From contig JALXFE010000182.1 in assembly GCA_027069135.1 (NCBI GenBank), positions 67,175 through 131,174 on the forward strand: a stretch of DNA of 64,000 bases, in the 5' to 3' direction. Numbering within the stretch: the stretch's first letter is position 1; the number at the start of each line of letters is the position of its first letter. Made by a program: the position numbers and the translations under genes. The notes beneath the pieces were generated by a model. It ran no database searches. It had not been told where the DNA came from and worked only from the letters and a program-made list of their open reading frames with translations. Source of the DNA: Thermoanaerobaculia bacterium (GTDB lineage Bacteria > Acidobacteriota > Thermoanaerobaculia > Multivoradales > JAHZIX01). Shown piece after piece: positions 1 to 64,000 of the stretch.

Positions 1-1186
1 CATCCTGTTGGGCAACTATTTCAAAGCCGAGAACCTCCTCGATCTCAAGACTCGGAATGTCCTGCCGAACGATCTGGACCGGGCGACCAACGGCGGCGGG
101 GTTACGTTCTGGCTCAACGTGGCGAAGGCCGAGGCCCCCGGTGGCCGAGCCTTCGAGGAACGAACCGTCGAGGCTGGATTGGCCCACCACACCGGGTGGA
201 CCCTGGATCTGGGCCACGGCGATCTGGACAACGATGGCGACCAGGATTTCTATCTGGCCGGGGATTACGGGACGGATCGGTTGTTTATGAACCGAGGGGA
301 CGGCCGATTCAAAGATGTGACGGCCACAGCGATCGGTTTTGATACCCGCAAGGGAATGAACGTCGACATGGGGGATTACAACCGGGACGGCTACCTCGAT
401 ATCTACGTGACCAACATCACGGACGAGTACATGAAGGAATGCAACATGCTGTGGCACAACAACGGGGACGGAACCTTCGTGGATCTGTCGAGGGAGACCG
501 GGACCTGCGACACGGATTGGGGGTGGGCCGGAAAGTTCGCGGATTTTGACAACGACGGCTGGGAAGATCTCTTCGTTGTGAACGGCCTTCGTTCCGCCGG
601 GGAGCGCAATTACATCCCGGCCCTCCTGGAAATGATCGTGACCCCGAACGTCGATTTTTCCGATATCGACAGCTATCCGGATATCGGGAATATGACCTGG
701 AGTGGCTATCAGAAGCAGCGGCTCTTTCACAATCTCTCGGACGGCACCTTCAAGGAGGTCGCCGGAGCGGCGGGGGTGGACAATGACCTCGACGGTCGGG
801 GTGTCGGCATCGGCGACTTCGACAACGACGGCCGGCTCGATATATACCAGACCAACGCCAACCAGCCCGCCTTGATGTTCCACAACATCGCCGAAAAAAG
901 CGGGCATTGGCTGCAGGTGCAGCTCCGAGGCACGGTGTCGAATCGCGACGCCATCGGAGCCCGGGTGACCCTACGCTCCGGCGGAGTGTCCCAACTGCGG
1001 GAGGTCAACGGTGGCAACGGGTATGCCAGTCAGGAGACCTCCCGACTGCATTTTGGCCTAGGAGCTGCAACCAAAATCGAGTCGTTGGAGATTCGCTGGC
1101 CTTCCGGGATCCTCCAGACCCTGCGGCCGACCCGGGTGGACACTCTCCTCATCATCGACGAAACGCGAAAGGCGGCGAGCTCCTGA
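1..1186 (+). CDS. FG-GAP/VCBS-repeat protein with C-terminal ASPIC/UnbV domain (CRTAC1-like). 5' end lies outside the window.
   Basis: Open frame from the window edge with no start inside. Repeated Dx[DN]xDGxxD calcium-binding-like motifs (DLDNDGDQD, DFDNDGWEDL, DFDNDGRLD). C-terminal '...RDAIGARVTL...GGNGYASQETSRLHFGLG...IRWPSG' is typical of the ASPIC/UnbV domain. Stop TGA at 1184-1186. Confidence 0.8.
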   Translation, partial: ILLGNYFKAENLLDLKTRNVLPNDLDRATNGGGVTFWLNVAKAEAPGGRAFEERTVEAGLAHHTGWTLDLGHGDLDNDGDQDFYLAGDYGTDRLFMNRGDGRFKDVTATAIGFDTRKGMNVDMGDYNRDGYLDIYVTNITDEYMKECNMLWHNNGDGTFVDLSRETGTCDTDWGWAGKFADFDNDGWEDLFVVNGLRSAGERNYIPALLEMIVTPNVDFSDIDSYPDIGNMTWSGYQKQRLFHNLSDGTFKEVAGAAGVDNDLDGRGVGIGDFDNDGRLDIYQTNANQPALMFHNIAEKSGHWLQVQLRGTVSNRDAIGARVTLRSGGVSQLREVNGGNGYASQETSRLHFGLGAATKIESLEIRWPSGILQTLRPTRVDTLLIIDETRKAASS

Positions 1187-4100
1187 TGGCTATCGATAGG
1201 GCTCGTTCCCAGAGGCTGTTTCTGGCCGTTGCATGCTTGGTCCTCGGGGCGACGGTAGGGCCGGTACTCAGGGTCGGGGCAACGAATTCTGTGGAAGAAA
1301 AGCTGTGGCAGCACCGCAATCTCGGAAAGGCCTTCTACGAGAATCCGGCGACGCAATACGAAGCCGTGAGTGAATTGCGCAAGGCTCTGGAGCTCGCACC
1401 GAGCTCGGCGATAGAGAGGGTCAACTACGGGCTCTCCCTGCTCCGGGCCGGCCAGGAAGCCGAAGGCATCGTGGAGTTGGAGAAAGCCCAGAAGCAGGAC
1501 CCTTCGATCCCCCATACCTGGTTCAACCTGGGGATTGCCTACAAGAAGGCCTCGCGCTATGACGATGCCCGCCGGCAACTCGAGGGGATGATCGCTCGGG
1601 TACCGGACGATGCCATCGCCCACTACAACCTCGGGATCCTCTTCAAGCTCGACGGCAATCTGGAGAAGGCCCTGTTCCACCTGCAGCGCGCCGCCCGCCT
1701 CGACCCGACGTTGGCGGGGCCCCATTTTCAGTTGGCGACGGCCTATCGTCAGGCGAAACGGCCGGAGGATACCCGGCGCGCCATGCAGCGCTTTCGTGAG
1801 ATCAAGGCGAAGAAAGGCGACACTACGGAAGATCTGGAGTGGAGCTTCTACTCGGAGCTGGCGGAGGCTCGGCTGCCGGAGCATGCCAAGGCGGTCGGCA
1901 AGGTGGTGTCCCTGCGCCTCGGGGCGGTGGAGGTCTCGGGCGGCTTCGACCCGGGCAGCTCAGGCCTCGTGATCCTGGACCTCGATGGCGACGGAGGCCG
2001 GGACCTGATCGCCTGGTCGAAGGCGGGTATCAAAGCCTTTCGGGACGCCGCGACGAAGGCCCAAGTCGGGCTCGGGAACCTCGAGGGGATTCTCGATATA
2101 GCACCGGCGGATTTCGACAACGACGGATTGACGGATCTCGCGGTGGTTCAAAAGAGTGGGCCGAAGCTGTGGGTCAATACGGGAGGTCGGTTTCGAGCCA
2201 GCCCGACGGAGATGCCCAAGGGCAGCTTTCGGCGTGTCCTTTGGCTGGATGACGATCACGACTACGATCTCGACCTGTTCCTGCTCGGTAGGAGCTCCGC
2301 CCGCTTACGCAACCGGGGGGCGGCCGGGTTTTCTGACGAGACGTCCGGCTTCCCCTTCGCTGCGGGCAACGCGACCGATGCTGTCGTCTTCGACCTCCTC
2401 GCCGACACCCAGGGCTTCGATCTGGCGGTGGTGTACTCCGACCGGCCGGCGGTTCTTTATCGGGACCGCCTAGGGGGTCGCTACGAACGTCAGGAGTTGG
2501 GAGCCGAGCTCCCGGCGGCACGTCGGATCATCGCCCACGACTACGACCACGACAGCTGGACCGACCTGATCGCCGCGGGGGAGCGGGGCCTGGTGCTGCT
2601 CCACAACCAGCAGGCCGGAGGGCTACACCATCGAAAGCTGGTGGCCGTCGCCGGGCCCGAGGTCACGACCTCGGCCCTGGGCTTCGCGGATCTGGAGAAC
2701 CGCGGCGTCAGCGACCTCCTGACGACCGCCGGAGTGCACCGCAACCAGGGCCTTGGCCGCTTCGCCGCGGTCGGCTCGGACCTGGAAGGGACATCCGCCG
2801 TTGCGAGTGCGGATTTCGACGGGGACGGGCGCATCGACCTTGCGACCATCGACGGACGCGGCTCCCTGAAAGTCTGGCGCAACACCACCGAGGGCGGCGG
2901 CTGGCTTGAGGTACGCCTCGAAGGCGTCAAGAACACCCTCCTGGCACAGGGTGCCGAAATCGAAGTCAAGGCCGGCACGCGGTACCAGAAGAAAAGCTAT
3001 CAGGGCACGGCTGTGCACTTCGGTCTGGGGGACGCGAGCCGTGCGGATACGGTGCGCATCACTTGGCCCAATGGCATGATCCAGAACGAAGCTCGCCAAC
3101 CGGGCAACCGGGCGTTCGTCTACAAGGAAGCCCAACGTCTCTCCGGTTCCTGCCCGATGGTCTTTACCTGGAACGGGAAGGGCTTCGAATTCATCACCGA
3201 CGTCCTGGGTGTCGCGCCCCTGGGGGCTGCGGCGGGGGACGGGGAGTACTTTCCCGTGGACCATGACGAATACATCTGGATTCCGGGCAGCTCCCTGGTT
3301 CCGAGAAATGATCGCTACGAGATCCGAATCACCGAGGAGCTTCGAGAGATCGCCTACCTGGACGAGATCCGGTTGATCCCCGTCGATCATCCCGAAGACG
3401 AGGAAATCTTTCATAACGATAAATTCAAGGGTCCTCCCTTTCCGGACTTCCGCCTCTTCGCCGCAGACGAGCGGATCTACCCGGTCGCCGCGCGGGATCA
3501 ACTGCGCCGGGAGGTCCGAGATCGCCTCCTGGCCGCCGACGGGGCCTACGTTGATGGCTTTCGGCGGAATTATTCCGGAATCGGTGAGATGCATACCTTG
3601 GAGCTGGATTTCGCTCCCACGACGGACGCGGCCTCAGCGGTCCTGATCCTCTCCGGTTGGGTCGACTGGGCCGACGGCAGTACCTTCCTGGGGCTGGCCC
3701 AGGAGCGGGGTGACGGCCTTGTGATGCCCTACCTGCAGGTGCGCACACACGAAGGGGGCTGGCAAACGGTGATCGAGGATATGGGAATCCCCGCCGGCAA
3801 ACCTAAAACGATCGCGGTAGACCTCTCCGAGGCCTGGAGCAAGGGGGGGCGGCAGTTTCGCATCGTGACCAATCTCTGCCTTTATTGGGACGAGGTGTTT
3901 CTGATCGACGCCCTTACCCCGTCGGTTCGTCTCGATCCGCTGCAGGCCCAGGAGGCGAAGCTGCGGTTTCGGGGATTCTCCCGGGCGGTGGTGCATGAGA
4001 AGAGATTGCAGCCGGAGCGCTTCGTCTATGCGGATCTTAGGGCCACTTCGATGTGGAATCCGACCCCCGGCCGCTATACCCGCTACGGGGAGGTTCGTTC

Positions 4101-4437
4101 CCTGCTGTGGGCCACCGACGACCGGATGGTCATCATGGGTTCGGGGGACGAGCTAGCCCTATCCTTCGACGCCACTGCCTTGCCTCCTTTGAAGCCAGGC
4201 TGGCGTCGTGATTTCCTCCTCTTTGTCGACGGCTGGGCCAAGGACGGTGATGCCAATACGGCTCACTCACAAACCGTGGAACCCCTTCCGTACCATCGCA
4301 TGCCCCAATATCCCTACGCCGAGCCCGACTCTTTTCCCGACGGCGAGCCCTACCGGCGATACCGGCGAGATTTTAATTCCCGACCCGCCCTCCGATTGAT
4401 TCGACCGTTGGCCGAAAGGAGAGCCCTCGAGCGATGA
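1186..4437 (+). CDS. Large secreted/membrane-anchored protein: N-terminal signal anchor, TPR repeats, FG-GAP repeats, ASPIC/UnbV domain, ~440-aa uncharacterised C-terminal extension.
   Basis: ATG at 1186 overlaps the upstream stop (TGATG). The ORF-track start at 907 would overlap gene 1 and is rejected. Hydrophobic N-terminus 'RLFLAVACLVLGATVG'. TPR-like helices (NLGIAYKKASRYDDARRQLE...AHYNLGILFKLDGNLEKA). FG-GAP motifs (DLDGDGGRD, DFDNDGLTD, DFDGDGRIDL). UnbV signature '...GAEIEVKAGTRYQKKSYQGTAVHFGLG...ITWPNG'. The stop overlaps the next start (ATGA). Confidence 0.8.
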   Translation: MAIDRARSQRLFLAVACLVLGATVGPVLRVGATNSVEEKLWQHRNLGKAFYENPATQYEAVSELRKALELAPSSAIERVNYGLSLLRAGQEAEGIVELEKAQKQDPSIPHTWFNLGIAYKKASRYDDARRQLEGMIARVPDDAIAHYNLGILFKLDGNLEKALFHLQRAARLDPTLAGPHFQLATAYRQAKRPEDTRRAMQRFREIKAKKGDTTEDLEWSFYSELAEARLPEHAKAVGKVVSLRLGAVEVSGGFDPGSSGLVILDLDGDGGRDLIAWSKAGIKAFRDAATKAQVGLGNLEGILDIAPADFDNDGLTDLAVVQKSGPKLWVNTGGRFRASPTEMPKGSFRRVLWLDDDHDYDLDLFLLGRSSARLRNRGAAGFSDETSGFPFAAGNATDAVVFDLLADTQGFDLAVVYSDRPAVLYRDRLGGRYERQELGAELPAARRIIAHDYDHDSWTDLIAAGERGLVLLHNQQAGGLHHRKLVAVAGPEVTTSALGFADLENRGVSDLLTTAGVHRNQGLGRFAAVGSDLEGTSAVASADFDGDGRIDLATIDGRGSLKVWRNTTEGGGWLEVRLEGVKNTLLAQGAEIEVKAGTRYQKKSYQGTAVHFGLGDASRADTVRITWPNGMIQNEARQPGNRAFVYKEAQRLSGSCPMVFTWNGKGFEFITDVLGVAPLGAAAGDGEYFPVDHDEYIWIPGSSLVPRNDRYEIRITEELREIAYLDEIRLIPVDHPEDEEIFHNDKFKGPPFPDFRLFAADERIYPVAARDQLRREVRDRLLAADGAYVDGFRRNYSGIGEMHTLELDFAPTTDAASAVLILSGWVDWADGSTFLGLAQERGDGLVMPYLQVRTHEGGWQTVIEDMGIPAGKPKTIAVDLSEAWSKGGRQFRIVTNLCLYWDEVFLIDALTPSVRLDPLQAQEAKLRFRGFSRAVVHEKRLQPERFVYADLRATSMWNPTPGRYTRYGEVRSLLWATDDRMVIMGSGDELALSFDATALPPLKPGWRRDFLLFVDGWAKDGDANTAHSQTVEPLPYHRMPQYPYAEPDSFPDGEPYRRYRRDFNSRPALRLIRPLAERRALER

Positions 4438-7391
4438 GCACACCAGAAAGTCCCAAGAGCCGCCCGAAGACCGCCGTCCGGGCCAAGAGGCCCAAGGCTT
4501 TACCGCCGGGCTTCAAGCGCCGCCGGCCCGCCCTGGGACGGCGTTTGACCAAGTTGCTCTCCTTCGTCTTCGCCCTCTTCGCGCTCTTGGCGATCAATTC
4601 CACCTACCTGGTGGGGGTGTCGGTGATGGAATGGTGGAACGGCGAGACCTACCAGAACTGGTTCTATCTGAATATGTTTCTTGTGCACCTGCTCCTGGGT
4701 GCCCTGATCCTGTTTCCCATCCTGGTGTTCGGTGTCTGGCATTTCCGGAACACCTACGAGCGGCCCAATCGGCGAGCCGTCAAGGTCGGCGTCGCTCTAT
4801 TTGGATGCTCCCTCGTCCTGCTCGCCAGCGGCATCGTCTTGACGAGGTTGGAAGGGTTGATCGTCGTCAAAGATCCACAGATTCGTTCCATCGCCTATTG
4901 GGCCCATGTGATCACTCCTATTCTCGTGGCCTGGCTTTTCGTCCTGCACCGTCTCGCGGGGAAACGGATTCGGTGGAAAGTCGGCCGGCGGTGGGCCACC
5001 GTGGCGGCGGTGTTTGCCGCCTCCATGCTGCTCTGGCAGGCCCAGGATCCTCGAAGTTGGAACGTCGAGGGGCCGGCTACCGGGGAACAGTATTTCTTCC
5101 CGTCTCTTTCGCGCACCGCGACAGGTGACTTCATTCCGGAAGAGGTCCTGATGAACGATCAATATTGTCTCGAATGTCACGAGGACAGCCATGAGACCTG
5201 GGCCGTTTCCGCGCATCGCTTCAGCTCATTCAATAACCCCGCCTATCTCTTTTCGGTACGCGAGACGAGACGGGTCGCTTTCGAGCGGGACGGTGATGTT
5301 CACGCTTCCCGATTTTGCGCCGGCTGCCACGACCCGGTGGTGTTTTTCTCAGGCAAGTTTGACGATCCGGAATTCGATGACGAGAGCGATCCGACGGGTC
5401 AAGCGGGGATCACTTGCACTGCCTGTCATGCGATCACCCATGTGAACAGTCCGCGGGGGAATTCCGACTACACGATCGAAGAACCGGTGCACTATCCCTT
5501 TGCCTTTGCGGAGAACAAGAGTCTGCGGTGGATCAACCGGCAGCTGGTCAAGGCCAAGCCGGAGTTCCACAAAAAGACTTTCTTGAAACCGCTGCACAAA
5601 TCGCCGGAGTTCTGCGGTACCTGTCATAAGGTCCATCTTCCCGAGGAGTTGAACAAGTACAAATGGCTGAGGGCTCAGAATCACTACGACTCCTATCATC
5701 TCTCGGGGGTCTCCGGGCACGGCGTCAGCAGCTTTTATTATCCCGAGAAGGCCGAGGAGAGCTGCAACGGCTGCCATATGGAGTTGCAGCCCTCGGAGCA
5801 ATTCGCCGCCGCGAGCTTCGACACCTCCGGGGAACGAACGATCCACGACCATCAATTCCCCAGCGCGAACTCGGCGATTCCTCACTTGCTCGACATGCCA
5901 AGTTGGGTCTTGGAGCGTCACCGCGCATTTAACGTCGGGGCCATGAGGCTCGATATCTTCGGCCTCCGGGAGGAGGGGCGGATCGACGGCGAACAGATGG
6001 CTCCATTACGCCCTGAGGTTCCGACTGTCAAGCCCGGCGAAACGTACCTTCTGGACGTCGTCATCCGGACCCTGAAGCTGGGCCATCATTTCACCCAGGG
6101 GACGACGGATTCAAACGAAATATGGCTTGACGTTCGGGTGACCGGTCAGCGTGCCACCGGCATCGAGACCTTTGGCCGGAGCGGTGGCCTGGGGGCGCGG
6201 AATCAAGTCGATCCCTGGTCTCATTTTGTAAACTCCTATGTTCTCGATCGTCATGGACATCGTATCGATCGGCGCAACGCTCAAGATATTTTCGTCTCCC
6301 TCTACAACCACCAAATTCCGCCGGGAGCTGCATCGACGATCCACTATCGTCTGGAGGTTCCGGAGGATGTCCGCGGACCGATCACCATCGAGGCGGACCT
6401 CTACTACCGCAAATTCGATACCCGGTTCATGGAGCATCTCTCAGACAGCGGCTCAGCCGTCAACGAGCTTCCAGTGTTGAGGCTGGCTTCCGACCGCATC
6501 GTTCTACCCGTCGCGGGAGTCGGAGTCGAGATCGCCGGATCTTCTTCTCCGATTCCCGAGTGGGAGCGCTGGAACGACTACGGGATCGGTCTGTTGCTCA
6601 AGGGGGGGAAGACCAAGGGGGAGCTGCGGCAGGCCGAGGAAGCCTTTCGACGGGTTGAAGCCCTGGGCCGTCCGGAGGGTCCGCTGAATCTCGCTCGGGT
6701 CTACATCGCCCAGGGTACGGTGCGAGACGAGGCCATTGAGGCTCTCGACCGTGCCGCGTCCTTCGATCCTCCAGCGCCACCGTGGACCGTCGCGTGGTTC
6801 ACGGGAATCGTCAACAAACAGAATGGATTCCTCGACAAGGCGATCGCGAACTTCGAATCCATCGTCGCTCTCGACACGGCGGAAACTCGGGATCGCGGGT
6901 TCGATTTTTCCCAGGACTACCGCCTTCTCAACGAGCTGGGGCAGACTCTATTCGAACGAGCCAAGGCGGAGCGGGGGGAGGCTAGAGCCGCCGCCCGGGC
7001 CAGCCTGTTGAACAAGGCGGCGCAACGATTCGAGCAGACGTTGGCGTTGGACCCGGAGAACACCACGGCTCTGTACAACCTCGACCTCGTCTACCGTCAG
7101 CTGGGCCAAGCCGAGGCGGCGGCCCGGTACCGCGATCTCTACCTGGTCTACAAGAGCGACGACAACGCCCGGGATCGGGTGCTGACCATCGCCCGGCGAC
7201 AGGATCCTGCGGCGAATCACAGCGCCGAGGCCATCGTGATTTATGACTTGCACCGCGAGGGTGCTTCGGAGCTGGGGGGGCTCAGTCGTCGGGTGGAGGC
7301 CTTCGTGCTCACGCCTACCGAGTCCCGTCGTACCGAAGAGCCGAAAGTGGCCTCCCTCGGTATCCGAGATCTGGAGGATTCTGAGCGATGA
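4434..7391 (+). CDS. Membrane-anchored multiheme (5x CxxCH) c-type cytochrome with C-terminal TPR repeats.
   Basis: Five predicted TM helices within the first ~200 aa. Five heme-binding motifs: CLECH, CAGCH, CTACH, CGTCH, CNGCH. C-terminal TPR-like region (NLARVYIAQG..., ALYNLDLVYRQLGQAEAA). ATGA overlaps with both neighbouring genes. Confidence 0.8.
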   Translation: MSTPESPKSRPKTAVRAKRPKALPPGFKRRRPALGRRLTKLLSFVFALFALLAINSTYLVGVSVMEWWNGETYQNWFYLNMFLVHLLLGALILFPILVFGVWHFRNTYERPNRRAVKVGVALFGCSLVLLASGIVLTRLEGLIVVKDPQIRSIAYWAHVITPILVAWLFVLHRLAGKRIRWKVGRRWATVAAVFAASMLLWQAQDPRSWNVEGPATGEQYFFPSLSRTATGDFIPEEVLMNDQYCLECHEDSHETWAVSAHRFSSFNNPAYLFSVRETRRVAFERDGDVHASRFCAGCHDPVVFFSGKFDDPEFDDESDPTGQAGITCTACHAITHVNSPRGNSDYTIEEPVHYPFAFAENKSLRWINRQLVKAKPEFHKKTFLKPLHKSPEFCGTCHKVHLPEELNKYKWLRAQNHYDSYHLSGVSGHGVSSFYYPEKAEESCNGCHMELQPSEQFAAASFDTSGERTIHDHQFPSANSAIPHLLDMPSWVLERHRAFNVGAMRLDIFGLREEGRIDGEQMAPLRPEVPTVKPGETYLLDVVIRTLKLGHHFTQGTTDSNEIWLDVRVTGQRATGIETFGRSGGLGARNQVDPWSHFVNSYVLDRHGHRIDRRNAQDIFVSLYNHQIPPGAASTIHYRLEVPEDVRGPITIEADLYYRKFDTRFMEHLSDSGSAVNELPVLRLASDRIVLPVAGVGVEIAGSSSPIPEWERWNDYGIGLLLKGGKTKGELRQAEEAFRRVEALGRPEGPLNLARVYIAQGTVRDEAIEALDRAASFDPPAPPWTVAWFTGIVNKQNGFLDKAIANFESIVALDTAETRDRGFDFSQDYRLLNELGQTLFERAKAERGEARAAARASLLNKAAQRFEQTLALDPENTTALYNLDLVYRQLGQAEAAARYRDLYLVYKSDDNARDRVLTIARRQDPAANHSAEAIVIYDLHREGASELGGLSRRVEAFVLTPTESRRTEEPKVASLGIRDLEDSER

Positions 7392-9286
7392 AACTCTTTG
7401 AGGAAGTCTCCGCCGAAACGTCCACCGACGGTCCACCGCCTGAAGCCTCCCTGCCCGGGGGCGAGGATTGGGAGGTGGTACCTGAGGACGAGGTCCAAGA
7501 TGACGAGATCATCGGCCGCGTCTTCAAGGCTTCTCTGTGGGTCATAGCCGCGGTCATCGTGGGCCTCGGGGCCTTTTTTCTCTTCAGCCAGGACGAGGCC
7601 CTCAGCGAGGAGCGCTCGATCACCGTGGCGGCGCCGGAGGCGATTGGTGAAATCTCGGCGACACCGACGATGCCTTTCAGCGACGTTACCCAAGAGGCTC
7701 GGATCGACTTTGTTCACAACAACGGCGCCTACGGAGACAAGTTGTTGCCGGAGTCTTTGGGCGGCGGCGTCGCCTTTCTGGATTTCGATTCCGACGGTGA
7801 CCAGGATCTCCTTTTTGTCGATAGCGGGGAGTGGGCTCACCAGTCGTCGGTCCTCGAGCCTCCGGTGGCTCTTTATCGCAATGAAGGCGGTTTTCGCTTC
7901 ACCGATGTGACTCGTAGGGCGGGCCTAGAGGATCTGACCTCCACCGGGTCCTATGGCATGGGGGTGGCAGTTGGTGATTACGACGGGGACGGCGATCCCG
8001 ATCTTTTCCTGACGGCCGTCGGATCCAACCGATTGCTGCGCAACGACAGCGGCAGATTTCTCGACGTGACGGACAAGGCCGGGGTTGCCGGCCTCGAGGA
8101 CGATTGGTCCACTTCCGCGGCGTTTCTGGATGTCGATGGCGATCGGGATCTCGACCTGGTGGTCTGTAACTATGTTCGCTGGTCCAAAGAGATCGACTTC
8201 GAACTCGATTTCCGTCTGACGGGAATCGGCCGCGCTTTCGGACCACCCCAGAGCTATGAGGGCTCCTACCCCTACCTTTACCGTAACGACGGGTCCGGGG
8301 TCTTCACGGAGTTCACCGCGGAGTCCGGCTTGAAGGTCGAGAATCCGGCGACGGGAGAGCCGATGGCGAAGTCACTGGCCCTGGCGCCGGCGGATGTCGA
8401 CGGCGACGGTTGGATGGATTTCATCGTCGCCAACGACACGGTGCGCAATTTCTTCTTCCACAACCAGGGTGGGACGTTCGAGGAGATTGGCGAGGTCCTG
8501 GGAGTCGCCTACGACCGCAACGGCAATGCCACCGGCGCTATGGGCGTCGACGTCGGGCACTACCGCAACGATGGCAACCTGGGTTTCCTGATCGGCAACT
8601 TCGCCAACGAGATGAGCACGGTCTATATGAGTCAGGACGACCCGTTGTTTTACGTCGATGAGGCGATCAGCGAAGGGATCGGTGCCCCCAGCCGTAGCGT
8701 CCTGACCTTCGGTCTGTTTCTCTTCGATGCCGATCTCGACGGTCGTCTGGATCTTTTCCAGGCCAACGGCCACCTCGAAAGCGAGATTCAGGCGGTGGAT
8801 CCCAGCCAGACCTACCGGCAGGCGGCACAGATTTTCTGGAATGGCGGCGACGAGGGCTTTCTTCCTCTGGACCCGGGGGCGACAGGGGATCTGAGCCAAC
8901 CGGTCGTCGGACGGGGAGCGGCCTATGCGGACCTCGACGACGATGGCGATCTGGATATCGTACTGACCCAGGTGGCCGGCCCACCGCTGCTGCTGCGCAA
9001 CGACCAGAATTCCGGTCACCATTGGCTGCGCCTACGGCTGGTGAATCCGGGCCCCAATTGGGATGCCATCGGAGCCTGGGTTACGGTGCGCGCTGACGGC
9101 ATCTCGCAGCGGCGCCAGGTAATGCCGACACGAAGCTATCTTTCCCAGGTAGAGTTGGCCCTCACGTTCGGTTTGGGGGACAGTCCAACGGTAGAATCCG
9201 TAACGATTCTCTGGCCCGACGGGCTGGAGGAAGACTTGGGATCCCTGCCGGTGGATCGCCTCCATCGGATAGAGCGGAAACTCTAG
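7388..9286 (+). CDS. FG-GAP/ASPIC-UnbV protein with N-terminal transmembrane anchor (CRTAC1-like).
   Basis: TM segment 'LWVIAAVIVGLGAFFLF' after an acidic cytoplasmic N-terminus. Motifs DFDSDGDQD, DYDGDGDPDL, DVDGDRDLD, DLDDDGDLD. UnbV tail 'NWDAIGAWVTVRADG...LTFGLGDS...ILWPDG'. Start ATGA-coupled to the upstream gene. Confidence 0.8.
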   Translation: MKLFEEVSAETSTDGPPPEASLPGGEDWEVVPEDEVQDDEIIGRVFKASLWVIAAVIVGLGAFFLFSQDEALSEERSITVAAPEAIGEISATPTMPFSDVTQEARIDFVHNNGAYGDKLLPESLGGGVAFLDFDSDGDQDLLFVDSGEWAHQSSVLEPPVALYRNEGGFRFTDVTRRAGLEDLTSTGSYGMGVAVGDYDGDGDPDLFLTAVGSNRLLRNDSGRFLDVTDKAGVAGLEDDWSTSAAFLDVDGDRDLDLVVCNYVRWSKEIDFELDFRLTGIGRAFGPPQSYEGSYPYLYRNDGSGVFTEFTAESGLKVENPATGEPMAKSLALAPADVDGDGWMDFIVANDTVRNFFFHNQGGTFEEIGEVLGVAYDRNGNATGAMGVDVGHYRNDGNLGFLIGNFANEMSTVYMSQDDPLFYVDEAISEGIGAPSRSVLTFGLFLFDADLDGRLDLFQANGHLESEIQAVDPSQTYRQAAQIFWNGGDEGFLPLDPGATGDLSQPVVGRGAAYADLDDDGDLDIVLTQVAGPPLLLRNDQNSGHHWLRLRLVNPGPNWDAIGAWVTVRADGISQRRQVMPTRSYLSQVELALTFGLGDSPTVESVTILWPDGLEEDLGSLPVDRLHRIERKL

Positions 9287-9380
9287 AGGTCTTACCTAGG
9301 GGGCAGGTGCCGGCTTCAGCGCTCAGACCCTCGGGTGGCGGAGTCGGGATCTGCCGGATCGGCATACCTGGAGGACATCG

Positions 9381-11174
9381 ATGAAAGTACCGGCCGCCTT
9401 GATGCTGGCCCTTTTCGCCCTGGGAGGCTGCGGCGCTGAGCCTCCCAGCGCTCCCGAAGCCGCCGACGAGGGCCGGGAGCTCGTCTCGGCCTTCCGTTTC
9501 GAGGAGGTCGGGCGAGAGTCAGGCCTCTCGTTTCACCATTTCTCCGCCGTGCGCGCAGCACTTCTACCGGAGGACAACGGGTCCGGTCTGGCCTTCGGCG
9601 ACTACGACAACGACGGCTACGACGACCTCTATCTCGCCAACCTGGCCGGCCCGGTATTGATGTCCCGCGACGAGCTCCAGGCGACCCGGGAAGGTGGCAA
9701 GCTGTACCGCAATCTGGGTGACGGAACCTTTGAAGATGTCACCGAGACGGCCGGTGTCGAGCATGTCGGGTGGGACGGCGGGGTCCTGTGGGCCGACTTC
9801 AATGGCGACGGTTGGCTCGATCTGCTGCTGACCGGGATCGACGAGATCGCCCTCTTCGAGAATCTGGGCGGCGGAACCTTCGAGGATCGAAGCGCCGCCG
9901 CCGGTCTGGGGGAGACTCCCTGCATGGCCATGGGGGCGACGGCCGGGGATTATGACCGCGATGGCGATCTCGACCTTTACGTACCCTGCTACGTGGAATT
10001 CCCCTGGGAGCGGGCGCGGGATCGCCCGTTGGTAGGGGGGCGCCCGTCCACCATGACGACACCGGCCAACTATCCACCCCAGGCCAATCGGCTTCTGCGC
10101 AACGACGGTGACGGCCGTTTCGAGGACGTTGCAGCTCCCGCCGGGGTCGCCGACCCCCAAGGGCGCGGGCTCCAGGGTACCTTCGTCGATTTCGACGGCG
10201 ACGGCTGGCAGGATCTCTATGTGGCCAACGATCAAAGCTTCGACCGGCTGTTTAGGAACTCCGCCGACGGAACCTTCGAGGACGTCACCATCCCGGCGGG
10301 CACCCGCGACCCGCGGGCGGGTATGGGGATCGGCCTGCACGACTTCGACGACAACGGCCAGGTGGACCTCTTCCTGACCCATTGGGTCGGAGAGCAGAAT
10401 GCCTTGTACCGCAATATGTCGGATGTGGGTGCCTTGCTCTTCGAGGATCGTGTCTACGAGGAGGGCCTAGGCCCCATCGCCGAAGCCCTGGTCGGTTGGG
10501 GAACGGGCTTTGCCGACTTCGATCTGGACGGATTCGAGGATCTCTTCATCGTCCATGGCTCGACGGTCGAAGACGAGTGGACCCTCGATGTTTTGAAGGA
10601 GCCGAAAATGATTCCTCAGGAGCTGATGGTCTTCGCCGGTAGCGACGATGGCTTCGAGGACGTGTCCGCCGCATCCGGAGCGATTTTCAGGGAGAGATTC
10701 GTCGGCCGAGGCATGTCCTTGGCGGATTACGACCGCGACGGGCGGGTGGATGTGGCGGTGCTGGTTCATAACGGGGAGCCCCTACTCTTGCACAACCGCT
10801 CCGAGCCCCGAGGTGGAGCCTGGCTGGGGATCCAACTGGCCAGCGGAGGCAAGAATCGCTGGGCCGTAGGGTCCAAAGTGACCGTTCACTCGACCACGGA
10901 GGACGGTTCCGCCCGCCGTCAGTCCGCCTGGCGGGTGGTGGGGGAGAGCTACGCCGGTACCCATTCGGCGACCTTGCATTTCGGTCTGGGCTCCGCCACC
11001 GCCGCTCGAGTGGAGGTACTATGGCCCGATGGCAAGATCGATCACTTCGGGCCCGTGCCCCTCGACCGAATCTTGGTGCTCCACAAGGGTTCTCCGACCT
11101 GGCATGAGCTACCCGAGGACCCCGTCGATCCCCGCCCCTGGGGGTCGCTTCCTCTCACTGAATTTGGAGACTGA
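9381..11174 (+). CDS. Lipoprotein FG-GAP/ASPIC-UnbV protein (CRTAC1-like).
   Basis: Lipobox signal 'LMLALFALGGC'. SD GGAGGA 5 nt upstream of ATG. Motifs DYDNDGYDDL, DFNGDGWLDL, DYDRDGDLDL, DFDGDGWQDL, DFDDNGQVDL. UnbV tail 'GSKVTVHS...HFGLGSATAARVEVLWPDG'. Confidence 0.8.
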   Translation: MKVPAALMLALFALGGCGAEPPSAPEAADEGRELVSAFRFEEVGRESGLSFHHFSAVRAALLPEDNGSGLAFGDYDNDGYDDLYLANLAGPVLMSRDELQATREGGKLYRNLGDGTFEDVTETAGVEHVGWDGGVLWADFNGDGWLDLLLTGIDEIALFENLGGGTFEDRSAAAGLGETPCMAMGATAGDYDRDGDLDLYVPCYVEFPWERARDRPLVGGRPSTMTTPANYPPQANRLLRNDGDGRFEDVAAPAGVADPQGRGLQGTFVDFDGDGWQDLYVANDQSFDRLFRNSADGTFEDVTIPAGTRDPRAGMGIGLHDFDDNGQVDLFLTHWVGEQNALYRNMSDVGALLFEDRVYEEGLGPIAEALVGWGTGFADFDLDGFEDLFIVHGSTVEDEWTLDVLKEPKMIPQELMVFAGSDDGFEDVSAASGAIFRERFVGRGMSLADYDRDGRVDVAVLVHNGEPLLLHNRSEPRGGAWLGIQLASGGKNRWAVGSKVTVHSTTEDGSARRQSAWRVVGESYAGTHSATLHFGLGSATAARVEVLWPDGKIDHFGPVPLDRILVLHKGSPTWHELPEDPVDPRPWGSLPLTEFGD

Positions 11175-11177
11175 CCT

Positions 11178-11906
11178 ATGAGATTTCCCCAAGTTTTTGT
11201 CCCGGGCGCCGAGGTGGCCCTCGTCGCCTTGAGTCTCGCCGCCTGCACTACCGCGGACAGCACGGCGCCCGGGCCCGGAACCGAGACCGCGGACACATCG
11301 AGCGCCAAGACCGTGACCGGCGGCAAGCCCTATCACGGTCTCTTGGAGTATCGGGCCAAGGACGCCAAACTCGCGTTGGTGCGCCCTACGCTGGTGACGG
11401 CCGCCGAGGCGGCCCTGGCCTCCGGAGTCCGCGTGGTCGGAGTGGCGGCGGACGGTGAGAGCCGTGCCTATCCCCTATATGTCTTGAAGAACCATCAGAT
11501 CGTCAACGATCAGGTAGGGGGAACGCCGATCGCGGCGTCCTGGTGAGCCTCCGAGCAATCGGTCGTGGTTCACGACCGCCGCGTCGGAGAGAAAGAACTG
11601 ACCCTCGGGGTCTCCGGAAAGCTGATCGATGGCAACCTCGTCATGTACGACACGGAGACGGATTCCTTATGGCACCAGGCCTCCGGGGAGGCCAAGGACG
11701 GTGAGTTAGAGGGCCAGCAGCTGGCCGAGCTACCCGCCGAGGAGTGGGGTGTGTATCGCTGGGGAGAGTGGCTCGAGCTCCATCCGGAGACCTTGGTCCT
11801 GACCTGCGCCCACTGCGAGGGTCGTGGGGAAGCCACCGGAACGATCGACGAGTTGCACCGAGAGAAGGCCGAGAGTGAGAAAGGTGATGGACATAAGGAG
11901 GGGTAG
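11178..11906 (+). CDS. DUF3179-family lipoprotein interrupted by a single in-frame TGA (11544-11546). Candidate selenoprotein or recently inactivated gene.
   Basis: Lipobox 'LSLAAC'. The two track ORFs 11178-11546 and 11565-11906 are in the same frame, separated only by the TGA. Sequence around the TGA (...YPLYVLKNHQIVNDQVGGTPIAASW*ASEQSVVVHDRRVGEKELTLGVSGKLIDGNLVMYDTETDSLWHQ...WLELHPETLVLT) matches the DUF3179 core as I recall it (...GGTPvavtYCPLCgtg..fdR.vdg..ltFgvSGlLynsNlvmyDreTeSlWsQ), with the TGA at the position of the first conserved Cys. Confidence 0.5.
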
Positions 11907-12534
11907 CTCCGGGAGGATCCCGGGAGCTCGGAGGCGTCTCGCCGGTCCTGTTCTTCTTCTGGCGGGGTTCCTCTTCGGGGGCCTGGGCTGTGGCGCCCCG
12001 CCGTCCGACGCTCTCCCCGACGCCGCCCAGCCTGCGTCTTCGGCGGCCCAGGTCGCCCGCACGCTGCCAGGCCCTGACTTTGAGCTCCTCGGCCTCGACG
12101 GCGAGCGGCATCGTCTTTCATCCTATCGGGGCCGGATCGTACTGGTGAATTATTGGGCCACCTGGTGCCTCTCCTGCCGTGACGAGATTCCGGTGCTCAA
12201 CCGTCTGCACGAAGAATTTGCCAACCGCGGTGTCGCCATCGTCGGCGTCGCCACCGACGAAGATGCCGAGACCAAAGTCGTGCCCTACGTCGAAAAGATG
12301 GCCATGGCCTATCCCGTCCTTCTGGATCCTCAGGCGGTCAGCGCGTCGATTTTCGGCGGCTTCGCCGGCTATCCCAGTACCTTTATCCTCGATCCCCAGG
12401 GCCTGATCTACTCCTCCTATCTGGGCGCACAGGAAGAGAAGACCTTCGCCGACGACCTTCGCTACCTCCTGCAAGCTGCACCCAGCGAAGGCGCCACCCT
12501 TCCCGCGGGAGCCATTTCACACCCGGTGGAATAG
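11887..12534 (+). CDS. TlpA/ResA-like periplasmic thiol:disulfide oxidoreductase (thioredoxin fold), lipoprotein.
   Basis: WCxxC active site 'YWATWCLSCRDEIP'. Lipobox 'LGCG'. The track ORF starts at 11824, but the internal ATG at 11887 (MDIRR...) gives the signal peptide. Overlaps the 3' end of the DUF3179 gene. Confidence 0.8.
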   Translation: MDIRRGSSGRIPGARRRLAGPVLLLAGFLFGGLGCGAPPSDALPDAAQPASSAAQVARTLPGPDFELLGLDGERHRLSSYRGRIVLVNYWATWCLSCRDEIPVLNRLHEEFANRGVAIVGVATDEDAETKVVPYVEKMAMAYPVLLDPQAVSASIFGGFAGYPSTFILDPQGLIYSSYLGAQEEKTFADDLRYLLQAAPSEGATLPAGAISHPVE

Positions 12535-12542
12535 GCCCTCAC

Positions 12543-12562
12543 CAGCCCGCGAACACGGGCTG
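12543..12562 (+). terminator. GC-rich hairpin about 10 nt after the tlpA-like stop. Possible terminator without a U-tract.
   Basis: cagcccg-cgaaca-cgggctg: 7-bp perfect stem with a 6-nt loop. No T-run follows, so weak. Confidence 0.25.
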
Positions 12563-12640
12563 CTAGACTCCACCCCAGCCCATCTACCTGCGTCCGCAGA
12601 GAAAAATCTGGATGCCGATGACCGGAAGGATAGCGAGAGC

Positions 12641-14794
12641 ATGAGCCGACACGCGTTTCAAATCCAAGGCCTCGATTGTGCCGAGGAGGTGGCGATTCTA
12701 AAGCGTGAGCTGGGGCCCTTGGTCGGCGAGGAGTCCCTGGCCTTCGACGTCCTCCGGGGCAAGTTGACGGTCTCCGACGGTTCCGTGACGGCCCTGGAGA
12801 TTCAGCAGGCGGTGGCCCGGACGGGAATGAAAGCCGAGCCTTGGCGCTCGACGGCGGAGCAGGATGGGGAGCGGACCCGGCACCGGACTCTGCAGGGTTC
12901 CCTCACCCTGGCCAGCGGATTGGCCATGATCACTGGCTTCGGTACCCATGCCTGGTTGGCCGGCAGCGTGGTCGAGGCCCTCGGTCACCACGGAGGGCAT
13001 GTCGACGAGGGCGTGCCATGGCTCGCGCGGTGGATCTACACCCTGGCCATCGTGACCGGCGGCTGGACGATCTTTCCCAAGGCCCTCTTGTCGCTGCGCC
13101 GCCGGCGCCCGGATATGAATCTCCTCATGACCGTCGCAGTCACCGGGGCGGTGGGCATCGGCGAATGGTTCGAAGCAGCGACGGTGGCCTTTCTCTTCGC
13201 CCTTTCCAACGCCCTCGAAGCCTGGAGCGTCGGGCGAGCCCGGCGCGCTGTCGAGTCTCTGATGAATCTCTCGCCGACGACGGCCCGAATTCGCGATGCT
13301 GCCGGTGAAGAGAAGGTGCTGCCGGCGGCGGAGGTCCCGATAGGCACCCTGCTCCTGGTACATCCTGGCGAAAAGATCCCTCTCGATGGGCGGGTGATCA
13401 CCGGCGTCAGTGAAGTGGATCAGGCTCCCATCACGGGCGAGAGCCAGCCGGTGGCCAAAGAGCCCGGCGATGATGTCTTCGCCGGCACGGTCAACGGCAG
13501 CGGCGTCCTGGAAGTCGAGGCGACCCGGACGGCGGAAGATACGACCTTGGCCCACATCGTGCGGCTGGTGGAAGAAGCACGATCTCAGCGAGCGCCGAGC
13601 GAGCGCTGGGTGGAGCGATTCGCCCGCATCTACACGCCGGTCGTCATGGGGCTGGCCTTGGCCGTGGCCCTGCTGCCGCCGTTGCTCCTCGGCGGGGCTT
13701 GGGGTGTTTGGTTTTACCGGGCCCTCGTGTTGTTGGTCATCGGCTGTCCCTGCGCCTTGGTCATCTCGACACCGGTCAGCGTGGTGGCTGCTCTGACCTC
13801 CGCCGCTCGCCACGGGATCCTGGTCAAAGGGGGAGCGTTCATCGAGCTGCCGGCGCGCCTCAAGGCCATTGCCTTCGACAAGACCGGAACCCTGACCCGG
13901 GGGGAGCCGTCGGTGGTGGAAGTCGTGCCCTTAGCAGAGCATGACGAGGCCGAGCTCTTGGCCCGAGCGGTGGCCCTCGAGGCCCGAAGCCCCCATCCCA
14001 TAGCCCGGGCCATCCTGCGCTACGCCCGGGAGAAAGGGGTCTCCGCCCAGCCGGCGGAAGAGGTCCAGGCGATCCCCGGCAAGGGCATCGGAGGACTTTT
14101 CGCAGGCAAACCCTTCTGGCTGGGCTCCCACCGGTATCTGGAGGAGCGGGAGCAGGAGACGGAGGAGATTCACCAGCGCCTGGAAGCCATGTCCGACGCC
14201 GGCCAGACGATCGTCGTGGTCGGCAACGACAGCCACGTCTGCGGTTTCATCGCCGTCGCCGATGGCCTGCGTCCGGAGGCCCGGGAAGTGGTCGCCCAAC
14301 TGCGCCGGCAGGGCATTGGCCAGCTCTTGCTCCTCACCGGCGACAACCGTGGCACGGCGGCCGCCGTCGCCCGGGAAGCAGGCCTGGACGACGTCAAGGC
14401 CGAGCTCTTACCGGCGGATAAGGTCGCTGCCGTCGAGGACCTGGCGAAGGCCTATGGAGAGGTCGCCATGGTCGGGGACGGCGTCAACGACGCCCCCGCC
14501 ATGGCCCGCGCCAGCCTGGGCATCGCCATGGGTTCAGCAGGCAGCGACGCCGCCATCGAGTCGGCGGATATCGCCCTGATGGCCGACGACCTCACCAAGC
14601 TCCCCTGGTTGGTGCGCCACTCCCACCGCACCCTCTCCACCATCCGCCAGAACATCGGCTTCGCCCTCGGCCTCAAGCTCGCCGTCTTCGTCCTCGCCAC
14701 CGTAGGCTACGCCTCCCTCTGGATGGCCATCGCCGCCGACATGGGAGCCTCCCTGATCGTCATCGCCAACGGGCTGCGATTGCTGAGGGGGTGA
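12641..14794 (+). CDS. P1B-type heavy-metal-translocating P-type ATPase (Cd/Zn/Cu family).
   Basis: N-terminal HMA-like domain (FQIQGLDCAEEVAILK). TM CPC motif 'VIGCPCALVISTP'. Phosphorylation site 'DKTGTLT'. 'SPHPIARAI' HP motif. 'GDGVNDAPAL' hinge. Confidence 0.9.
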   Translation: MSRHAFQIQGLDCAEEVAILKRELGPLVGEESLAFDVLRGKLTVSDGSVTALEIQQAVARTGMKAEPWRSTAEQDGERTRHRTLQGSLTLASGLAMITGFGTHAWLAGSVVEALGHHGGHVDEGVPWLARWIYTLAIVTGGWTIFPKALLSLRRRRPDMNLLMTVAVTGAVGIGEWFEAATVAFLFALSNALEAWSVGRARRAVESLMNLSPTTARIRDAAGEEKVLPAAEVPIGTLLLVHPGEKIPLDGRVITGVSEVDQAPITGESQPVAKEPGDDVFAGTVNGSGVLEVEATRTAEDTTLAHIVRLVEEARSQRAPSERWVERFARIYTPVVMGLALAVALLPPLLLGGAWGVWFYRALVLLVIGCPCALVISTPVSVVAALTSAARHGILVKGGAFIELPARLKAIAFDKTGTLTRGEPSVVEVVPLAEHDEAELLARAVALEARSPHPIARAILRYAREKGVSAQPAEEVQAIPGKGIGGLFAGKPFWLGSHRYLEEREQETEEIHQRLEAMSDAGQTIVVVGNDSHVCGFIAVADGLRPEAREVVAQLRRQGIGQLLLLTGDNRGTAAAVAREAGLDDVKAELLPADKVAAVEDLAKAYGEVAMVGDGVNDAPAMARASLGIAMGSAGSDAAIESADIALMADDLTKLPWLVRHSHRTLSTIRQNIGFALGLKLAVFVLATVGYASLWMAIAADMGASLIVIANGLRLLRG

Positions 14795-14878
14795 GGGTCG
14801 CGGTGACCTGGGGCCTCTCCTTGACAGAGGAAGAGCGAGATGTCATACAAGTATGACGACGAGCCAAGGAGGTCTGCC

Positions 14879-15091
14879 ATGCTCTCTATACGCCTAGATT
14901 CCGAAATAGAACATCGACTGGAAGCCCTAGCGTCCAAGACGGGGCGCACGAAGTCCTACTACGCCCGCAAGGCCATCACCGAGTCGCTCGCCGAATGGGA
15001 AGATATCGCGGAAGCCATCGAGCGCCTCGAGACGCCGGGGAAGCGTCTTTCGATGGCGGAAGTAGAGAGCCGGCTTGGCCTGGACGATTGA
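14879..15091 (+). CDS. relB: RelB/DinJ-type antitoxin (ribbon-helix-helix).
   Basis: Strong SD AAGGAGG 6 nt upstream of ATG 14879. The track's earlier start at 14840 is less likely. Small acidic protein 'MLSIRLDSEIEHRLEALASKTGRTKSYYARKAITESL...'. Its 3' end overlaps the downstream RelE-like gene by 17 nt. Confidence 0.7.
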   Translation: MLSIRLDSEIEHRLEALASKTGRTKSYYARKAITESLAEWEDIAEAIERLETPGKRLSMAEVESRLGLDD

Positions 15092-15341
15092 ATGGGATGA
15101 AAGAGCTGCCAAGGAGCTAGGCAAGCTCGACCGAGAAATCCAACGACGAATCCTTCGCTATCTCCGAACGCGAGTCGTCGGTCCGAGAGACCCTCGAAAG
15201 ACTGGCAAGTCCCTCGCGGGAGTCCTCTCCGGGCTCTGGCGTTACCGCGTAGGCGACTATCGGCTGATCTGTCGGCTCGAAGAACACCGGTTGGTCGTGC
15301 TGGTGATCAAAGTTGGGCATCGGCGAGGGGTGTATCGGTAG
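15075..15341 (+). CDS. relE: RelE/ParE-family toxin (mRNA interferase).
   Basis: '...LSGLWRYRVGDYRLICRLEEHRLVVLVIKVGHRRGVY' matches the RelE/ParE C-terminal signature (RvGdYRiiY...v.vl.igHRkdvY). TTG start overlapping the antitoxin. Confidence 0.8.
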   Translation: MAWTIEWDERAAKELGKLDREIQRRILRYLRTRVVGPRDPRKTGKSLAGVLSGLWRYRVGDYRLICRLEEHRLVVLVIKVGHRRGVYR

Positions 15342-15374
15342 GCCGTGTTGGGCGAGCCTGCCGGCGCAGAGCCC

Positions 15375-18300
15375 TTAACCCCTCCCGCCAGTGATTCGTC
15401 TCTCGACCTCTTTCCAGGCCTTGTCAATCTGCAGGTCGACGCCGATGAACTCCAGGCGGGTGGAGGTTTCCAGTCGGTGGTAGGGGTCGTTGGTGTCGCG
15501 GACGGCGCCGAGCCAGTTGAAGGAGCCGTCGATGTACCAGCGGCGGTCGACGGCCAGGAGCTTGGAGTGGATGCGGGGCACTGGGTGGACCTCGGCACCG
15601 CATTGCCTCAAGTCTTCGGCGACTTCGGCGGCGACCTCCGGGCGGCGGTGGAGGTCGACGCAGTAGAGGATTTTTACCTCGACGCCGCGGTGGTGGGCTT
15701 GCCGTAGCGCTGCGTCGATGCCGTCCGCTTCGATGGCCCGGCGGGTCAGGTAGGGGGAGACGATGAGAACCTGCTCCTGGCTTTCGCGGAGGGCCTCCCG
15801 GAGAGCCTCGCGATGATCTTCGAGGGTTAGGAGCTGGCGGGCCGGGAGCTTGCCCGCCTCGGCCTGCCTCCACAGGTCGGGAGAAGGCGCCACATCGCCG
15901 ATCTCATTCTCCGGGACCTCGAAAATATGAGTCGCCAGGACCCCGGAAGGGCCGGGGCTCATGGGGTCGAAGAGCTCCATGTCGCCGAAGACGAGGAAGG
16001 CGTCCTTGGCACGGGAGACGGCGACGTTGAGCATGTTCTTGCCATCGTCGAAGAAGCGTTTCTTCGGTGCGGTTTCGGCGCAGTAGACGGGGGAGAAGAT
16101 CATGATCTCCCGCTCCGCCCCCTGGAAGGTGTGGACGGTACCGATTTCGGCGATGGGGACAGCGTCCTTCTTCCCGGAGCCTCCTCCCTTGCCAGCGCCT
16201 TTCCCCTCCTTCCGCCGACCGGGGGATTTCGGGGTCAGGGCCTTGATGAGCTCCGTGCGCTGGGCGGAAAAGGGGGTCACCACACCGACCAGTTCCTCGA
16301 GGGGCCGGCCGTCGTAGAAGGCTTCGATTTCCTCCCGGCGCCCATGAAGCCAGCGGGCGATGGCCCAGGCCTCCCCGGCATTGGCCCAACTGCCCCGGAC
16401 CCGCTTCGCCTCGGATCGGACGTGGGCCCAGCCGAAAGCCGGCAAGGGGCTCGAGGGCAGCGCTTCCCGATGGGGTTCCAATTGGCCGCCGTAGACCAGC
16501 TGGTTGCAGTAGCTAATGATCTGAGGCACGCATCGTCGGTGCTCGCGCAGAAAGAGCCCGTCGCGGCGCGGAGAAGCGGTCCAGCGGGTGGCCCGTTGGG
16601 CGAGGCGCAAGAGGCTGCTCGAGCTACAGCGGAAGGGATCGAGATCCTGGGAGCCGGCGTCCAGACCTGCGGCGCGGAGATTTGCCGAGTCGACTCGGCG
16701 GTGGATGCCCCAGATGGGTTCGATCTGGTGCTCGTCGCCGATGACGATGGCTCGTTTGGCCAGCGGCAGCACGGCGGCTCCGATCTCCGGCGCCACCTGT
16801 CCCGCCTCATCTACGATCAACAGATCCAGGGCACCGATCAGAGGGAAGGCGCGGCCTTCCTCCCGGTCGTAGTAGTCGAAGACCCGGGGGGAGCGGAAGA
16901 GGGTCGAGACCAGGGCCGGCGTCAGCTTGGCAAGGCGCCGAAAGCGCAGGAGACGGGCCTGGTCGAGGGGCATGGGGGCGTGTTCGCTGGCGGAGAAGAG
17001 CTCTTCCATCTCCTGCAGCCAGCGGCCCTCCCAATAACGGGCGGCGAGCTGAAAGAGCCGGTGCCTCAGGCCCACGTCGAGGAAGAGGGGAACCGCCCGG
17101 ATCGGTGACGCCGTCGACGCCAATGCCTCCGACAACGGCGACTCGGGGTCCTGAGTCGTCAGCTGCATGCGGATCCACCGCAGGAGCTCGGCCTCTTCCT
17201 CCTCGGGGGCGAGGAGAATTCTTACGTGTCGGAGCAGGGTGGTCTCGAAATTCGAGGATCCGAGCTCCGGGGTGGGCAGCTCCCGTTCGATGAGGGGCCA
17301 GCCGAGCCACCGATCCCGGCGGCGGCGAACCGCCGGGAAGAAGTCGAAGAGCTCCAGGTACCAGGGCAGGTTCCGGCAAGCTCCGAGGAGCTCGGCCCGA
17401 AGCTTGCTCCGGTCCTGATGCAGGCCCTCGAGAGCCCCCAGGCGACGATCCAGGGAGCTCGGATCCCAGGCCTTGGTCACGTCCTTGGCGGCCCGGCGGG
17501 CGGTGGACTCCAGGCGCTGTTTCAGATCTGCGGCGGAGTCCCGAAGCTGCCGTCGAAGCTCCGTCACGACTTTGTCGACGGTGAGCCCGGTAGCGCTGAA
17601 CCCCAGGACCCCTTGCGCCCGGTCGAGGTAGTGGGAATGGGCTTCCTTCACGTAGCGGGAGGTCTCCATCTCGCCCAAGGAGCCCCGCAGGGTATTGCCG
17701 GCCAATTCCGCCGTTTGGTATTTCTTCTCCGGCTCGTTGCGGGTCTGGGATGCGGCGGGAAAGAAGAGTCCGTAGGAGCGGATCTCCGGCAGCCATCGGG
17801 TCGCGAGCCCTTCTTTTTCGTTCTCAGCGGCGGCGTCGAAGCTATCCAGGACATTGGTGACCGCCTGGTTGTTGGTGGAGCAGACGTGGATCAAGGGAGG
17901 TTCGCTACCCTCGAGGGCCCGCTGTACCCACAGGGACGCCACGATGCTCTGGACGAGGGTGGTCTTGCCGGTCCCCGGCGGCCCGTTGACCGCCAGGATC
18001 TCTCCGTCGCGAAGCTCGAGAGCGCAGGCCAGACTCTGGCGTTGGGACGGGCCCAGGGGAAAGCGGCCCGTCATCTGTCCCAGGTGGGAGAGCCCCCCGC
18101 CGGCCCCCGGATCGTCCGGCCCCGCGGCGGGCTTGGCCCCCGGCGCTCGAGCTAGGCTCTGAAGGACCGCCGGAGCCGGATCTATTCCGAGGACAAAGTC
18201 CGCCAGGTCGATGAGGGGCTTGCGAAAGCCTTTCTCGATTTGTTGGACCGCAAAGCGAGGCCCCAGAACTTCGAAATCCTCAAGCTGATACTCCGAGGGC

Positions 18301-18989
18301 ATCTCGCCGGAGACGGCTTGAAACAAATCTTGCGCATAGGTGAGGACCGCCGGCCACTCCTCATCGACGGGCGGCTCTTCCCGAGTCAGGAAGCTATCGA
18401 AGGCCTCGAGCATTCCCAGAGTCCAGGCGTCCCCGGTGACCGGCTCGAGGAATTGTCGAGGAATCCACGGCGGGTGCAGGGGATCACCGTACAGCCGGCC
18501 GCTGCGGTCGAGGAGGGCACAGATCCAAAGAGGGTAGAGGAGGGTTTCCTTGCGATCGGAGATCCAGCCGTGGAAAGCCCGGCGGGAAAGGACCAGCGGA
18601 GCGACCAAGAGGGGAGCCCGGCGCAGGGGCGGTAGCTTTTTCTTCGCCTTTGGAGGTAGCTTTCGGCGTCGATCCTCTTCCGCGATTTCGAAGGATCGGT
18701 CGACGAATTCCAAAGGCACGGTACCGGCCAGGAGGTGGCCCCGGGAGAGCTCGAAGACTTCCAGCGAGCGCAGATTGGGGTTGATCAGGTCCGCGTCGGC
18801 CAGGCAAGCCCGGAAATACTTGAGCAGCTTAGGGGGAGTGATGCGAGCTGTCACCGGCGAAGCCTGGGAGGGCGAGGGGTTGGCGGGCGACGGCATGGGC
18901 AGGATCATATCCTCCGCCCGAGTCAGTAGGGGGAGGCCAAGGCTAGCCGAAGTCCCCGTCTTTCCACCGGCCAACGATGTGATCGGCAC
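15375..18989 (-). CDS. Large SF1 (Upf1/DNA2-like, AAA_11/AAA_12) helicase fused to a C-terminal PLD/HKD nuclease domain, with a ~320-aa N-terminal domain of unknown function.
   Basis: Walker A 'VNGPPGTGKTT'. Motif II 'LIVDEAGQV'. 'VIGDEHQIEPI'. 'LREHRRCVPQIISYCNQLVYGGQL' (helicase motif IV of the DNA2/NAM7 type). 'VAVSRAKDAFLVFGD' (motif VI). C-terminal HKD 'RIHSKLLAVDRRWYIDGSFNW'. An alternative start at the internal Met (MILPMPS, ~18911) would remove the 47-nt overlap with the upstream GMC gene. Confidence 0.8.
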   Translation of the reverse strand: MPITSLAGGKTGTSASLGLPLLTRAEDMILPMPSPANPSPSQASPVTARITPPKLLKYFRACLADADLINPNLRSLEVFELSRGHLLAGTVPLEFVDRSFEIAEEDRRRKLPPKAKKKLPPLRRAPLLVAPLVLSRRAFHGWISDRKETLLYPLWICALLDRSGRLYGDPLHPPWIPRQFLEPVTGDAWTLGMLEAFDSFLTREEPPVDEEWPAVLTYAQDLFQAVSGEMPSEYQLEDFEVLGPRFAVQQIEKGFRKPLIDLADFVLGIDPAPAVLQSLARAPGAKPAAGPDDPGAGGGLSHLGQMTGRFPLGPSQRQSLACALELRDGEILAVNGPPGTGKTTLVQSIVASLWVQRALEGSEPPLIHVCSTNNQAVTNVLDSFDAAAENEKEGLATRWLPEIRSYGLFFPAASQTRNEPEKKYQTAELAGNTLRGSLGEMETSRYVKEAHSHYLDRAQGVLGFSATGLTVDKVVTELRRQLRDSAADLKQRLESTARRAAKDVTKAWDPSSLDRRLGALEGLHQDRSKLRAELLGACRNLPWYLELFDFFPAVRRRRDRWLGWPLIERELPTPELGSSNFETTLLRHVRILLAPEEEEAELLRWIRMQLTTQDPESPLSEALASTASPIRAVPLFLDVGLRHRLFQLAARYWEGRWLQEMEELFSASEHAPMPLDQARLLRFRRLAKLTPALVSTLFRSPRVFDYYDREEGRAFPLIGALDLLIVDEAGQVAPEIGAAVLPLAKRAIVIGDEHQIEPIWGIHRRVDSANLRAAGLDAGSQDLDPFRCSSSSLLRLAQRATRWTASPRRDGLFLREHRRCVPQIISYCNQLVYGGQLEPHREALPSSPLPAFGWAHVRSEAKRVRGSWANAGEAWAIARWLHGRREEIEAFYDGRPLEELVGVVTPFSAQRTELIKALTPKSPGRRKEGKGAGKGGGSGKKDAVPIAEIGTVHTFQGAEREIMIFSPVYCAETAPKKRFFDDGKNMLNVAVSRAKDAFLVFGDMELFDPMSPGPSGVLATHIFEVPENEIGDVAPSPDLWRQAEAGKLPARQLLTLEDHREALREALRESQEQVLIVSPYLTRRAIEADGIDAALRQAHHRGVEVKILYCVDLHRRPEVAAEVAEDLRQCGAEVHPVPRIHSKLLAVDRRWYIDGSFNWLGAVRDTNDPYHRLETSTRLEFIGVDLQIDKAWKEVERRITGGRG

Positions 18990-20472
18990 TGCGGAAGCTG
19001 TTGGCCAGGAGGGTCAGGGTCGGCGCGGCTCCGCCGGAAGTCGGCATGAAGCTGCCGTCGACCACGAAGAGATTCGCTACATCGTGGGCTTGGCAATAAC
19101 CGTTGAGCACCGAGGTGGTCGGGTCGTCACCAGCCCGGCAGGTGCCCTGGACAAGATAGGAGGAGGTACCGCCGATGTCGGTGGCGGCGAGATCCACACC
19201 CCCCAGGTCGTCCAAGAGCTCGAAGGCCCGGTCCAGCAGCCACCGTCCAGCCCGCCGGTGGTGTCCCGGAAGATCGAGGTGAATGCGGGCGACCGGTAAG
19301 CCCCGGGCGTCGCGGGTCTCCGGATCCAAGTCCACGAAGGTACGCGAGTTCGGGAGGAAATCGTGGAAGACCTCGCAGTAGAGGGTCAGAGGGTTCTCCT
19401 TGGGGACGATTCCGAAGCGCAGAACCCCACCCTTGGCCAGGTCGGATACGCCTTCGGGAAGAAAATAATGATCCATGACGGACACGCCCAAGAACGGTGC
19501 CGCCGATTCCGGGGCCCCCGCGAGCCGTCCCTGCCCCATCGAGACACCATGGAATTGCAAATGGCGCCCCACCCGGCCGCCGTTGTTGGCCAGGCCGTTC
19601 GGGAAACGCGGTGATTTGGAAAGGAGGAGAAGGCGGGCGGACTCGATGGCGGAGCAGCTGACACACACGATCTTGGCTCGGACCTCGACTTCCTCGCCGC
19701 TGCTGTTGAAGTACACGCAGCCGGAAGCGCGGCCACGGCGGTCGACGGTCACCTCTTTGACTTGCGAGTGAGGTCGGATCTCGCAGCGGCCGGTGGCTTC
19801 AGCGCGGGCCAGGAGAGCCTCCGGGCTGGTGCCTCGGGCGCCGATCGGGCATCCGAGACCAGCGCATTCCTCGCAATACCGACAGGCCGGGCGGCCCTGG
19901 TACGGATGGGAGTTCACGGCCCGAGGCGTCGCAAAGGGGTGGAGGCTGCGAGCTTGGCAAGTCTCTTTGAGAGCGCTGGCGATGGGATGAGCCTCGAGGG
20001 GGGGCAACGGGTAGGGGCGGGAGCGGCGGCCGGCGAAGGGATCCTCACCGGCCTGACCGGCAACCCCGATCTCCCACTCGGCCCGGCTCAGGTAGGGCTC
20101 CAGTTCCTCGTAGGCGTAGGGCCAATCAGCCAATTCTTCATAGTCTCCGAAACGACTCTGCATTCGGAAATCATCCGGGAGAAAGCGGTAGAAATAGCCT
20201 CCCATATGGACCGTACCGCCCCCGACACACACAGCGCCCCAACCCAGCCGGGTTCGGATCGGGGAGAGGGTCTTAGAGGTGACAACGGTGTGGGGATCGT
20301 CGTCTACCGAAGGAAAGAAGTCTTCGGCCAACAGACCGTCCGAGTGTTCGAAATCCCGCCGGGAATAGCGGGGGCCTCTCTCCAATACCAGGACCTGGGC
20401 TCCGGCTCGCGCCAGGGTCAGGGCCAGAGCACCTCCTCCCGCTCCACTTCCGATGATAACGGCATCATGCAT
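18943..20472 (-). CDS. GMC-family FAD-dependent oxidoreductase.
   Basis: N-terminal 'DAVIIGSGAGGGALALTLARAGAQVLVLERG' FAD-binding fold. C-terminal GMC signature '...GTCRAGDDPTTSVLNGYCQAHDVANLFVVDGSFMPTSGGAAPTLTL'. Confidence 0.85.
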   Translation of the reverse strand: MHDAVIIGSGAGGGALALTLARAGAQVLVLERGPRYSRRDFEHSDGLLAEDFFPSVDDDPHTVVTSKTLSPIRTRLGWGAVCVGGGTVHMGGYFYRFLPDDFRMQSRFGDYEELADWPYAYEELEPYLSRAEWEIGVAGQAGEDPFAGRRSRPYPLPPLEAHPIASALKETCQARSLHPFATPRAVNSHPYQGRPACRYCEECAGLGCPIGARGTSPEALLARAEATGRCEIRPHSQVKEVTVDRRGRASGCVYFNSSGEEVEVRAKIVCVSCSAIESARLLLLSKSPRFPNGLANNGGRVGRHLQFHGVSMGQGRLAGAPESAAPFLGVSVMDHYFLPEGVSDLAKGGVLRFGIVPKENPLTLYCEVFHDFLPNSRTFVDLDPETRDARGLPVARIHLDLPGHHRRAGRWLLDRAFELLDDLGGVDLAATDIGGTSSYLVQGTCRAGDDPTTSVLNGYCQAHDVANLFVVDGSFMPTSGGAAPTLTLLANSFRSADHIVGRWKDGDFG

Positions 20473-20518
20473 ATTTATATCTCGCCTAGGTTTTCAAGTC
20501 TAAAGTATACTGTGCGCG

Positions 20519-21541
20519 ATGGAAGCGGACCCGAAAACAATGTCCCCGGATCTCAAGCTCCGGCGACTGGCCAATGCCTATCAACTCTCCCGCGCCGTCC
20601 AGGTGGCCGCCCGCCTGGGCATCGGCCGGTTGTTACGGGATGGACCGATGTCCTGTCCCGACCTGGCCCGGGCGACGGCTACGGACGGTGGAGTGCTGAT
20701 CCGGCTCCTGCGCTTCCTGGCCGAGCTCCAAGTGGTGGAGGAGCTCCCGGGCAACGTCTTTGGTCCCACCCCTGTTTCCAATGTACTGCATCGGGTGGAC
20801 AACATCGGCCAGGGAGAGGAAGCCTGGGCTACCTGGAGCGCCTTGCCGGAGGCCCTCGAGTCAGGCCGTCCGGTCTTCTCCGAGGTCCACGGCCAGTCGT
20901 TCTATGAATATGCCCAGTCCCACCCGCAGCAGGGAGCCAACTGGCGGGAGTCCACCGAGGCCTTTGCCGCTGGCCTCGCCCCGTCCCTGGTCGACGCTCT
21001 GGATCTGTCCGGTGCTGCGTCCGTGGTCGACGTCGGTGGGGGGCAGGGCACTCTCCTGGCCGAGATTCTGCGGCGATATCCGGACTGCCGAGGCATTCTC
21101 TTGGATCTCCCGGAGGTTGTCCGCGGGGCCCCAGCGGTTCTGAAGAAGGCCGGTATTTCCCGGCGCTGCGAGGTCTCGCCGGGAGATGCCCTCGAGGGCG
21201 TACCCGTCGGCGCTGACGTCTATTTATTGAGCCGAGTGCTCTTCAATTGGCAGGACGAGCAGGCCGTCCGCTTGCTCTCTCGTTGCCGCGGCGCTGTTAA
21301 CCCCGGAGGTCGGGTGATGGTGGCCGAAGTGCTGAGCCCTCCGGAGGGGACACCGGAGCGCCGAGCCTTGGCCGGGGCCGACCTGCATCATTTCCTGCTT
21401 TGGGGCAGCAAGTTTCGTACCTTAGCGGAGTACGAGACTCTCTTCGGCCGTGCTGGCCTGGTTCTCGCTGAAGTCCGTGAAGTGGGGGCCGGCGACTGGA
21501 GAATCCTGGAAGGAAGGATCGACCTAGGCTCTCGCCGGTAG
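20519..21541 (+). CDS. Class I SAM-dependent O-methyltransferase (COMT/Methyltransf_2-like, with N-terminal dimerisation domain).
   Basis: SAM motif 'VVDVGGGQGTLLAEILRRYPDCRGILLDLPEVV'. Typical length (340 aa) and layout. Confidence 0.8.
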   Translation: MEADPKTMSPDLKLRRLANAYQLSRAVQVAARLGIGRLLRDGPMSCPDLARATATDGGVLIRLLRFLAELQVVEELPGNVFGPTPVSNVLHRVDNIGQGEEAWATWSALPEALESGRPVFSEVHGQSFYEYAQSHPQQGANWRESTEAFAAGLAPSLVDALDLSGAASVVDVGGGQGTLLAEILRRYPDCRGILLDLPEVVRGAPAVLKKAGISRRCEVSPGDALEGVPVGADVYLLSRVLFNWQDEQAVRLLSRCRGAVNPGGRVMVAEVLSPPEGTPERRALAGADLHHFLLWGSKFRTLAEYETLFGRAGLVLAEVREVGAGDWRILEGRIDLGSRR

Positions 21542-21580
21542 ACGTATTTCCTACAATTTTTTGGAGGTGTTGAGAAGCTC

Positions 21581-24500
21581 ATGACGGACTTTCGGGCGGA
21601 TTCCTGGTATCGAGCCCTCACCTGGAGAGAACGGCGAAGGATCTTGGGCGGTTCGGCTGCTGCTAGAGGGGAGGAGCCCCCGGGGGGAGACCTTCTCGAG
21701 AGATGGCACTCCCAGCCACCCTTCAACCGGGGGGAGTTTTTCGGGGAGAGATGGGTCCAGGAAGGGCTCACGGAGGAGGCTTTCGCCCGCATCCTTAGCG
21801 CTACCCTCGGCGAGCTGCGCAACGGATCTATGGATTCGCTGGCTTGGGTCGAGGAGCTCGAGCGGGCCTTTGAGTCTCCGGACGAACTCCTGCTTTCTGA
21901 TCTGCAGCCGAGCCGCGGGGAGGAGAGCAGCCCGTTCCTCGCCATCGTCCGTCCGTTGCTCGCTTCCGGGTATCGGCGCCTACAACGCAGTTTTGATCGC
22001 AGCCCCGACGAGGTTCCCTGGCAGCCGGAGCGGGTCGGCCGTACCCTTATCTCTCACGTCGCGGGCCGGCTCTCCATGTTTCTGCGCCGGGCTCTGGTCC
22101 TGGAGCTGAATATCGCCGGCCTCGAAGGAGGCCTTGAGGGAGAAAACCCGCAGGAACGTTTCGGAGATTTTGTCCGGCGGCTGGGGGAGGAGGAGTGGGC
22201 TCTCGAAATTCTAGAGAGATATCCCGTCCTGACTCGAAAGGTCATCGAGTGTATCGACCAGGGTGTGTCTTTGGGGGAGGAGTTCTTGGAGCGCTTCGCT
22301 CAAGATTGGCCGAGCCTGGAGCGGAGATTCGGTAAGACCGCTGGACCGTCGTTGGGCTCGAGCTTGGGACAGCTCGTGGAGGCTCGGCCCGGTGCCGGAG
22401 ATTCCCATCGCGATGGCCGTTCGGTGATCCTTCTTAAATTCTCCAGTGGCCGAAGGCTGGTCTACAAACCGCGCTCCCTGGCGGCGGAACGGTGCTTCGC
22501 GGAGCTCTTGGATTGGATCGATGAGAAGGGGGCCGAGCCGGCCTTAAAAACCCTCGGTATTTTGGACCGGGGGGAGTACGGTTGGACCGAATTTGTCGAA
22601 CCCGCCGGCTGCGGGAGCGAATCCGCAGTGCGGAGGTTCTACCGCAGGCAGGGGGGCTATCTGGCGCTCCTCTATCTCCTCGATGCCAACGATATCCACT
22701 TCGAGAATCTCATCGCCGCGGGTGAGCACCCGTTCCTGATCGACCTGGAGACTCTTTTTCACCCCCCCATCGACATCATGGAAGAAAGGTATCCCCTTCT
22801 ACTACCGGGCAACGGTCTCTACCGCAGCGTCCACAATATCGGGCTGCTGCCCCACCGGATCTGGGGCGGTGAGGGGCAAGAGGAAGGGGTGGATCTCAGC
22901 GCCCTGGCGTCGGAGGCTGGGCAGAGGACCGCCCAGCGATTGCTGGATATCGACGGGCCTGGCACCGACGGCATGCGCTTCGTGCGCAGACCCGCCGAGA
23001 TTCCCGAGATGGATCACGCTCCGCGATTGGACGGCCGAACTCTCGTGGCCGCCGACTACGCCGATGCCATCCGATCCGGGTTCGAGGGCATCTATCGGCT
23101 CCTTCTCGCCCATCGTCGGGAGCTCCTGGCCGAGGGCGGACCGCTGGCAGCCTTCGCCGGGGTGGAGGTACGGGTGATCTTCCGGCCGACCTTCTACTAC
23201 ACCAGCGTCCTGGAGGAGAGCTTCCATCCGGATGTTTTGCAGGATGCCCTGGAGCGGGATCTGCTCTTCGAGAGTCTGTGGGTGGAGGTCGAGAGCCGCC
23301 CGCGGTTGGCTGCGCTGATCGCGGAGGAGCAGCGGGATCTGGGCCGGACGGATATCCCGGTCTTCACAACCCGGCCCGACTCCCGGGATCTGTGGACCGG
23401 CTTCGGGAAACGTCTTCCGGACTATTGGCGGGAGACCCCGTTGAGCCGGGCGGAGGCGAAGCTCGAGGCCCTCGATGAAGCGGACCTGGGCCGGCAGACC
23501 TGGTTGATCGAGACGTCCCTCAAGACCGTTCGCCGTCCGGAAGAAACGCCCGAGCGGGAGACATATCCTTTTCAGCAAGCCCCCACGGAGGCCACGGCAG
23601 AAGAGCTCCTGAAAGGTGCCGTGGCCGCGGCGAGACGTTTGGAAGGGCTGGCCTTTCGCGGGCCCCAGGGCGACGCATCCTGGTCGATCGTGGCCCCGGT
23701 GGGCACCGGCCATTGGGTCTACGGCCCCGCGGAACCGGGGCTCTACCAGGGGTTGGCGGGGATCGCCCTTTTTCTCGCCTATCTCGGGGCGACAACGGGG
23801 GAGACGTGGTCCACGGATCTGGCCCGGGCTGCCTGGACCACCCTCCGGCACCAGCTGCGGTCCGGACAGATCGCCTTGCCCGGCGTCGGCGCCTTTACCG
23901 GCTGGGGAGGAATCCTCTACAGCGCGGTCCATCTGGGGGTGCTGTGGGACGACGAAGCACTGATTGAAGAGGCCGAAGAGATGGTGGCGGCTCTGCCCGA
24001 GAGAATCGCCCAGGACTCCTGGCACGATGTGGTCGGAGGAGCTGCTGGCTGCCTGCTGAGCCTGCTGAGCCTGCACCGGGTGCGGCCCTCCGAGGGCACC
24101 CGGCGGGCCGCGATCCTGTGCGGCGAGCGGCTGCTGGCCAACGCCAAGACCCTGGAGGTGGGATGCGGGTGGGTGGTGGAGGCCGCAGGTCCGCAGCCCC
24201 TTTCCGGGCTCTCCCACGGTGCCGCGGGCATCGCCCTGGCACTCTTCGAGCTCTCAGATCTGAGTGGGGAAGAGCGTTTCCGGGATCTGGCGCTGGGAGC
24301 CATCGACTACGAGCGCACCCTTTATTCGCCAGCCGATGAGAATTGGATCGACCTGCGGGAGGGGGAGCGCCCGGAAGGGACCTTTCATGGCTCCGGCCAT
24401 GATTTCGTGGTTGGTTGGTGCCATGGCGCACCGGGTATCGGTCTGGCCCGGTTGGCGGGTCTCCGGCATCTCGACGATGCCGCGGTACGCGAGGAAATCG

Positions 24501-24838
24501 CCATCGCGCTCAAGACCACCCGAGCGCTGGGTTTCGGCGCCAACCATAGCCTGTGTCATGGAGATCTCGGGAATCTGGACCTCCTGCTCATCGCCAGCCA
24601 GGTTCTCAAGGATTCCGATCTTCGGACGGCGACCTACCACCTCGCCGGAGGAACCCTCGCCGGCATAAGTCGGCACGGCTGGCTCTACGGTTATCCATCG
24701 AAAGTCGAGCCTTTGGGTCTGATGGTCGGGCTGGCGGGCATCGGATATCAGCTGCTCCGGCTAGCGGCGCCGTCCCGGGTACCGTCGGTTCTCATCTTGG
24801 AGCCGCCGGTGGGATCCGGAGGGGTTGCCGAGAATTGA
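21581..24838 (+). CDS. lanM: Class II lanthipeptide synthetase LanM (N-terminal dehydratase DUF4135 + C-terminal LanC-like cyclase).
   Basis: 1085 aa. Kinase-like dehydratase motif 'NDIHFENLIAAGEHPFLIDLETLFHPP'. LanC zinc-ligand motifs 'GWCHGAPGIGLA' and 'CHGDLGNLDLLL', plus 'SHGAAGIALALFE'. Confidence 0.9.
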   Translation: MTDFRADSWYRALTWRERRRILGGSAAARGEEPPGGDLLERWHSQPPFNRGEFFGERWVQEGLTEEAFARILSATLGELRNGSMDSLAWVEELERAFESPDELLLSDLQPSRGEESSPFLAIVRPLLASGYRRLQRSFDRSPDEVPWQPERVGRTLISHVAGRLSMFLRRALVLELNIAGLEGGLEGENPQERFGDFVRRLGEEEWALEILERYPVLTRKVIECIDQGVSLGEEFLERFAQDWPSLERRFGKTAGPSLGSSLGQLVEARPGAGDSHRDGRSVILLKFSSGRRLVYKPRSLAAERCFAELLDWIDEKGAEPALKTLGILDRGEYGWTEFVEPAGCGSESAVRRFYRRQGGYLALLYLLDANDIHFENLIAAGEHPFLIDLETLFHPPIDIMEERYPLLLPGNGLYRSVHNIGLLPHRIWGGEGQEEGVDLSALASEAGQRTAQRLLDIDGPGTDGMRFVRRPAEIPEMDHAPRLDGRTLVAADYADAIRSGFEGIYRLLLAHRRELLAEGGPLAAFAGVEVRVIFRPTFYYTSVLEESFHPDVLQDALERDLLFESLWVEVESRPRLAALIAEEQRDLGRTDIPVFTTRPDSRDLWTGFGKRLPDYWRETPLSRAEAKLEALDEADLGRQTWLIETSLKTVRRPEETPERETYPFQQAPTEATAEELLKGAVAAARRLEGLAFRGPQGDASWSIVAPVGTGHWVYGPAEPGLYQGLAGIALFLAYLGATTGETWSTDLARAAWTTLRHQLRSGQIALPGVGAFTGWGGILYSAVHLGVLWDDEALIEEAEEMVAALPERIAQDSWHDVVGGAAGCLLSLLSLHRVRPSEGTRRAAILCGERLLANAKTLEVGCGWVVEAAGPQPLSGLSHGAAGIALALFELSDLSGEERFRDLALGAIDYERTLYSPADENWIDLREGERPEGTFHGSGHDFVVGWCHGAPGIGLARLAGLRHLDDAAVREEIAIALKTTRALGFGANHSLCHGDLGNLDLLLIASQVLKDSDLRTATYHLAGGTLAGISRHGWLYGYPSKVEPLGLMVGLAGIGYQLLRLAAPSRVPSVLILEPPVGSGGVAEN

Positions 24839-24862
24839 CATTGAAAATATCTACGGTATAAA
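24835..24862 (+). promoter_or_regulatory. Sigma70-like promoter (TTGACA-16 nt-TATAAA) immediately after, and overlapping, the lanM stop, positioned to drive the precursor gene.
   Basis: TTGACA at 24835-24840, TATAAA at 24857-24862, 16-nt spacer, in an AT-rich 170-bp intergenic region. Confidence 0.4.
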
Positions 24863-24965
24863 ATTAGCTTATTGTGATCTGTCGACTAATCTGACGCCTG
24901 AATGGTCGCCTGGGCGGGCGATAGGCGGACGATTGGACGACGTGAAGTTTCTGTCGGGAGGAATC

Positions 24966-25005
24966 CCTCCTTCTGGCGAGAACCTTCGCACTATCTAGAA
25001 GGAGG
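24966..25005 (+). promoter_or_regulatory. Hairpin that pairs the lanA Shine-Dalgarno (GAAGGAGG) with an upstream anti-SD (CCTCCTTCTGG).
   Basis: 24966-24976 cctccttctgg pairs with 24995-25005 ctagaaggagg: an 11-bp stem with one G.U pair and an 18-nt loop. ATG of lanA is at 25011. Confidence 0.45.
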
Positions 25006-25010
25006 CTTGG

Positions 25011-25235
25011 ATGAAGAAACAGGAAATCGCTCGTGCGTGGAGAGATCCCAAGTACCGCCGGAGCCTGAGCACCGAGCAGAAGGCTCAGCTACCGACCCAT
25101 CCGGCAGAGTGGATGGTGGGGGTCGAGGACGACGTCCTCGCGAGCGTCACCGGTGGCTGTTGCTACCCGGGGAACAATACCGTCACGTTGTGTACCGGCA
25201 TCTGTTCCCCTTGCCCGCCGGTGCATTGCTACTAG
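25011..25235 (+). CDS. lanA: Lanthipeptide precursor (LanA) with an NHLP-like leader ending in a double-glycine and a Cys-rich 25-aa core.
   Basis: 74 aa: MKKQEIARAWRDPKYRRSLSTEQKAQLPTHPAEWMVGVEDDVLASVTGG | CCYPGNNTVTLCTGICSPCPPVHCY. 'ARAWRDPKYRRSL' resembles the NHLP leader motif (AKAWKDPaFkqeL). GG precedes the core. SD GAAGGAGG sits 5 nt upstream. Located between lanM and a C39-peptidase ABC transporter. Confidence 0.8.
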   Translation: MKKQEIARAWRDPKYRRSLSTEQKAQLPTHPAEWMVGVEDDVLASVTGGCCYPGNNTVTLCTGICSPCPPVHCY

Positions 25236-25265
25236 GCTCTTGAGGCTTTAGCTTTCGGCGGGTAA

Positions 25266-25300
25266 GACCACTGACGGGCCTTACCCGCCGGAGTCGGAGC
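25266..25300. terminator. Hairpin between convergent lanA and lanT. Candidate bidirectional terminator.
   Basis: cggcgggtaag (25266-25276) pairs with cttacccgccg (25290-25300): an 11-bp stem with a 13-nt loop. No clear U-tract. Confidence 0.35.
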
Positions 25301-25313
25301 CACGCCAGGGCCC

Positions 25314-27542
25314 TCAACTTCCAGAGTCCTCCCGCCTGCGCAGCTGCGCATCGACCAGGCGGGCGTAGGCTCCCGGTCTCTCCATCAACTCCTGATGGGT
25401 TCCCCTCTCGACGATCCTCCCTCCCTCCATTACCAGAATCTGATCGGCGGCCATGATGGTGCTGAGCCGATGGGCGATGACGATGCGGGTACAGCGCAGC
25501 TCGGCCAAAGCACTTTGGATCCGTGATTCAGTGAGGGCATCGAGGTTGCTGGTGGCTTCGTCGAGGAGCAGAATGGCGGGGCGATGAAGGAGGGCGCGGG
25601 CGAGGGCGAGGCGCTGGCGCTGGCCGCCGGAAAGGGAAGCGCCGCCGTCCGGCAGCATGGTGTCGAAGCCCATGGGCATGGCCAGGATTTCTTCTTCGAT
25701 CTGGGCCGTTCGGGCGGCTTCCCGGACCCGGTCCAAGGACGCCTCGGGATCTGCCAGGGCGATGTTCTCCCGGATCGATCCACCGAAGAGAAAGGGGTGC
25801 TGGAGGACGACGCCGAGCCGCGAGCGCAACGCCTGCAAATCGAGGCCCGCCAGGTCTTGTCCGTCGTAGAGGATCCGTCCCGAGGTCGGTCGGTAGAGCC
25901 CGACGCAGAGATGGGCGAGGGTTGATTTTCCGGCCCCGGAGGAACCCACCAACGCGACGAAGCTTCCGGGCTCGATGTCGACGGATACTTCCTGCACCAC
26001 CTTCGGCGCCTCGGCGCTATAACGGAAGCTGACGGTCTCCAAGAGGATGCCGCCGCGAAGCTTGGCAACGGCCGCCCCCTTTTGTCCGTCTCGCTCCCTA
26101 GGGGTTTCCATGACGTCCTGGATGCGTTCCAGATAGCTCCCCAGGAGTTGTAGCTGAACGCCGGTCGAGACCAGGGTAGAAAGGGGGCCGAGGAAGCCCA
26201 CCGCCAGGGCGTTGAGAGCCAGCATCGTGCCCAGAGTGAGCTCACCCTCGAGGACCAGGAATCCCCCGAAGACCAGGACGATCAGGGGCGAGGCGGTGGC
26301 CAGGGCGGAGAGCAGGGAGTCAAAGAGGGCGTTCAGGCGGCCCCGGGCCAGGGAGACGTTGAGCTCGTCGGTGAAAAGGCCGGACCAATGCTCCACCGCT
26401 CTGCGCTCTGCCCCTACGGTCTTGAGGGTTTCAATCCCCGTCAACATCTGCACCTGAAAGGCCCGGGACCGGGCCTCGGTGCTGAGAGATTCCGCCATGA
26501 GAGCCCGTTGCCGGCGACGGGTAGCCAGGAACAATCCGACCCGCAGAGCTCCGAGGAAGAGCACCAGGAGCGCGATGGGCACGTGAGTCAGAAACATCAG
26601 GACGAGGTAGAGACCGACGAGCACACCGTCGAGGATCCCCGAGAGGGCGCCGGAGGTGAGAATCTCCCGGATGGTCGAGTTGCTGTTGAGGCGCATCATG
26701 AGATCGCCAGCGGAGCGCTGCTGAAAAAAGGCGTAGGGGAGCTCGACCAGATGATCGAGAAACTCCAACGTCATTCGCCAATCGAGCTGAGTGCGCAGCT
26801 GGAGGAGCAAGTAGGCGCGGACGAGAGAAGAGAGAAAGTCGAAGACGACGATGGCTCCAAGGCCGACGGCAGCCACCGTCAGCAGGCCGTAATCTCCCCG
26901 GGGCACAACCCGGTCCACCAGCAAGGCGGTCCAGAGAGGAAGGGCCAAAGCCAAGAGCTGGAGGAGTACCGACATCACCAGGAGGCGCGAGAGAAGCCCG
27001 GAGTGCTCGAGGATCCGACGCAGGTAGCGCCCGACACCTCGGGAGCGGGGGCCGGAAGTCTCGAAGTCCTCTCCCGGTCGCAGGGTCAATGCGATGCCGG
27101 TGAAGGATCGTTCCAGCTCCCCGCGGGAGACGGTCCGTTTCCCGGCCGTCGGATCGACGATCCGGGCGCCCTTGCCGGTCAGTTTTTCCAGAACCACGAA
27201 ATGATCCATCTGCCAGTGAAGGATCGATCCCGGCTCGAGGAACTCGAGATCTCCGACTTCCTCGATGCGGACCCCCCGGCCCTGCAACCCGAATCGACGG
27301 GCGGTCTCGAGGAGAGTCCGGGCGTCCGCGCCGTCGCGGCCGATGCCGCAGGCATTCCGGACTTCGTCCAGGCCCACCGGCTTTCCGAAGTAGGCCAGGA
27401 CCATGGCCAGGCAGGCGGGCCCACAGTCGGTGGCGGAGGTCTGCAGGATCGGCAGAAGGGTCCGACGGCGCCGAGCACCCAGGCCCATGAGGAGGGGGAA
27501 TCGCCTCGCCAGGGCGTCGAAGAAGCGGGAGCTACTCTTCAT
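25314..27542 (-). CDS. lanT: Bifunctional peptidase-C39/ABC transporter (LanT/SunT-type bacteriocin processing-export protein).
   Basis: N-terminal C39 domain 'QTSATDCGPACLAMVLAYFG' (catalytic Cys) with downstream 'HFVVLE'. Six-TM domain. Walker A 'GSSGAGKST'. Signature 'LSGGQRQRLALARAL'. Walker B 'ILLLDEATS'. Confidence 0.9.
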   Translation of the reverse strand: MKSSSRFFDALARRFPLLMGLGARRRRTLLPILQTSATDCGPACLAMVLAYFGKPVGLDEVRNACGIGRDGADARTLLETARRFGLQGRGVRIEEVGDLEFLEPGSILHWQMDHFVVLEKLTGKGARIVDPTAGKRTVSRGELERSFTGIALTLRPGEDFETSGPRSRGVGRYLRRILEHSGLLSRLLVMSVLLQLLALALPLWTALLVDRVVPRGDYGLLTVAAVGLGAIVVFDFLSSLVRAYLLLQLRTQLDWRMTLEFLDHLVELPYAFFQQRSAGDLMMRLNSNSTIREILTSGALSGILDGVLVGLYLVLMFLTHVPIALLVLFLGALRVGLFLATRRRQRALMAESLSTEARSRAFQVQMLTGIETLKTVGAERRAVEHWSGLFTDELNVSLARGRLNALFDSLLSALATASPLIVLVFGGFLVLEGELTLGTMLALNALAVGFLGPLSTLVSTGVQLQLLGSYLERIQDVMETPRERDGQKGAAVAKLRGGILLETVSFRYSAEAPKVVQEVSVDIEPGSFVALVGSSGAGKSTLAHLCVGLYRPTSGRILYDGQDLAGLDLQALRSRLGVVLQHPFLFGGSIRENIALADPEASLDRVREAARTAQIEEEILAMPMGFDTMLPDGGASLSGGQRQRLALARALLHRPAILLLDEATSNLDALTESRIQSALAELRCTRIVIAHRLSTIMAADQILVMEGGRIVERGTHQELMERPGAYARLVDAQLRRREDSGS

Positions 27543-28176
27543 CGCCGTCCAAGAATTCCGCGAGCGGGGGCAACAGGCGCGACAGGATGCGCTCGGAACG
27601 AATCAGGATCTCGACGGTTCCCTGGAGCCCATGGTGGTACGGGAGAGAATCGTTGCCGATCTCGAAGCTCTCCCCCGGAAGCCGGGCGAAGGCGATAGCC
27701 AAGGGACCTGAAAGGGTCATGGCGTCGGCAAGGTCGGTGTCCAGGAGGCGGTCCAGCTCAAGAGGTCCTAGAATCCGCTCCTCGACCCGGTCTACGGTCA
27801 GTCGCTGGTAGCTGGTGCCGTAGCCTCGCAGGCTCAGATGCAGGGGCATACCAGGGCCGAGGACGGGACGATAGTGGCCGGGAAACACAGCGATGAGGGT
27901 GGGGCTCGAAACCTTGCTCCGGTCCGGCATTAGCACCATAGCGGTGCCCTGGGCATATTCCCCGATTGTCCCCAAGACCCCGAAGAGTATCGCGCTGGCC
28001 ACCACCAGGAGCACAAGCCCTTCGACCCAGCGGATCCAGCGGGGAGAAATCTCCAACGGACCGGTCAAGCGGCGATGCCCGGCAGCATGGGCCGCGACCG
28101 CTTGGCGGCGGAAGAGGCCCTGGCGCGGCTTTTCCGGAGCAGAGCTTGTTGCCGGACGAGATCGCTGTTCCATCAT
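27532..28176 (-). CDS. Short HlyD/CvaA-like secretion accessory protein (membrane fusion protein partner of LanT).
   Basis: 'LFRRQAVAAHAAGHRRLTGPLEISPRWIRW' resembles the CvaA/LcnD N-terminal motif (FRqEAl...). Single TM 'GLVLLVVASAILFGVLG'. Only 214 aa, lacking a long coiled coil. 11-nt overlap with the lanT start. Confidence 0.6.
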   Translation of the reverse strand: MMEQRSRPATSSAPEKPRQGLFRRQAVAAHAAGHRRLTGPLEISPRWIRWVEGLVLLVVASAILFGVLGTIGEYAQGTAMVLMPDRSKVSSPTLIAVFPGHYRPVLGPGMPLHLSLRGYGTSYQRLTVDRVEERILGPLELDRLLDTDLADAMTLSGPLAIAFARLPGESFEIGNDSLPYHHGLQGTVEILIRSERILSRLLPPLAEFLDGDEE

Positions 28177-28484
28177 TGATGAGCTTATCCTAATCTCTCG
28201 AGTAAATAGAGAAGACTTGGCGGTGGGCGGAGCCTTGCGTACCCCATCTTGCTAGAGTACAGTCCTTATCACCCCTCCTTATCTTTGGAAGCCGGGTTTC
28301 GGCTTCGAGAGGCTACCCAGAAGATTGTTTGACCGAAAGCTGAGTGTGCGCTTGCGCACGTCTGTATGTCGCTATACACTCGGCCAACAGATTTCAGAGA
28401 GCTCGTAGAGCCGGAGAAGCGGCGGTGGATTTCTTACGAGCCGCAAGATCATGCCGCAGTCCTTAGCGGCGGGAAGGGGAGGAG

Positions 28485-30203
28485 ATGACGGAACCCACAA
28501 GACGGGTGAAACGTGATCGGCGCAGCCTGTTTTCTGCTGTGACGACCGGCTTGGCTCAGCGCTTGGATTCACGCTCCGCCAACGCGCAGCGTCGCCATTT
28601 CATGCGCACACCGCTCAATCCGGAATGGCCGAACGGGGAAGACCAGCGAGCGGTGCCGGGCCCGCCGTCGGCGGCGGTGATCGCCCTCAACCGGATGGGC
28701 TTCGGGCCGAGACCGGGGGACTTGGATGCCTTCAACGTTTTAGGCGCCGACGACACCCAGCGGATGCAAGCCTACGTCGCCCAGCAATTGGATCCCGACA
28801 GCCTTACGGATACCGATCTCGAGACCCGCCTTGCAGCGGCGAATTACACCACCCTCAACAAGACTCTCCTGGAGCTCTGGACTGATCATGTCGTCGCGGA
28901 TCCACCATACGAGGAACGGATCCGTCCCATGACGGAGACCGAGAGCATGACCTTTCTACGAGGGATCTTCAGCAAGAAGCAGCTCTTCGAAGTCATGGTT
29001 GAGTTCTGGCATAACCACTTCAGTATTTTCGGCCGGGAATTTGAGATCGCCCCTGTGTGGGTGCATTACGATCGGGACGTCATCCGCGCCAACGCGTTGG
29101 GCAACTTTCGTCAGATGCTGGGCGCCGACGCCGCCAGCACGGCCATGTTGCTCTACCTGGACAACTACGCCAACTCCGCCGACGGCCCCAACGAAAACTA
29201 TGCTCGGGAGCTCTTCGAGCTACATACCCTTGGCGCTGAGAATTATTACGGCCTGATCCCGCGCTCCCAGGTACCCACGGACGGCAACGGTGTCCCCGTG
29301 GGGTTCGTGGACGAAGATATCTTCGATGCGACCCGGGCGCTGACCGGTTGGACCGTGCGCAACCGGGATTGGGATCCGGATTTCGGCGACACCGGGGAGT
29401 TCTTTTACTACGCTCCCTGGCATGACGACGGTCCGAAAGCCTTCTTGAATGTCGTGATCGGTGGCGCTCAGCCTCCCATGAAGGACGGCCTGGACCTTTT
29501 GGATGCCCTGGCGGCCCATCCCGGGACCGGCCGATTCATCGCCCGCAAGTTGTGCCGCAGATTGATCGGGGACAGCCCGCCCCAGAGTCTCATCGACCAG
29601 GCGGCGGCGGTGTTCACCGCTCAGAAAGACGCACCGGATCAGATCAAACAGGTGCTGCAGACCATTCTGCTTTCGCCGGACTTTCTTTCTGCCTGGGGGG
29701 ATAAGGTCAAGCGGCCCTTCGAGATCGCCGTCAGCGCCTTGCGCATCGGTGACTCCCAGCTCAATTTCCACCTGGATGACGGAGATTCCGGAACCTTCCA
29801 ATGGCTCTTCCGGCAGACCGGCCATCACCTCTTCGACTGGCATCCTCCGAACGGCTATCCGGATTTCAAAGTGGCCTGGCAGAGCACGACCCCCCGGGTC
29901 ATGAGCTGGCGCTTGGTCAACTGGCTGGTGGACTCCGAGGACGACCTGGCCAATTACTACATGGACCTGGTGGGGGCGACGCCGGTGGGTGTGCGTTCCG
30001 CCAACGCCATAGTCGATTTTTGGGTAGACCGTGTCTTCGGTCGCACCATCGAACCGGTGAATCGTGCTGAGTTCGTCGATTTTATGGCCCAGGGTTTCCT
30101 CCCGAATTTGGATTTGCCCTTGGACACCGACGCCGACACCCAGAGCCGCCTGAGATCTCTCGTCGCTCTCATGTTCATGTCGCCGGAGTTTCTCTGGCGA
30201 TGA
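28485..30203 (+). CDS. DUF1800-family protein.
   Basis: ~570 aa, placed directly upstream of a DUF1501 gene (the canonical DUF1800/DUF1501 pair). Assignment rests on family resemblance and pairing. Confidence 0.7.
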   Translation: MTEPTRRVKRDRRSLFSAVTTGLAQRLDSRSANAQRRHFMRTPLNPEWPNGEDQRAVPGPPSAAVIALNRMGFGPRPGDLDAFNVLGADDTQRMQAYVAQQLDPDSLTDTDLETRLAAANYTTLNKTLLELWTDHVVADPPYEERIRPMTETESMTFLRGIFSKKQLFEVMVEFWHNHFSIFGREFEIAPVWVHYDRDVIRANALGNFRQMLGADAASTAMLLYLDNYANSADGPNENYARELFELHTLGAENYYGLIPRSQVPTDGNGVPVGFVDEDIFDATRALTGWTVRNRDWDPDFGDTGEFFYYAPWHDDGPKAFLNVVIGGAQPPMKDGLDLLDALAAHPGTGRFIARKLCRRLIGDSPPQSLIDQAAAVFTAQKDAPDQIKQVLQTILLSPDFLSAWGDKVKRPFEIAVSALRIGDSQLNFHLDDGDSGTFQWLFRQTGHHLFDWHPPNGYPDFKVAWQSTTPRVMSWRLVNWLVDSEDDLANYYMDLVGATPVGVRSANAIVDFWVDRVFGRTIEPVNRAEFVDFMAQGFLPNLDLPLDTDADTQSRLRSLVALMFMSPEFLWR

Positions 30204-30248
30204 ACCGCCCGACATCCAGATGAAAGAGTTGAGAGGAAGGGGAGAGAA

Positions 30249-31607
30249 ATGACCGAGATCACCCGACGCGGATTCGTCGCCGGCTGTTGCGCAGGGATTG
30301 CAGCCATGTCCGGCTCTCGTTTTAACACCATGGCCTTCGCGGATCCGGCCTTGAATCAGGAAACCCTGGTCGTCCTTTTTCTGCGGGGCGGGGTCGATGG
30401 CCTGAATCTCATCCCCCCCATCGGCGGGGCGGATCGGGGGCATTACGAGACGGCCCGGCCGCAGCTAGCGGTCCCTGATACGGGAGCCGGGGCCGCCCTA
30501 CCCTTGGGCGCGGAGCCCTTCGGCCTGCATCCCTCGGCGGCACCGTTGCACGAGCTCTATCAGGACGGTCGCTTGGCATTGGTGCATGGTGTCGGCCAGG
30601 GAGAACCGAACCGTAGTCATTTTGACGCCATGCAATTTATCGAGCTCGGAACCCCGGGGCAGAAGGGTACGCCGACGGGCTGGCTGGCCCGCTATCTGGC
30701 GACCGCTTCGAACCTCCCGGCGGAGATCATCATGCCGTCTTTGGCCGTCGGCAATCTGCAGACGACCTCGTTGCTGGGCGATTTCGAGACGGTGAACATG
30801 AGTAGTGCTGATCAATTCAACATGAATATCGGTCCGTGGCGGTGGCGCCCGTCCCAGCGTCAATCGCTCCGTCACCTCTACGAGGCGGATACCACTTGGC
30901 TCCATGCTTCCGGTCTCCAATCGCTCAACGCTCTGGACGTCGTGGAGCTCAACGTCAGCGGTGATTACACGCCGTCAAACGGTGCCGTATATCCCACCGG
31001 TCAGTTTGGCGATCATCTCCAGCTGATCGCCCGGATGATCAAGCTCGACCTGGGGTTGACCGTAGGTACTCTGGATCTGGGGGGTTGGGATACCCACAAC
31101 CAGCAGGGCCAGGGATCCGGTGGTTACTTCGCGGGCATCGTTCAAGAGCTGGCGGAGGGCCTGGCAGCCTTCTACGCCGACCTTGACGGCAATGGTGCCG
31201 AGAACTTCACCAGCCGCCTGACGGTGGTGGTGCAGAGTGAATTCGGCCGCCGGGTTGCCCAGAACGCGGACAACGGCACCGACCATGGCTTCGGCAATCC
31301 GATGATGGTCTTGGGCGGCAACGTCAACGGCGGTCTCCACGGAACCTTCCCGGGTCTGGCACCGGGCCAGCTCTACGAAGGGATCGACGTCGCCGTCACC
31401 ACGAATTACCGTCGGATCCTGAGTGAGATTCTCATACGACGCATGTGCAACCCCAACCTCGGCGCCATCTTCCCCGGGTACACCGGGTACGCGCCGCTGG
31501 GAGTGGTCCAGGGTACGGACTTGCCACCGGTCCTCGGCGACACGATCTTTGCCGACGGTTTTGAAAGCGGCGACACTTCCGGCTGGAGCGGGGCCATCGG
31601 CGGCTGA
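30249..31607 (+). CDS. DUF1501-family protein (sulfatase-like fold) with Tat signal.
   Basis: Twin-arginine signal 'TRRGFVAGCCAGIAAMSG'. 'GGWDTHNQQ' motif. C-terminal 'DGFESGDTSGW' tail. Confidence 0.8.
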   Translation: MTEITRRGFVAGCCAGIAAMSGSRFNTMAFADPALNQETLVVLFLRGGVDGLNLIPPIGGADRGHYETARPQLAVPDTGAGAALPLGAEPFGLHPSAAPLHELYQDGRLALVHGVGQGEPNRSHFDAMQFIELGTPGQKGTPTGWLARYLATASNLPAEIIMPSLAVGNLQTTSLLGDFETVNMSSADQFNMNIGPWRWRPSQRQSLRHLYEADTTWLHASGLQSLNALDVVELNVSGDYTPSNGAVYPTGQFGDHLQLIARMIKLDLGLTVGTLDLGGWDTHNQQGQGSGGYFAGIVQELAEGLAAFYADLDGNGAENFTSRLTVVVQSEFGRRVAQNADNGTDHGFGNPMMVLGGNVNGGLHGTFPGLAPGQLYEGIDVAVTTNYRRILSEILIRRMCNPNLGAIFPGYTGYAPLGVVQGTDLPPVLGDTIFADGFESGDTSGWSGAIGG

Positions 31608-31615
31608 GGGCGCCT

Positions 31616-33715
31616 TCAGCTCGGAAGAGTCGACGGTTCTGTCGGCCGCAGGATCCAGGCCAGCACCACCGCCGCCAGGGCCAGGGAGAGGAGGCCCCGG
31701 AGAGGGTGCCCGAGCAGGAGATCTCCAATTCCTGCTAAGGGGGCGAAGACGACGATCACTCCGCCTAAGAAGCGCAGCACCATGGGGCGTACCGGGTCCG
31801 CGGGAGAGTCCAGGTAAGGGCGGAAGCTGGGGCCTGGGGGACGCACTCGCCGAGCGAAGCTTCGGAGCGTGTGTTCCGAATTTCGAGGCCCCGCCAAGGA
31901 GACCGTGACCCAGGTGATCAGACTGGAGCCGGCGACCAGGAGAATCTTGGTCCACGGTTCGATGGCACCGAAAAAGAGCGGGTTGGCGGCGCCCAAGAGG
32001 GTGGGGGCGTCGAGGAGTTCGAGACCTAAAGCGACGGTGGTCGTCATCCCCAGAGCTGCGAATTCCGCCTGGGGCGTGACCCGGGCCCAATACCATCGGG
32101 CCGCGGCGACGCTGCCCAATCCTGCTCCCAAGGTGATGAGGAAACGCCACACGGAAGCGATATTGCCGATGAAAAGGGCGGTGATCCCTGCCAATAGGGC
32201 GATGAGGATGATGGCGATTCGGCTGACGGCGACGTAATGCTCGGCAGAGGCCTGGGGTCGCAAGAACCGGCGGTAGACATCTTGGACGAGGTAGGAAGCC
32301 CCCCAATTGGTGTGGGTGTCGATGGTGCTCATGAAGGCCGCGAGCAGGCTCACCACGACGAGTCCCAACAAACCCGGCGGTAGGGTACGGCCGAGAATCA
32401 GCGGATAGGCCATCTCCCGGTCGACGAGCTCGACTCGGAGGCCTGGGATCGAGAGATCTCCTTCGGCGCAGCGCAGACGAAGGTCGTAGGTGCCGGATTG
32501 ATCGAAGCCCTGGAATCGGAGGGTCGCCGCGGGGCCTGGATGTAGTGAGCCGGCGGCAGCAGGCTCCAGGGGAACCGTCTGGCCACCGGCATCGGCGTCG
32601 GTACAGCCGGGAGGTAGGCCGCGGATCTCTAGTTCGCCCCCGGTCGCCACGTCCAGGCTGGCGGGGGTCACAAAGAGGCTCCTCTCCGAGCTGCCGGGAG
32701 GTGCGAATGTCAGATTCTCCAGAGCTTCCCCGGGGAGGCGTGGGTAGATCACCAAGGCTGCCAGCCCCACCAGGAGCCAGGGCCAGGGCCTCAGGGAATT
32801 GTGCGCGACCGAAAACCAGAGGCTGGCCCCCTGGGCGTGGGCTTCGTTGCGACAGGCGGCGAACCGTTGCACCAGGTAGCCGGTGCCTTCCGCATATCGC
32901 CACCAGCCGGCCATGAGGAGCACGGCGAAGTACAGGGGGGGCAGGGTCGGATGATCCGGGGGCGGTAGGAGGTCCAGGACATCGGCCAAGGTCCGTCCCC
33001 CTTCCGCCTCGACGGCGCTCGCCAAGGAGCCCAGGAGTCCGCTGCCTTCCGTCCCGTCGGCAGGATTCGGGGCTTGGCCGATCCCTCCGAAGCTCTGGAC
33101 GACGAGGACCGCCAACAGAATGGCGCCGCCCATCCCCAAGGCGAATTGCACAAAGTCCGTGACCACGACGGATCGAAACCCACCCAGGAGGGTGTAGGCG
33201 ACGGAGACGATCACACAACCCGCCACCACCCAGGCGGGTTGCACATCGAAGAAGGCGCGGGCGATCTTGATCATGGCGGCGATCACCCAGGCCATGGTCA
33301 GGCAGTTGATGAAGATCCCGAAATAGATCGCCTTGACCCCTCGTAGCACCGCCGCTGGGCGTCCGCTGTAGCGAACCTCCGTGATCTCGGCGTCGGTGAT
33401 CACTCCGGAGCGGCGCCAGAGCCGGGCGAAGAAGAAAGTCGCCGTCAGGTGGGCGATGGCCCAGCTCCACCAGATCCAATTGCCGCTGATTCCGTCCGCC
33501 GCCACGATCCCCGTGACTGCCAGCGGGGTATCCGCGGCGAAGGTCGTGGCCACCATGGAAGTACCCGCCAACCACCAAGGCAGACGTCGGTCGCCGACGA
33601 AAAAGGACTCGAGCCCCTTCTTCGCCGACCGGGCGAAAAAGAACCCGACGGCCAAAGCGAAGACAACATAGCCAGCGATGACCGCGAAATCGACGGGATT
33701 GAGGGTGGGACGCAC
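31616..33715 (-). CDS. Sodium:solute symporter family (SSF) transporter carrying a ~110-aa extramembrane insertion.
   Basis: N-terminus 'NPVDFAVIAGYVVFALAVGFFFARSAKKGLESFFVGDRRLPWWLAGTSMVATTFAADTPLAVTG' is typical of SSF. Multiple TM segments. The insert 'ENLTFAPPGSSERSLFVTPASLDVATGGELEIRGLPPGCTDADAGGQTVPLEP...LRCAEGDLSIPGLRVELVD' lies between TM helices. Confidence 0.8.
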   Translation of the reverse strand: MRPTLNPVDFAVIAGYVVFALAVGFFFARSAKKGLESFFVGDRRLPWWLAGTSMVATTFAADTPLAVTGIVAADGISGNWIWWSWAIAHLTATFFFARLWRRSGVITDAEITEVRYSGRPAAVLRGVKAIYFGIFINCLTMAWVIAAMIKIARAFFDVQPAWVVAGCVIVSVAYTLLGGFRSVVVTDFVQFALGMGGAILLAVLVVQSFGGIGQAPNPADGTEGSGLLGSLASAVEAEGGRTLADVLDLLPPPDHPTLPPLYFAVLLMAGWWRYAEGTGYLVQRFAACRNEAHAQGASLWFSVAHNSLRPWPWLLVGLAALVIYPRLPGEALENLTFAPPGSSERSLFVTPASLDVATGGELEIRGLPPGCTDADAGGQTVPLEPAAAGSLHPGPAATLRFQGFDQSGTYDLRLRCAEGDLSIPGLRVELVDREMAYPLILGRTLPPGLLGLVVVSLLAAFMSTIDTHTNWGASYLVQDVYRRFLRPQASAEHYVAVSRIAIILIALLAGITALFIGNIASVWRFLITLGAGLGSVAAARWYWARVTPQAEFAALGMTTTVALGLELLDAPTLLGAANPLFFGAIEPWTKILLVAGSSLITWVTVSLAGPRNSEHTLRSFARRVRPPGPSFRPYLDSPADPVRPMVLRFLGGVIVVFAPLAGIGDLLLGHPLRGLLSLALAAVVLAWILRPTEPSTLPS

Positions 33716-33911
33716 CGGGGCATTGTATGCGGTGGAGTCTCCGGGGGGAAACCTTGGCGGGCTTTGCGCCGAGGCGGCAACCGTTTGGATTCTGCCCGAG
33801 CCATTTCGATGGCAGGTATTCCTTGATGTATTATCAGGCTGTGTAGAGAAATTCGAAGAGGTGACCGCAAGGGATGAGGGCCTCCGCCGTCTTCATCGGA
33901 GGTGCCGAACA

Positions 33912-36464
33912 ATGGCCTACCGTCGAAGGGCACTCGAGATCCTCGCCGTCGTGATCGTGACGGCTTGCGGCGGTCCCGGGGAAGGAACCGGCGTCGGCGC
34001 GGGAGATCCACTGGCGGACTGCGACCGAAGATACGCCCTTGCGCCCGCAGCTAGAAAGTCGGTCGACTGCTTCTACCAGTACGCCAAGAAGGCTTCCGCC
34101 AACTCGGAGCGAGCCCGGATTCGCCTGGAGAAGCTCATCGGTGAATCTCCCGGTGGCCCATGGCTCCGCTTCTACCTTGGGAATGTGCTCTGGGGCCACA
34201 GTGACTTGGAAGGAGCGGAGCAGCGCTACCGCGAGGCAGCGAAGCTCTTCAAGGAAAAAGGCGATAGAACTGGCGAAGTCGAGGCACGGACAACCTTGAT
34301 CCGACTCCTACAGTCACAGCCGCGACAAGATTGGCAGTGGCTCTGGGAAGAGCTCGAGATTCTCTCAGAGACCGCCCAAACCAGCGGCGACCCTGTCCTC
34401 CGAGCTCGGGCAGATATCAGAGAGGCAAATCAGCTACTGATCGAAGGGCGTGACCTCGAGCGGGCCTACAACCTGCTGCTGGCCGGGGAGACTCGAGTGA
34501 AAACGGCCCGAGATCGAGATCGCTATCTCGGCCGGTGGCTCGAGACCATGGTCAAGACGAGCTACTCCCTGGATCGTCTGCAAATCACGCAAGGGTATCT
34601 CCATGATTGGAAGGAGTTCCTCGCAGCGTCGGGCAGGAATCCCCAGCAATGGGCTACAGCTCTACATCTCGAGTTGGCGGTCTACGTCACCCTGGCCCCA
34701 CCTTCCGCGAAGGCTGGAGAACACGCTTTGGAGCTCGCCTACGAAGCCCTGGAAGCCGCCAGAGAAGCCAGGAGCTTCGAGAACTTCGTCCAGGTTCAGC
34801 GCCTCCTCGGAATGCTCGAGGGAGGGGAACGAGGGCGGAAGGCCCTCGAGGACTCAGTCGAGCGTATCGGCGATTTGCATCCCGAGATCGCGAGGCTCTG
34901 CCGAAGTGCATTGGCGGTCAACCTTGCGGCTCATCAACCGGAGGAAGCTCGGAGTCAAATGGGGGAAGTCCTGACCTCGGCAAGGGCTGCCGAGGACTCA
35001 TGGTCGCTACTCTTTGCCCTCGAGGACTCGGTCAAGATCGACTGGAAGATTCTGGAACGCGACCACGCTCTCGAGCGAACACAGGAGGCTCTCGACGCCA
35101 TAGAGGCCTTGAGAGCACGGCAGAAAGGAGACCTCGGGCGTGGGGGAGTCTTCTCCGCTTGGATGGGCCTCTTCGAGCTACAAGCTGGACGGCTTCTCTC
35201 CGGCACCGGCGGTGTTCCTTCCCGGCTCGATCTGGAGAGGGCTTTCGCGGTGCTGGAAAAGAAACGCGCTCGGGTGCTTCTCGAAACTCTTCAGGCATCC
35301 GGGGCCGAAGATGTCCGGCTCCCTACCTTCCCTTCCCTTGCCGAGGTAGAGGGGAGCCTGAGGGAGAACGAAGCCATGCTCTCGTATCAACTCGCCTACG
35401 ATGAGGACCTCTTTCGGGAGTTTGTAGGTGGGTCATGGATTCTCGTGTCGACCCGGGGAGGAACGCGGGCCTACAGGTTGCCGAACCTCCTCGAACTACA
35501 AGAACCCTTCGAGGGACTCAGGAGGCTCGATGACCCCGGCGATGATCCAGGCCTGCTAGCCTACCTCCATAGGCAACTCCTGGACAAAGCTCTGGAGAAG
35601 CTGCCTCGGGGTATCGCGCGCCTCATTCTCGTCTCCGACGGAGCCCTCCACCAACTTCCCTTCGCCGGCCTTCGGGAATCAGCAAAGGGGCCGCCGCTGA
35701 TCGCCCGATTCGAGCTCTCGACCGTACCGTCGGCGACCCTATGGTGGCAGTGGCGGCAGAGTGAGGACGTCCAGGGCAGCCTCCCGGCTCTGATCCTCGC
35801 CGACCCGGACATGGCTGACCTCGAAGAGGCGGGAAACCACCGGCGGCCGGACGAAAAATCAAAGAAAATTCTGGGCTCCCTGCCCTATGCTCGCGTGGAG
35901 GGGCAGCTGGCCTTTCGCTACCTTCGAGGGGACAATCGACTCCTTCTCGGGGCAGAGGCTTCGGAGCATGGCCTCAAGGAGAAGCTCCTACAAGGGGACT
36001 TCGGGGCGATCCATTTCAGCGCTCACGCCTGGGCTGACGAGAGGTTTCCGGAACGATCCGCGATCTACCTGAGCTCTGGAGACGGCGAGGACGGCTTGTT
36101 GCATCCTGAAGAGATCGCCAACTTGAACCTCCGAGGCTTCCTCGTCGTCCTCGCGGCCTGCGACACCGGAGCGGGCGAGGTGCTTCGAGGAGAAGGAACC
36201 CTAAGCCTCGCGAGGTACTTTCTCAAGGCAGGTGCTGACAGCGTCTTAGCGAGCCACCGGAAACTGCCAGATCGGGAGGCGGCGGAGTTCTTCGCCTCTT
36301 TCTACCGCCTGGTTGGAGAAGGAGATAGCGTTCAGGCAGCCCTGGCAAGCGCACAGCGAGAAGCTCGCGAGAAGGGAGTCTCAGAAGGAGTGTGGGCCAA
36401 TATCGTCCTCTTCGGCGACGGCTCGTTGGTACTTCGCCCTCGGACCGAGGGGCCACGTCTGTAG
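33912..36464 (+). CDS. Lipoprotein with N-terminal TPR region and C-terminal CHAT (caspase-like) protease domain.
   Basis: Lipobox 'AVVIVTACGG' at the internal ATG 33912. The track start at 33678 overlaps the convergent SSF gene and is rejected. CHAT dyad regions 'IHFSAHAWAD' (His) and 'LVVLAACDTGAG' (Cys). Confidence 0.8.
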   Translation: MAYRRRALEILAVVIVTACGGPGEGTGVGAGDPLADCDRRYALAPAARKSVDCFYQYAKKASANSERARIRLEKLIGESPGGPWLRFYLGNVLWGHSDLEGAEQRYREAAKLFKEKGDRTGEVEARTTLIRLLQSQPRQDWQWLWEELEILSETAQTSGDPVLRARADIREANQLLIEGRDLERAYNLLLAGETRVKTARDRDRYLGRWLETMVKTSYSLDRLQITQGYLHDWKEFLAASGRNPQQWATALHLELAVYVTLAPPSAKAGEHALELAYEALEAAREARSFENFVQVQRLLGMLEGGERGRKALEDSVERIGDLHPEIARLCRSALAVNLAAHQPEEARSQMGEVLTSARAAEDSWSLLFALEDSVKIDWKILERDHALERTQEALDAIEALRARQKGDLGRGGVFSAWMGLFELQAGRLLSGTGGVPSRLDLERAFAVLEKKRARVLLETLQASGAEDVRLPTFPSLAEVEGSLRENEAMLSYQLAYDEDLFREFVGGSWILVSTRGGTRAYRLPNLLELQEPFEGLRRLDDPGDDPGLLAYLHRQLLDKALEKLPRGIARLILVSDGALHQLPFAGLRESAKGPPLIARFELSTVPSATLWWQWRQSEDVQGSLPALILADPDMADLEEAGNHRRPDEKSKKILGSLPYARVEGQLAFRYLRGDNRLLLGAEASEHGLKEKLLQGDFGAIHFSAHAWADERFPERSAIYLSSGDGEDGLLHPEEIANLNLRGFLVVLAACDTGAGEVLRGEGTLSLARYFLKAGADSVLASHRKLPDREAAEFFASFYRLVGEGDSVQAALASAQREAREKGVSEGVWANIVLFGDGSLVLRPRTEGPRL

Positions 36465-36557
36465 CCGCCCTCCGACTCTGAAGAATCTTGGGATCGTTCG
36501 GGAAGCTCTACTGGCACCGAGGTCTCGGCCTTAGCCCGGGCAGTCATCGACTACCGG

Positions 36558-37241
36558 TCACTCCAGCTCGACGATTCCACTCTTTGATGAGATCTCCAAG
36601 CCGCGGTGGAAGGCGACTACGGTGTACCGAAGCCTGCTTCCCGTCGAGAGAACCCTCAGCTTCTCTTCGGGCACCAGATATTCGGCAGCGTGCAGATCCT
36701 CCACCTCGTCTACCAGCTCTTGATCTTCCTCGGTGCTCCAGACCACTCTCACTTCGCAACGGACCCCATCGGGAATCTCTCCCCAACGGAGTAGAAAGTT
36801 TCTTCTTGGCAGGGTTTTCGGCGTCGACAACCGCAGCGAGAATCCTTCGACTCCACGCAATGTAGTAATTTCCGTATCCTCGGAAGGAGCCCAGAGGCGA
36901 ACGGCAAACAGGCCGACGGCTACGATCAAGAGAGCTGCTGCAAGGCGGCCGTAGCGCCACCAAAGATGCGTGTCTCGGCGAGGGCTCGGACCTTGTAGGA
37001 CCACGGGAGGGCTCTGCGGCTCTTCTCGAAGCTCCCGAGCGACCTCCCAAAGCTGCCCACAAAGCAAGCAGGATGCCACGTGATCCGTGAGCTCACCGAC
37101 TTCTTTGGGGGAGAGCTCGCCGGCCACCGCCTCCCAGAGTCGAGCCCCGGGCGGACAATCCGCTCTCGGGACCTGCTCCCCAGCGGCGGCCCGTAGTGAA
37201 ACTCGGATTCGCTCAATGGCCTGCTGGGGTTCACGGTTCAA
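36558..37241 (-). CDS. Anti-sigma factor (zf-HC2 type) partner of the upstream ECF sigma.
   Basis: 'LTDHVASCLLCGQLWEV' HxxxCxxC zinc-finger motif followed by a TM segment 'LAAALLIVAVGLFAV'. Proposed TTG start at 37241 overlaps the sigma stop (TTGA). The track start at 37325 would overlap the sigma gene by 88 nt. Confidence 0.55.
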   Translation of the reverse strand: MNREPQQAIERIRVSLRAAAGEQVPRADCPPGARLWEAVAGELSPKEVGELTDHVASCLLCGQLWEVARELREEPQSPPVVLQGPSPRRDTHLWWRYGRLAAALLIVAVGLFAVRLWAPSEDTEITTLRGVEGFSLRLSTPKTLPRRNFLLRWGEIPDGVRCEVRVVWSTEEDQELVDEVEDLHAAEYLVPEEKLRVLSTGSRLRYTVVAFHRGLEISSKSGIVELE

Positions 37242-37759
37242 AACGTGAAGTCCTTCTTCGAGAGGCAGAGGCGAAGATCGGCCAATCCACGGTAGATGCG
37301 GTTCCGCGCCTGTTTCAGACCCCATCCCAAGAGGTCGGCGACCTCCTGAGCATTGTGGCCGAGCCTCCGAAGAGTCAGGGCTCGACAGCGATTCCTGTTC
37401 ATGCTTCCCATACAGTCGACAATCGCACGGCCCATTTCTCGGCTAGCCAAGTGTTGATCCGGCCCGAGAGCCGTTGACGCGCCAGTGGGTGGCTCTCCTT
37501 CAACATCCAGGGGCTCTTCCTTCCTTCGTACAGTCCGTCGAATCTCGTCCACGAGGACGCTATAGGCGACCTTCCTCAGGTAGAACGATGAGAACGTCCG
37601 ATCTTGCTCACTGCGTTGTTGAATCTCCCAAACCCGTAGCACAGCCTCCTGAGCAAGGTCATCCACGCTGCCGCGAAGCCACCCCGGGCATTTTCGCCGC
37701 AAGATCGAGACGAGTTCCCTGCGCAGGACACGATAGCTGATCGGTGGCTCGGCTTCCAA
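37238..37759 (-). CDS. ECF (sigma-70 family group IV) RNA polymerase sigma factor.
   Basis: Region 2 'LAQEAVLRVWE'. Region 4 HTH 'AQEVADLLGWGLKQARNRIYRGLADLR'. Confidence 0.8.
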   Translation of the reverse strand: MEAEPPISYRVLRRELVSILRRKCPGWLRGSVDDLAQEAVLRVWEIQQRSEQDRTFSSFYLRKVAYSVLVDEIRRTVRRKEEPLDVEGEPPTGASTALGPDQHLASREMGRAIVDCMGSMNRNRCRALTLRRLGHNAQEVADLLGWGLKQARNRIYRGLADLRLCLSKKDFTF

Positions 37760-38088
37760 GAGATGCTCCGGATCGGCGGCCGTAGGTCCCCATCGCGAGC
37801 TTCTCCCGATGACCGCCGAATGATCTGATTAGAGACTTCTTCTGCAATCGAAATATTAGCACAGCTCTCCTCATTGGCTGAGAGTGCCGCGACAAGAATG
37901 AAAACCAGAAAAGCTGGCGAGAAAGTGAGCATCCTCTGCGCCGGGGTCGTTATTCACCATGATCGGCAACAAGACCGGGTCGATGCATCGATCGACGAAC
38001 TGCAACGTCCTGCCGGACCTCTATGCCTCCGAATACTTGGTGGCTGGAGAGGTCTTAGTTTTCAAGGGTCACAACGAGGAGAGCCGTC

Positions 38089-39087
38089 ATGACATCTTTT
38101 CAGCGATTGAATCGGGTACTTGGAGTTACCGTTTTCGCAGTACCTATCCTCTCATTTCCTCTCTCGGCGCAGAATTCGTGTAGAGGGAGGTGTGACGAAG
38201 AAAATCCAAGACATCTACCAGATATCTGTATGCACTCCGCATTTGACAACTCTTCCGGTACCACCCATGTGAGTGTAACTTTATCTTGTCCAGCAGGCTC
38301 AAAGACCGGACGGATAGAGATTGGCGAGGGAACAGAACTACAAGGCAAGGTTGGCCCTGTGATCGCGGGGAACGCACTCATGGAGTTCGACATCGTCAAC
38401 GATCCTCCCGTGAAATCGATCCCAGTCCGGGGGACTTGCCTGAATACGAGAGAGGGAAGAGAGGCTTTCATTACGCGGGATTTCTGTGTGGATTACGAAT
38501 CAAGTGGCGAGAACTTAGATCCTGGCGAGAACCTAGGTCCGCAGCCGGTAATCTGGACGGGCTCCGGCCCCGACGGACTCGAAGGGTTCGATTTTCAGGT
38601 TGCTCTCGTCTGGATCGACGGTGCCCCCGATCACGAGACCGCCTATCGCATCGAAGTCATCAAGCGCTTGAGTGATCGGTCCTCCTACCGCATCGGCTTG
38701 ACCCGGGCGGAAAGCGTCGAGCAGATTCTTGTCGCTGGAGGCCAGGCCCAAAGCATAAGGGCATCGAGGGATCACCTCCTCGCCGACTTCTCCTATGACC
38801 TGGATCTCTGGGGATACAGGAGGCTCGAAACATCAGCATTCTTTGGCCCCGGCTGGGCGTTTGTCTCCGGCGATGACCACGTAGCCCAAGGCGGCGGGAG
38901 TCTAACGAACCTTGAGGATAGCGAGGGCCTGACCGCTCACTTCGGTTTGGGACTGAAGGCGAGGCTGAGCGATCGGGTTTATTGGAGTGCCACGGCAAGA
39001 GCCCGGTGGTTCGAGGCCCGTGTCGATGACGAGCTCGACACGGAGATCGCCATCGGAGTCGGCTTCCGCTTCGGTGGACAGCAGTAG
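38089..39087 (+). CDS. Secreted protein with Cys-containing N-terminal domain and C-terminal beta-barrel-like (OMP-like) domain.
   Basis: Signal peptide 'VLGVTVFAVPILSFPLSAQ'. C-terminal alternating-hydrophobic segments ending '...EIAIGVGFRFGGQQ'. SD GAGGAGAG upstream. Lower GC than surrounding genes. Confidence 0.45.
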   Translation: MTSFQRLNRVLGVTVFAVPILSFPLSAQNSCRGRCDEENPRHLPDICMHSAFDNSSGTTHVSVTLSCPAGSKTGRIEIGEGTELQGKVGPVIAGNALMEFDIVNDPPVKSIPVRGTCLNTREGREAFITRDFCVDYESSGENLDPGENLGPQPVIWTGSGPDGLEGFDFQVALVWIDGAPDHETAYRIEVIKRLSDRSSYRIGLTRAESVEQILVAGGQAQSIRASRDHLLADFSYDLDLWGYRRLETSAFFGPGWAFVSGDDHVAQGGGSLTNLEDSEGLTAHFGLGLKARLSDRVYWSATARARWFEARVDDELDTEIAIGVGFRFGGQQ

Positions 39088-39119
39088 ATAGAAACGAATC
39101 AAACAGAAAGGAGACAGCG

Positions 39120-40070
39120 ATGGCTACGAGAGATGCACAGAGCCAGCTTGCCGTGGTCCAGGAGGCCCGGGAGGCGAATGAACGGGAGATCCTTGCTTTA
39201 CCGAATGTGGCCGGAGTGGGGGTCGGATACAAAGTCACCAAGGGAAAGGAGACGAAGGAGCTCTGCGTGGTGACCTATGTGGAGACCCGAGTCGATGCCA
39301 CCGAGCTGAAGAAATCGGACATCGTGCCGAAGACCGTCAAAGCTTCGGAGGCTGCGGTGCGGGTGAAAACCGACGTCGTCGAGGTCGGCAAGATTGAAGC
39401 GCATGCCTTTACGGCACGAATCCGTCCTGCAAAGCCCGGCTACAGTATCGGTCACCCTCTGGTAACGGCAGGTACCTTCGGCTGCCTGGTGCGGGAGAAG
39501 TGCGGCCGGTGCCGGGTCTTGATGTTGAGCAATAACCATGTCATGGCCAACTCGAACTCCGCCTCCATCGGCGATCCCATTTTTCAGCCCGGGCGAGTGG
39601 ACGGGGGCCTGCCGGCGGCAAACCGAATCGCTCGGCTGCGGCGCTTCGTGCCGATCCGATTCAACGATCCGAACAAGCACAACCTGGTAGACGCCGCGAC
39701 GGCCCGGCCCCGAAATCTACGCGATGTCGTCGCGTCCATCACCGGCCTGGGGATTCCGAAGGGAACCGTCGAGGCCACTCTCGGGATGCGGGTGACGAAG
39801 AGTGGGCGAACGACCGAGGTGACGACCGGCCGGGTGATCGGTATCGATGCGACGCTGGCGGTGGGCTATGGCTCCATGGGGGTCGCCTTCTTCCGCAATC
39901 AGATCGTGACTACGGGGATGTCTGCCGGTGGTGATTCCGGCTCCCTTCTGCTCAGTGAGAGTGGCAGGGAAGGCACAGGGCTTCTCTTCGCAGGCTCTTC
40001 CGCCGTGACCCTTCACAACAACCTCAACAATGTCCTGATGGCTCTGGGAGTAGAGCTCATCACCGCCTGA
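39120..40070 (+). CDS. Chymotrypsin-fold (S1 family) serine protease without recognisable signal peptide, with an N-terminal pro-domain-like region.
   Basis: Catalytic motif 'GDSGS' (MSAGGDSGSLLL). Candidate His in 'LSNNHVMAN' and Asp in 'HNLVDAATA'. SD AAAGGAGA upstream. Confidence 0.6.
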   Translation: MATRDAQSQLAVVQEAREANEREILALPNVAGVGVGYKVTKGKETKELCVVTYVETRVDATELKKSDIVPKTVKASEAAVRVKTDVVEVGKIEAHAFTARIRPAKPGYSIGHPLVTAGTFGCLVREKCGRCRVLMLSNNHVMANSNSASIGDPIFQPGRVDGGLPAANRIARLRRFVPIRFNDPNKHNLVDAATARPRNLRDVVASITGLGIPKGTVEATLGMRVTKSGRTTEVTTGRVIGIDATLAVGYGSMGVAFFRNQIVTTGMSAGGDSGSLLLSESGREGTGLLFAGSSAVTLHNNLNNVLMALGVELITA

Positions 40071-40097
40071 ATTCAACCCCTATTGAAAGGAGAAGCC

Positions 40098-41024
40098 ATG
40101 CTTAATTTTTCGAAGCTCCCCGACCGTAACTGGCTGGACGAGGAGGCCGAACGAGAACCCGAGAAAGAGTACGCCGAAGAAGAAAGGGCGATCGCCGCGC
40201 ATAAGGAGGCCCGCAAACGGACGGAGGCTCAGACCTCGGACTTTCTCTCCCGCCTTCGGTTCAAGGCCTCCGACCTCGAGAAGGAGAACCGTGAGGAGAA
40301 CGCCTACGCGGATGAGTCCTTGAAGGTCGCGGAAGAGGACCTCGCCAGCCGTGAAGAGGTGGACGAGACGGAGACTATGGAGCTCCTCAGCCTCGACATG
40401 AACATCGCTCCGCAAACCGTGGCCGGGACGGGTCCGGGCCATTACTATGATTCCAATCCCTACCATTGTTGGTGGCGTAGGTACACTCACAATGAGGGTG
40501 GAGTCACGACCGGCCGGGCCGGCTGCAGCCGTTCCGCCCGAAAGATGTACCTCGATGCCTATGCCCGGGGCGACGGCGCCGGCTTTCGGGACGACAACTA
40601 CACGACCTGTTGGTCGAAGCTCTACTTCGCCTTCTGGCCCCGGCGCAACGGTCACGTTCGGGCGTTTGTACCGTTCACCACCCGCGGCTGGTATCGTATC
40701 TACGCCAACGACAAGTGGTACAACTCGAAGTCCGCGAAGATCGATCTGGACGTTCAGGTACAGCTCTATCAGAACTATTGGGGCGGCTACGTCAAGGACG
40801 ACGTCTTCCGTATCAGTAGGGGCAACGTCAATCGCAGCGGGCGGATCGATAGGTCTCGGAGCCTTTACAGCGGAGGTATCCCAGTGGGGGCCAATAAGTG
40901 GGTCATCGCCGAGGTGACGACCCGGGCCCACGCCTACACCTCCGGCGGCGGCTCGACGGCGAAGCTGGGCTTCTGGCCTCCGGACAATGTTTTCGCGCCC
41001 TACGTCCGTTTCGACTTCTCGTAA
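40098..41024 (+). CDS. Hypothetical protein: acidic coiled-coil N-terminus plus Trp/Tyr-rich C-terminal domain. No signal peptide.
   Basis: ATG at 40098 preceded by SD AAAGGAG. The track TTG start at 40083 is rejected. No motif recognised. C-terminal '...WYRIYANDKWYNSKSAKIDLDVQVQLYQNYWGGYVKDD...'. Confidence 0.45.
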   Translation: MLNFSKLPDRNWLDEEAEREPEKEYAEEERAIAAHKEARKRTEAQTSDFLSRLRFKASDLEKENREENAYADESLKVAEEDLASREEVDETETMELLSLDMNIAPQTVAGTGPGHYYDSNPYHCWWRRYTHNEGGVTTGRAGCSRSARKMYLDAYARGDGAGFRDDNYTTCWSKLYFAFWPRRNGHVRAFVPFTTRGWYRIYANDKWYNSKSAKIDLDVQVQLYQNYWGGYVKDDVFRISRGNVNRSGRIDRSRSLYSGGIPVGANKWVIAEVTTRAHAYTSGGGSTAKLGFWPPDNVFAPYVRFDFS

Positions 41025-41143
41025 TCCAGGTCGGGAGATTCGGCCTCTTCCGGGCCGAGTCTCCCGTTTCCCGGTGATTCTCACGGGGAAGCGGGAGGGA
41101 CCATAAAGATCTCGGTATCATTGTCCGGAGGAGGAAATCGGCT

Positions 41144-41551
41144 GTGAAGAAGTACCAGGGGGTTCTCTGCCATCGGATCCCGATCCCACCGGTTGCGCTG
41201 GCCTCTTTGGGTCCGGTGGCCCTGATGGGTCTGCTGGCCTGTAGCGGCGGCTCGCGGCCGGAGGATCCCAGCCATTCCGAAAGAGCCGCGAAAACTACCC
41301 TCGAGGAGTCGGGAGATCCGATGGGAGAAGAAGAAGTGAGCACGATCGAATCGATACGGGCCGAGTACGAGGCCCTCTTGATGGCCATTCCAGGAGTCGT
41401 GCTGGTCGGCACTGGTCTCGGTGCGGACGAAAAGCCCTGCCTGATGATCGGCACCTCCCGGCCGGTAGACGAGGTCCGTGAGCAGCTGCCGGAGGAGATC
41501 TTCCAGGTCCCCGTTGAGTTGAATTACCTGGGGGACATCGAGGCCCAATAG
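41144..41551 (+). CDS. Small lipoprotein of unknown function.
   Basis: GTG start with GGAGGAGG SD. Lipobox 'LMGLLACSGG'. Confidence 0.45.
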   Translation: MKKYQGVLCHRIPIPPVALASLGPVALMGLLACSGGSRPEDPSHSERAAKTTLEESGDPMGEEEVSTIESIRAEYEALLMAIPGVVLVGTGLGADEKPCLMIGTSRPVDEVREQLPEEIFQVPVELNYLGDIEAQ

Positions 41552-41597
41552 CCGACGCTCAACCCGAGACCCGTCGCTGCGCCGTCACCCCGAACGA

Positions 41598-42647
41598 TCA
41601 GCCTCGTAGCCCAAGTCGCTCCAGGCGTGCGTGGCGGGCTTCTTGGGAGAGGGCCGCGAGCCCTTCTACGGCCCCGTAGAAACAGGGGAGATCCCCGGAA
41701 CAGCTTTCGAGGAGGCGCCGCAGGGCCGGGACCTGGTCATGGTAGGCGCCGACGGATGCGAGGTGAGCGTTGTTGAGGCCGGATTGGAAGAAAGCATCAT
41801 AGCCCCCGTAGCCGCCCCAACTGTCTCGAAGGGCGCGATACTCCCGCGCGAGAGATCGGAAAATCTCCTTTTTCCGCCGTCGCTTGGCGTCGGTCGAAGT
41901 AGCCTCGGAGTACGCTTCCCGGAGCTTGTCACGGCAATTCCTGAGCAGTTGGGCCATCTGCTGCTGACGCCCTCGAGCCTCGAGGTAGCCAGCGAGCAGA
42001 TCGCTTCGGCCTCCCGAGACGAGCCATCGCCGTACTCCTTCTTCCTCGACCACCGTCGCGAAGGATTCGTTGAGGACCGTATCTCCCTTCTGGTAGAAGC
42101 GCTGATGGGCCAGCTCGTGGAAGAGAATGCCCGCGAGAGAGGCGGGGGGGAGGTCGATGAAGGTGGAGAGTACCGGGTCTTTGAAGAAACCGAGGGTGGA
42201 GTAGGTCGTCGCTCCGGAGACCTGGACATCGAGGCCGTCTTTCTCGAGGCGGGCGGCGAAGCGCTTCGCCCGGTCCGGAGCAAAGTACCCCCGGTAGGAA
42301 ACACAGCCGGCGAAAGGGAAGCACCAATGCACCGGCGTGACGGAGAGCTCCGGAGCAGCGACGACATTCCACACGGCGTAGGGCCGATCGAGGTGCGTGT
42401 AGTGTCGGTAGCTACCGTTGTCCGGCAGGCTCAGGTCGTGGATCGCGAATTCCCGAGCCTCGTTGATGAGTCGCAGCCGCCGGACCAGATCTTCGGAAGC
42501 CTCCGGATCCTTGAGGATCTTTTCGATGGGCCGGCGCTCGCGAAGGATCTCCAGACCACCACGGATTCCCTGGGAGTAGAAGCAGCCCGTCGAGCTCAGG
42601 ATCGGCAGCACGAGGCCCAGGATGAGGCAAGGGATGCTTCGGTGCAT
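41598..42647 (-). CDS. Lipoprotein Zn-metallopeptidase (HExxH; predicted aminopeptidase, COG4324-like).
   Basis: 'ILFHELAHQRFY' HExxH motif. Lipobox 'LPILSSTGC' at the internal Met. The track start at 42767 is an extended, unlikely N-terminus. Confidence 0.6.
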   Translation of the reverse strand: MHRSIPCLILGLVLPILSSTGCFYSQGIRGGLEILRERRPIEKILKDPEASEDLVRRLRLINEAREFAIHDLSLPDNGSYRHYTHLDRPYAVWNVVAAPELSVTPVHWCFPFAGCVSYRGYFAPDRAKRFAARLEKDGLDVQVSGATTYSTLGFFKDPVLSTFIDLPPASLAGILFHELAHQRFYQKGDTVLNESFATVVEEEGVRRWLVSGGRSDLLAGYLEARGRQQQMAQLLRNCRDKLREAYSEATSTDAKRRRKKEIFRSLAREYRALRDSWGGYGGYDAFFQSGLNNAHLASVGAYHDQVPALRRLLESCSGDLPCFYGAVEGLAALSQEARHARLERLGLRG

Positions 42648-42798
42648 GGCGGGGATTCTATCGTGGCCCGGAGTCCCGGCGGGACGAGTGGATTCTCGAC
42701 GCGGTCCGGCGGGCGCTTGCGCTGCGTCCGGCGGGCAGGCATGATTTAGCCCTATGTGCGTACTCACCGTCGTGTCTCAGGAACACCAGGCTACCGCT

Positions 42799-44688
42799 AT
42801 GACCCGATGGGGCTTTAGGGTCGCCCAAGCCAAAGAGCAGGACCTCATCATCCTGTGGGTGGAAAAGGGGGATGAAGCGGCTCGGGCCGAGGAGGTGAGC
42901 CTGGAGGACACGGCGGATCCGCAGCGCCAGATCGGTGGCATCCCGGAGATCCTTGCGACCTTGGCCGAACTTCAGGACGCCTTGCCGGCGGGGGTCGAAG
43001 GGCCCTCCCTGGAGCTCAAGGTGCTGGCCCACCCGGAACGGTTGGAGGGGGTCTTACGAGAGGTTGAGCTCTCAGCCGCTCGTTGGTTGGTGGTCGCTCA
43101 GCCCCGGGGCCCGAGAGGCCAGGGCCGGCGATTGGGGCGTCGATTGTTCCGTCGGGTGCGTTGCTCCGCTCTATTGCTTCGCCCGGGGAGTTCCGAAGAA
43201 CAACCCTTTCGCCGAATCCTCGTCCCCGCCGCCGGGGGGCCAAGCTCCCTGCGCGCCCTCGACCTGGGGGCTCGTCTGGCTCGGAAGGACGGTGGGAAGG
43301 TCGTGGCTCTCTACGTCGAACAGGGCTCCGATCAGCTCGCCGAAGCCGTCGGGCAGAAGATTCTGGGAGACGCGCTGCGGGCAGCCGGCCTCGAAAGCTC
43401 AACCGACCTGACGGTAGAGTCTCGGGTCGAGTTGGCGAACTCGGAGGTCGCGGGTATTGAAGGTGTCCTCGAGGATGGCTGGGATCTGGTGATCGTTGGC
43501 GCTTCGGGCCGAGGTCTCCTACGCCGGAAGTTGTTCAGAACCGTTCCGGAGCGCCTCCTCACCGGAAACGAAAGTGCCACGGTTGGGGTCGTTAGAGGAC
43601 CGAGGCCCCCGTCGGCGCGTCTGCGGGAGGGCTTCGAACAGGCTCTCGATCTTTCGGTCCCTCAGCTCGAGCGGGACGACCGGGTCAGCCTGGTGGAGAA
43701 GCTGCAACTCCAATCCCGCTGGAGCTTCGATTTTCTCGCCCTCATCGCCCTCTCGACGACCATCGCGGCCCTGGGTCTCCTGCAGGATAGTGCTGCGGTG
43801 GTCATCGGCGCGATGCTCGTCGCCCCCTTGATGACCCCGTTGTTGGGCGCCGGGCTGGCCCTCGTCCAGGGCAACCTACCGTTGATGAGGACGGCATCCC
43901 AAGCCATCGTCCTCGGTTTCCTGACGGCCGTCGCGATCAGTTTCGGAGCGGGCGCTCTTGTGCCCTTACCGCAGTTGACCTCCCAACTTGCCGCCCGCGG
44001 CCAGCCGACTCTGTTGGATCTCGGCGTTGCCTTCTTCTCGGGAATTGCCGCGGCCTATTGCCTCGGTCGTCCGAACTTGAGCGCAGCCCTTCCCGGGGTG
44101 GCGATCGCCGCAGCTCTGGTTCCTCCCATCGCGACTTTGGGAATTTCTTTGGCCATGGGTGAAAGGGAGGTGGCCCGGGGTGCGGGAATCCTCTTCGGAA
44201 CGAACGTCTTTACGATCATCCTCGGCGCCGCAACGAGTTTTTTCTTTTCTGGAATTCGCCCTAATCGTGGCTTGAATCGTGCCAATCGATGGGCTCGGAC
44301 GATGTTGGTGGTTCTGGTCCTTGCAGTGGCTGGGCTGGCGATTCCCTTGGGGTCCTTCCTGGTATCGCAGCTCCGGGCGGTAAGGCAGCCCGGTGGGGTG
44401 ACTCAGGAGCTGCATAGATCTCTGGAAGAGGGCCTCGCCACTCAAGGCTACGAGCTGACGAGCGCCCTTTGGAACCGTCGAGGGTCGCAGCCGGTGGAGC
44501 TGGTCCTACGGGTCGTCGGGGCAGACCCTCCGAGAGAAGATCTCGTCGAGGAATTAGCGCAGCGTGCGGCAGCCATCCTCAAGGGTCCGGTGGACCTGCG
44601 CCTGCACACCGAGTTGGTTGCGGAATCCCAGGCAGCTCCCACCGCTCCCACCGCGCCCGCCGACGAGCCGAGCCATTTCATCCCTTGA
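42799..44688 (+). CDS. Universal-stress-protein-like N-terminal domain fused to a DUF389-type polytopic membrane domain.
   Basis: USP-like region with 'LVIVGASGRGLLRRKLFRTVPERLL'. Membrane domain with 'VVIGAMLVAPLMTPLLGAGLAL' (DUF389-like AMLIAPLMgP motif). Start uncertain (42754 or 42799). Confidence 0.55.
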   Translation: MTRWGFRVAQAKEQDLIILWVEKGDEAARAEEVSLEDTADPQRQIGGIPEILATLAELQDALPAGVEGPSLELKVLAHPERLEGVLREVELSAARWLVVAQPRGPRGQGRRLGRRLFRRVRCSALLLRPGSSEEQPFRRILVPAAGGPSSLRALDLGARLARKDGGKVVALYVEQGSDQLAEAVGQKILGDALRAAGLESSTDLTVESRVELANSEVAGIEGVLEDGWDLVIVGASGRGLLRRKLFRTVPERLLTGNESATVGVVRGPRPPSARLREGFEQALDLSVPQLERDDRVSLVEKLQLQSRWSFDFLALIALSTTIAALGLLQDSAAVVIGAMLVAPLMTPLLGAGLALVQGNLPLMRTASQAIVLGFLTAVAISFGAGALVPLPQLTSQLAARGQPTLLDLGVAFFSGIAAAYCLGRPNLSAALPGVAIAAALVPPIATLGISLAMGEREVARGAGILFGTNVFTIILGAATSFFFSGIRPNRGLNRANRWARTMLVVLVLAVAGLAIPLGSFLVSQLRAVRQPGGVTQELHRSLEEGLATQGYELTSALWNRRGSQPVELVLRVVGADPPREDLVEELAQRAAAILKGPVDLRLHTELVAESQAAPTAPTAPADEPSHFIP

Positions 44689-45099
44689 CGCTTGCCCTCC
44701 GCCCGACTCGGAAGCCCACGGTGGAGCCGAAGAAATAGATACAGGAAACATTTCAAGATATTGGGTGTGTCAAACTTAATTTTCATGAATGTTTGATGGT
44801 CCCTGGGTTGTGTATTCGATCCCTGCAAAGCTTTCGTTCAAATCGAGGAGGGGGACACGGTTTGGAGCGTTTGCAGAGCATTTCTCTCCCTCGGATCCCG
44901 CCCGTAAAGGGCCCGATCAATAGAAAACTTTTGTTGTTTAGAAGTCTTTGTGCATATTGCCCCGTGTCGATCTTTCGTTCCTTGCTTCAGATTAGAAATA
45001 TATCCATAATCGTGAGGCGATATTTTCTGTTCCTGTGCGTTTCATTCAGCAGCCGGCGAGAGGACTGTTTGGCCCACCTACAAGTTCTGGTGGTGCAAC

Positions 45100-47181
45100 T
45101 TGAAGAACAGGAGGATGAGTATGTCTAAGGAGTTTCTTTGGTTCGGGAGATGTGGTAGTTTCTGTTCGTCCCTTCTAGTGATCTGTCTTCTAGGACTCGG
45201 TCTACTTACGCCAACTCCAGGCGCCGGCCAGGACATTTCTTTTCGGAATCGTTCCGAGGAGGTAGGTGTCGCCGGCTATCAGAGACAGCGGTCGGTTACG
45301 GCCGCCAGGGCGGAAGCTGTGTTTGCACTCGGAACGGTTACCATGAATGATTTCATCGGAAGCTATCCCATCAAGCCCTGGGGGGCCCCCGGCGTTGCGA
45401 TCCTGGACTTCGATGGAGACGGTGACGAGGATATCTACGTTACCAATGGTCCTGGTGCGGCCAACAGCCTCTACTCAAACCAGCTCCTCGAGAGTGGAAC
45501 CCTGAGCTTTCTTGACGTTGCGGCCCTGGCCGGAGTGACGTTGACAGATCAGGACAGCACCGGTGTCTGTCTGGGCGATACCGACAACGATGGCGACCCG
45601 GACCTCTACGTTCTCGGGCGCAGCGAGGCGAACCGTTTCCTCGAAAATTTAGGGAATGGAACGTTCGACGACCGGACGGTGCCGAGTGGCCTCGGTGGGG
45701 GAGATCGTTCCTCTAGCTCATGTGCAATGGGGGATGTCGACGGCGACGGACTGCTGGATATTGCCGTAGCCAATAATTTTGATATGAGGTCCAATTTTGC
45801 GATTTTCGTAGAACCATTTGCTCTCAACCAGATGAATGAACTGTTCCTCAACGAGGGTGGAAACAGTTTCACCGCTTCCGGGGTTGAGTCCGGCTTTGCC
45901 AACGTTCAAGAGATCACTTGGGCCATCGCGATGGTGGACCTGGATCTTGACGGGGATATGGATATTGTCACCGCGAGCGACAACGGCGGTATTCCGTTTG
46001 CCGTTTTCGGCGGCGTCGACCGGGGTTTCCTGCGGTTCTACAGCAATGACGGTGGGGGGCGGTTCACGGACCTTACGGCTCCAGCGGGCCTGTTAAACCC
46101 TGGAGACTGGATGGGTTTGGCCTTCGGAGACTTTGATGGCAACGGCCGCTTGGACATTTTTGGCTCGAATACCGGGGACTACTTCGAACCCTTTTTCGGA
46201 ATACCAGGAGGACTCGGGGACCAGGCGAGCCGTTGGTTTCTTCAAGGGGAGAACGGTGTCTTCAGTGATCCCGGTGTGGGGTCCACCGTCGCTTCACCCT
46301 TCGGCTGGGGTGCCGCCGCCGTGGACTATGACAATGATGGCCGCACAGACCTTATGTATTTCGGCGGCCTGGACGCCGGAGCCATCGTCGATTCATCCAA
46401 CCCCGGCATCGTCCTGCACAATACCGGCGGCGCGGTCTTTGACTATGACAGCCAGGCCCTGGCGGGCTCCGTCGATCACTCCCTGAGGGTCGAACATGGG
46501 GTCGCGGTCGGGGATTTGAATCGGGACGGCTTTCCGGACATCGTTTCTGTCGCCTCGAGTCGTTTGGGCCCGAACCTGCCGCCTGGGTTGATTCCGTATC
46601 CTTTCGAATACGGCTCTCCCTTCGACGGGACCGCGGCTTTCTTTCCTACCTTTCTTCCCGGAGAAAATCCAGGGGAATTGATCTATAGCGGTGCTTCGTT
46701 TCCCCGGGGTGATCTGGCGGTGGAGATCAGCAGTGGCAATGGCAATCGGTGGGTGAGAGCCGAGGCCTTGGGGACGATCGGTCTCACCTCCGCTGGTGTC
46801 ACCAATCGGAGTGGGATCGGTGCCGTGTTCAGCTTTACACCGAGCCGAGGGAATCAGTCCATCCAGCCGGTGGTGGGCGGTGGAAGCTATGCATCCCAAC
46901 ACTCTCTGGCCCAGATCTTCGGCTTGGGGCAGGCCCGGCGGGGAACCCTGGAGGTGCTATGGCCCGGCGGAGTTCGAAACCGACTCTATGGCGTCGGTAG
47001 CCGGGAAGAAATTCTCTTTCCGGAGATCCCTTGCAGTTTCGAGGACAGGTCCCAATCCTTTTTCTCTTATGTCGGCTGCCTTCATCTCTCGCTTCATGAG
47101 CTCAGAGCCGAGGGCGTCTTGAACAACAGACAGAAGGCCCGCTTCTTTCGCAGCGCGCTGTTGGCCTTTTTCTATCCTTGA
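45100..47181 (+). CDS. Secreted FG-GAP/ASPIC-UnbV protein (CRTAC1-like).
   Basis: Signal peptide 'LLVICLLGLGLLTPTPGAGQ'. Motifs DFDGDGDEDIYV, DTDNDGDPDLYV, DVDGDGLLDI, DLDLDGDMDI, DFDGNGRLDI, DYDNDGRTDL. UnbV tail 'GIGAVFSFTPSRGNQSIQPVVGGGSYASQHSLAQIFGLG...VLWPGG'. Alternative start at 45122 (AGGAGG + 6 nt). Confidence 0.8.
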   Translation: MKNRRMSMSKEFLWFGRCGSFCSSLLVICLLGLGLLTPTPGAGQDISFRNRSEEVGVAGYQRQRSVTAARAEAVFALGTVTMNDFIGSYPIKPWGAPGVAILDFDGDGDEDIYVTNGPGAANSLYSNQLLESGTLSFLDVAALAGVTLTDQDSTGVCLGDTDNDGDPDLYVLGRSEANRFLENLGNGTFDDRTVPSGLGGGDRSSSSCAMGDVDGDGLLDIAVANNFDMRSNFAIFVEPFALNQMNELFLNEGGNSFTASGVESGFANVQEITWAIAMVDLDLDGDMDIVTASDNGGIPFAVFGGVDRGFLRFYSNDGGGRFTDLTAPAGLLNPGDWMGLAFGDFDGNGRLDIFGSNTGDYFEPFFGIPGGLGDQASRWFLQGENGVFSDPGVGSTVASPFGWGAAAVDYDNDGRTDLMYFGGLDAGAIVDSSNPGIVLHNTGGAVFDYDSQALAGSVDHSLRVEHGVAVGDLNRDGFPDIVSVASSRLGPNLPPGLIPYPFEYGSPFDGTAAFFPTFLPGENPGELIYSGASFPRGDLAVEISSGNGNRWVRAEALGTIGLTSAGVTNRSGIGAVFSFTPSRGNQSIQPVVGGGSYASQHSLAQIFGLGQARRGTLEVLWPGGVRNRLYGVGSREEILFPEIPCSFEDRSQSFFSYVGCLHLSLHELRAEGVLNNRQKARFFRSALLAFFYP

Positions 47182-47282
47182 GAATTCAAAGCTTCAGATT
47201 TTTCTTCCCCCTAGGCCGGACGAGGCTTAGGGGGATTTTTGTGTTAGTGCTCGTCAATATTATGGTAAGAGAGGGAGGTTCT

Positions 47283-48629
47283 ATGATGTTTCTATTACGA
47301 ACGGGGCACCGGTTTCGCCGGCCTGTTCAAAGGGCGGAGGGGGTGCTCCGAGGAGCCCGGCTGCTCCTGGCTTGGGTGTTCCTTTCAGCGCTACCGGTGG
47401 CCGCCGGCAACGGCCATTTCCTCCATGGTGTGGGAGCTGTGAATAGCTCTCTCGGTGGAGCGGGAGTTGCATTCGCGGCAGACGGCTTAGGGGCCATCAA
47501 TCTGAACCCGGCGTTGCTCACGGCCTTTGAGGGATCCCGGGTAGATTTCGGCGTAGAGTTTCTGACTCAGGATCTCTCGGTGGAGAGCTCGGTGGGTCCG
47601 TTCTCGGGTTCGACGAACGATGACACCGATCTCGCTGCGTTGCCCGCTTTCGCTTGGATTTGGCATCCTAAAGGGAGTCGCCTGGCCTTTGGGTTCGGAT
47701 TCTTGGCTCTGGCAGGATTTCAGACCGACTACCCTCAGGATTCGACGAATCCGGTCCTCCTACCCCAGCCGCTGGGGTTTGGTCGAACCTTGGCGGACTA
47801 CCAATTCGCCCGCATTCCCTTGGCTTTGGCCTATCAGGCCACCGACAAGCTGAGCGTGGGGGCGAGTTTCAGCCTGGGACGGGCTGCCCTGGACTCTTCT
47901 CCTTTTGCCGGGGCCAGTCCCGATTGCACCTCGCCGGTGAGCTGCTTTTACCCGGCCGCGACCCCGCAGGACTCAGCCCTGGGTTTTGCCGTCCAGGTGG
48001 GGCTCTTCTTCGAGCCCTCGGAGAAGCTCTCTTTCGGTGTGTCTTACACGACGGCTCATGATTTCGAGAGTTTCAAATGGAATTCCACCGTCGCCCATCC
48101 GGACCTGCCCAACTTTGGCGAGAACCGTAGCTTCGAATTCACCCTGGATGCCCCTCAACGACTCACCTTGGGGCTCGGCTTTGCGCCCGCCAAGGACTGG
48201 AACCTGGCCTTGGATGTCACCTGGATCAACTATTCCGATACCGAGGGCTTTTCCGGTGGCAACCTCGATCCGCGAACGGGCGCTATCGACGGTCTCGGCT
48301 GGGAAGACATCGTCGTGATCGCCGGGGGTGTGGAGCATCGCAGACCGGGGGGACTCGCCCTGCGGGGCGGATTCAATATCTCCGAATCGGCAGTCCCGGA
48401 GGATCTGGCGTTCTTCAATATTCAGGCTCCCGCGATTCAGGAAAACCACCTGACGGTGGGCTTGGGCATTCCTACGGGGCCTGTGGAAGTGAACCTGGCG
48501 TATTACCACGTCTTCAAGGCCGATATCAGCGGGCCGTTTCTGTCGCCGGCGGGTCCGGTGCCCGGAAGCCGAGTCACGAGCGAGATCAGCATCGATTCTT
48601 TGCTGCTCTCCCTCTCGTTCACCCGATAA
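47283..48629 (+). CDS. FadL/TodX-family outer-membrane hydrophobic-compound transporter (putative).
   Basis: Signal peptide. N-terminal 'GVGAVNSSLGGAGVAFAADGLGAINLNPALLT' resembles the FadL N-terminal hatch motif (G.ga.a.ggA..A.Add.sAi.yNPAgL). ~450 aa with beta-strand-like alternation. Internal ATG 47283 preceded by GGAGG. Confidence 0.6.
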   Translation: MMFLLRTGHRFRRPVQRAEGVLRGARLLLAWVFLSALPVAAGNGHFLHGVGAVNSSLGGAGVAFAADGLGAINLNPALLTAFEGSRVDFGVEFLTQDLSVESSVGPFSGSTNDDTDLAALPAFAWIWHPKGSRLAFGFGFLALAGFQTDYPQDSTNPVLLPQPLGFGRTLADYQFARIPLALAYQATDKLSVGASFSLGRAALDSSPFAGASPDCTSPVSCFYPAATPQDSALGFAVQVGLFFEPSEKLSFGVSYTTAHDFESFKWNSTVAHPDLPNFGENRSFEFTLDAPQRLTLGLGFAPAKDWNLALDVTWINYSDTEGFSGGNLDPRTGAIDGLGWEDIVVIAGGVEHRRPGGLALRGGFNISESAVPEDLAFFNIQAPAIQENHLTVGLGIPTGPVEVNLAYYHVFKADISGPFLSPAGPVPGSRVTSEISIDSLLLSLSFTR

Positions 48630-48695
48630 GGATTCGAGACTCGTCCCGGTGAATCTCGTGCCGGGCGCAATTTGGTCAAGGAGAAAATCAGGAAA

Positions 48696-49088
48696 ATGTA
48701 CACGATTGAAAATAAGGACTATGGACTCTTGGTCACCATCGTCGGAGGCCTAGACCGCTCGGACGCAGAGGGTTGGCTCAAGAGCATGGAGAAAGCTCTC
48801 GAGAAGGTAGAGCGGCCCTTCGGCATCCTGGTCGACGTGCGGGAAGCGAAGCTTTTTCAGCAGGAGGCTCAGGCATCGCTGAAGCAAGGGATGGAGGCCT
48901 GTGCCAAGGCAGGCATGGAACGCGCCGCCGTCGCCCTCAACGGAGCCGTCGCGACCTTGCAGGCCCGGAGGCTTGCCCGGGAGACGGAGATCGATTCTTG
49001 GCAACGCTATGTCGATGCGGCTTCCGATCCCTCTTGGCGTCAGAAAGCCTTGGGCTGGATCATGCATGGGCGAGATCCCGAGACCTAG
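48696..49088 (+). CDS. Hypothetical small cytoplasmic protein (possibly STAS-like).
   Basis: ORF only. Weak resemblance to SpoIIAA/STAS folds. Start uncertain (TTG 48672 or ATG 48696). Confidence 0.35.
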   Translation: MYTIENKDYGLLVTIVGGLDRSDAEGWLKSMEKALEKVERPFGILVDVREAKLFQQEAQASLKQGMEACAKAGMERAAVALNGAVATLQARRLARETEIDSWQRYVDAASDPSWRQKALGWIMHGRDPET

Positions 49089-49363
49089 GATTCGGAGATC
49101 TAAGATCTCAGTCCAAAGATGACCCTAATCCCGCGGTGGGCCGGAGCTCCAAACTTCGGTCCACCCCTTCGAACCCCCGTCTTTTCTCCCCGTCTATCGT
49201 ATACATTCTGCTACTAAAATATCCCCTTAGATAGCTAGCTTTCGCCTCAGCGTATTCCCGGCCGGGAGAGCCTTCCTTCCTCGGCAGGGAGATGCTGTCT
49301 CTAGAAAATCGATCATGCCTGGCGGAGGGCTGCTATGGTCTGCTATGAATTGCTCTAGAGATC

Positions 49364-50608
49364 ATGAAAAAGCTTGGAGAGATACTACGGAGCGTGCTCC
49401 TACCCGAATTAAGCCCTCGCAGTCGCCGCGAGGTCGAACAAGTTATGGGGGAGCTTGAAAGCCTTCGCCGTCGCTATCGGCGGCTGCGACCACGTCTACG
49501 CCGACAACGGGAGGAGGCGGTGATCCTCTGCGAGGACTTGCTCTCTTACGGACCGGACGAACGGTTTCGACGGATCCGACTGACTCGACATCGGCTTCGC
49601 AGCCGGCCCTTGGTGGAAGAGCTTCTCCGTCGAAGCTTCGTCGCTGGCTTCGAAGACCCTTGGGAAGCCCGTCATCTGGCGGAGCTGGCCTCTCAGGTGA
49701 CGATCTCTTTATTCGGAGCCAAAGAGCTCGCCGGGGGTACCCGGGGTTTGAACGATCTCCAGGGCTCGGCGCTGGCCCATCGGGGGCATGCCTGCCGTCG
49801 CGACGGTCGTCCGGCGGAGGCGAAGGACTTTTTCGAAAGGTCATTGCAATTCCTGGGATTGGGGACGGGAAGCCGTCGGAGGTTGGCGGAAGCTCAGTTG
49901 TTCCACGGTCAATTCTTGCGGGATTTGCGGCAGTGGGAGGAGGCGAGGAAGGTCTTGGAGGAGGCCCGGAAAACCTTCGAGGAGCTGGGGGATGACCCTG
50001 CCCAGGGACGAGCTCTCGTCCTGCTGGCCTCGGTTCTCTGTGGCCGCGGAGATGACTCCGGGGCCATAGCGGCGCTCCTGAAGGCCTGTGTCCTGGTCGA
50101 CGAGACTCGGGATCCCCTTCTGACCCGGTCCTGCTGGAACCAGGTCGCCGCGATCTACGCAGAGGTGGGCCATGAAGACGCTGCCAACGGGCTGTTGGAG
50201 GAGTCGGAGGCGTATTTCGAGAACCTCGGCGGGGGTTCTGCCGCCGCTGCCCGTCGATCCTGGGCTGTAGCTCGAATGCGGATCGCTGGGCAGCATTGGG
50301 AGGAGGCGCGGGTCGCCCTCAAGGAAGCTCGGGCCTCTCTACTCGACCGAGGGTTTCGGATCGAAGGGGCCCTTGCGAGCCTGGATCTGGGGGTAGCTCT
50401 CACGGCTTTGGGAAGGAGTCGCGAGCTCAAATCCGTGGCGGAAGAGACCTGTCGCCGGGTAGCGGGGGAGTCCCTCGGGCGGGAGCTGTCTGCGGCCATG
50501 GGGGCCTTCCTCGAAGCCTGCCGAGAAGGTCTGCCAGCTGAGCGGGTGTTGCTTCAGTTGCGAGGCGCGAGTCGGAGATATCGGTATTTGGGAGATTGGG
50601 GAGGGTAA
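49364..50608 (+). CDS. TPR-like helical repeat protein, translationally coupled to the downstream ECF sigma.
   Basis: Repeated helix-turn-helix TPR-like segments (ALAHRGHACRRDGRPAEAKDFFERSLQF..., AQLFHGQFLRDLRQWEEARKVLEEARKTFEELGD...). Stop TAA overlaps the sigma ATG (TAATG). Confidence 0.5.
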   Translation: MKKLGEILRSVLLPELSPRSRREVEQVMGELESLRRRYRRLRPRLRRQREEAVILCEDLLSYGPDERFRRIRLTRHRLRSRPLVEELLRRSFVAGFEDPWEARHLAELASQVTISLFGAKELAGGTRGLNDLQGSALAHRGHACRRDGRPAEAKDFFERSLQFLGLGTGSRRRLAEAQLFHGQFLRDLRQWEEARKVLEEARKTFEELGDDPAQGRALVLLASVLCGRGDDSGAIAALLKACVLVDETRDPLLTRSCWNQVAAIYAEVGHEDAANGLLEESEAYFENLGGGSAAAARRSWAVARMRIAGQHWEEARVALKEARASLLDRGFRIEGALASLDLGVALTALGRSRELKSVAEETCRRVAGESLGRELSAAMGAFLEACREGLPAERVLLQLRGASRRYRYLGDWGG

Positions 50609-51180
50609 TGAAGAGCCCAAAGGAAGAACGACGCAACCCTGTTGATCGGGTCTCTAAGATCCCCGCGCCGGACAAGAGAGCTGTAGCAGCTCTAGGAGAG
50701 GTGGAGCCGCAGCTGCGCCAGATCTTGGCGCGGCATTCCATTCCTACCCAAGATGGGAAGGACTTGATCCAAGATGCCTTCCTCGTTCTTCTTGGCCGAT
50801 TGAGAAGCGCCGATCGACCGGTGGAGCGACCGGCGGGTTTTCTTCTGGGAATCCTGCGGCGCCTCTGTGTCGGTTACTGGCGCCGAAAGCGGGCGCGGCC
50901 GGAAGATCCGCTCGAGGATTTCGAGTTGGGATATCCACCCCATCAATTGCAGGTGGACCACCAGCGTCTCCTGCGGCGGCTGCTCGAAGAGGTCAACGTT
51001 CGCCATCGGCGGCTGGTCTTGCTGAGGCTGGTCGGGGGCTACGAGGCGGTGGAGGTCGCGCAGGGGAGCGGCCTCGCGCCGGGAAGCGTGCGTAAGAGTA
51101 TTCTGCGAGCCTGCCAGAGGATGCAGGCGAAGGCGAGAGAGGACAATGCCGCCCTGCGCCGCATCGTCTCGGGTCGCTGA
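50608..51180 (+). CDS. ECF-type sigma factor.
   Basis: Region 2 'DLIQDAFLVLLGRL'. Region 4 'LVLLRLVGGYEAVEVAQGSGLAPGSVRKSILRACQRMQ'. Confidence 0.7.
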   Translation: MKSPKEERRNPVDRVSKIPAPDKRAVAALGEVEPQLRQILARHSIPTQDGKDLIQDAFLVLLGRLRSADRPVERPAGFLLGILRRLCVGYWRRKRARPEDPLEDFELGYPPHQLQVDHQRLLRRLLEEVNVRHRRLVLLRLVGGYEAVEVAQGSGLAPGSVRKSILRACQRMQAKAREDNAALRRIVSGR

Positions 51181-51238
51181 GGTCTCGGGTTGCTGAAGTC
51201 TCGGGTCGCTGAGGTCTCAGGTTGCTGAGGTCTCAGGG
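51167..51238. repeat. ~4.5 tandem copies of a 16-bp unit TCTC(G/A)GGT(C/T)GCTGA(G/A)G, spanning the sigma-factor stop codon and the convergent intergenic region.
   Basis: tctcgggtcgctgagg / tctcgggttgctgaag / tctcgggtcgctgagg / tctcaggttgctgagg / tctcaggg, read directly from the sequence. Confidence 0.85.
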
Positions 51239-52278
51239 AGAAGGGCGGGGAGAAGGGTGGCGCCAAGACTGCCACGATCATCCCCGAGCTCGGCGGCAAC
51301 GAGGCACTCCTCACGCTTTTTTTCGCCGTCCGGGGTCGGGGGCAGGCGAGCGTGGAAGCCTTGGCGTAACTTCTCGAGGTACCCAGGGGCCTTGAGAGCG
51401 ATCGAGCCACCGACGATGATCCGCCGCAAGGGTCGGCCGTTGCTCGAGGCTTCTACGGCAAGCTGCCCTAAGGAGACGGCGACCAGGTTCGCAGAATGAG
51501 CCAGCCATCGACGGCTGTAGTCATCTCCGGCCGCCGCGGCCCGGCTCAGATCCCGGGCCGCCACGGCTTTTACGCGCTGGGCTACCCTTCGCGGGGAGAG
51601 CTCCGGGGTCGCGAAGAGCCGGGTCCTTTCCTCGAGGGCACTCAAGCCTCCGGTTTCGAGCAGAGCGGTCAATTCCTCGCCCACCCGCCGGGCCAAGGCT
51701 GCCCCGCTGGCCAGGCGGTCCAGGCAGAGGTCCGGCCATCGGGGATCCGGAAAGGTATTCTTGCCGGGTTCGATATTGACCGCTCGGGCGGTCCCGCCGG
51801 CCTGTTCGAGTCGGGCGCCGCCGATGCCGGTACTGACGGTGAGATAGAGGAAGCTCCCACAACCTCGGCCGGCACCCCACCGAGCTTCCGCCAAGGCCGC
51901 GGCACAGGCGTCGTTGCCGAGGGCCACCGTGCCTCTATATCCGAGCCGACGCCGCAGGGCATGGACCAGCAACCGATGAGGATCGAGGCCCACGAAGAGG
52001 GGCAGGTTGGGTGCGGTCAAGACAATGCCCGTCGTGGTCTCGAAATCCGCTGGAAATCCCATCCCGACGGCCTCCAGCCGAGGAAGCTCGGCGCCCACCT
52101 CCGCCAGCAGGGATTCGACGTTCTGCGCCAGCATCGCCATGAGCTCTTCCGGGCGGGCGGGCTTGGGGGTTGCGAAGGTGGAGGAGGCCAATGCCTCTCC
52201 ACCCTCGGTCACCAGGCTGAGGGCGACCTTGGTGCCGCCGACATCGATGCCGCAGCGCATGCCTCTAGCCTTGCCCAT
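51217..52278 (-). CDS. ROK/BadF-type sugar kinase (glucokinase / N-acetylglucosamine-kinase-like ASKHA ATPase).
   Basis: N-terminal 'MRCGIDVGGTKVALSLV' phosphate-1 motif. '...GNDACAAALAE...LTVSTGIGGA'. The track start at 52521 would extend into the divergent malQ gene, so the internal Met is preferred. Confidence 0.6.
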   Translation of the reverse strand: MGKARGMRCGIDVGGTKVALSLVTEGGEALASSTFATPKPARPEELMAMLAQNVESLLAEVGAELPRLEAVGMGFPADFETTTGIVLTAPNLPLFVGLDPHRLLVHALRRRLGYRGTVALGNDACAAALAEARWGAGRGCGSFLYLTVSTGIGGARLEQAGGTARAVNIEPGKNTFPDPRWPDLCLDRLASGAALARRVGEELTALLETGGLSALEERTRLFATPELSPRRVAQRVKAVAARDLSRAAAAGDDYSRRWLAHSANLVAVSLGQLAVEASSNGRPLRRIIVGGSIALKAPGYLEKLRQGFHARLPPTPDGEKKREECLVAAELGDDRGSLGATLLPALLPETSAT

Positions 52279-52369
52279 GATCTGGGATCGTACCCGATCC
52301 CACGCCCTCCGGGATTTCCCGGATCGCCGGATTTCTCGGATTCCGAGGCCTCCGATACCATGCTCGACC

Positions 52370-53875
52370 ATGAGCTCCCGTAGGGCAGGCGTTCTCCTGC
52401 ACCCGACTTCGTTGCCTGGTCCCGGTGGCGCCGGCGACTTGGGCCCGGCGGCGTCGACATTCCTCGGCTGGCTGTCCCGAGCCGGGCAGAGCGTCTGGCA
52501 GGTCTTACCCCTGGGCCCCACGGATTCCCAAGGATCTCCTTATGGTGGCCTCTCGGCTTTTGCCGGCAATCCCCTCCTCATCTCGCCGGATCGGCTCCTG
52601 TCTTCCGGCTTGTTGCGTACCGAAGACTTCGACCTTCTTCCCAGGACCCGAGAGGAAAAGCCGGTCGACTTCACCGCGGTCGGTGCATCGAAGGATCGCC
52701 TGTTGCGCCGGGCTTTTGAGCGTTTCGAGGCGGAGGGGGAGGGGGAGCTTCAAGATCGGTTCCGGATCTTCCGGCAAGCCCCGGAGCAGCGGTTCTGGCT
52801 CGAGGACTGGACTTTGTTTTCGGCCCTTCGAAGGCTCCACCGGGGGAAGGCCTGGTGGGCCTGGCCCCGGTCCCTGGCGGACCGGGATGAGGCGTCTCTC
52901 GGCAAGGCCCTCGAAGAGCACCGCCGGGAGGTCAGGTATCACGGATTCGTACAATTCCTTTTCGAGGCTCAGTGGCAGCAGATCCGCCGTGAAGCGGGGA
53001 AGCGGGGAATCCTTCTGCTGGGGGATGTGCCCATCTATCCTTCCCTGGACAGCGCCGACGTCTGGGCCCATCGCCGCCTCTTTCAGTTGGACGAGCGGGG
53101 GCAGCCCGAAGCAGTGGCCGGGGTACCCCCGGATGATTTTTCCGTCACTGGGCAGCGGTGGGGAAATCCTCTCTACGATTGGCAAGCCTGTCGCAGCGAG
53201 GGGTTTTCCTGGTGGGTGGAGCGCGTTGCGGCAGATCTTCGGCGAGTGGACCGGCTGCGCATCGACCATTTCCGGGGCTTTGCGGCCTATTGGCGGATTC
53301 CCGCCGATGCCGAGACCGCCGAGACGGGGACCTGGGAACCCGGCCCCGGGAGTTCTCTTTTTGACGCCCTCGAGGAACGTCTCGGTTCTTTGCCCCTGCT
53401 GGCGGAGAATCTGGGCGTCATCACCCCGCAGGTGGAGGAGCTGCGTCAACGCTACCACCTGCCGGGAATGGCCGTTCTCCAATTCGCCTTCTCCGGCCAC
53501 GGGATGGCCCCGGAGCACACTCCCCACGAGCTCGCTGCGGATACCGTCGTCTACACCGGCACCCACGACAACCCCACCACCGCCAGCTGGTACCGGGACC
53601 TCTCGGAGGCCACCCGGCGCCAGGTCGAGAGCTATTGTTCAGCCCACGGCCTAGAGATCCCCTGGGCCATGATCCGCCTCGCCCACCACTCGGCTGCCGA
53701 CTTGGCCATCATCCCCGTCCAGGACCTCCTCGCCCTAGGCGACGATGGCCGCATGAACACCCCCGGCACCCTCGGCGGCAACTGGCAGTGGCGCCTAAAA
53801 GAGGGGGCTCTGACCCCGGAGCTCGCAGAGCGTTTGGGCCAGCTGACGGCGGAGTCCGGACGGCGGTCCGGCTGA
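52370..53875 (+). CDS. malQ: 4-alpha-glucanotransferase (amylomaltase, GH77).
   Basis: N-terminus 'MSSRRAGVLLHPTSLPGPGGAGDLG' is the classic MalQ start. 'LGDVPIYPSLDSADVWAHRRLFQLDE' and 'GTHDNPT' motifs. Start at ATG 52370, not the track's 52007. Confidence 0.9.
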   Translation: MSSRRAGVLLHPTSLPGPGGAGDLGPAASTFLGWLSRAGQSVWQVLPLGPTDSQGSPYGGLSAFAGNPLLISPDRLLSSGLLRTEDFDLLPRTREEKPVDFTAVGASKDRLLRRAFERFEAEGEGELQDRFRIFRQAPEQRFWLEDWTLFSALRRLHRGKAWWAWPRSLADRDEASLGKALEEHRREVRYHGFVQFLFEAQWQQIRREAGKRGILLLGDVPIYPSLDSADVWAHRRLFQLDERGQPEAVAGVPPDDFSVTGQRWGNPLYDWQACRSEGFSWWVERVAADLRRVDRLRIDHFRGFAAYWRIPADAETAETGTWEPGPGSSLFDALEERLGSLPLLAENLGVITPQVEELRQRYHLPGMAVLQFAFSGHGMAPEHTPHELAADTVVYTGTHDNPTTASWYRDLSEATRRQVESYCSAHGLEIPWAMIRLAHHSAADLAIIPVQDLLALGDDGRMNTPGTLGGNWQWRLKEGALTPELAERLGQLTAESGRRSG

Positions 53876-54049
53876 GACTGAGCCCGCCATTTCCATTTCG
53901 AAATCAGGGTATTCCTATGTCCGCATCTCACAGCCCCACTGGCTTCAGAGTGGCGGTGCTTCGAGCCGGCAACCCAGATGGGAAGTGGTGTGATAATCTT
54001 CAAGGCACGCTTCTGTTAGAAAAATCGACAAGGTGAGAGCTAGAAACAG

Positions 54050-56350
54050 GTGGCACTGCAGCAGAGCAAGCGTCTGGCGGGAGAGGGGACGGAGGACTCT
54101 CCGAAGAAGGCCCGGCAAATTTCCGGGCGCACAGTCATCGCTCATATTTCGGATCTTCATCTGGACAGCGCAAGCAGGACCGACAAGGGGATTTGGGAAG
54201 CCTTGCGCCAGAGCCTGAAGGAACAGTGCGGCCGTGTCGATCTTCTGGTTGTCAGCGGGGACCTCGTGGAATTGCCGGCCTGGGGTTCGAAAAAGGTCTT
54301 CGAGAGGGCCAAGAAGTATCTGTTGGAGTTGTCCAAAGTGCTGGATATCGATTCCGGAAATCGACTTCTGGTGGTACCGGGGAACCACGACGTCCGGTGG
54401 CTGCGGGGCTCACTACGACATCGGTCTAAGGCCCTGGAGAATTTCAAAGAGGTCTTCAAGGAGCAGATGCCGGCGTATCGGTTCTTCAGGCCTTTGAAGC
54501 TATTCGCTTTTCTCTTCGACTCGAATCCGAAGGGCTTCTGGCCAGATCTCGCTGCCGGTTTCGTCGAAGGGGATGAGTTGGTACGTCTACGGAAGCTGGT
54601 CCAAGAGATTCGTAAAGATTTCCCGCAGGAATGGCAAGAGGCCGCGCGAATCGCTGTCGTCCACCACCATCCCATGCCGATCGCTGCGACCCAGGTCGAA
54701 GCGCGCAAGTTGATCGGCGGTGAGCCCTACATGTTGCTCAAGAATGCCAGTGTTTTCATGACGGAAGTCCTTCGCTCGGACCTCGAGTTGGTCCTCCATG
54801 GGCACCGCCACTACCCGGCGGTATCCCGCGCTCACTTTCAGGAAGGTGGCAGCTTGAATCGTGCTCTTACCGTGGTCGGGGCGGGAAGTGTCGGCAAGGA
54901 AGATGATTGCAAACGCTCTTACGGGGTGTTGACTCTCGAGGATTCCGGTGAGGTGACCCTCCAAGAGTACCGTCTGGAAGCTGCTACCTACAGTGCCCTA
55001 AAGCCCGCTCGTCGGCTGATCACCTATGAAGAATCCCGCCCAGCGCGAATTCGCCGCCTGCTCGAGAAGAAGGCGCCTCCCTTGAGGGTTGGACGGTACT
55101 CCTGCCATTGGTCGATTCAAGCAGGATCCGGAGATGTCGACATTCGCTGGACCGTCGAGCAAGCCCAGGCCTTCGGCGAGATCCCGGTACCCTCTATTCG
55201 TCGGGAGTTCACTTCTCGCTCGGGGTATGTCCAACCACCGGTCTACTCGTGCGAAAGTGCAACGCAGGAGGTAGGCTTCCAGCCTGGAAACTCGCCTTCG
55301 AATGGTCTCGTGGAGTACAAACCGTCGGTGGGGGAGGATCCCATCTCCTATTCCGCCGAGATCCAGGTCTTCAACGCTTTTCATTTCAACCAGCGGGATC
55401 GGCTGGATGCAACGGCGGAAAAGAGTGACCGTGAGTACGTCTCGGCTGGCGCCGCACAGTGTTGCGAGACCCTCGCCCTTTCGGTCGCATTCCCGGAGCG
55501 CCATTTCCCTCGATCCTTTCAAGCCAGGGTGCGGAGACCGAATCCGGCAGGGGGGATGATTCCCGCCGAAACGGAGTCCAAGTACGCTGCGAGATTCCTC
55601 ACTCTAGCTATCCGGAATTGCGTTGCGACCCTCGTGGTGCCCAAGCCGCTGCCAGGTTACCGCTACGAGATTTCCTGGGCCCTACCGAAGAGCGAGTTCG
55701 ATGAGACCGAGCTTGAGGCGAATGTTAAGAAGCACGCGGAGGAAATCCGTCATCGCCTCCGGGAACGCGGGAGTAGGCAAAAGGTGCGGAACGCTCTGAG
55801 CGGACTCAAGGAATCACTTGAGCGAATCGATGAATGTGAGCAGGAGCTCGATGCAGCGGTCTTCGTCTATCGAGCGGGGAGGCTCCACCCGGTAGTGTCC
55901 GTGGGATCCGATTCTTTCTTGAAAGGTTTGGTGGGTCGGTCGGTCGGTGTCGGCCAAACCCACGTTGGACAGGCCCACCGACGCCGTGAGATCCAGACGG
56001 GGGTCCGCCATGAGATGGCGACAGACGCGGAGTTCTATTTCGATGCCGAGAGAGATCCCGGAGTCCTCGTCGAAGGGAAAGAGGCGTGGCTAGCGGTTCC
56101 TCTGATGTACCCCATCTCTAAGCAGCTCTCCGTGGGGTTGCGGGTCGCCGTTGTTTGGTGCGGTACTGATTCCCGCCTGTCAGTCCTCAATTGCCTCGAA
56201 GACAAGGCTACCGGCGGAAAGATTCAGAAAGCCTGGGGCAAGGCCATCTTGTCCTGGTACGGAAATACGCTTCTTCCCGCTCTGGGCCTCGAACCTGCTC
56301 TGGAGCTCGAAGTTGACGGAAAAGAGGGCAAACAGGTAAGATCCGAATGA
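54050..56350 (+). CDS. Calcineurin-like metallophosphoesterase (CpdA / class III phosphodiesterase-like) with a ~450-aa uncharacterised C-terminal extension (possibly GAF-like at the end).
   Basis: Motifs 'IAHISDLHLD', 'LLVVSGDLVE', 'LLVVPGNHD', 'VVHHHP', 'LVLHGHRHY' (D-x-H / GD / GNHD / GHxH). C-terminal '...GKEAWLAVPLMYPISKQLSVGLRVAVVWC' resembles a GAF core. GTG start. Confidence 0.7.
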   Translation: MALQQSKRLAGEGTEDSPKKARQISGRTVIAHISDLHLDSASRTDKGIWEALRQSLKEQCGRVDLLVVSGDLVELPAWGSKKVFERAKKYLLELSKVLDIDSGNRLLVVPGNHDVRWLRGSLRHRSKALENFKEVFKEQMPAYRFFRPLKLFAFLFDSNPKGFWPDLAAGFVEGDELVRLRKLVQEIRKDFPQEWQEAARIAVVHHHPMPIAATQVEARKLIGGEPYMLLKNASVFMTEVLRSDLELVLHGHRHYPAVSRAHFQEGGSLNRALTVVGAGSVGKEDDCKRSYGVLTLEDSGEVTLQEYRLEAATYSALKPARRLITYEESRPARIRRLLEKKAPPLRVGRYSCHWSIQAGSGDVDIRWTVEQAQAFGEIPVPSIRREFTSRSGYVQPPVYSCESATQEVGFQPGNSPSNGLVEYKPSVGEDPISYSAEIQVFNAFHFNQRDRLDATAEKSDREYVSAGAAQCCETLALSVAFPERHFPRSFQARVRRPNPAGGMIPAETESKYAARFLTLAIRNCVATLVVPKPLPGYRYEISWALPKSEFDETELEANVKKHAEEIRHRLRERGSRQKVRNALSGLKESLERIDECEQELDAAVFVYRAGRLHPVVSVGSDSFLKGLVGRSVGVGQTHVGQAHRRREIQTGVRHEMATDAEFYFDAERDPGVLVEGKEAWLAVPLMYPISKQLSVGLRVAVVWCGTDSRLSVLNCLEDKATGGKIQKAWGKAILSWYGNTLLPALGLEPALELEVDGKEGKQVRSE

Positions 56351-56365
56351 GAGGAGAATAACGAC

Positions 56366-56533
56366 GTGGTCCTGAAGAAAACGCGCCTTACACCGTCCAC
56401 TTGTAGCTTCCAGTTGACCCTCGATTCCCTCCCGGACAAAGATCCAGAGCATTATTTCCAGGAGCTCAAGCGGCTGAGCAAGGCCGCTCGCGCTTCTTCT
56501 GAAGAGGTAAGCCGCGGGGACTCTGAGGGCTGA
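56366..56533 (+). CDS. Small ORF (55 aa, GTG start) immediately downstream of the phosphoesterase. Not in the ORF track.
   Basis: SD GAGGAGA 8 nt upstream of GTG. Frame open to TGA 56531-56533. No similarity recognised. Confidence 0.25.
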   Translation: MVLKKTRLTPSTCSFQLTLDSLPDKDPEHYFQELKRLSKAARASSEEVSRGDSEG

Positions 56534-56685
56534 CAACCCGACGATCTGGAATCCTGCCGGCTGCACCATCGAGTGGTCGAGGCTCCTTTTCTGTTTTTTT
56601 CAGTTCTGCGACACTCCTACCTAAGTCCTTGTTAGATTTCTCGGCCTCTCCACCCATACCTACAATTCTCGACTCTTGTCGGCTG

Positions 56686-57735
56686 CTATGGCCCTTCCAG
56701 CCACGCCGTGCGGCCGAGCAGGCTCTTAAGGTCGACCCGCTGTTCGAGCTGTTGCTCCGGGGTGATGGGCGGTAGGTAGCGCAGGGCCGTAAAGCCCGGG
56801 TCTTCGGCGAGGAGAAGCTCGTCGGCGGGCCTCGGGTGGGTGAAGAAGAGGTTGGCCGTTTTCTCGAGGCTGGTGTGGGGCAGGAGGCGGTAGACCGCGG
56901 CGGTGGGTTTGCCGGAAGGATCCCGTTCGAGCTCGAGGCTCAGATGGAGAAGGCCGTGGGGCTCGCCTAAGGTCCGTAGGTCGAGTCGATAGGTATCGAG
57001 GTGCAGATTCCGGAAGATCGTAAGGGCTGTGTCGTAGCAGGGGCTGCCGGTGATTCGAAGATCGTCGCAGACGCGGGCTCGCAGAATGCGCGTCAAGAGC
57101 TCGAAAGTGCGAAGATCTTCCAAGGTAAATCTACAGTGGAGGCCCTGGACCATCCGCCCCAAGCTGGGCCGGTGGGCTGCGGCGCTGGGCGAGGCATGGG
57201 GGCCCACGAGATTGTCGATGCGCAGGGCCGGCGCGTCGGCGACGGCGGGAATGCCCTGGTCGCTGAGCTCCAGGAAAAGGGCGTTGCCCTCCCCATCCGG
57301 TACCAGGTCCGAAGCCAACGGGTCTCGGACCGCCACCACGACATCCCGCAGCATCTCCGAGGGATCGCGGGGTGCTCGGACCCCGGCGCTCAGGGAGAAC
57401 CAGAGTTGCGTCTCCGGCGAGGTTCGGCGGTTGTCTCGGGTGATCTGCCCGAGGACGGCAAGTCCCAGCGGTGAGCCGCAGCGGTCCCGGACGGCGTAGG
57501 TCACCTGGAGCGCTCCCGGCGCGTCACTCGAAATATGAGTTCTGGCGGTCAGACCCGCGAGCCGAAAGGCGTCGTTCTCGCGCTCTCGAGGATGAAGCAC
57601 TCCCGCGGGCCGGCGGGTCGCTAGAAGCAAGAGGTTGGCGACCACCAGGATTGCCGCAAGGAATATCAACGCAGCGACCCCGGGGGAGCGGCCGTCTTTC
57701 CTCTTCGTACTCTTTTTCTTCGTAGCTGTCTTCAT
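56686..57735 (-). CDS. Hypothetical membrane-anchored protein.
   Basis: Internal start 'MKTATKKKSTKRKDGRSPGVAALIFLAAILVVANLLLLA' (signal anchor) is ATGA-coupled to the upstream OpgC-like gene. The track's long N-terminal extension is rejected. Confidence 0.5.
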   Translation of the reverse strand: MKTATKKKSTKRKDGRSPGVAALIFLAAILVVANLLLLATRRPAGVLHPRERENDAFRLAGLTARTHISSDAPGALQVTYAVRDRCGSPLGLAVLGQITRDNRRTSPETQLWFSLSAGVRAPRDPSEMLRDVVVAVRDPLASDLVPDGEGNALFLELSDQGIPAVADAPALRIDNLVGPHASPSAAAHRPSLGRMVQGLHCRFTLEDLRTFELLTRILRARVCDDLRITGSPCYDTALTIFRNLHLDTYRLDLRTLGEPHGLLHLSLELERDPSGKPTAAVYRLLPHTSLEKTANLFFTHPRPADELLLAEDPGFTALRYLPPITPEQQLEQRVDLKSLLGRTAWLEGP

Positions 57736-58865
57736 CTCGGTACCCAACCAAAAAGGATCCGTCGCCGGACCATCCACCACAGGAGTCCGATGAGAAGGAT
57801 ATCTGCTGGCACAAACCACCAGAGGCCGGCAGTGGGCTCGACGCCGAGCCGCGCTATCCCTTCCTTGCTCCACCAGACGACTGGAATATGCATCAGGAAG
57901 ACGTAGAGAGAGCTCTGCCCGAAGGCGAGGAGGAGGTTCCCGGTGGCAGACTTCAAGGGCCGCCAGAAGCGGTCCGTCAGCTCGAAGAGAAGGGCGAACG
58001 TCACGAAGAGGTTGACGAGCCGTAGCGGTCCCAGGTGTTCCCGGCCGAAAGACCAATAAATCCACGGGCTCGGAATCCGGAGGAGATGTAAATCTTGGCC
58101 TCTGCGGAGAAGAACGAAGAACAGCGTCGCCAAGACGAGGGTCACAATCCCGAGGGGGCCTCGAGCGTGCCGCCACCATCGGGCCACTCGCTGCCGGTGG
58201 AATCCGAGTAGCAGGCCGACAAAGAAGAGAAGTTGCCAGGAGGCGATTGGAAAGTCGGAGACCTGTTCGAGAAACGGCACCCGCAGCCGTTGCCCGAGCG
58301 CAAGATTAGCGCCCCAGATTCCGAAGGTCGCCGCCACCAGCCAGAGACTGCGGCCTCGCACCAGGGCCCAGAGAGCCAAAGGGGTCAGGGCCAGGAAGGC
58401 CACATATCGGGGCAGGACGCTCAGGAAATAGGGCTGGTCGAAGCCGAAGAGGGATGGCCAATGGAAATCACCGATCCACAACTCCAGGAACCAGCCGTTA
58501 CTCAGTGCTCCCATGGCCTCGAGGGAGACGAAAAGGAACACCAGCCCCAAGTTGGCAAGGTAGAGCTGCAAGGCTCGGGTCAAGATCTTTCGGCTGGTAG
58601 GTCCGAGGCCCTCTTCCAGGGCTCGCCGGCCATGGACGATGCCGACGACGGCTCCGGAAATGAAGAAGAAAGCTTCCGCCGCGGTGACATACCCCAGCCA
58701 CTGCTGGACGACGTGGAGGGGGGTATGCAAGAGGTGGTTGAAAATCATCTTCAACAGGCATAGACCCCGGAGCAAGTCGAGGCGCAGGTCGCGCCGACTC
58801 TCGGACGGCCGATAGCGTCGGGAAAGGGCGCTATCTTCCTGTGATCGATGGTGCTCCGGCTTCAT
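57732..58865 (-). CDS. OpgC-like / acyltransferase-3-family polytopic membrane protein.
   Basis: 'RLDLLRGLCLLKMIFNHL' N-terminal motif typical of OpgC/acyltransferase_3. About 10 TM helices. Confidence 0.6.
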   Translation of the reverse strand: MKPEHHRSQEDSALSRRYRPSESRRDLRLDLLRGLCLLKMIFNHLLHTPLHVVQQWLGYVTAAEAFFFISGAVVGIVHGRRALEEGLGPTSRKILTRALQLYLANLGLVFLFVSLEAMGALSNGWFLELWIGDFHWPSLFGFDQPYFLSVLPRYVAFLALTPLALWALVRGRSLWLVAATFGIWGANLALGQRLRVPFLEQVSDFPIASWQLLFFVGLLLGFHRQRVARWWRHARGPLGIVTLVLATLFFVLLRRGQDLHLLRIPSPWIYWSFGREHLGPLRLVNLFVTFALLFELTDRFWRPLKSATGNLLLAFGQSSLYVFLMHIPVVWWSKEGIARLGVEPTAGLWWFVPADILLIGLLWWMVRRRILFGWVPR

Positions 58866-59139
58866 GATGGTCCGCTGATCTCGGCGCGAATTCTTGTGTT
58901 GGATTCCCTAAGACCATCTTAGCGAAACGGCAGCCGGTGCTGACTCTTCCCCCGAAAAATCACCGCCGAGGCGACTCTGGCGATGTCCTGCAAGACAAGG
59001 GCATTGCCGGGCCGCGATTTTCTTTCGTGGTAGAATTTGAAACGTGTATCCCCTTTTTCTCGTAGTGCTCGGGGAACGCCTGACATCGGACCGGTAGATT
59101 CGTCTCCGGTATTTGAAGCGGAGGAAAGCTGACATCAGC

Positions 59140-59952
59140 GTGAGCAGTTTTTGGCACACCATCATCTCGTTTCCCACGGTAGTTCTTACCGTACCGCTGG
59201 CATTGGTGGTGGCCTATTGGGGAGCGGTGTTCTCCGGCCTGCTGGATTTTGGTGAGGGCGGTGGGGGAGACCTGGATGGCGCCCTCGAAGGAAGTCTGGA
59301 AGGAGCATTGGAGGTCGCAGATCTGGACTTCGACGTGGACGCCGGCTTGGAAGGGGCACTGGACGGCGACGCCGCCTTGGATGCCGACGGTCTCTTCGAC
59401 GGCCCCTTGAGCGTCCTGCGGGCTCCGTTGGGTTGCATCGGCTCAGTGCTCGGCACTTTCGGCTTGGTGGGGGTTCCCCTCACCATGGTGTTGTCGCTTC
59501 TTCTCTTCTTCGGCTGGCTCCTGAGCTTCGGCGGCACGCGCCTCCTGGCCAAGGTGGGGATCGGAGTGGCCGCCGTCGGGGGGTTGACCCTCCTCGCAAG
59601 CCTCTCGGTCCTGGGGGGGGCCGTCTTCCTGGGGCTGGCCCTGACCTCTGTTGCGGTGCGGCCTCTCAAGCCTCTTTTTAAGATTCATACAGCTCGGTCT
59701 CGCCAGGAGTGGGTCGGCTCTGTCTGTACTATCCGTACCGGCAGTGTCGATAAGGACTTCGGCCAGGGCGAGATCGACGACGGCGGCGCCGGCCTTCTGC
59801 TCGATGTGCGCTGCCTCGAACCCAACACATTGCGGCGCGGCAGCCCGGCTCTGATCTACGATCATGACGCAAAGCGGGATGTCTACCTGGTCAATAGCCG
59901 GGGTGCCGAGATCCAACGAAACCTCGATTCGGAAAATAGGGAGTCAATATGA
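59140..59952 (+). CDS. NfeD/YqiJ-like membrane protein (partner of the flotillin gene), with an acidic D/E/G/L-rich linker.
   Basis: TM helices. Low-complexity acidic segment 'GGGGDLDGALEGSLEGALEVADLDFDVDAGLEGALDGDAALDADGLFDG'. C-terminal OB-fold-like 'GQGEIDDGGAGLLLDVRC'. Stop overlaps the flotillin ATG (ATGA). GTG 59140 with GCGGAGGAAAG SD. Alternative TTG at 59113. Confidence 0.55.
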   Translation: MSSFWHTIISFPTVVLTVPLALVVAYWGAVFSGLLDFGEGGGGDLDGALEGSLEGALEVADLDFDVDAGLEGALDGDAALDADGLFDGPLSVLRAPLGCIGSVLGTFGLVGVPLTMVLSLLLFFGWLLSFGGTRLLAKVGIGVAAVGGLTLLASLSVLGGAVFLGLALTSVAVRPLKPLFKIHTARSRQEWVGSVCTIRTGSVDKDFGQGEIDDGGAGLLLDVRCLEPNTLRRGSPALIYDHDAKRDVYLVNSRGAEIQRNLDSENRESI

Positions 59953-61871
59953 TCGGTAGATACCTCAGGAAAGTAGAGCAAGGCCAAGCGTTGATCGTCA
60001 ACAAAGGCGGAGCTGATCCCGTCGTGACCTTCACGAGGGCCTTCGTACTGCCGGTGGTACATAAAGCCGAGATCATGGATATTTCGGTCAAGACGATCGA
60101 GATCGATCGTCGAGGCTCCGAAGGGCTGATCTGCCGCGACAACATCCGGGCGGATATCAAAGTGACTTTTTTCGTTCGGGTCAACAAGACCCGGGAGGAT
60201 GTCGTCAAGGTCGCCCAGAGCATCGGCTGTATCCGAGCCTCGAGCGTCCAGGCTCTAGAAGAGCTCTTCAGCGCCAAGTTTTCGGAAGCCTTGAAGACCG
60301 TGGGCAAACAGCTCGATTTTGTGGATCTCTACACCCGTCGAGAAGAGTTCCGGGACGCCATCATCAAAGTCATCGGCAGAGACTTGAACGGATTCGTCTT
60401 GGAAGACGCCGCTATCGACTACCTGGAACAGACCCCCCTGGGGGCTCTGGACAACAGCAATATTCTTGACGCTCAGGGCATTCGCAAGATCACCGAGCTC
60501 ACCTCCATAGAGCACGTCCGCACCAACGAGTTTGAGAACAACGAGCAGAAGCTGATCCGCAAGCAGGATGTGGCGCGTCAAGAGACCATCTTCGAGCTCG
60601 ATCGGCAGGAAGCCGACGCACTGGCCAAGCAGCAGCGGGAGATCAATTCCGTCAAGGCCCGGGAGGGAGCGGAGACCCTTCGGATCCAGGCGGAGGAACG
60701 CCTCAAGTCGGAGAACGCTCGCATCAAGGCCGACGAAGAAATCGCCATCAACGAAGAGAATAAGGAACGCCAGGTGGAAGTGGCCCGCAAGAACCGCGAG
60801 AGGGTGGTCGCCGTCGAGACGGAGCGGGTCGAGAAGGATCGCCTGGTGGAGGTCATCGCCCGGGAGCGGGAGGTCGAGCTGCAGCGTATCTCCAAGGATA
60901 AGGCCCTGGAGGTCGAGCGCAAGGAGATCGCGGAGGTCATCCGTGAGCGTATCGCGGTCGAGAAGACCGTGGCCGAAGAAGAAGAGCGCATCAAGCGGCT
61001 GCGGGTGGTGGAGGAAGCCAACCGTACCAAGGAGGCCACCATCATTACCGCGGAGGCGGAGGCCGAGGAGCTTCTGGTCAAGGACATCAAAGCGGCCGAG
61101 GCGGGAGAGAAGGCGGCGGCTTTCAAGGCCCGGGAGAGGCTGGTCTTGGCCGATGCAGAGCTCGATGCCGCAGACCGCGAGGCCAAGGGCATGATTCGCC
61201 GAGCCGAGGGTGTCCAGGCGGAGGCGGCGGCTTCCGGGCTGGCCGAGGCCCGGGTCCGGGAAGCCGATGCCTTGGCTCTCGAGAAGGTCGGCCTGGCGGA
61301 GGTTCGGGTCAAGGAAGCCGATGCCTTGGCTCTCGAGAAGGTCGGTCGTGCGGAGGCCTCCGTCACGAGGGATCGGGGGCTCGCCGATGGGGATGCGACC
61401 CGTGCCCGGTTGGAAGGCGAAGCCGCCGGTTTGACGGAGAAAGCCCAGGCCATGAAGGTCCTGGATGAATCCAGCCGCGGTCACGAGGAGTTCCGTCTGC
61501 GTTTGGAAATGGAGCGTGCCGTCGAGCTCGAAGGCATCGCAGCCCGCAAAGCCGTGGCGCAAGCGCAGGCCGAGGTGCTGGCAGAGGCGCTCAAGGAAGC
61601 CAAGATCGAGATCGTCGGTGGCGAGGGGGTTTTCCTCGATCGATTGGTCAACGCCATCAGCATGGGCAAGTCCGTCGACCGCTTCGTGGGCAACAGCGAG
61701 AGCGCTCAGAAGCTCTTTGCGGGGTATCTCACGGGAGAGGCCAGCCTGCCGGAAGATGTCCGCAAGATCCTCGAGAGCGCTGTCGGCGGCGGTGGCGATG
61801 CCGGCAAGGTCGCCCTCGGCGCCTTGTTGGCCAAGAAAATGGGGGATGGCAGTGAGCGGGAGGAGGAGTAG
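59949..61871 (+). CDS. Flotillin-like SPFH/band-7 protein (YqiK/FloT-type) with a long Ala/Glu/Arg-rich coiled coil.
   Basis: N-terminal SPFH core 'EQGQALIVNKGGADPVVTFTRAFVLPVVHKAEIMDISVKTIEIDRRGSEGLICRDNIRADIKVTFFVRV'. ~250 aa of EA-rich coiled coil. Confidence 0.85.
   Translation: MIGRYLRKVEQGQALIVNKGGADPVVTFTRAFVLPVVHKAEIMDISVKTIEIDRRGSEGLICRDNIRADIKVTFFVRVNKTREDVVKVAQSIGCIRASSVQALEELFSAKFSEALKTVGKQLDFVDLYTRREEFRDAIIKVIGRDLNGFVLEDAAIDYLEQTPLGALDNSNILDAQGIRKITELTSIEHVRTNEFENNEQKLIRKQDVARQETIFELDRQEADALAKQQREINSVKAREGAETLRIQAEERLKSENARIKADEEIAINEENKERQVEVARKNRERVVAVETERVEKDRLVEVIAREREVELQRISKDKALEVERKEIAEVIRERIAVEKTVAEEEERIKRLRVVEEANRTKEATIITAEAEAEELLVKDIKAAEAGEKAAAFKARERLVLADAELDAADREAKGMIRRAEGVQAEAAASGLAEARVREADALALEKVGLAEVRVKEADALALEKVGRAEASVTRDRGLADGDATRARLEGEAAGLTEKAQAMKVLDESSRGHEEFRLRLEMERAVELEGIAARKAVAQAQAEVLAEALKEAKIEIVGGEGVFLDRLVNAISMGKSVDRFVGNSESAQKLFAGYLTGEASLPEDVRKILESAVGGGGDAGKVALGALLAKKMGDGSEREEE
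61251..61358 (+). repeat. Two tandem copies of a 54-nt unit inside the flotillin coiled-coil region, including a 32-nt exact duplicate.
   Basis: gaagccgatgccttggctctcgagaaggtcgg occurs at 61260-61291 and again at 61314-61345. It encodes READALALEKVGLAEVRV / KEADALALEKVGRAEASV. Confidence 0.85.
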
Positions 61872-61992
61872 GCGCAGGCCTTCCCGGGCATGAATGCCCG
61901 GGCTGGTTGCGAGCCCGCCTAAAGGCGGCCGGTTTGCGGGCGTTGGTCTTGTGTGACCGGTGACCGCCCCTGCGACTGGGCGCCTGGAAAAT

Positions 61993-64000
61993 ATGATGTC
62001 CGAAGAGAACCAAGAATCCACCGCCACCGTCGAGCGGGGCACCTACGAGATCATCCGCGACCGCTTGCGGGGGCAGGCGGGGGAGCTGCGGACCCGGGCG
62101 GACACGCTCAACCAAGATCGCCTGGAGCTTTTCGGTAGCTCCGAGCTTTCGGTGATCGGCAACGAGAGGATCCGCACCGAGAACAACTGTCTGCCTCGGG
62201 ACATCATCCAGGTCGCCGGTAAGCTTCTTTTCGGCTACAAAGTTTTCTTGGGGCTCAAGACGGAAACCTCCATCGAAGATGTCCTGAGCCTCCATCGGTT
62301 CGAGAAGACCGCCGACGGGTTCAGCTTCGAGACGGTCCCCCCGGGGCCGGAACGGGACATGCTGGACGATTGTCGCTTTGCCGAGGATTTCCACGAGCTC
62401 TACCGCTACTACAAGAACGCCCGTCTCCTGCAGCTGCGGCATCTCGAAGGGGGCAAGGTTCTCGCCGTCTTTCAGATCGGCGCTTCCGTCGATGATATCC
62501 GGGTCTTTCGCTGGGCGGTGTCTCCTTCGGGGGAGGTGACCTACATCGACAATCGGGGCGAGCGGGACCACACCTTCCCGCCGACCCACGATTTCGAATG
62601 GACTCCGACCCGGCGCGAAGACCATGTGCCGGGGCGCCACCCGCATATCAATATTCTGAACGAGGTCTTTGTCGAGACCGTCGGCGGCGACCTGACGATC
62701 AAGGTGGAAGACAACACCGAGGACGGCCGGGGAATTTACCGGGAGCCGGTGGAGGACGCCGATCAAAGTCTCGACGACGCCGAGTTCCTATTCGCCAAGC
62801 TCGGGATTCTGATCCTGCTGAAGATCCGGCCCTACCGGGAGGACGATTGGCGGTACCTGGTCTTCAACACCCGGACCCAAGCGGTCTCCCGCATCGACGC
62901 CATCGGTCATAGCTGCGTGCAATTGCCGGAAGACCACGGCATCATTTTCCCCGGCGGCTACTACCTCCAGAGCGGGGAGACCAAGAGCTTTGCCGCCGAC
63001 GTGGAGGAGCTCAAATTCAAGCGGCGGATCCGTTCCGCCAACGGTGAGGATGTCCTTTATCTCTTCTACCATTTGGCGCAGGGCCGCTTCATCATGCTGC
63101 CCTACAACATGATCCGCAAGGCCGTCGCCAACCCCATCGAAGGCCACGGCTTCAGCCTCTTCGACGATGGCAAGATGGTGGTTTTCAGAGCCACCTCGGA
63201 GGAGCCCACCCGGGTTCACTCCATGCAGATCTGGCAAACGCCCTTCGGCAGTGAGGAGTTGGTCGCGGCGCCGGCCACCGGTTCCTACCTTGAAAAAATC
63301 GGCAATGCGGAGCTGGTGCGGGGTATCTCCGACGCCTTCTCTCTCTGCGCTGCCATTGAAGATCAGCAGCCGACGGTGCAGATCTATGAAGATCTGATCG
63401 CCGCCGCCATGCGGGTGATGGACAGCTACCACTGGCTGGGTCGAGAGGAAGTGGGGGATCTGCTCTCGACGCTCGAGGAGATCCACTCCACAGCAGAGCT
63501 CATCGTCGATGAATTCGAGAAGGTGGAATCCATTCGGCGGCAGGCGAAGCGAGCCGTCGCGGAGGCGGAGGGGCAGCTTGAGAAGCTATTCTCGAGCCTC
63601 CGTCCCGATAGTTGGAACCGCGTCGATGCCTTTGTCGAGGGACTCGCCCAGCTACGCCGCCAGCAGGGGCATCTGATCACTCTCCGGGAGCTGCGCTACG
63701 TCGATCGGGACCACCTGGCGGTTCTTGAGTCCCGGGTCGTCGATCGCTTCGACGAGCTCAGCCAGGACACGACGGGTTTTCTCGTAGGCGACGGGGCTCT
63801 CGTCCCCTATCGGGAGACGGTGAAGGAGATCGAGGGTCGCCTCGAGGGCATCGGGAAAGTCAGCGACGCCGTGCCGGTGCGCTCGGACCTCGATCAACTG
63901 GGCGAGCAGCTGGACCTACTGGCGGATGTGGTGTCGAGTCTCAAGATCGAGGACGCCACGGTGCGGACCCGAATTCTGGAGGAAATCTCTGAAAGTCTGG
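61993..64000 (+). CDS. Large uncharacterised protein. The 3' end lies beyond the window. Absent from the ORF track because no stop codon occurs in-window.
   Basis: Translated by hand from ATG 61993: MMSEENQESTATVERGTYEIIRDRLRGQAGELRTRADTLNQDRLELFGSSELSVIGNERIRTENNCLPRDIIQVAGKLLFGYKVFLGLK... The frame is uninterrupted for 2008 nt with a GC3-rich codon pattern like the neighbouring genes. Follows the NfeD-flotillin pair on the same strand. Confidence 0.6.
   Translation, partial: MMSEENQESTATVERGTYEIIRDRLRGQAGELRTRADTLNQDRLELFGSSELSVIGNERIRTENNCLPRDIIQVAGKLLFGYKVFLGLKTETSIEDVLSLHRFEKTADGFSFETVPPGPERDMLDDCRFAEDFHELYRYYKNARLLQLRHLEGGKVLAVFQIGASVDDIRVFRWAVSPSGEVTYIDNRGERDHTFPPTHDFEWTPTRREDHVPGRHPHINILNEVFVETVGGDLTIKVEDNTEDGRGIYREPVEDADQSLDDAEFLFAKLGILILLKIRPYREDDWRYLVFNTRTQAVSRIDAIGHSCVQLPEDHGIIFPGGYYLQSGETKSFAADVEELKFKRRIRSANGEDVLYLFYHLAQGRFIMLPYNMIRKAVANPIEGHGFSLFDDGKMVVFRATSEEPTRVHSMQIWQTPFGSEELVAAPATGSYLEKIGNAELVRGISDAFSLCAAIEDQQPTVQIYEDLIAAAMRVMDSYHWLGREEVGDLLSTLEEIHSTAELIVDEFEKVESIRRQAKRAVAEAEGQLEKLFSSLRPDSWNRVDAFVEGLAQLRRQQGHLITLRELRYVDRDHLAVLESRVVDRFDELSQDTTGFLVGDGALVPYRETVKEIEGRLEGIGKVSDAVPVRSDLDQLGEQLDLLADVVSSLKIEDATVRTRILEEISESL

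Follow-up and report, generated by a model that had tools for sequence, protein, structure and literature searches.

Genes and features of the locus

Six genes and their associated signals were found between positions 18943 and 28176 of the window, by which we mean the whole stretch of 64,000 nucleotides that was analysed. The features are as follows:

18943-20472, minus strand: GMC-family FAD oxidoreductase, 509 aa (Pfam GMC_oxred_N/C, FAD-binding N-terminus)
20473-20518: divergent intergenic region of 46 bp between the GMC and methyltransferase genes
20519-21541, plus strand: SAM-dependent methyltransferase, PF00891 'O-methyltransferase family 2', 340 aa (Methyltransf_2 140 bits, Dimerisation)
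21581-24838, plus strand: LanM class II lanthipeptide synthetase, 1085 aa (TIGR03897; DUF4135; LANC_like)
24835-24864, plus strand: sigma-70-like promoter, TTGACA-18-TAAAAT, lying before lanA and overlapping the stop codon of lanM
25000-25007, plus strand: ribosome-binding site GAAGGAGG, 3 nt upstream of the lanA ATG
25011-25235, plus strand: lanA precursor, 74 aa (TIGR03898 55 bits; 10 homologues)
25011-25157, plus strand: lanA leader, residues 1-49
25152-25160, plus strand: GGC motif, residues 48-50
25158-25232, plus strand: 25-aa core CCYPGNNTVTLCTGICSPCPPVHCY, directly after GG
25256-25290: GC-rich hairpin following the lanA stop, between lanA and the convergent ABC gene
25314-27542, minus strand: C39-peptidase/ABC exporter, 742 aa, convergent to lanA (Pfam Peptidase_C39, ABC_membrane, ABC_tran)
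27072-27449, minus strand: C39 domain, exporter residues 32-157
27532-28176, minus strand: short HlyD-family membrane-fusion-like protein, 214 aa, with an 11-nt overlap with the ABC start

Pfam and NCBIfam matches far over the cut-offs indicate that the ORFs are genes and not chance reading frames, as do, for the 74-aa peptide, its homologues, its promoter and ribosome-binding site, and the strong hairpin beyond its stop. An earlier note on this DNA had described a class II lanthipeptide cluster of five ORFs, all of which were found at the positions given, as were the motifs it quoted. The class assignment held: LanM is intact, the precursor is rich in Cys, the C39-ABC protein has its catalytic residues and a short HlyD-related partner is present. 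The inclusion of the adjacent methyltransferase was borne out by its synteny with GMC and LanM genes at other loci. The extent given was incomplete on its left side, where the GMC gene (18943-20472, minus strand) had been overlooked.

LanM scored 934 bits against TIGR03897 (cut-off 304), and its best solved relative was LicM2 (E=1e-126). The string DIHFENLIAAGEHPFLIDLE, previously read as a dehydratase motif, lies at residues 371-390, while the LanC-type motifs are GWCHG at 945 (first zinc Cys, Cys947), SLCHG at 990 and SHG at 878. Alignment with CylM found Asp274/His276, Lys296, Asp371/His373/Asn376/Asp388, Arg531/Thr537 and Cys992/His993 all kept; judged by this alignment, in which all CylM catalytic residues and zinc ligands are present, LanM is intact. 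Neither a second LanM nor a second LanA occurs in the window, and this is therefore not a two-component system.

The precursor gene lies 172 bp downstream of lanM. Its promoter, a consensus match only, agrees with the consensus at 11 of 12 positions and is the sole such site in 18500-28700; a structured 5' UTR (z=-3.4) comes after it. Beyond lanA, the RNA fold of 25236-25313 reached -41.8 kcal/mol (z=-3.8). The hairpin at 25256-25290, which has no T-run and was not listed by a simple terminator scan, is likely a bidirectional terminator.

The GMC flavoenzyme

In 2026, ThaO and TheO were reported to convert Gly(-1)-Cys1 of the GGC motif in precursors of class II lanthipeptides into a thiazole, the evidence for ThaO being MS, isotope labelling, mutants and NMR (PMC13083261). 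TheO was active in E. coli with TheA as its sole partner and acts without LanM where several residues part GGC from the first Ser/Thr, and both enzymes function without any methyltransferase (PMC13083261).

The window GMC enzyme was 64% identical both to ThaO and to TheO across the ~400 aa given in the tables of that paper; compared along its full length with the TheO encoded on contig DATEIO010000468.1 (L006), it was 62% identical. A scan of species-representative genomes found enzymes at least 56% identical to it at 13 loci, spread over 12 contigs, and one further, fragmented copy (L005-L017 and L057, n=14). This clade is sharply bounded, the next relatives not exceeding 37% identity. A LanM and/or a mersacidin-leader precursor adjoins the GMC gene in 13 of the 14 loci, and the adjacency of GMC, LanM and LanA is kept across Acidobacteriota and Alphaproteobacteria. 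On these grounds of sequence, the window GMC enzyme is an orthologue of the thiazole-forming ThaO and TheO, which makes the window cluster a member of the thiazole-lanthipeptide type (PMC13083261). The first Ser/Thr of the window core is at position 8. Core position 2 is Cys in the window, Gly in TheA and Ser in ThaA; since a G2A mutant of TheA was impaired for TheO (PMC13083261), acceptance of the window substrate by its GMC enzyme is not guaranteed.

The nearest solved structures are catalytic subunits of FAD-dependent fructose/glucose dehydrogenases (PDB 7w2j, 8xcn, 6a2u; E~1e-52). The Cys-rich stretch of these subunits (C-x5-C-x3/4-C) binds a 3Fe-4S cluster, and Cys197/203/208 of the window enzyme align with it in fructose dehydrogenase (FDH). 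The catalytic His/Asn positions of FDH are Tyr439/Ala in the window enzyme, Tyr439 aligning with the residue termed 'H1147' in the 8k6j mutant.

The methyltransferase and its pairing with the GMC gene

The methyltransferase may start at Met8 (position 20540), where the database protein of 333 aa begins. Its nearest structures are the small-molecule O-methyltransferases (OMTs) 6c5b, DtpM, CalO6, AlpH and MmcR, all five of which have an LH[DN]W/VHDW-type motif (His, Asp/Asn, Trp) at the place where the window protein has VLFNW. The catalytic His was missing from all 21 full-length near-clade homologues and from 5 cluster-linked homologues at other loci (4 more distant), and was kept in most distant homologues; the clade has lost it. 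With the usual His base missing, a hydroxyl is a less likely methyl acceptor than a carboxylate, thiolate or amine.

GMC and OMT genes stand head-to-head in 10 of the 11 clusters examined (the window, L001, L004, L014, L015, L017, L086, L087, L088 and L089). The spacers are 42-140 bp, with no gene between the two, in L001, L014, L015, L086, L087, L088 and L089, while a TheB-like gene separates them in L004 and L017. No such pairing has been described for the tha and the clusters, for which the paper and its supplements make no mention of a methyltransferase (PMC13083261). The methyltransferase may have a target other than the peptide: the L088 and L089 contigs hold the pair with no LanM or LanA.

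A possible reading, though one we consider rather doubtful, is that the GMC enzyme and the methyltransferase form a two-enzyme module, carrying out a modification other than or beyond the published single thiazole and giving a product distinct from those of ThaA and TheA. The second Cys of the CC pair might be oxidised with methyl capture, for example, or a new heterocycle or terminus might be methylated. The divergent pairing, seen even without LanM in L088 and L089, would fit such a module, as would the loss of the catalytic His, the Tyr that the GMC clade has in place of the catalytic His of FDH, the CC after GG in the window precursor family and the [ST]PCPPxxC tail common to all OMT-linked precursors. 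However, ThaO and TheO are active without any methyltransferase, and L085 has the OMT but no GMC gene. Nor is CC universal among OMT-linked precursors (GGCS in L085, GGCT in L086, GGCG in L014), and the [ST]PCPP tail also occurs in the OMT-less clusters L008, L012 and L013, with a CTPCAP variant in L016.

It is very improbable that the methyltransferase is a small-molecule enzyme unrelated to the peptide, leaving a cluster of GMC, LanM and transporter only. The nearest solved structures are all natural-product OMTs of this kind, and no RiPP-specific NCBIfam model matched the protein above cut-off (ApyS, 29.8 bits against 400), but synteny with GMC and LanM is kept in two phyla and the clade-specific loss of the phenol-activating His speaks against a classical phenol OMT. 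Furthermore, methylation of RiPP termini by PF00891 enzymes has precedents: CaoSC carries out N,N-dimethylation of the N-terminus in cacaoidin, and StspM methylates the C-terminal carboxyl of a lasso peptide (PMC11447909).

Precursor, leader and exporter

Both quoted precursor strings, ARAWRDPKYRRSL and GG followed by CCYPGNNTVTLCTGICSPCPPVHCY, were found. The precursor has 10 homologues of 45-78% identity, in which TGGC and CxPCPPxxC are invariant, and GGC stands at the leader/core junction of every precursor adjoining a ThaO-like GMC gene. The earlier note took the leader for an NHLP leader. This was rejected: TIGR03898 (mersacidin/lichenicidin type) matched with 55 bits against a cut-off of 23.5, TIGR03793 (NHLP leader) gave no match at E<=10, and the resemblance to nitrile hydratase alpha is faint (15 bits, E=0.0099). 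By model score the leader is of the mersacidin/lichenicidin type, and it aligns with ThaA and TheA (MKKxxVxRAW[RK]D...GGC; PMC13083261 Supplementary Tables 10 and 11). The GG that had been read as the C39 cleavage site is present, but serves not cleavage only, since it belongs to the invariant thiazole-forming GGC motif. A Gly(-1)-Cys1 thiazole would remove the amide bond normally cut by a C39 peptidase after GG, so that either some molecules are not thiazolated or the leader is removed elsewhere.

The C39 domain is intact, as had been claimed, with Gln34, Cys40, His114 and Asp130 present; Walker A (GSSGAGKS) lies at 533 and the signature LSGGQ at 637. The best NCBIfam model for the exporter, TIGR03796, scored 649 bits, under its cut-off of 853. 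The 214-aa gene is translationally coupled to the ABC gene through the 11-nt overlap. Its product had no Pfam or NCBIfam match, but has 801 relatives, the longer of which carry HlyD_3, HlyD_D23 and Biotin_lipoyl_2. In a comparison with a 314-aa HlyD protein (P0054), residues 16-76 pair with its N-terminal tail and TM segment and residues 75-211 with its C-terminal barrel, with ~115 aa of lipoyl/hairpin skipped; an orthologue at L001 is 39% identical. From these matches, the protein is a real HlyD-family derivative without the lipoyl/hairpin part.

An ordinary NHLP-leader class II lanthipeptide, modified by LanM alone and freed as a 25-residue product by C39 cutting after GG beside an unrelated oxidoreductase, is hardly credible: LanM, a GG leader with a hydrophobic -4/-7/-12 pattern, the intact C39-ABC protein, its NHLP-associated best model and the nitrile hydratase resemblance would suit it, but the leader and exporter scores count against it, as do the retention of GMC beside LanM and LanA across two phyla and its orthology to enzymes that have been proven to act on precursors of this type.

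Proposed pathway

The six genes in 18943-28176 thus quite probably form a cluster whose product is a class II lanthipeptide of the tha/the type that contains a thiazole and is methylated in an additional step. The present analysis establishes which genes are there, their orthology, that the catalytic residues are intact and that synteny is conserved; for the window peptide we infer thiazole formation, ring topology, methylation site and leader-removal site. The product had been called probably uncharacterised, which holds for this particular product, whereas the kind of system is that characterised in PMC13083261.

The proposed steps are as follows: Precursor synthesis: The 74-aa precursor would be made from its own promoter. 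Ring formation: The mersacidin-type leader would recruit LanM, which would phosphorylate and eliminate up to four Ser/Thr residues (core Thr8, Thr10, Thr13 and Ser17) and join Cys thiols to form thioether rings. Thiazole formation: The ThaO-like FAD enzyme would oxidise core Cys1 (residue 50) and cyclise it onto the Gly(-1) carbonyl, so that the invariant GGC motif would come to carry a thiazole (-20 Da). Methylation: The methyltransferase would put one or more methyl groups on the peptide. Export: The product would leave through the C39-ABC transporter and its short HlyD-like partner.

Comparison with known systems

To NHLP/Nif11-leader lanthipeptides (prochlorosin-like; TIGR03793/TIGR03798) the window precursor bears a short W-x-D-P-x-Y-like resemblance near its N-terminus, and the nearest model of the ABC protein is NHLP-associated, though under cut-off; neither leader model matched the precursor. 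In the mersacidin/lichenicidin-alpha/haloduracin-alpha family (TIGR03898), to which the leader score and the LicM2 relationship point, known members have no GMC enzyme and no thiazole, and the window core lacks the lipid II-binding CTxTxEC motif and any Glu, unlike the mersacidin family.

The fructose/glucose dehydrogenases share with the window GMC enzyme the Rossmann FAD motif and the Cys-rich stretch, and TheB-like small subunits go with some GMC clade members. Identity is only about 30-35% by eye, however, and the window enzyme has no cytochrome subunit and would have a peptide cysteine as substrate; the TheB-like subunit is absent in the window and present in about half of the related clusters. 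CaoSC and StspM share the Pfam family and fold class of the window methyltransferase and act on peptide termini, not phenols (PMC11447909), but are set beside it by family only, its nearest solved relatives being small-molecule OMTs.

The tha cluster (ThaA/ThaM/ThaO) comes from 'Ca. Moanaiibacterium opulentum', a coral-associated member of Thermoanaerobaculia (PMC13083261). It has in common with the window a Cys-rich core behind a mersacidin-type leader that ends in GGC, a LanM and a C39/ABC export function, besides the related GMC enzyme. The cores are unrelated, that of ThaA having about 16 aa (CSGICTYGGWP.CFCC) and that of the window 25 aa (CCYPGNN...CSPCPPVHCY), and thaO lies downstream of thaM, whereas the window GMC gene is upstream and divergent. 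The the cluster (TheA/TheO/TheM/TheB/TheN) is from a soil Thermoanaerobaculia MAG, GCA_035278895.1, on the L006 contig (PMC13083261). Unlike it, the window has a methyltransferase, a C39-ABC protein and a short HlyD. Identity to the window is 62-64% for GMC, 39% for LanM and 40% for the precursor; both precursors have the same MKKxDVxRAWRD...GGC leader, and both have several residues between GGC and the first Ser/Thr, the authors' correlate of LanM-independent thiazole formation.

Organisation of the gene cluster

The region from 20519 to 28176 had been read in the earlier note as a class II lanthipeptide cluster, and its five open reading frames were all found where they had been placed, as were the motifs quoted for them (LanM residues 371–390, 945 and 990, and the precursor peptide). 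Those boundaries left out the gene of a GMC-family FAD oxidoreductase on the left side.

Genes of the cluster (window coordinates)
18943–20472, minus strand: GMC-family FAD oxidoreductase; head-to-head with the methyltransferase gene, 46 bp between
20519–21541, plus strand: methyltransferase (OMT), 340 aa; PF00891 at 140 bits plus a dimerisation domain
21581–24838, plus strand: LanM, 1085 aa; TIGR03897 at 934 bits, DUF4135, LANC_like
25011–25235, plus strand: precursor (lanA), 74 aa; starts 172 bp downstream of LanM; TIGR03898
25314–27542, minus strand: C39-ABC transporter, 742 aa; convergent; Peptidase_C39, ABC_membrane, ABC_tran
27532–28176, minus strand: short HlyD-like ORF, 214 aa; overlaps the transporter start by 11 nt

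In Pfam and NCBIfam scans, LanM scored 934 bits against TIGR03897 (cut-off 304), 417 bits against PF13575 and 220 bits against PF05147. A loss of catalytic residues, which the earlier note had named as speaking against its proposal, was looked for by alignment to CylM and is not the case: the dehydratase set is complete (D274/H276, K296, D371/H373/N376/D388 and R531/T537), and the cyclase retains its zinc ligands (C947 within GWCHG, and C992/H993); H879 lies within SHG. By its LanM domains, these residues and a precursor bearing Ser, Thr and Cys, the locus is, as far as can be predicted from sequence, a class II lanthipeptide cluster. The original observation was thus confirmed and its interpretation partly supported, the leader type being wrong and the oxidoreductase gene having been missed.

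The precursor peptide

The precursor core, CCYPGNNTVTLCTGICSPCPPVHCY, is 25 aa long, contains six Cys, three Thr and one Ser, and has a calculated monoisotopic mass of 2644.07 Da before modification. The precursor has 10 homologues at 45–78% identity, across which the Ser/Thr and Cys of the core are kept. A ribosome-binding site, GAAGGAGG, lies 3 nt upstream of the lanA ATG. The sigma-70-like promoter at 24835–24864 matches the consensus at 11 of 12 positions and is the sole such site in 10 kb. The 5′ UTR (24866–25015, plus strand, about 145 nt) is structured, with −60 kcal/mol and z = −3.4 relative to shuffled controls, and the stop codon is followed by a strong hairpin (z = −3.8). Because of the homologues, the ribosome-binding site, the promoter-like site and these two structures, we take the 74-aa ORF to be a real gene. 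Just 5′ of the ribosome-binding site, the 5′ UTR can form a GGGAGG...CCUCC hairpin, which could be a regulatory element; no Rfam match was obtained across the whole window, the 5′ UTR included.

The leader had been assigned to the NHLP/Nif11 class on account of a nitrile-hydratase-leader-like sequence, an assignment that the model scans ruled out. TIGR03793 (NHLP, cut-off 50.9 bits) gave no match to the leader even at E ≤ 10, and the resemblance to nitrile hydratase alpha reached only 15.4 bits (cut-off 249.85). TIGR03898, the model of mersacidin/lichenicidin-type leaders (cut-off 23.5 bits), matched at 55.0 bits (E = 5.8e-15) over model positions 1–44 of 44. The published precursors ThaA and TheA scored 18 and 13 bits against TIGR03793.

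Cores of the mersacidin family carry a lipid II-binding ring motif, CTxTxEC. The window core lacks both this motif and any Glu, and the 64-kb window has just one LanM and one LanA. The peptide is therefore predicted to be neither a mersacidin-like antibiotic nor part of a two-component lantibiotic, the latter being ruled out by the single LanM and single LanA as well as by the lack of the lipid II motif.

A flavoprotein of the thiazole-forming family

Two Thermoanaerobaculia clusters, tha and the, were characterised in Nature in February 2026 (PMC13083261), in what was the first report of ATP-independent thiazole formation by a flavoprotein and covered these two clusters only. In both, a GMC enzyme turns Gly(−1)-Cys1 of a GGC sequence into a thiazole, as was shown by NMR, isotope labelling, a mass change of −20.03 Da and the behaviour of C1A and Gly mutants. 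Two thioether rings are formed by ThaM, TheO is active without LanM, and no conserved gene context was recognised for the flavoprotein (PMC13083261).

When homologous loci were fetched via the precursor, a GMC-family FAD oxidoreductase recurred beside the genes of the methyltransferase, the lanthipeptide synthetase and the precursor. The window enzyme is 64% identical to ThaO and to TheO over the approximately 400 residues printed in the supplementary tables, and 62% identical, compared from end to end, to TheO as encoded on its source contig (L006). When one genome of each species was scanned, it fell in a distinct clade (loci L005–L017 and the fragmented L057), whose members are at least 56% identical to it, the next matches being at most 37% identical. 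The hosts are Thermoanaerobaculia, other Acidobacteriota, Holophagales MAGs and coral-associated Alphaproteobacteria, including Eilatimonas milleporae DSM 25217 (L017). The clade is almost always linked to LanM and a GGC precursor: in 13 of its 14 loci the flavoprotein gene adjoins a LanM gene, a precursor with mersacidin-type leader, or both, and every precursor of these loci has GGC at the leader/core junction.

The same GGC occupies residues 48–50 of the window precursor and is invariant in 11/11 members of its family and in all precursors adjoining clade GMC genes. Moreover, the leaders of the window precursor, ThaA and TheA align throughout (MKKxxVxRAW[RK]D...LP..PA...D..L..[IV][ST]GGC). 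Because of clade membership, linkage to LanM and precursor, and the GGC junction, the three criteria tested, the window cluster belongs by sequence with the thiazole lanthipeptides of ThaO type. A thiazole-type class II lanthipeptide cluster of the tha/the type with an added methylation step is, in our judgement, its probable identity, and this assignment is held with considerable confidence.

Among solved structures, the GMC enzyme is closest to fructose and glucose dehydrogenases (catalytic subunits), in which a Cys-rich stretch binds a 3Fe-4S cluster. Cys197, Cys203 and Cys208 of the GMC enzyme line up with this stretch and do not vary within the clade. Tyr439, part of an invariant GGTSSY, is found where fructose dehydrogenase has the residue that was changed in 8k6j (‘H1147A’). 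The Cys trio and Tyr439 are alignment-level leads only. No mention of Fe-S terms was found in the main text of PMC13083261.

The methyltransferase and its pairing with the flavoprotein

About half of the ThaO-type clusters carry the OMT, head-to-head with the oxidoreductase gene; this divergent arrangement was seen in the window and in L001, L004, L014, L015, L017, L086, L087, L088 and L089. The sample holds one locus, L085, in which the OMT has no adjoining GMC gene and is accompanied by LanM and two GGC precursors. In L088 (7198–9996) and L089 (4303–6930) the pair is 64–69% and 53–56% identical, respectively, to that of the window, and neither LanM nor a recognisable precursor lies on the recovered contigs. 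Because it is present there without LanM or LanA on the contig, the GMC–OMT pair behaves as a unit. These two loci also suggest that the pair need not lie next to the genes of its substrate. The word ‘methyltransferase’ is absent from PMC13083261 and its supplements, so that a methyltransferase with an altered active site is a previously unreported partner in thiazole-lanthipeptide clusters.

The alteration concerns the catalytic His. Each of the five nearest solved relatives has a motif of the LH[DN]W/VHDW type, with His followed by Asp/Asn and Trp, and the His acts as general base. The window OMT has VLFNW at this position, with the His replaced by Phe, and retains the SAM-binding fold and SAM motif (PF00891, 140 bits). 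None of the 21 full-length homologues that are at least 45% identical has this His, nor do five cluster-linked homologues from other loci, four of them more distant; most homologues at 42% identity or less keep it. A classical PF00891 phenol O-methyltransferase was accordingly rejected: the fold is present but the LHDW His is lost throughout the cluster-linked clade. Among the PF00891 enzymes of RiPPs, CaoSC methylates an N-terminal amine and StspM a C-terminal carboxylate (PMC11447909), and we infer that the OMT acceptor is not a hydroxyl. Since no statement on the catalytic residues of CaoSC or StspM was found in the literature, the step from His loss to a non-hydroxyl acceptor has to stay inferential.

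A dependence of the OMT on cores that begin with CC or C-x-C-P fitted the first six loci and was then broken by L085 (GGCS), L086 (GGCT) and L014 (GGCG). The tail [ST]PCPPxxC occurs in 7/7 OMT-linked precursor types; it is also found in three OMT-free clusters, and two more have the variant CTPCAP. A link between OMT and tail (one-sided Fisher p ~0.04, calculated by hand and without phylogenetic correction) is a weak lead.

A more distant His-less OMT (RVLFNWDD, 40% identical) occurs in a Dormibacteraeota MAG (GCA_036378395.1, L090, 8158–11711). Its neighbours there are three short ORFs of 65, 88 and 88 aa, a gene resembling M50 peptidases and an ABC-2 transporter. This locus may be a different RiPP-like cluster with the same type of methyltransferase.

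Export and leader cleavage

The transporter contains PF03412 (103 bits), PF00664 and PF00005, with Walker A and signature motif present, and its C39 domain is intact as the earlier note had held, with Q34, C40, H114 and D130 all in place. The 214-aa protein, proposed as a short HlyD partner, gave no Pfam match at E ≤ 10 and no NCBIfam match either. Its homology was seen only by a HMMER search against the protein library, where it has 801 relatives; the long ones carry HlyD_3, HlyD_D23 and Biotin_lipoyl_2. Alignment with a 314-aa HlyD relative (P0054) gave two matching blocks, skipping about 115 aa of lipoyl/hairpin sequence, so the homology to HlyD proteins covers their TM anchor at the N-terminus and their beta-barrel/membrane-proximal part at the C-terminus. 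The proposal thus holds as to homology and linkage to the ABC transporter, but not as to a HlyD Pfam domain or a lipoyl/hairpin region. Other forms of 190–236 aa exist among the HlyD-like relatives, and fusions with GAF domains also occur there.

The leader shows the classical double-glycine pattern (V−4, L−7, V−12 and GG). A Gly(−1)/Cys1 thiazole would eliminate the GG/C amide bond, which is the expected cut site of the cluster's own C39 peptidase. There are three possibilities: cleavage may compete with thiazole formation, the leader may be cut elsewhere, or another protease may act after export. The tha and the peptides were released with trypsin or AspN (PMC13083261); the main text of that paper has no mention of the C39 domain or of double-glycine cleavage, and its supplement merely lists a C39 peptidase in the cluster. 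This conflict over one amide bond puts the mature N-terminus of the whole family in question.

A further, tentative reading, which we think rather unlikely as a whole, is that GMC and OMT form a dedicated two-enzyme tailoring module. It would make a thiazole-lanthipeptide of an undescribed type that bears methyl groups, or one in which a Cys of the CC site is both oxidised further and methylated, with Gly(−1) kept as an aminomethyl-thiazole N-terminus; since the thiazole consumes the GG/C scissile bond, a non-canonical C39 processing site would be needed. If so, the aminomethyl-thiazole N-terminus may itself be the methyl acceptor.

Proposed pathway

The steps of the proposed pathway are as follows: Transcription: lanA would be transcribed from its own promoter, as its consensus match suggests. 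Ring formation: LanM, to judge by its intact active sites, would dehydrate and cyclise the peptide under guidance of the leader. Thiazole formation: by orthology to the proven enzymes, Cys50 would undergo FAD-dependent oxidation and cyclise onto the Gly49 carbonyl. This step may not need LanM, because the first Ser/Thr lies six residues past the CC pair (the reasoning of PMC13083261). Methylation: synteny points to a SAM-dependent methylation of the peptide. Export: the product would leave via the C39-ABC transporter and the short HlyD protein.

Related loci and flanking genes

In E. milleporae DSM 25217 (L017, NZ_REFR01000013.1), a cultured, coral-associated alphaproteobacterium, 8500–17600 contains OMT, a TheB-like gene, GMC, four GGC precursors and LanM, with a partial internal duplication (N-terminal LanM fragment, 12573–12983; C-terminal GMC fragment, 13009–13350). 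As this isolate has the full variant, a native product could be isolated. L085 (TARA_SAMEA6034818_METAG-scaffold_1, 2501–11017) and the published tha cluster were recovered from one and the same Tara Pacific sample. L085 encodes the His-less methyltransferase, LanM, a fusion protein of 1090 aa (GAF-C39-ABC) and two GGC precursors, one with GGCSFWGACPTSAICSPCPPLQCH and the other with a variant of it, and no GMC gene was found within 10 kb.

Two flanking loci of the window were rejected as cluster members, being conserved neither in L001 nor in the other loci: the DUF1800/DUF1501 pair immediately to the right (28485–31607, plus strand) and, on the left, a gene that overlaps the GMC 3′ end by 47 nt (15375–18989, minus strand). 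The product of the latter, 1204 aa long, has SF1 helicase domains (AAA_11/AAA_12) and ends in a PLD-like nuclease domain; NCBIfam models of anti-phage helicase-like proteins (PLuB, Hhe, ProA) match it weakly. A 928-aa CHAT-domain protein (33678–36464, plus strand) is not kept beside the cluster in related loci. Farther out are a possible multihaem cytochrome (4434–7391) and four paralogous FG-GAP/ASPIC(UnbV) repeat proteins, one TPR-fused (907–4437, 7388–9286, 9381–11174 and 45100–47181, plus strand); a similar FG-GAP/UnbV gene also flanks the L085 cluster.

Comparison with the tha and the clusters

The enzymology of the thiazole itself is already known (2026); the window and its related loci add the conserved GMC–methyltransferase module, the scissile-bond conflict and this peptide. 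The practical value lies in enzyme tools to install thiazoles and methyl groups in peptides. The window LanM shares 40% identity with ThaM and 39% with TheM. The the cluster (TheA/TheO/TheM/TheB/TheN) has a small subunit, TheB, and an acetyltransferase, TheN, whereas the window has neither. The window core is unrelated to those of ThaA and TheA, and its subfamily has the consensus GG-CC-x-PG...C-S-A-x-C-[ST]-P-C-P-P-x-x-C-[FY]. Core position 2, which is C, G, S or T among the clade precursors, is Cys in the window, in contrast to Gly2 in TheA, where G2A was impaired, and Ser2 (Ser2/Dha2) in ThaA.

Follow-up and report, generated by a model that had tools for sequence, protein, structure and literature searches.

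A possible three-element translational switch in the leader of a class II lanthipeptide precursor gene from Acidobacteriota

In the 64,000-nucleotide stretch of Thermoanaerobaculia DNA analyzed here (contig JALXFE010000182.1; hereafter the window), the leader of the lanthipeptide precursor gene lanA may act as a bistable translational switch whose default state is ON. Nearest-neighbor prediction, the source of all RNA structures described here, makes this a plausible reading, to be held with somewhat less than even confidence. A pyrimidine tract (Y, the anti-SD; 24966-24976) could pair either with an upstream purine arm (R, the anti-anti-SD; 24953-24962), within a hairpin termed HP2, or with the Shine-Dalgarno (SD) region of lanA at 24995-25005. 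In the intact primary transcript, which would represent the ON default, HP2 would form first and be the more stable helix, so that the SD, lying in the loop of a weak hairpin, would remain exposed and lanA would be translatable. The OFF state would be triggered once endonucleolytic processing removes the 5′ strand of HP2 (approximately 24942-24956) or a trans-acting RNA or protein occupies it; the released anti-SD would then close a 10-11-bp stem over the SD. From these models we infer switching in vivo, its trigger and its purpose. One guess at the purpose is that precursor translation would be restricted to intact, fresh transcripts, another that it would be matched to the capacity for modification and export. 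The elements concerned are listed below.

24835-24864 (+), putative sigma-70-type promoter of lanA: TTGACA, an 18-nt spacer and TAAAAT (or TATAAA with a 17-nt spacer), 11 of 12 consensus positions
24881-24941 (+), HP1, first predicted hairpin of the leader: -28.6 kcal/mol, z = -4.5, present in all full-length folds
24942-24989 (+), HP2, predicted 20-bp imperfect hairpin with the anti-SD in its 3′ arm: -24.7 kcal/mol, z = -4.5
24953-24962 (+), R, the candidate anti-anti-SD, an SD-like purine arm (GUCGGGAGGA) taken from the MFE structure and the three-way test described below
24966-24976 (+), Y, the anti-SD tract (CCUCCUUCUGG), common to HP2 and the SD helix
24976-24989 (+), mini-hairpin GCGAG-AACC-UUCGC, seen in the isolated fold of 24966-25005
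24995-25005 (+), SD region (CUAGAAGGAGG), containing the SD core 24998-25005
25011-25235 (+), lanA, encoding a 74-aa class II lanthipeptide precursor of the mersacidin/lichenicidin family (TIGR03898)
25257-25290 (+), GC-rich hairpin (GGCGGGUAAG...CUUACCCGCC) between the convergent genes lanA and lanT; the region 25236-25313 folds with -41.8 kcal/mol

The locus has the make-up of a class II lanthipeptide locus, namely a match to a precursor family with an adjacent LanM gene and an adjacent gene for a peptidase-type ABC exporter. The lanA ORF scores 55 bits against TIGR03898 (cut-off 23.5; E = 5.8e-15), it is preceded by the lanM gene (21581-24838; TIGR03897, E = 6e-281), and lanT, which encodes an ABC exporter and is convergent with lanA, follows downstream (25314-27542). 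The best NCBIfam matches of the exporter are TIGR03796 (NHLP bacteriocin export ABC transporter peptidase/permease/ATPase subunit) and bacteriocin_ABC, both of which fall below the equivalog and subfamily cut-offs. Equivalent exporter genes in homologous loci encode Peptidase_C39, ABC_membrane and ABC_tran domains. The -35 box of the putative promoter, TTGACA, overlaps the TGA stop codon of lanM (24836-24838), and lanA therefore appears to have its own near-consensus promoter abutting lanM. This position, derived from the consensus match, places the TSS near 24871 and gives a leader of approximately 140 nt. The arrangement TTGACA-N14-TG.. is present upstream of lanA in eight of 14 homologous loci. 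The hairpin at 25257-25290 is terminator-like, lacks a U tract and drew no intrinsic-terminator call.

A preliminary description of this DNA had proposed an 11-bp stem with one G.U pair and an 18-nt loop, involving an SD located 5 nt before the lanA ATG, and all of these sequence facts are correct. By direct reading, CCTCCTTCTGG (24966-24976) finds its complementary partner in CTAGAAGGAGG (24995-25005). As RNA, the helix consists of 11 contiguous pairs, ten Watson-Crick and G24975.U24996, around the loop 24977-24994; the SD core GAAGGAGG (24998-25005) is followed by a 5-nt spacer, CTTGG, and by the lanA ATG at 25011. The mini-hairpin would be nested within the 18-nt loop in the OFF fold and taken up into the outer helices of HP2 in the ON fold. 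A repeat search of the 202-nt leader region recovered 24966-24974 and 24997-25005 as inverted arms of 9 nt with 100% complementarity. No other long inverted repeat in that region has separate arms, the second reported pair being an overlapping palindrome. The SD segment forms a duplex of -18.8 kcal/mol with the upstream leader, where dinucleotide shuffles give -11.2 +/- 2.1 (p = 0.002-0.003), and the isolated anti-SD:SD hairpin has -18.4 kcal/mol (z = -4.1 against shuffles). The complementarity is real and non-random (p ~0.002 against shuffles). By raw duplex energy lanA ranks 11th of the 178 SD-like-plus-start sites in this GC-rich window (top 6%). Its SD complementarity is unusual but not extreme, given the number of genes scanned.

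HP2 and the SD stem (24966-25005) are mutually exclusive, overlap at the anti-SD and both have z <= -4; the leader contains the three-segment arrangement in which two mutually exclusive helices share one anti-SD. In the inner helix of HP2, R (24953-24962) pairs with 24968-24977 through seven Watson-Crick and three G.U pairs. Y matches the SD better (ten Watson-Crick pairs and one G.U) than it matches R, which is not expected of a tract selected for HP2 alone. HP2 is predicted to outcompete the SD stem because of its outer helices, GUGAAG/CUUCGC and UUCU/AGAA. For each 5′ end from 24500 to 24880, HP2 has a probability of 0.97-0.99 and the anti-SD:SD stem one of at most 0.03 (at most 0.07 in shorter sub-fragments). 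Imposing the 11 pairs of the stem costs 3.3-5.4 kcal/mol, depending on the fragment, and no context containing 24942-24965 has the stem as its predicted fold. The mean unpaired probability of the SD is mostly 0.5-0.8 for 5′ ends 24500-24880, with 0.64-0.80 over 24998-25005 for 5′ ends 24800-24880. In the MFE fold the SD core lies in the loop of a weak local hairpin (24992-25013), with its GGAGG core mostly unpaired. HP2 is complete before the SD is transcribed, so that kinetics would also favor HP2. A difference in folding between read-through and promoter-proximal transcripts was considered and discarded, HP2 having a probability of at least 0.97 for 5′ ends 24500-24880.

These folds bear on the preliminary description, which had taken the stem for an SD-occluding structure. 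That view does not survive the comparison with HP2, which is the more stable hairpin (-24.7 vs -18.4 kcal/mol), is transcribed first and makes up at least 97% of the ensemble. The folding analysis that the description had proposed finds the stem "marginal against alternative folds", the very outcome it had named as speaking against its model. A thermosensor had been among its suggestions. Over an in silico folding series from 10 to 55 °C, the stem probability climbs from 0.0002 to no more than 0.05 while SD accessibility holds at 0.75-0.80, and with so flat a response this option is unsupported. In a sequestering hairpin or thermometer, the native transcript at rest has its SD paired, whereas in the predicted ground state of the lanA leader the SD is mostly unpaired.

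Removal or occupancy of 24942-24956 flips the model to full sequestration of the SD. With a modeled 5′ end at 24945 or at 24954-24966, the anti-SD:SD stem has a probability of 0.77-1.0, and with 5′ ends at 24948-24952 one of 0.24-0.53; from 24954 onward, SD accessibility drops to 0.00-0.15. In these models the balance between HP2 and the SD stem is poised. As a separate observation, HP1 is a 61-nt hairpin that starts approximately 10 nt from the inferred TSS, and when its 3′ strand is freed (modeled 5′ end 24930) the balance moves towards SD sequestration (P = 0.74).

The comparison with homologous leaders draws on ten lanA homologs, 45-78% identical, and on 13 further independent lanA leaders recovered besides that of the window. 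Genome and metagenome scans added only L016 and L017, and a profile search returned 306 family members, with one further close relative, L018, among the loci looked up. The closest named relatives are Acidobacteriota MAGs. Protein identity to the window LanA is 78% in L001, 70% in L012, 63% in L018 and 71% in L013. Leaders were given a three-way score, for which one 14-nt tract pairs both with the SD segment and with an upstream segment. The resulting p values are 0.0013 for the window, 0.008 for L001, 0.0007 for L012, 0.087 for L018, 0.024 for L007 and 0.025 for L011, with a Fisher's combined p of 0.0045 without the window; runs of purines and of pyrimidines in the leader raise the likelihood of SD-like and anti-SD-like arms above that assumed by the dinucleotide shuffle behind such values. 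Of the 178 natural SD-plus-start sites of the window, used for calibration, 1.1% have p <= 0.01 and 6.2% have p <= 0.05, and lanA is one of the top two by three-way score. The window result is robust to changed segment definitions.

Among the closest long-leader relatives the switch-like layout has kept its position (weakly in L018), although their leaders have no recognizable similarity to that of the window. The Y tract lies at -44 in the window and L001, at -51 in L012 and at -45 in L018. The window leader has no BLASTN similarity to the homologous leaders, and an origin from a repeat or mobile element was rejected on finding it unique within the window and dissimilar to the leaders of its homologs. 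The helices are built from different sequences, a change on one strand being matched on the other: GGAGG/CCUCC, GGAGCUG/CGGCUCC and AAGGAACG/UGUUCCUU, which extend to CCUCCUUCUGG/CUAGAAGGAGG, CGGCUCC-C-UCGG/CCGA-AA-GGAGCUG and UGUUCCUU-AC-UCUUU/AAAGA-AAGGAACG, respectively. When SD segments are swapped among leaders, the cognate segment ranks first or second of 14 on the leaders of the window, L001 and L012; the family-wide permutation test of such swaps gives only p = 0.086. L012 resembles the window in that R locks Y and that, once R is removed, the SD enters the Y helix (from 0.00 to 0.64-0.74). The leaders of L001 and L018 are predicted to hold the Y:SD helix already in their ground state (0.65-0.74).

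Conservation of the anti-SD, which the preliminary description had suggested as a check, holds in part: an equivalent pyrimidine tract, one that could pair with the cognate SD, occurs in the same interval (-51 to -31) in the closest long-leader homologs, and the anti-SD is absent from L013 (p = 0.9), the SD region of which is almost identical to that of the window. The sequestration that it had proposed is likewise found as a predicted ground state in two relatives, L001 and L018. It is not found family-wide: over 13 leaders (the window and 12 homologs) SD occlusion does not exceed that of shuffled leaders (Fisher p = 0.23), and a paired SD is therefore not a family trait beyond background. 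Leaders of approximately 40 nt (L004, L004b, L014b) have no room for a three-element layout. RNAalifold on five leaders gave only six weak pairs, located at the R/Y apex, from a set that is small and divergent and whose MAFFT leader alignments are unreliable. The predicted default state also varies, being ON in the window and L012 and OFF in L001 and L018, which is a poor fit with a single conserved logic. It is a rather doubtful extension that a clade of Acidobacteriota class II lanthipeptide loci would share a sensor-less anti-anti-SD/anti-SD/SD switch, by which only intact primary transcripts would be translated and 5′ trimming or occupancy of the first arm would silence the gene. A search of 24000-26000 against Rfam (E <= 10) gave no relevant match, thermometer models (ROSE, fourU) included, and no regulator gene was found in the cluster. 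For an aptamer or sensor domain, neither an Rfam family nor any leader sequence conserved with the homologous leaders was found.

The main rival to a default-open switch is almost as likely as the switch itself and needs no switching at all. According to this explanation, HP1 and HP2 stabilize or insulate an abundant precursor mRNA, the SD is constitutively open, and the complementarity between Y and the SD is a by-product of the purine-rich, SD-like 5′ arm and of the shared ancestry of the closest loci. It is well served by the dominance of HP2, at least 97% in each natural context and temperature tested, so that no prediction for the intact RNA contains the SD stem. The pyrimidine tract of the window also pairs with non-cognate SD segments of the GGAGG type (L013, -19.8; L007, -15.9), a regulator gene and an Rfam match are both absent, L013 lacks the anti-SD, and SD occlusion is not enriched across the family. 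Against this explanation stand the better fit of Y to the SD than to its HP2 partner, the rarity of the three-way layout among the 178 control sites together with its recurrence, in other sequences but at an identical position, in L001 and L012, and the SD-Y helix that is the predicted ground state in L001 and L018. Pure coincidence, with lanA being the best of many SD-proximal complementarities in a 64-kb scan, would agree with the rank of only 11th of 178 window sites in raw duplex energy and with a per-gene p of ~0.002, which over ~50 genes becomes ~0.1. The place among the top two of 178 by the calibrated three-way score and the independent recurrence in L001 and L012 make it improbable.

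Among structured models for the window, the least favored is the one originally proposed, in which the stem 24966-24976/24995-25005 is the resting, SD-occluding structure until heat, an sRNA, a protein or processing opens it. In its favor, the stem exists and, folded by itself, is stable (-18.4 kcal/mol, z = -4.1), its deficit of 3.3-5.4 kcal/mol is near the nearest-neighbor error for a competitor with three G.U pairs and bulges, and the SDs of L001 and L018 are predicted to be sequestered by just such a stem. Against this, HP2 is more stable and transcribed earlier, the stem stays at or below 0.03 for all natural 5′ ends, and temperature has no effect between 10 and 55 °C; we consider a resting stem unlikely. 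A further explanation invokes uORF control, with ribosomes on a short ORF that crosses the R and Y arms remodeling the helices. Two candidate frames exist in the window.

GTG 24942 or TTG 24933 to TAG 24998 (+), candidate uORF; the GTG 24942 frame would encode MKFLSGGIPPSGENLRTI, in which the anti-SD CCU-CCU is read as Pro-Pro
24973-25014 (+), candidate uORF from CUG 24973 to a UGA overlapping the lanA AUG; GGGAGGA lies 10 nt before the CUG

An AUG-initiated uORF of 11 codons spans the R and Y tracts in L018, which adds to the appeal of this explanation. It is nevertheless very improbable: none of the candidates has both a canonical start and an SD at the proper spacing, neither frame nor sequence is conserved across the window, L001, L012 and L018, and the R arm is predicted to be base-paired. 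The AUGA overlap arises from the conserved Met-Lys start. Control of the CsrA type was considered and set aside, the GGA motifs sitting, as judged by eye, in stems and not in hairpin loops.

Read as a default-open switch, the lanA leader would belong to a class of mechanism, three-element SD switching, that is already well known. The terms anti-anti-SD, anti-SD and SD are those of translational riboswitch platforms, for instance the Escherichia coli thiM TPP riboswitch (PMC2018614, PMC4288175). As in a thiM-type platform, three consecutive segments are present in the lanA leader, the middle one can pair upstream (ON) or with the SD (OFF), and capture of the first segment is predicted to flip the fold. 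Unlike a riboswitch, the lanA leader has no evident aptamer (no Rfam match and no conserved leader sequence). In leaders of the rpoS type, an upstream anti-SD arm in cis is displaced by the sRNAs DsrA, RprA and ArcZ ("anti-antisense"). The lanA leader likewise contains a segment able to base-pair with the ribosome-binding region, and the SD would be freed by a competitor that captures this segment. In lanA this competitor, the R arm, is built in cis, so that the default would be open, unlike that of rpoS, which is closed and opened by sRNAs; no sRNA is known for lanA.

Alternative pairing of consecutive leader segments also controls SD exposure in translational attenuation by leader peptides, as in ermC and cat. 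The segments of the lanA leader could similarly pair in alternative ways and set SD exposure. Unlike ermC and cat, the lanA leader has no ORF equipped with a canonical start and an SD of its own, the only frames being those with GTG or TTG starts without an SD or with a CUG start, none of them conserved. RNA thermometers such as ROSE and fourU share with lanA a pyrimidine tract in cis that is complementary to the SD. They differ in that the lanA SD is unpaired in the predicted ground state, does not respond to temperature in silico and lies in a region without an Rfam match; the lanA stem is a long, GC-rich, perfect helix, whereas thermometers have a labile helix with mismatches. STAB-SD and other 5′ stabilizer elements are represented by Bacillus thuringiensis cryIIIA. 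Like these, the lanA leader has an SD-like GGGAGGA (24956-24962; -55 to -49) with no ORF behind it, no ATG, GTG or TTG being found 5-12 nt downstream, together with strong 5′ hairpins. The SD-like arm is predicted to be paired inside HP2 (P = 0.97-0.99) and would therefore not be available to 30S subunits, unlike a STAB-SD.

Reports on type I toxin mRNAs describe anti-SD sequences and metastable co-transcriptional hairpins, with Helicobacter pylori aapA3 (PMC6733600) and timP (PMC13000454) as examples. The resemblance to lanA lies in a gene for a small peptide, an anti-SD tract in cis, an order of transcription that picks the hairpin, and a fold that changes upon 5′ or 3′ processing. The direction differs: the full-length toxin mRNA is reported to be inert and activated by processing, whereas full-length lanA mRNA is predicted to be active and would be silenced by 5′ trimming. 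Type I toxin systems, as portrayed there, further differ from lanA in their antisense RNA, none being present at lanA.

RiPP clusters are usually described in terms of transcription only, through promoters, LanR/K regulators and read-through hairpins after lanA. If the lanA leader does toggle access to the SD, precursor supply in these uncultivated Acidobacteriota would also be controlled at translation initiation, and a RiPP precursor would have a dedicated layer of post-transcriptional control. The leader would then be a compact, aptamer-free example of anti-anti-SD logic. In the literature searched on leader-RNA control of lantibiotics and lanthipeptides, no SD-sequestering or three-element precursor leader was found; a paper on an internal TSS in bottromycin biosynthesis concerns transcription and not SD pairing (PMC7113386). 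For heterologous constructs, a leader truncated between approximately 24945 and 24966 is predicted to silence lanA, and a leader that is kept whole or replaced is predicted to allow expression. Should the complementarity prove incidental, the lesson would be methodological: before a striking SD complement is named a sequestering hairpin, the whole transcript around it should be folded.

Several further features of these loci were observed. In the window, genes for an O-methyltransferase and a GMC-family oxidoreductase (18943-21541) precede lanM, and the distant homologous locus L011 (1-2749) also has GMC oxidoreductase and O-methyltransferase genes. Judged by gene content, this suggests that the two may be conserved tailoring enzymes of this lanthipeptide family. 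A gene for a protein of 214-236 aa (27532-28176, - strand) overlaps the end of lanT by a few bases, without a match in Pfam or NCBIfam; its position is kept in homologous loci (approximately 5600-6231, - strand, in L007 and L009), and its product may be a short membrane-fusion or accessory export protein. Elsewhere in the window lie several large genes for FG-GAP/ASPIC (UnbV) repeat proteins and one for a CHAT-domain protein (907-11174, 45100-47181 and 33678-36464), which are unrelated to the leader element.

In L016 (approximately 2925-3000), a perfect SD-like GAAAGGAGGUG that no ORF follows is found approximately 75 nt before lanA. The same leader has an AUCAG / CCUGAU / AUCAGGAG arrangement, one tract of which can pair upstream or with the SD, and a 9-codon AUG uORF ends inside the tract that is able to pair both ways. 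Tandem lanA paralogs occur in L004 (1655-2361) and L014 (663-1140); the second lanA of L014 begins 13 nt after the first and has its own SD and no separate leader. The LanT homolog of L005 (708-3652, - strand) carries N-terminal GAF domains fused to a C39-peptidase ABC exporter and is, from its predicted domains, an unusual sensor-exporter fusion.

What the first reader, a model, noticed from the sequence alone, without database searches (positions are those of the whole stretch)
25011..25235. Precursor core has more Cys (6) than Ser/Thr (4) and ends in -HCY
With only T9, T11, T13 and S18 available for dehydration, at most four (methyl)lanthionine rings can form. Two Cys (likely within the N-terminal CC pair or C23) must stay free, form a disulfide, or undergo another modification. 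The adjacent COMT-type O-methyltransferase and GMC oxidoreductase are candidate tailoring enzymes (for example C-terminal or Tyr O-methylation, oxidation). The single-copy precursor contrasts with the multi-precursor arrays common for NHLP/Nif11 systems.
Basis: inference. Interest (0 to 1): 0.65.

Follow-up and report, generated by a model that had tools for sequence, protein, structure and literature searches.

The report
Lanthipeptide-thiazole gene cluster with extra methyltransferase
The cysteine-rich peptide gene is real and sits in a lanthipeptide gene cluster whose neighbouring GMC flavoenzyme is about 64% identical to two enzymes shown in 2026 to turn the cysteine after a Gly-Gly motif into a thiazole, which probably accounts for one "spare" cysteine, while a co-inherited, atypical methyltransferase remains unexplained.

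Summary
ORF 25011..25235 encodes a 74-aa precursor whose last 25 residues, CCYPGNNTVTLCTGICSPCPPVHCY, contain 6 Cys and 4 Ser/Thr. The leader is not NHLP/Nif11: it matches the mersacidin/lichenicidin type-2 model TIGR03898.

The cluster spans 18943..28176: GMC oxidoreductase, COMT-fold methyltransferase, LanM, LanA, C39-ABC exporter and a truncated HlyD-like protein. This gene set recurs around about 18 related precursors from Acidobacteriota MAGs and metagenomes, in three different gene orders.

A 2026 Nature paper (PMC13083261) showed that homologous GMC enzymes ThaO and TheO convert the Gly-Cys of the "GGC" leader/core junction into a thiazole in such LanM clusters. The window's GMC is about 64% identical to both, and every family precursor carries GGC. 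So Cys1 most likely becomes a thiazole, up to four Cys form (methyl)lanthionines, and at least one Cys remains.

The methyltransferase belongs to a dedicated clade of about 22 proteins, all lacking the canonical catalytic His and Glu. It is absent from the published clusters and co-occurs with a conserved C-terminal motif. Its target is unknown; Tyr O-methylation is not supported.

This is a new variant of a very recently described kind.

The parts
18943..20472 (-). GMC-family FAD oxidoreductase, orthologue of ThaO/TheO (predicted thiazole-forming enzyme). It has no signal peptide, an N-terminal GSGAGGG FAD motif, and a 4-Cys cluster CRYCEECAGLGCPIGA.
   Evidence: Pfam GMC_oxred_N/C. Closest PDB chains are FAD-GDH/FDH catalytic subunits. 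Identity is 63.8% to ThaO over 401 aa and 63.4% to TheO over 366 aa. It groups with ThaO (=P0144) in the NJ tree. The 4-Cys cluster is conserved in 123 of the 124 family members examined.
20473..20518 (.). Short AT-rich divergent intergenic region between the GMC and methyltransferase genes. It is 67 bp long if the methyltransferase starts at the ATG at 20540, as in database entry P0012.
   Evidence: The same head-to-head GMC/OMT arrangement, with gaps of 38-100 bp, is seen in L001, L007, L015, L016, L017 and L019.
20519..21541 (+). COMT-fold (Methyltransf_2 + Dimerisation) SAM-dependent methyltransferase. It lacks the canonical catalytic residues: Phe242 replaces the His of 'LHDW' and Phe299 replaces the Glu of 'GxERT'. 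The SAM motif DVGGGQG is kept.
21581..24838 (+). LanM class II lanthipeptide synthetase (DUF4135 dehydratase domain + LanC-like cyclase domain). The cyclase motifs SHGAAG, WCHG and CHG are present.
   Evidence: TIGR03897 at 934 bits against a cutoff of 304. Pfam domains. Sequence. 38% identity to the N-terminal 400 aa of TheM.
24835..24864 (+). Sigma-70-like promoter TTGACA-18-TAAAAT, about 147 nt upstream of the precursor ATG.
   Evidence: It matches 11 of 12 positions and is the only such site in 9.6 kb. This is a consensus match only.
25011..25157 (+). Leader peptide (49 aa) of the mersacidin/lichenicidin type-2 family. It ends in V-T-G-G with a double-glycine-type hydrophobic pattern.
   Evidence: TIGR03898, E 5.8e-15, 55 bits. 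Alignment A1.
25152..25160 (+). GGC motif (Gly48-Gly49-Cys50). This is the site at which ThaO/TheO form a thiazole from Gly(-1) and Cys1.
   Evidence: Invariant in all 18 family precursors. The experimental precedent is in PMC13083261.
25158..25235 (+). Core peptide CCYPGNNTVTLCTGICSPCPPVHCY plus the stop codon. It contains the family C-terminal module [ST]-x-x-C-[ST]-P-C-P-P-x-x-C-[FY].
25236..25313 (.). Hairpin between the convergent LanA and LanT genes (11-bp core stem CGGCGGGTAAG/CTTACCCGCCG). It is a likely bidirectional terminator.
   Evidence: dG -41.8 kcal/mol, z -3.8.
25314..27542 (-). LanT-type exporter with a Peptidase_C39 domain plus ABC membrane and ATPase domains.
   Evidence: The best NCBIfam match is NHLM_micro_ABC1, but it scores below the cutoff (649 against 853 bits).
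27532..28176 (-). 214-aa protein with one TM helix, overlapping the LanT start by 11 nt. It is a truncated HlyD-like membrane-fusion accessory protein.
   Evidence: No Pfam or NCBIfam hit. Orthologues occur in L001 and L007. A profile of the three matches both ends of the 652-aa HlyD/GAF protein of L019 (E 3.4e-49).

Best explanation
The window carries a tha/the-type hybrid RiPP cluster from an Acidobacteriota-like genome. The proposed pathway has five steps.

1. The 74-aa precursor, which has a mersacidin/lichenicidin-type leader, is made from its own promoter.

2. LanM dehydrates up to four Ser/Thr (T8, T10, T13, S17) and forms up to four (methyl)lanthionines with Cys.

3. The cytoplasmic GMC flavoenzyme, an orthologue of ThaO/TheO, acts on Cys1 of the invariant GGC junction. 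It oxidises Cys1 to a thioaldehyde/enethiol, which closes onto the carbonyl of Gly(-1) and loses water. The result is a thiazole (net -20 Da). One of the 'spare' Cys is therefore not spare.

4. A dedicated COMT-fold methyltransferase that lacks a general base adds one or more methyl groups. It probably acts on the conserved C-terminal module C-[ST]-P-C-P-P-x-x-C-[FY]. My ranking of targets is: Cys S-methylation, then the C-terminal methyl ester, then other sites.

5. The C39-ABC transporter and a truncated HlyD-like partner export the product.

What is shown here: gene content, family memberships, orthology and conserved linkage. What is inferred from homology to experimentally characterised enzymes: steps 2 and 3. 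What is inferred from co-occurrence only: steps 4 and 5.
For: The leader matches TIGR03898 at 55 bits against a cutoff of 23.5. LanM matches TIGR03897 at 934 bits.

The GMC is 63.8% identical to ThaO and 63.4% to TheO. ThaO (=P0144) falls in the same tree group as the window's enzyme, while TheO's nearest relative (P0157, 88% identity) falls in the other major branch. The window enzyme is therefore bracketed by two validated thiazole-forming enzymes.

PMC13083261 provides the experimental precedent. ThaA has the same leader family and the core ...SISGG|CSGICTYGGWPTCFCC, with 5 Cys and 3 Ser/Thr. It acquires two Lan rings from ThaM and a thiazole at Gly(-1)-Cys1 from ThaO. The evidence was NMR, loss of the modification in the C1A mutant, and a -20.03 Da shift. 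Two Cys remain free. TheO performs the same reaction at the GGC of TheA.

GGC is invariant in all 18 related precursors. GMC, OMT, LanM, LanA and LanT are linked in the window and in L001, L007, L015, L017+L003, L019, L010 and L004. These loci show three gene orders, and the L004 GMC comes from a different branch of the tree.

The OMT clade of about 22 proteins stands apart from the next homologues (at least 45% identity within the clade, about 40% beyond it). None of the 22 has the catalytic His or Glu, which 81 and 80 of the next 97 homologues keep. All 18 OMT-associated cores carry C-[ST]-x-C-x4-C-x(1-2). ThaA and TheA lack both the motif and a methyltransferase.
Against: There is no experimental data for this peptide. 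Position +2 is Cys here, whereas it is Gly in TheA (where G2A impairs TheO) and Ser in ThaA.

Two OMT/LanM loci (L008, L013) have no GMC within the sequence available, and one GMC/OMT pair (L016) has no LanM nearby.

The GMC family is large: 3264 hits at E<=1e-40, with more than 120 at 57% identity or higher. Most of their genomic contexts are unknown, so not every member need be a RiPP enzyme.

A thiazole built on Gly(-1) would remove the very bond that a double-glycine C39 peptidase is expected to cut. The methyltransferase's substrate is purely inferred.
Confidence: 0.7

Rival explanations
1. The surplus Cys simply stay free or form a disulfide, as with Cys1-Cys8 of haloduracin alpha. The GMC and OMT perform peripheral tailoring such as Tyr or C-terminal O-methylation and an alcohol oxidation. 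No heterocycle is formed.
For: Two Cys of ThaA stayed iodoacetamide-reactive even after full modification in E. coli, so free or disulfide Cys do occur in this family. After subtracting Cys1, the window peptide still has 5 Cys for 4 Ser/Thr. The variable C-terminal residue is compatible with methylation of the backbone carboxylate.
Against: The GMC is an orthologue (about 64% identity) of two enzymes shown to make a thiazole at exactly this motif. Tyr is not conserved. The OMT lacks the His/Glu used for phenol deprotonation. No conserved undehydrated alcohol is evident as a GMC substrate.
Confidence: 0.15
2. The GMC and/or the methyltransferase do not act on the peptide at all. They form a small-molecule redox/methylation pair that merely travels with the LanM cluster.
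For: L016 has the GMC/OMT pair without LanM, LanA or LanT within about 9 kb on either side. The closest solved relatives of the OMT are small-molecule enzymes (LaPhzM, DtpM, CalO6, AlpH, MmcR). The closest solved relatives of the GMC are sugar dehydrogenases. The GMC family is very large.
Against: ThaO and TheO act directly on precursor peptides. The OMT clade is small and was found beside LanM in 10 of 11 independent loci with readable context. Linkage survives three different gene orders.
Confidence: 0.1
3. This Cys-rich peptide is not the LanM substrate. Ser/Thr-rich precursors elsewhere in the genome are the true substrates.
For: Only 64 kb of a 142-kb contig could be examined, and the rest of the genome is unseen.
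Against: LanA lies directly next to LanM in every related locus. LanA and LanM identities fall in parallel (LanA/LanM: 64/63% in L007, 45/42% in L004). No other TIGR03898-like peptide is present in the window. The homologous ThaA and TheA are dehydrated by their adjacent LanM.
Confidence: 0.03

Closest known systems
tha cluster (ThaA/ThaM/ThaO) of 'Ca. Moanaiibacterium opulentum', Thermoanaerobaculia (Nature 2026, PMC13083261)
   Same: The precursor has a mersacidin/lichenicidin-type leader ending in GG followed by Cys, with a Cys-rich core holding more Cys than Ser/Thr. The cluster has a LanM, a GMC oxidoreductase (63.8% identical over 401 aa) and a C39/ABC export system. In ThaA the surplus Cys1 becomes a thiazole and two Cys stay free.
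   Different: The tha cluster has no methyltransferase. The ThaA core (CSGICTYGGWPTCFCC) lacks the C[ST]PCPPxxC[FY] module and the CC pair. The published work reported no conserved cluster architecture, whereas the architecture here recurs in at least 8 loci. The same genome also holds an OMT-type locus (L013) that the paper did not study.
the cluster (TheA/TheM/TheO/TheB/TheN), soil Thermoanaerobaculia MAG GCA_035278895.1 (same paper)
   Same: The GGC motif is followed by several residues before the first Ser/Thr, as in the window (first Thr at +8). The GMC is 63.4% identical over 366 aa. L004 also has a TheB-like gluconate-2-dehydrogenase subunit-3 gene.
   Different: The window has no TheB or TheN homologue and has a methyltransferase instead. 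TheA has Gly at +2, which is needed by TheO, where the window has Cys. The C-terminal module is different (SCVGPGEVCP).
Mersacidin / lichenicidin-alpha / haloduracin-alpha type-2 lantibiotics (TIGR03898)
   Same: The leader family is the same, modification is by LanM, and Cys is the first core residue (from my own knowledge: mersacidin and haloduracin alpha).
   Different: The core has no Glu-containing lipid II-binding ring motif, and indeed no acidic residue at all. No LanD is present for AviMeCys formation. GMC and methyltransferase tailoring are present instead.
PtyA/PtyM/PtyS proteusin system of 'Ca. Entotheonella factor' (Helf et al. 2017, as summarised in PMC11285071)
   Same: A Cys-rich precursor is encoded with a LanM and a SAM-dependent methyltransferase that S-methylates Cys. 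This is the only precedent I found for methylating surplus Cys in a LanM cluster.
   Different: It has an NHLP/proteusin-type leader.
LahSB (C-terminal carboxyl methyltransferase of Lachnospiraceae class II lanthipeptides, PDB 6UAK)
   Same: A methyltransferase in a class II lanthipeptide cluster that tolerates different C-terminal residues.
   Different: It was not among the 60 best PDB matches listed for the window's enzyme, which resembles COMT-type small-molecule methyltransferases. Methylation of the C-terminus here is only a hypothesis.
YcaO/dehydrogenase azole formation and LanD-type Cys oxidation
   Same: The end product is the same (a thiazole), or the first step is the same (flavin-dependent oxidation of Cys to a thioaldehyde/enethiol).
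   Different: No YcaO, azoline dehydrogenase or HFCD flavoprotein gene was found among the genes from 11.5 to 37.3 kb that were annotated.

Membership tests
[quoted passage not shown] | The leader matches the curated HMM above its trusted cutoff. | tested here: met
   55 bits against a cutoff of 23.5, E 5.8e-15, residues 5-49.
Mersacidin-like lipid II-binding lantibiotics | A core ring motif with a conserved Glu (C-T-x-[ST]-x-E-C type; from my own knowledge). | tested here: not met
   The window's core contains no Glu or Asp, and none is conserved across the 18 cores.
NHLP / Nif11 leader precursors | The leader matches the NHLP or Nif11 HMMs. | tested here: not met
   With the threshold relaxed to E<=10, the only other hit is nitrile hydratase alpha at 15 bits (cutoff 250). 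Only the transporter resembles NHLM_micro_ABC1, and it scores below the cutoff.
Class II lanthipeptide system | A LanM with DUF4135 dehydratase and LanC-like cyclase domains, encoded next to the precursor. | tested here: met
   TIGR03897 at 934 bits. PF13575 and PF05147 both match. The zinc-ligand motifs WCHG and CHG are present. The stop codon lies 172 nt upstream of the LanA start.
tha/the-type GMC-thiazole lanthipeptides | A Gly-Gly-Cys motif at the leader/core junction. | tested here: met
   Gly48-Gly49-Cys50 in the window. The motif is invariant in 18 of 18 relatives.
tha/the-type GMC-thiazole lanthipeptides | A GMC oxidoreductase orthologous to ThaO/TheO, encoded in the cluster. | tested here: met
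   63.8% and 63.4% identity. It shares a tree group with ThaO. The FAD motif and 4-Cys cluster are shared. It lies 1.1 kb from LanM.
tha/the-type GMC-thiazole lanthipeptides | A -20 Da thiazole is actually formed at Gly(-1)-Cys1. | not testable with these tools
   This needs co-expression with MS/MS or NMR.
COMT-type (family 2) O-methyltransferases | Methyltransf_2 fold with a dimerisation domain and a SAM-binding motif. | tested here: met
   PF00891 at E 6e-41 and PF08100 at E 5e-10. The DVGGGQG motif is present.
COMT-type (family 2) O-methyltransferases | A catalytic His (LHDW) and Glu (GxERT) acting as general base for hydroxyl methylation. | tested here: not met
   Phe242 and Phe299 occupy these positions in the window. 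Neither His nor Glu occurs at these positions in any of the 22 clade members, against 81 and 80 of 97 outgroup homologues.
Double-glycine leader / C39-ABC export | A C39 peptidase-ABC transporter in the cluster and a GG site with hydrophobic residues at -4, -7 and -12. | tested here: met
   PF03412 at E 1.4e-29. V-4, L-7 and V-12 are present in the leader. Actual cleavage is not testable, and it conflicts with thiazole formation at the same bond.
PtyS-like RiPP Cys S-methyltransferases | Sequence homology to PtyS and S-methylation of precursor Cys. | not tested
Only the review summary was read.

The most novel reading that the evidence does not exclude
The His/Glu-less COMT-fold enzyme may be a new peptide methyltransferase that works together with the GMC enzyme. 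One possibility is that it S-methylates a surplus Cys. Another is that it traps a GMC-generated enethiolate in the conserved C-[ST]-P-C-P-P-x-x-C-[FY] module. In addition, the invariant Cys-Cys after GG in subfamily A could be converted into a tandem bis-thiazole. Either outcome would add chemistry not reported for tha/the clusters or for any lanthipeptide.
Probability: 0.25. Interest if true: 0.75.

Novelty: new variant of a known kind. Interest (0 to 1): 0.55.

Why it matters
GMC-dependent, ATP-independent thiazole formation in ribosomal peptides was reported only in February 2026, from two clusters, and the authors saw no conserved architecture. This window and its relatives show that the enzyme sits in a recurrent, well-delimited cassette of GMC, methyltransferase, LanM, LanA, exporter and short HlyD-like protein. 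They also show that the GGC target motif and a second, C-terminal Cys-rich module are separable. A dedicated methyltransferase clade that has lost the usual catalytic dyad co-evolves with the system. Together these give a concrete, testable lead to a further modification of thiazole-lanthipeptide hybrids. They also raise an unresolved question: how is a double-glycine leader removed once its scissile bond is part of a thiazole?

Tried and rejected
1. I searched the whole window for further precursors, using phmmer with the precursor and a scan for Cys-rich tails. None was found.

2. I tested for NHLP/Nif11 membership. It was rejected.

3. I initially read the alignment to fructose dehydrogenase as showing that the window's GMC had lost its catalytic residues (FDH's His aligned to Tyr439, and the residue corresponding to FDH's C-terminal Asn to Ala483). 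The Ala/small residue is shared by all 124 family members examined and the Tyr by most of them, including ThaO. This is therefore a family trait, not a special feature, and I dropped the point.

4. The GMC at the edge of L003 is not an orthologue: it gave no tblastn hit. The real partner is probably on L017 from the same sample.

5. Tyr O-methylation and side-chain carboxyl methylation were rejected, because no Tyr, Asp or Glu is conserved in the cores.

6. A literature search for the core motif CSPCPP/CTPCPP returned only an unrelated keratin paper. One search was wasted on 'TGGCC', which is a common DNA word.

7. Searches for 'GMC + lanthipeptide + LanM' found nothing relevant. The precedent surfaced only with 'glucose-methanol-choline' + RiPP.

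8. Genome and metagenome pattern scans yielded only 4 loci. The Acidobacteriota assignment therefore rests on the nearest relatives.

9. The original PtyS paper could not be read.
Full report
**1. Checking the observation**

The ORF at 25011..25235 (+) is preceded by AGGAGG 5 nt upstream of its ATG. It encodes a 74-aa peptide: MKKQEIARAWRDPKYRRSLSTEQKAQLPTHPAEWMVGVEDDVLASVTGG followed by CCYPGNNTVTLCTGICSPCPPVHCY.

- Counting from the residue after Gly-Gly, Cys are at 1, 2, 12, 16, 19 and 24.
- Ser/Thr are T8, T10, T13 and S17.

A near-consensus promoter-like site (TTGACA-18-TAAAAT) lies at 24835..24864, just after the LanM stop. A strong hairpin follows the LanA stop (dG -41.8 kcal/mol, z -3.8). 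No other precursor-like ORF exists in the 64-kb window.

**2. What surrounds it**

Pfam and NCBIfam scans define a compact cluster:

- GMC oxidoreductase, 18943..20472 (-)
- COMT-fold methyltransferase, 20519..21541 (+)
- LanM, 21581..24838 (+); TIGR03897 at 934 bits
- the precursor
- C39-ABC exporter, 25314..27542 (-)
- an overlapping 214-aa ORF, 27532..28176 (-)

The 214-aa ORF has no library hit. A profile of it and its two orthologues matches both ends of a 652-aa HlyD/GAF protein in a related locus (E 3.4e-49). It is therefore a truncated HlyD-like accessory protein.

The flanks are unrelated to the cluster. On one side is a Mokosh MkoC defence gene. On the other are DUF1800/DUF1501 genes. 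Among the genes annotated, no LanD, YcaO, LanP or LanFEG genes were seen.

**3. The leader family**

The precursor matches TIGR03898 (mersacidin/lichenicidin type 2) at 55 bits against a cutoff of 23.5. With the threshold relaxed to E<=10, the only other hit is a 15-bit match to nitrile hydratase alpha. The NHLP/Nif11 framing is therefore wrong. It was probably suggested by the transporter, whose best match (below cutoff) is NHLM_micro_ABC1. The core has no acidic residue, so it also lacks the mersacidin-type lipid II-binding motif.

**4. Relatives**

- A search of 5.8 billion proteins found 11 homologues.
- Context look-ups, pattern scans and a search with the methyltransferase added more.
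- In all I compiled 18 distinct full-length cores.
- Named sources are all Acidobacteriota MAGs.
- Every precursor has Gly-Gly-Cys at the junction and ends in [ST]-x-x-C-[ST]-x-C-x4-C-x(1-2), usually C[ST]PCPPxxC[FY].
- Subfamily A starts with CC; subfamily B starts with CS or CT.
- Cys exceeds Ser/Thr in 14 cores, equals it in 3 and is lower in 1.
- Some loci carry two precursor genes.

**5. Linkage of the tailoring genes**

A tblastn search with the six window proteins against all loci, together with the gene tables, gives the following:

| Loci | Content |
|---|---|
| window, L001, L007 | the complete cassette |
| L015, L019, L017 (continued by L003 from the same sample), L010, L004 | GMC + OMT + LanM/LanA |
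| L008, L013 | OMT + LanM/LanA, without a GMC in the sequence available |
| L016 | an orphan GMC/OMT pair |

Three gene orders occur:

- Most loci have a head-to-head GMC/OMT pair separated by 38-100 bp.
- L004 and L010 have OMT(-), GMC(+), LanA(+).

**6. The methyltransferase**

Its closest solved relatives are small-molecule COMT-type enzymes: LaPhzM (6C5B), DtpM, CalO6, AlpH and MmcR. In all five, the aligned motifs are L-H-D/N-W and G-x-E-R-T/S. The window enzyme has Phe at both the His and the Glu position.

A homologue search showed a discrete clade of about 22 proteins (at least 45% identity), then a drop to about 40%. None of the 22 has the His or the Glu. Among the next 97 homologues, 81 keep the His and 80 keep the Glu. 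The SAM motif DVGGGxG is retained.

No Tyr, Asp, Glu or Lys is conserved in the 18 cores. The plausible methyl acceptors are therefore:

- Cys thiols
- the C-terminal carboxylate
- the N-terminus
- a modified residue

Precedents exist for two of these: Cys S-methylation in a LanM cluster (PtyS) and C-terminal methylation (LahSB). I could not test homology to PtyS.

**7. The GMC enzyme and the key precedent**

Its nearest solved relatives are the FAD/3Fe-4S catalytic subunits of glucose and fructose dehydrogenases. It keeps a 4-Cys cluster, CRYCEECAGLGCPIGA.

Unlike the methyltransferase, it belongs to a large, highly conserved family: 3264 hits at E<=1e-40, with more than 120 at 57% identity or higher.

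A literature search then found the decisive paper: Nature 2026, PMC13083261. Its findings are:

- **The tha cluster.** In this cluster of a Thermoanaerobaculia MAG, ThaA has a mersacidin/lichenicidin-type leader and the core ...SISGG|CSGICTYGGWPTCFCC, with 5 Cys and 3 Ser/Thr.
- **ThaM.** It makes two lanthionines in ThaA, Ser2-Cys16 and Thr6-Cys13.
- **ThaO.** This GMC enzyme converts Gly(-1)-Cys1 into a thiazole. The evidence was a -20.03 Da shift, isotope labelling, loss of the modification in the C1A mutant, and NMR.
- **Free Cys.** Two Cys of ThaA stay iodoacetamide-reactive.
- **TheO.** This enzyme, from a soil MAG, does the same at the GGC of TheA without needing its LanM.
- **Proposed mechanism.** FAD-dependent oxidation of Cys to a thioaldehyde is followed by enethiol attack on the preceding amide carbonyl and loss of water.

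Using the sequences in that paper's supplement, I compared the window's proteins:

- The window's GMC is 63.8% identical to ThaO over 401 aa and 63.4% identical to TheO over 366 aa.
- ThaO is identical to P0144, which lies in the same tree group as the window's enzyme.
- TheO's closest relative (P0157, 88% identity) lies in the other major branch.
- The window enzyme is thus bracketed by two validated thiazole-forming enzymes, and its precursor has the required GGC.

**8. Interpretation**

The 'surplus' of Cys is at least partly explained. Cys1 is most likely consumed in a GMC-made thiazole. Up to four Cys can pair with T8, T10, T13 and S17. At least one Cys remains (Cys2, or one Cys of the C-terminal module). 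It could be free, disulfide-bonded, a second azole, or methylated.

**9. What is new relative to the paper**

- The paper and its supplements never mention a methyltransferase.
- The tha and the clusters lack one, and ThaA and TheA lack the C[ST]PCPPxxC[FY] module.
- The authors reported no conserved cluster architecture, whereas the cassette here recurs.
- The ThaO genome itself (12.18 Mb) holds a second locus of the OMT type (L013), with two GGC precursors but no GMC of its own.
- A profile search of 1.84 billion representatives found 1717 leader relatives. Among the top 149, about 25 have GGC and 14 have the C[ST]PCPP module. Seven of those 14 lack GGC, and other GGC cores carry TheA-like C-termini. 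The N-terminal GGC and the C-terminal module therefore look like separable units. This fits, but does not prove, the pairing GMC with GGC and methyltransferase with the C-terminal module.

**10. Open problems**

- A thiazole built on Gly(-1) removes the bond that the double-glycine C39 peptidase would cut, so the mature N-terminus is unknown.
- The methyl acceptor is unknown.
- The reason for the tight GMC/OMT pairing is unknown. Fourteen of the 22 OMT-clade members share a contig with a GMC, partly inferred from matching contig lengths.

**11. Verdict**

This is a real, correctly located and non-random feature. It is best explained as a new variant of the very recently described GMC-thiazole/lanthipeptide hybrids.

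| Step | Confidence |
|---|---|
| LanM acts on this precursor | about 0.9 |
| Thiazole forms at GGC | about 0.75 |
| The methyltransferase acts on the peptide | about 0.6 |

My conditional ranking for the methyl acceptor is S-methyl-Cys first, then the C-terminal methyl ester, then other sites.

Noticed in passing
window 15375..18989 (-): A 1204-aa helicase + PLD-domain protein matches MkoC of the Mokosh type II anti-phage defence system (PADLOC PDLC03924, E 3e-282). It lies directly beside the GMC gene, and its predicted start overlaps the GMC stop by about 47 nt.
   Followed up: partly
L012 4605..5117 (+), next to a LanM at 5118..8156: A LanA-like ORF with a mersacidin-type leader (ARAWRDPKFRALLSAEELKALPESPVG) is followed by about 14 tandem heptad repeats of the form xxCSTVx. 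This is an unusually repetitive class II precursor.
   Followed up: no
L013 5849..11017 (TARA_SAMEA6034818 scaffold; same genome as ThaO): The organism in which ThaO was characterised carries a second LanM locus. It has two GGC precursors (cores CSFWGACPTSAICSPCPPLQCH and ...SSICTPCPPNYCH) and the atypical methyltransferase, but no GMC within 10 kb. A 516-aa SDR-like gene lies nearby. The ThaO paper does not mention this locus.
   Followed up: partly
L016 8198..10996: A head-to-head GMC/methyltransferase pair with no LanM, LanA or LanT within about 9 kb on either side. The assembly is a low-coverage long-read one, and the GMC hit covers only residues 1-358, so the gene may be frameshifted.
   Followed up: partly
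proteins P0253, P0260, P0290, P0291 versus P0266, P0271, P0293: The C-terminal module C[ST]PCPPxxC[FY] also occurs on precursors whose core does not begin with Cys. Conversely, GGC cores occur with a different conserved C-terminus (SC[VT]GPxxxCP, as in TheA). This suggests two independent modules.
   Followed up: partly
window 24865..25010: If the promoter-like site at 24835..24864 is used, the precursor mRNA has a 5' untranslated region of about 140 nt. I did not examine it for structure or conservation.
   Followed up: no
window 28485..31607 and 33678..36464: A DUF1800 + DUF1501 gene pair and a 928-aa CHAT-domain protein lie downstream of the cluster. A heavy-metal P-type ATPase (12641..14794) and an AhpC/TSA redoxin (11824..12534) lie upstream. 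Nothing links them to the cluster.
   Followed up: no
L015 5134..5301: A second, truncated precursor copy (core CTGWECS, then a stop codon) lies directly upstream of the full-length precursor. It may be a decaying duplicate.
   Followed up: no
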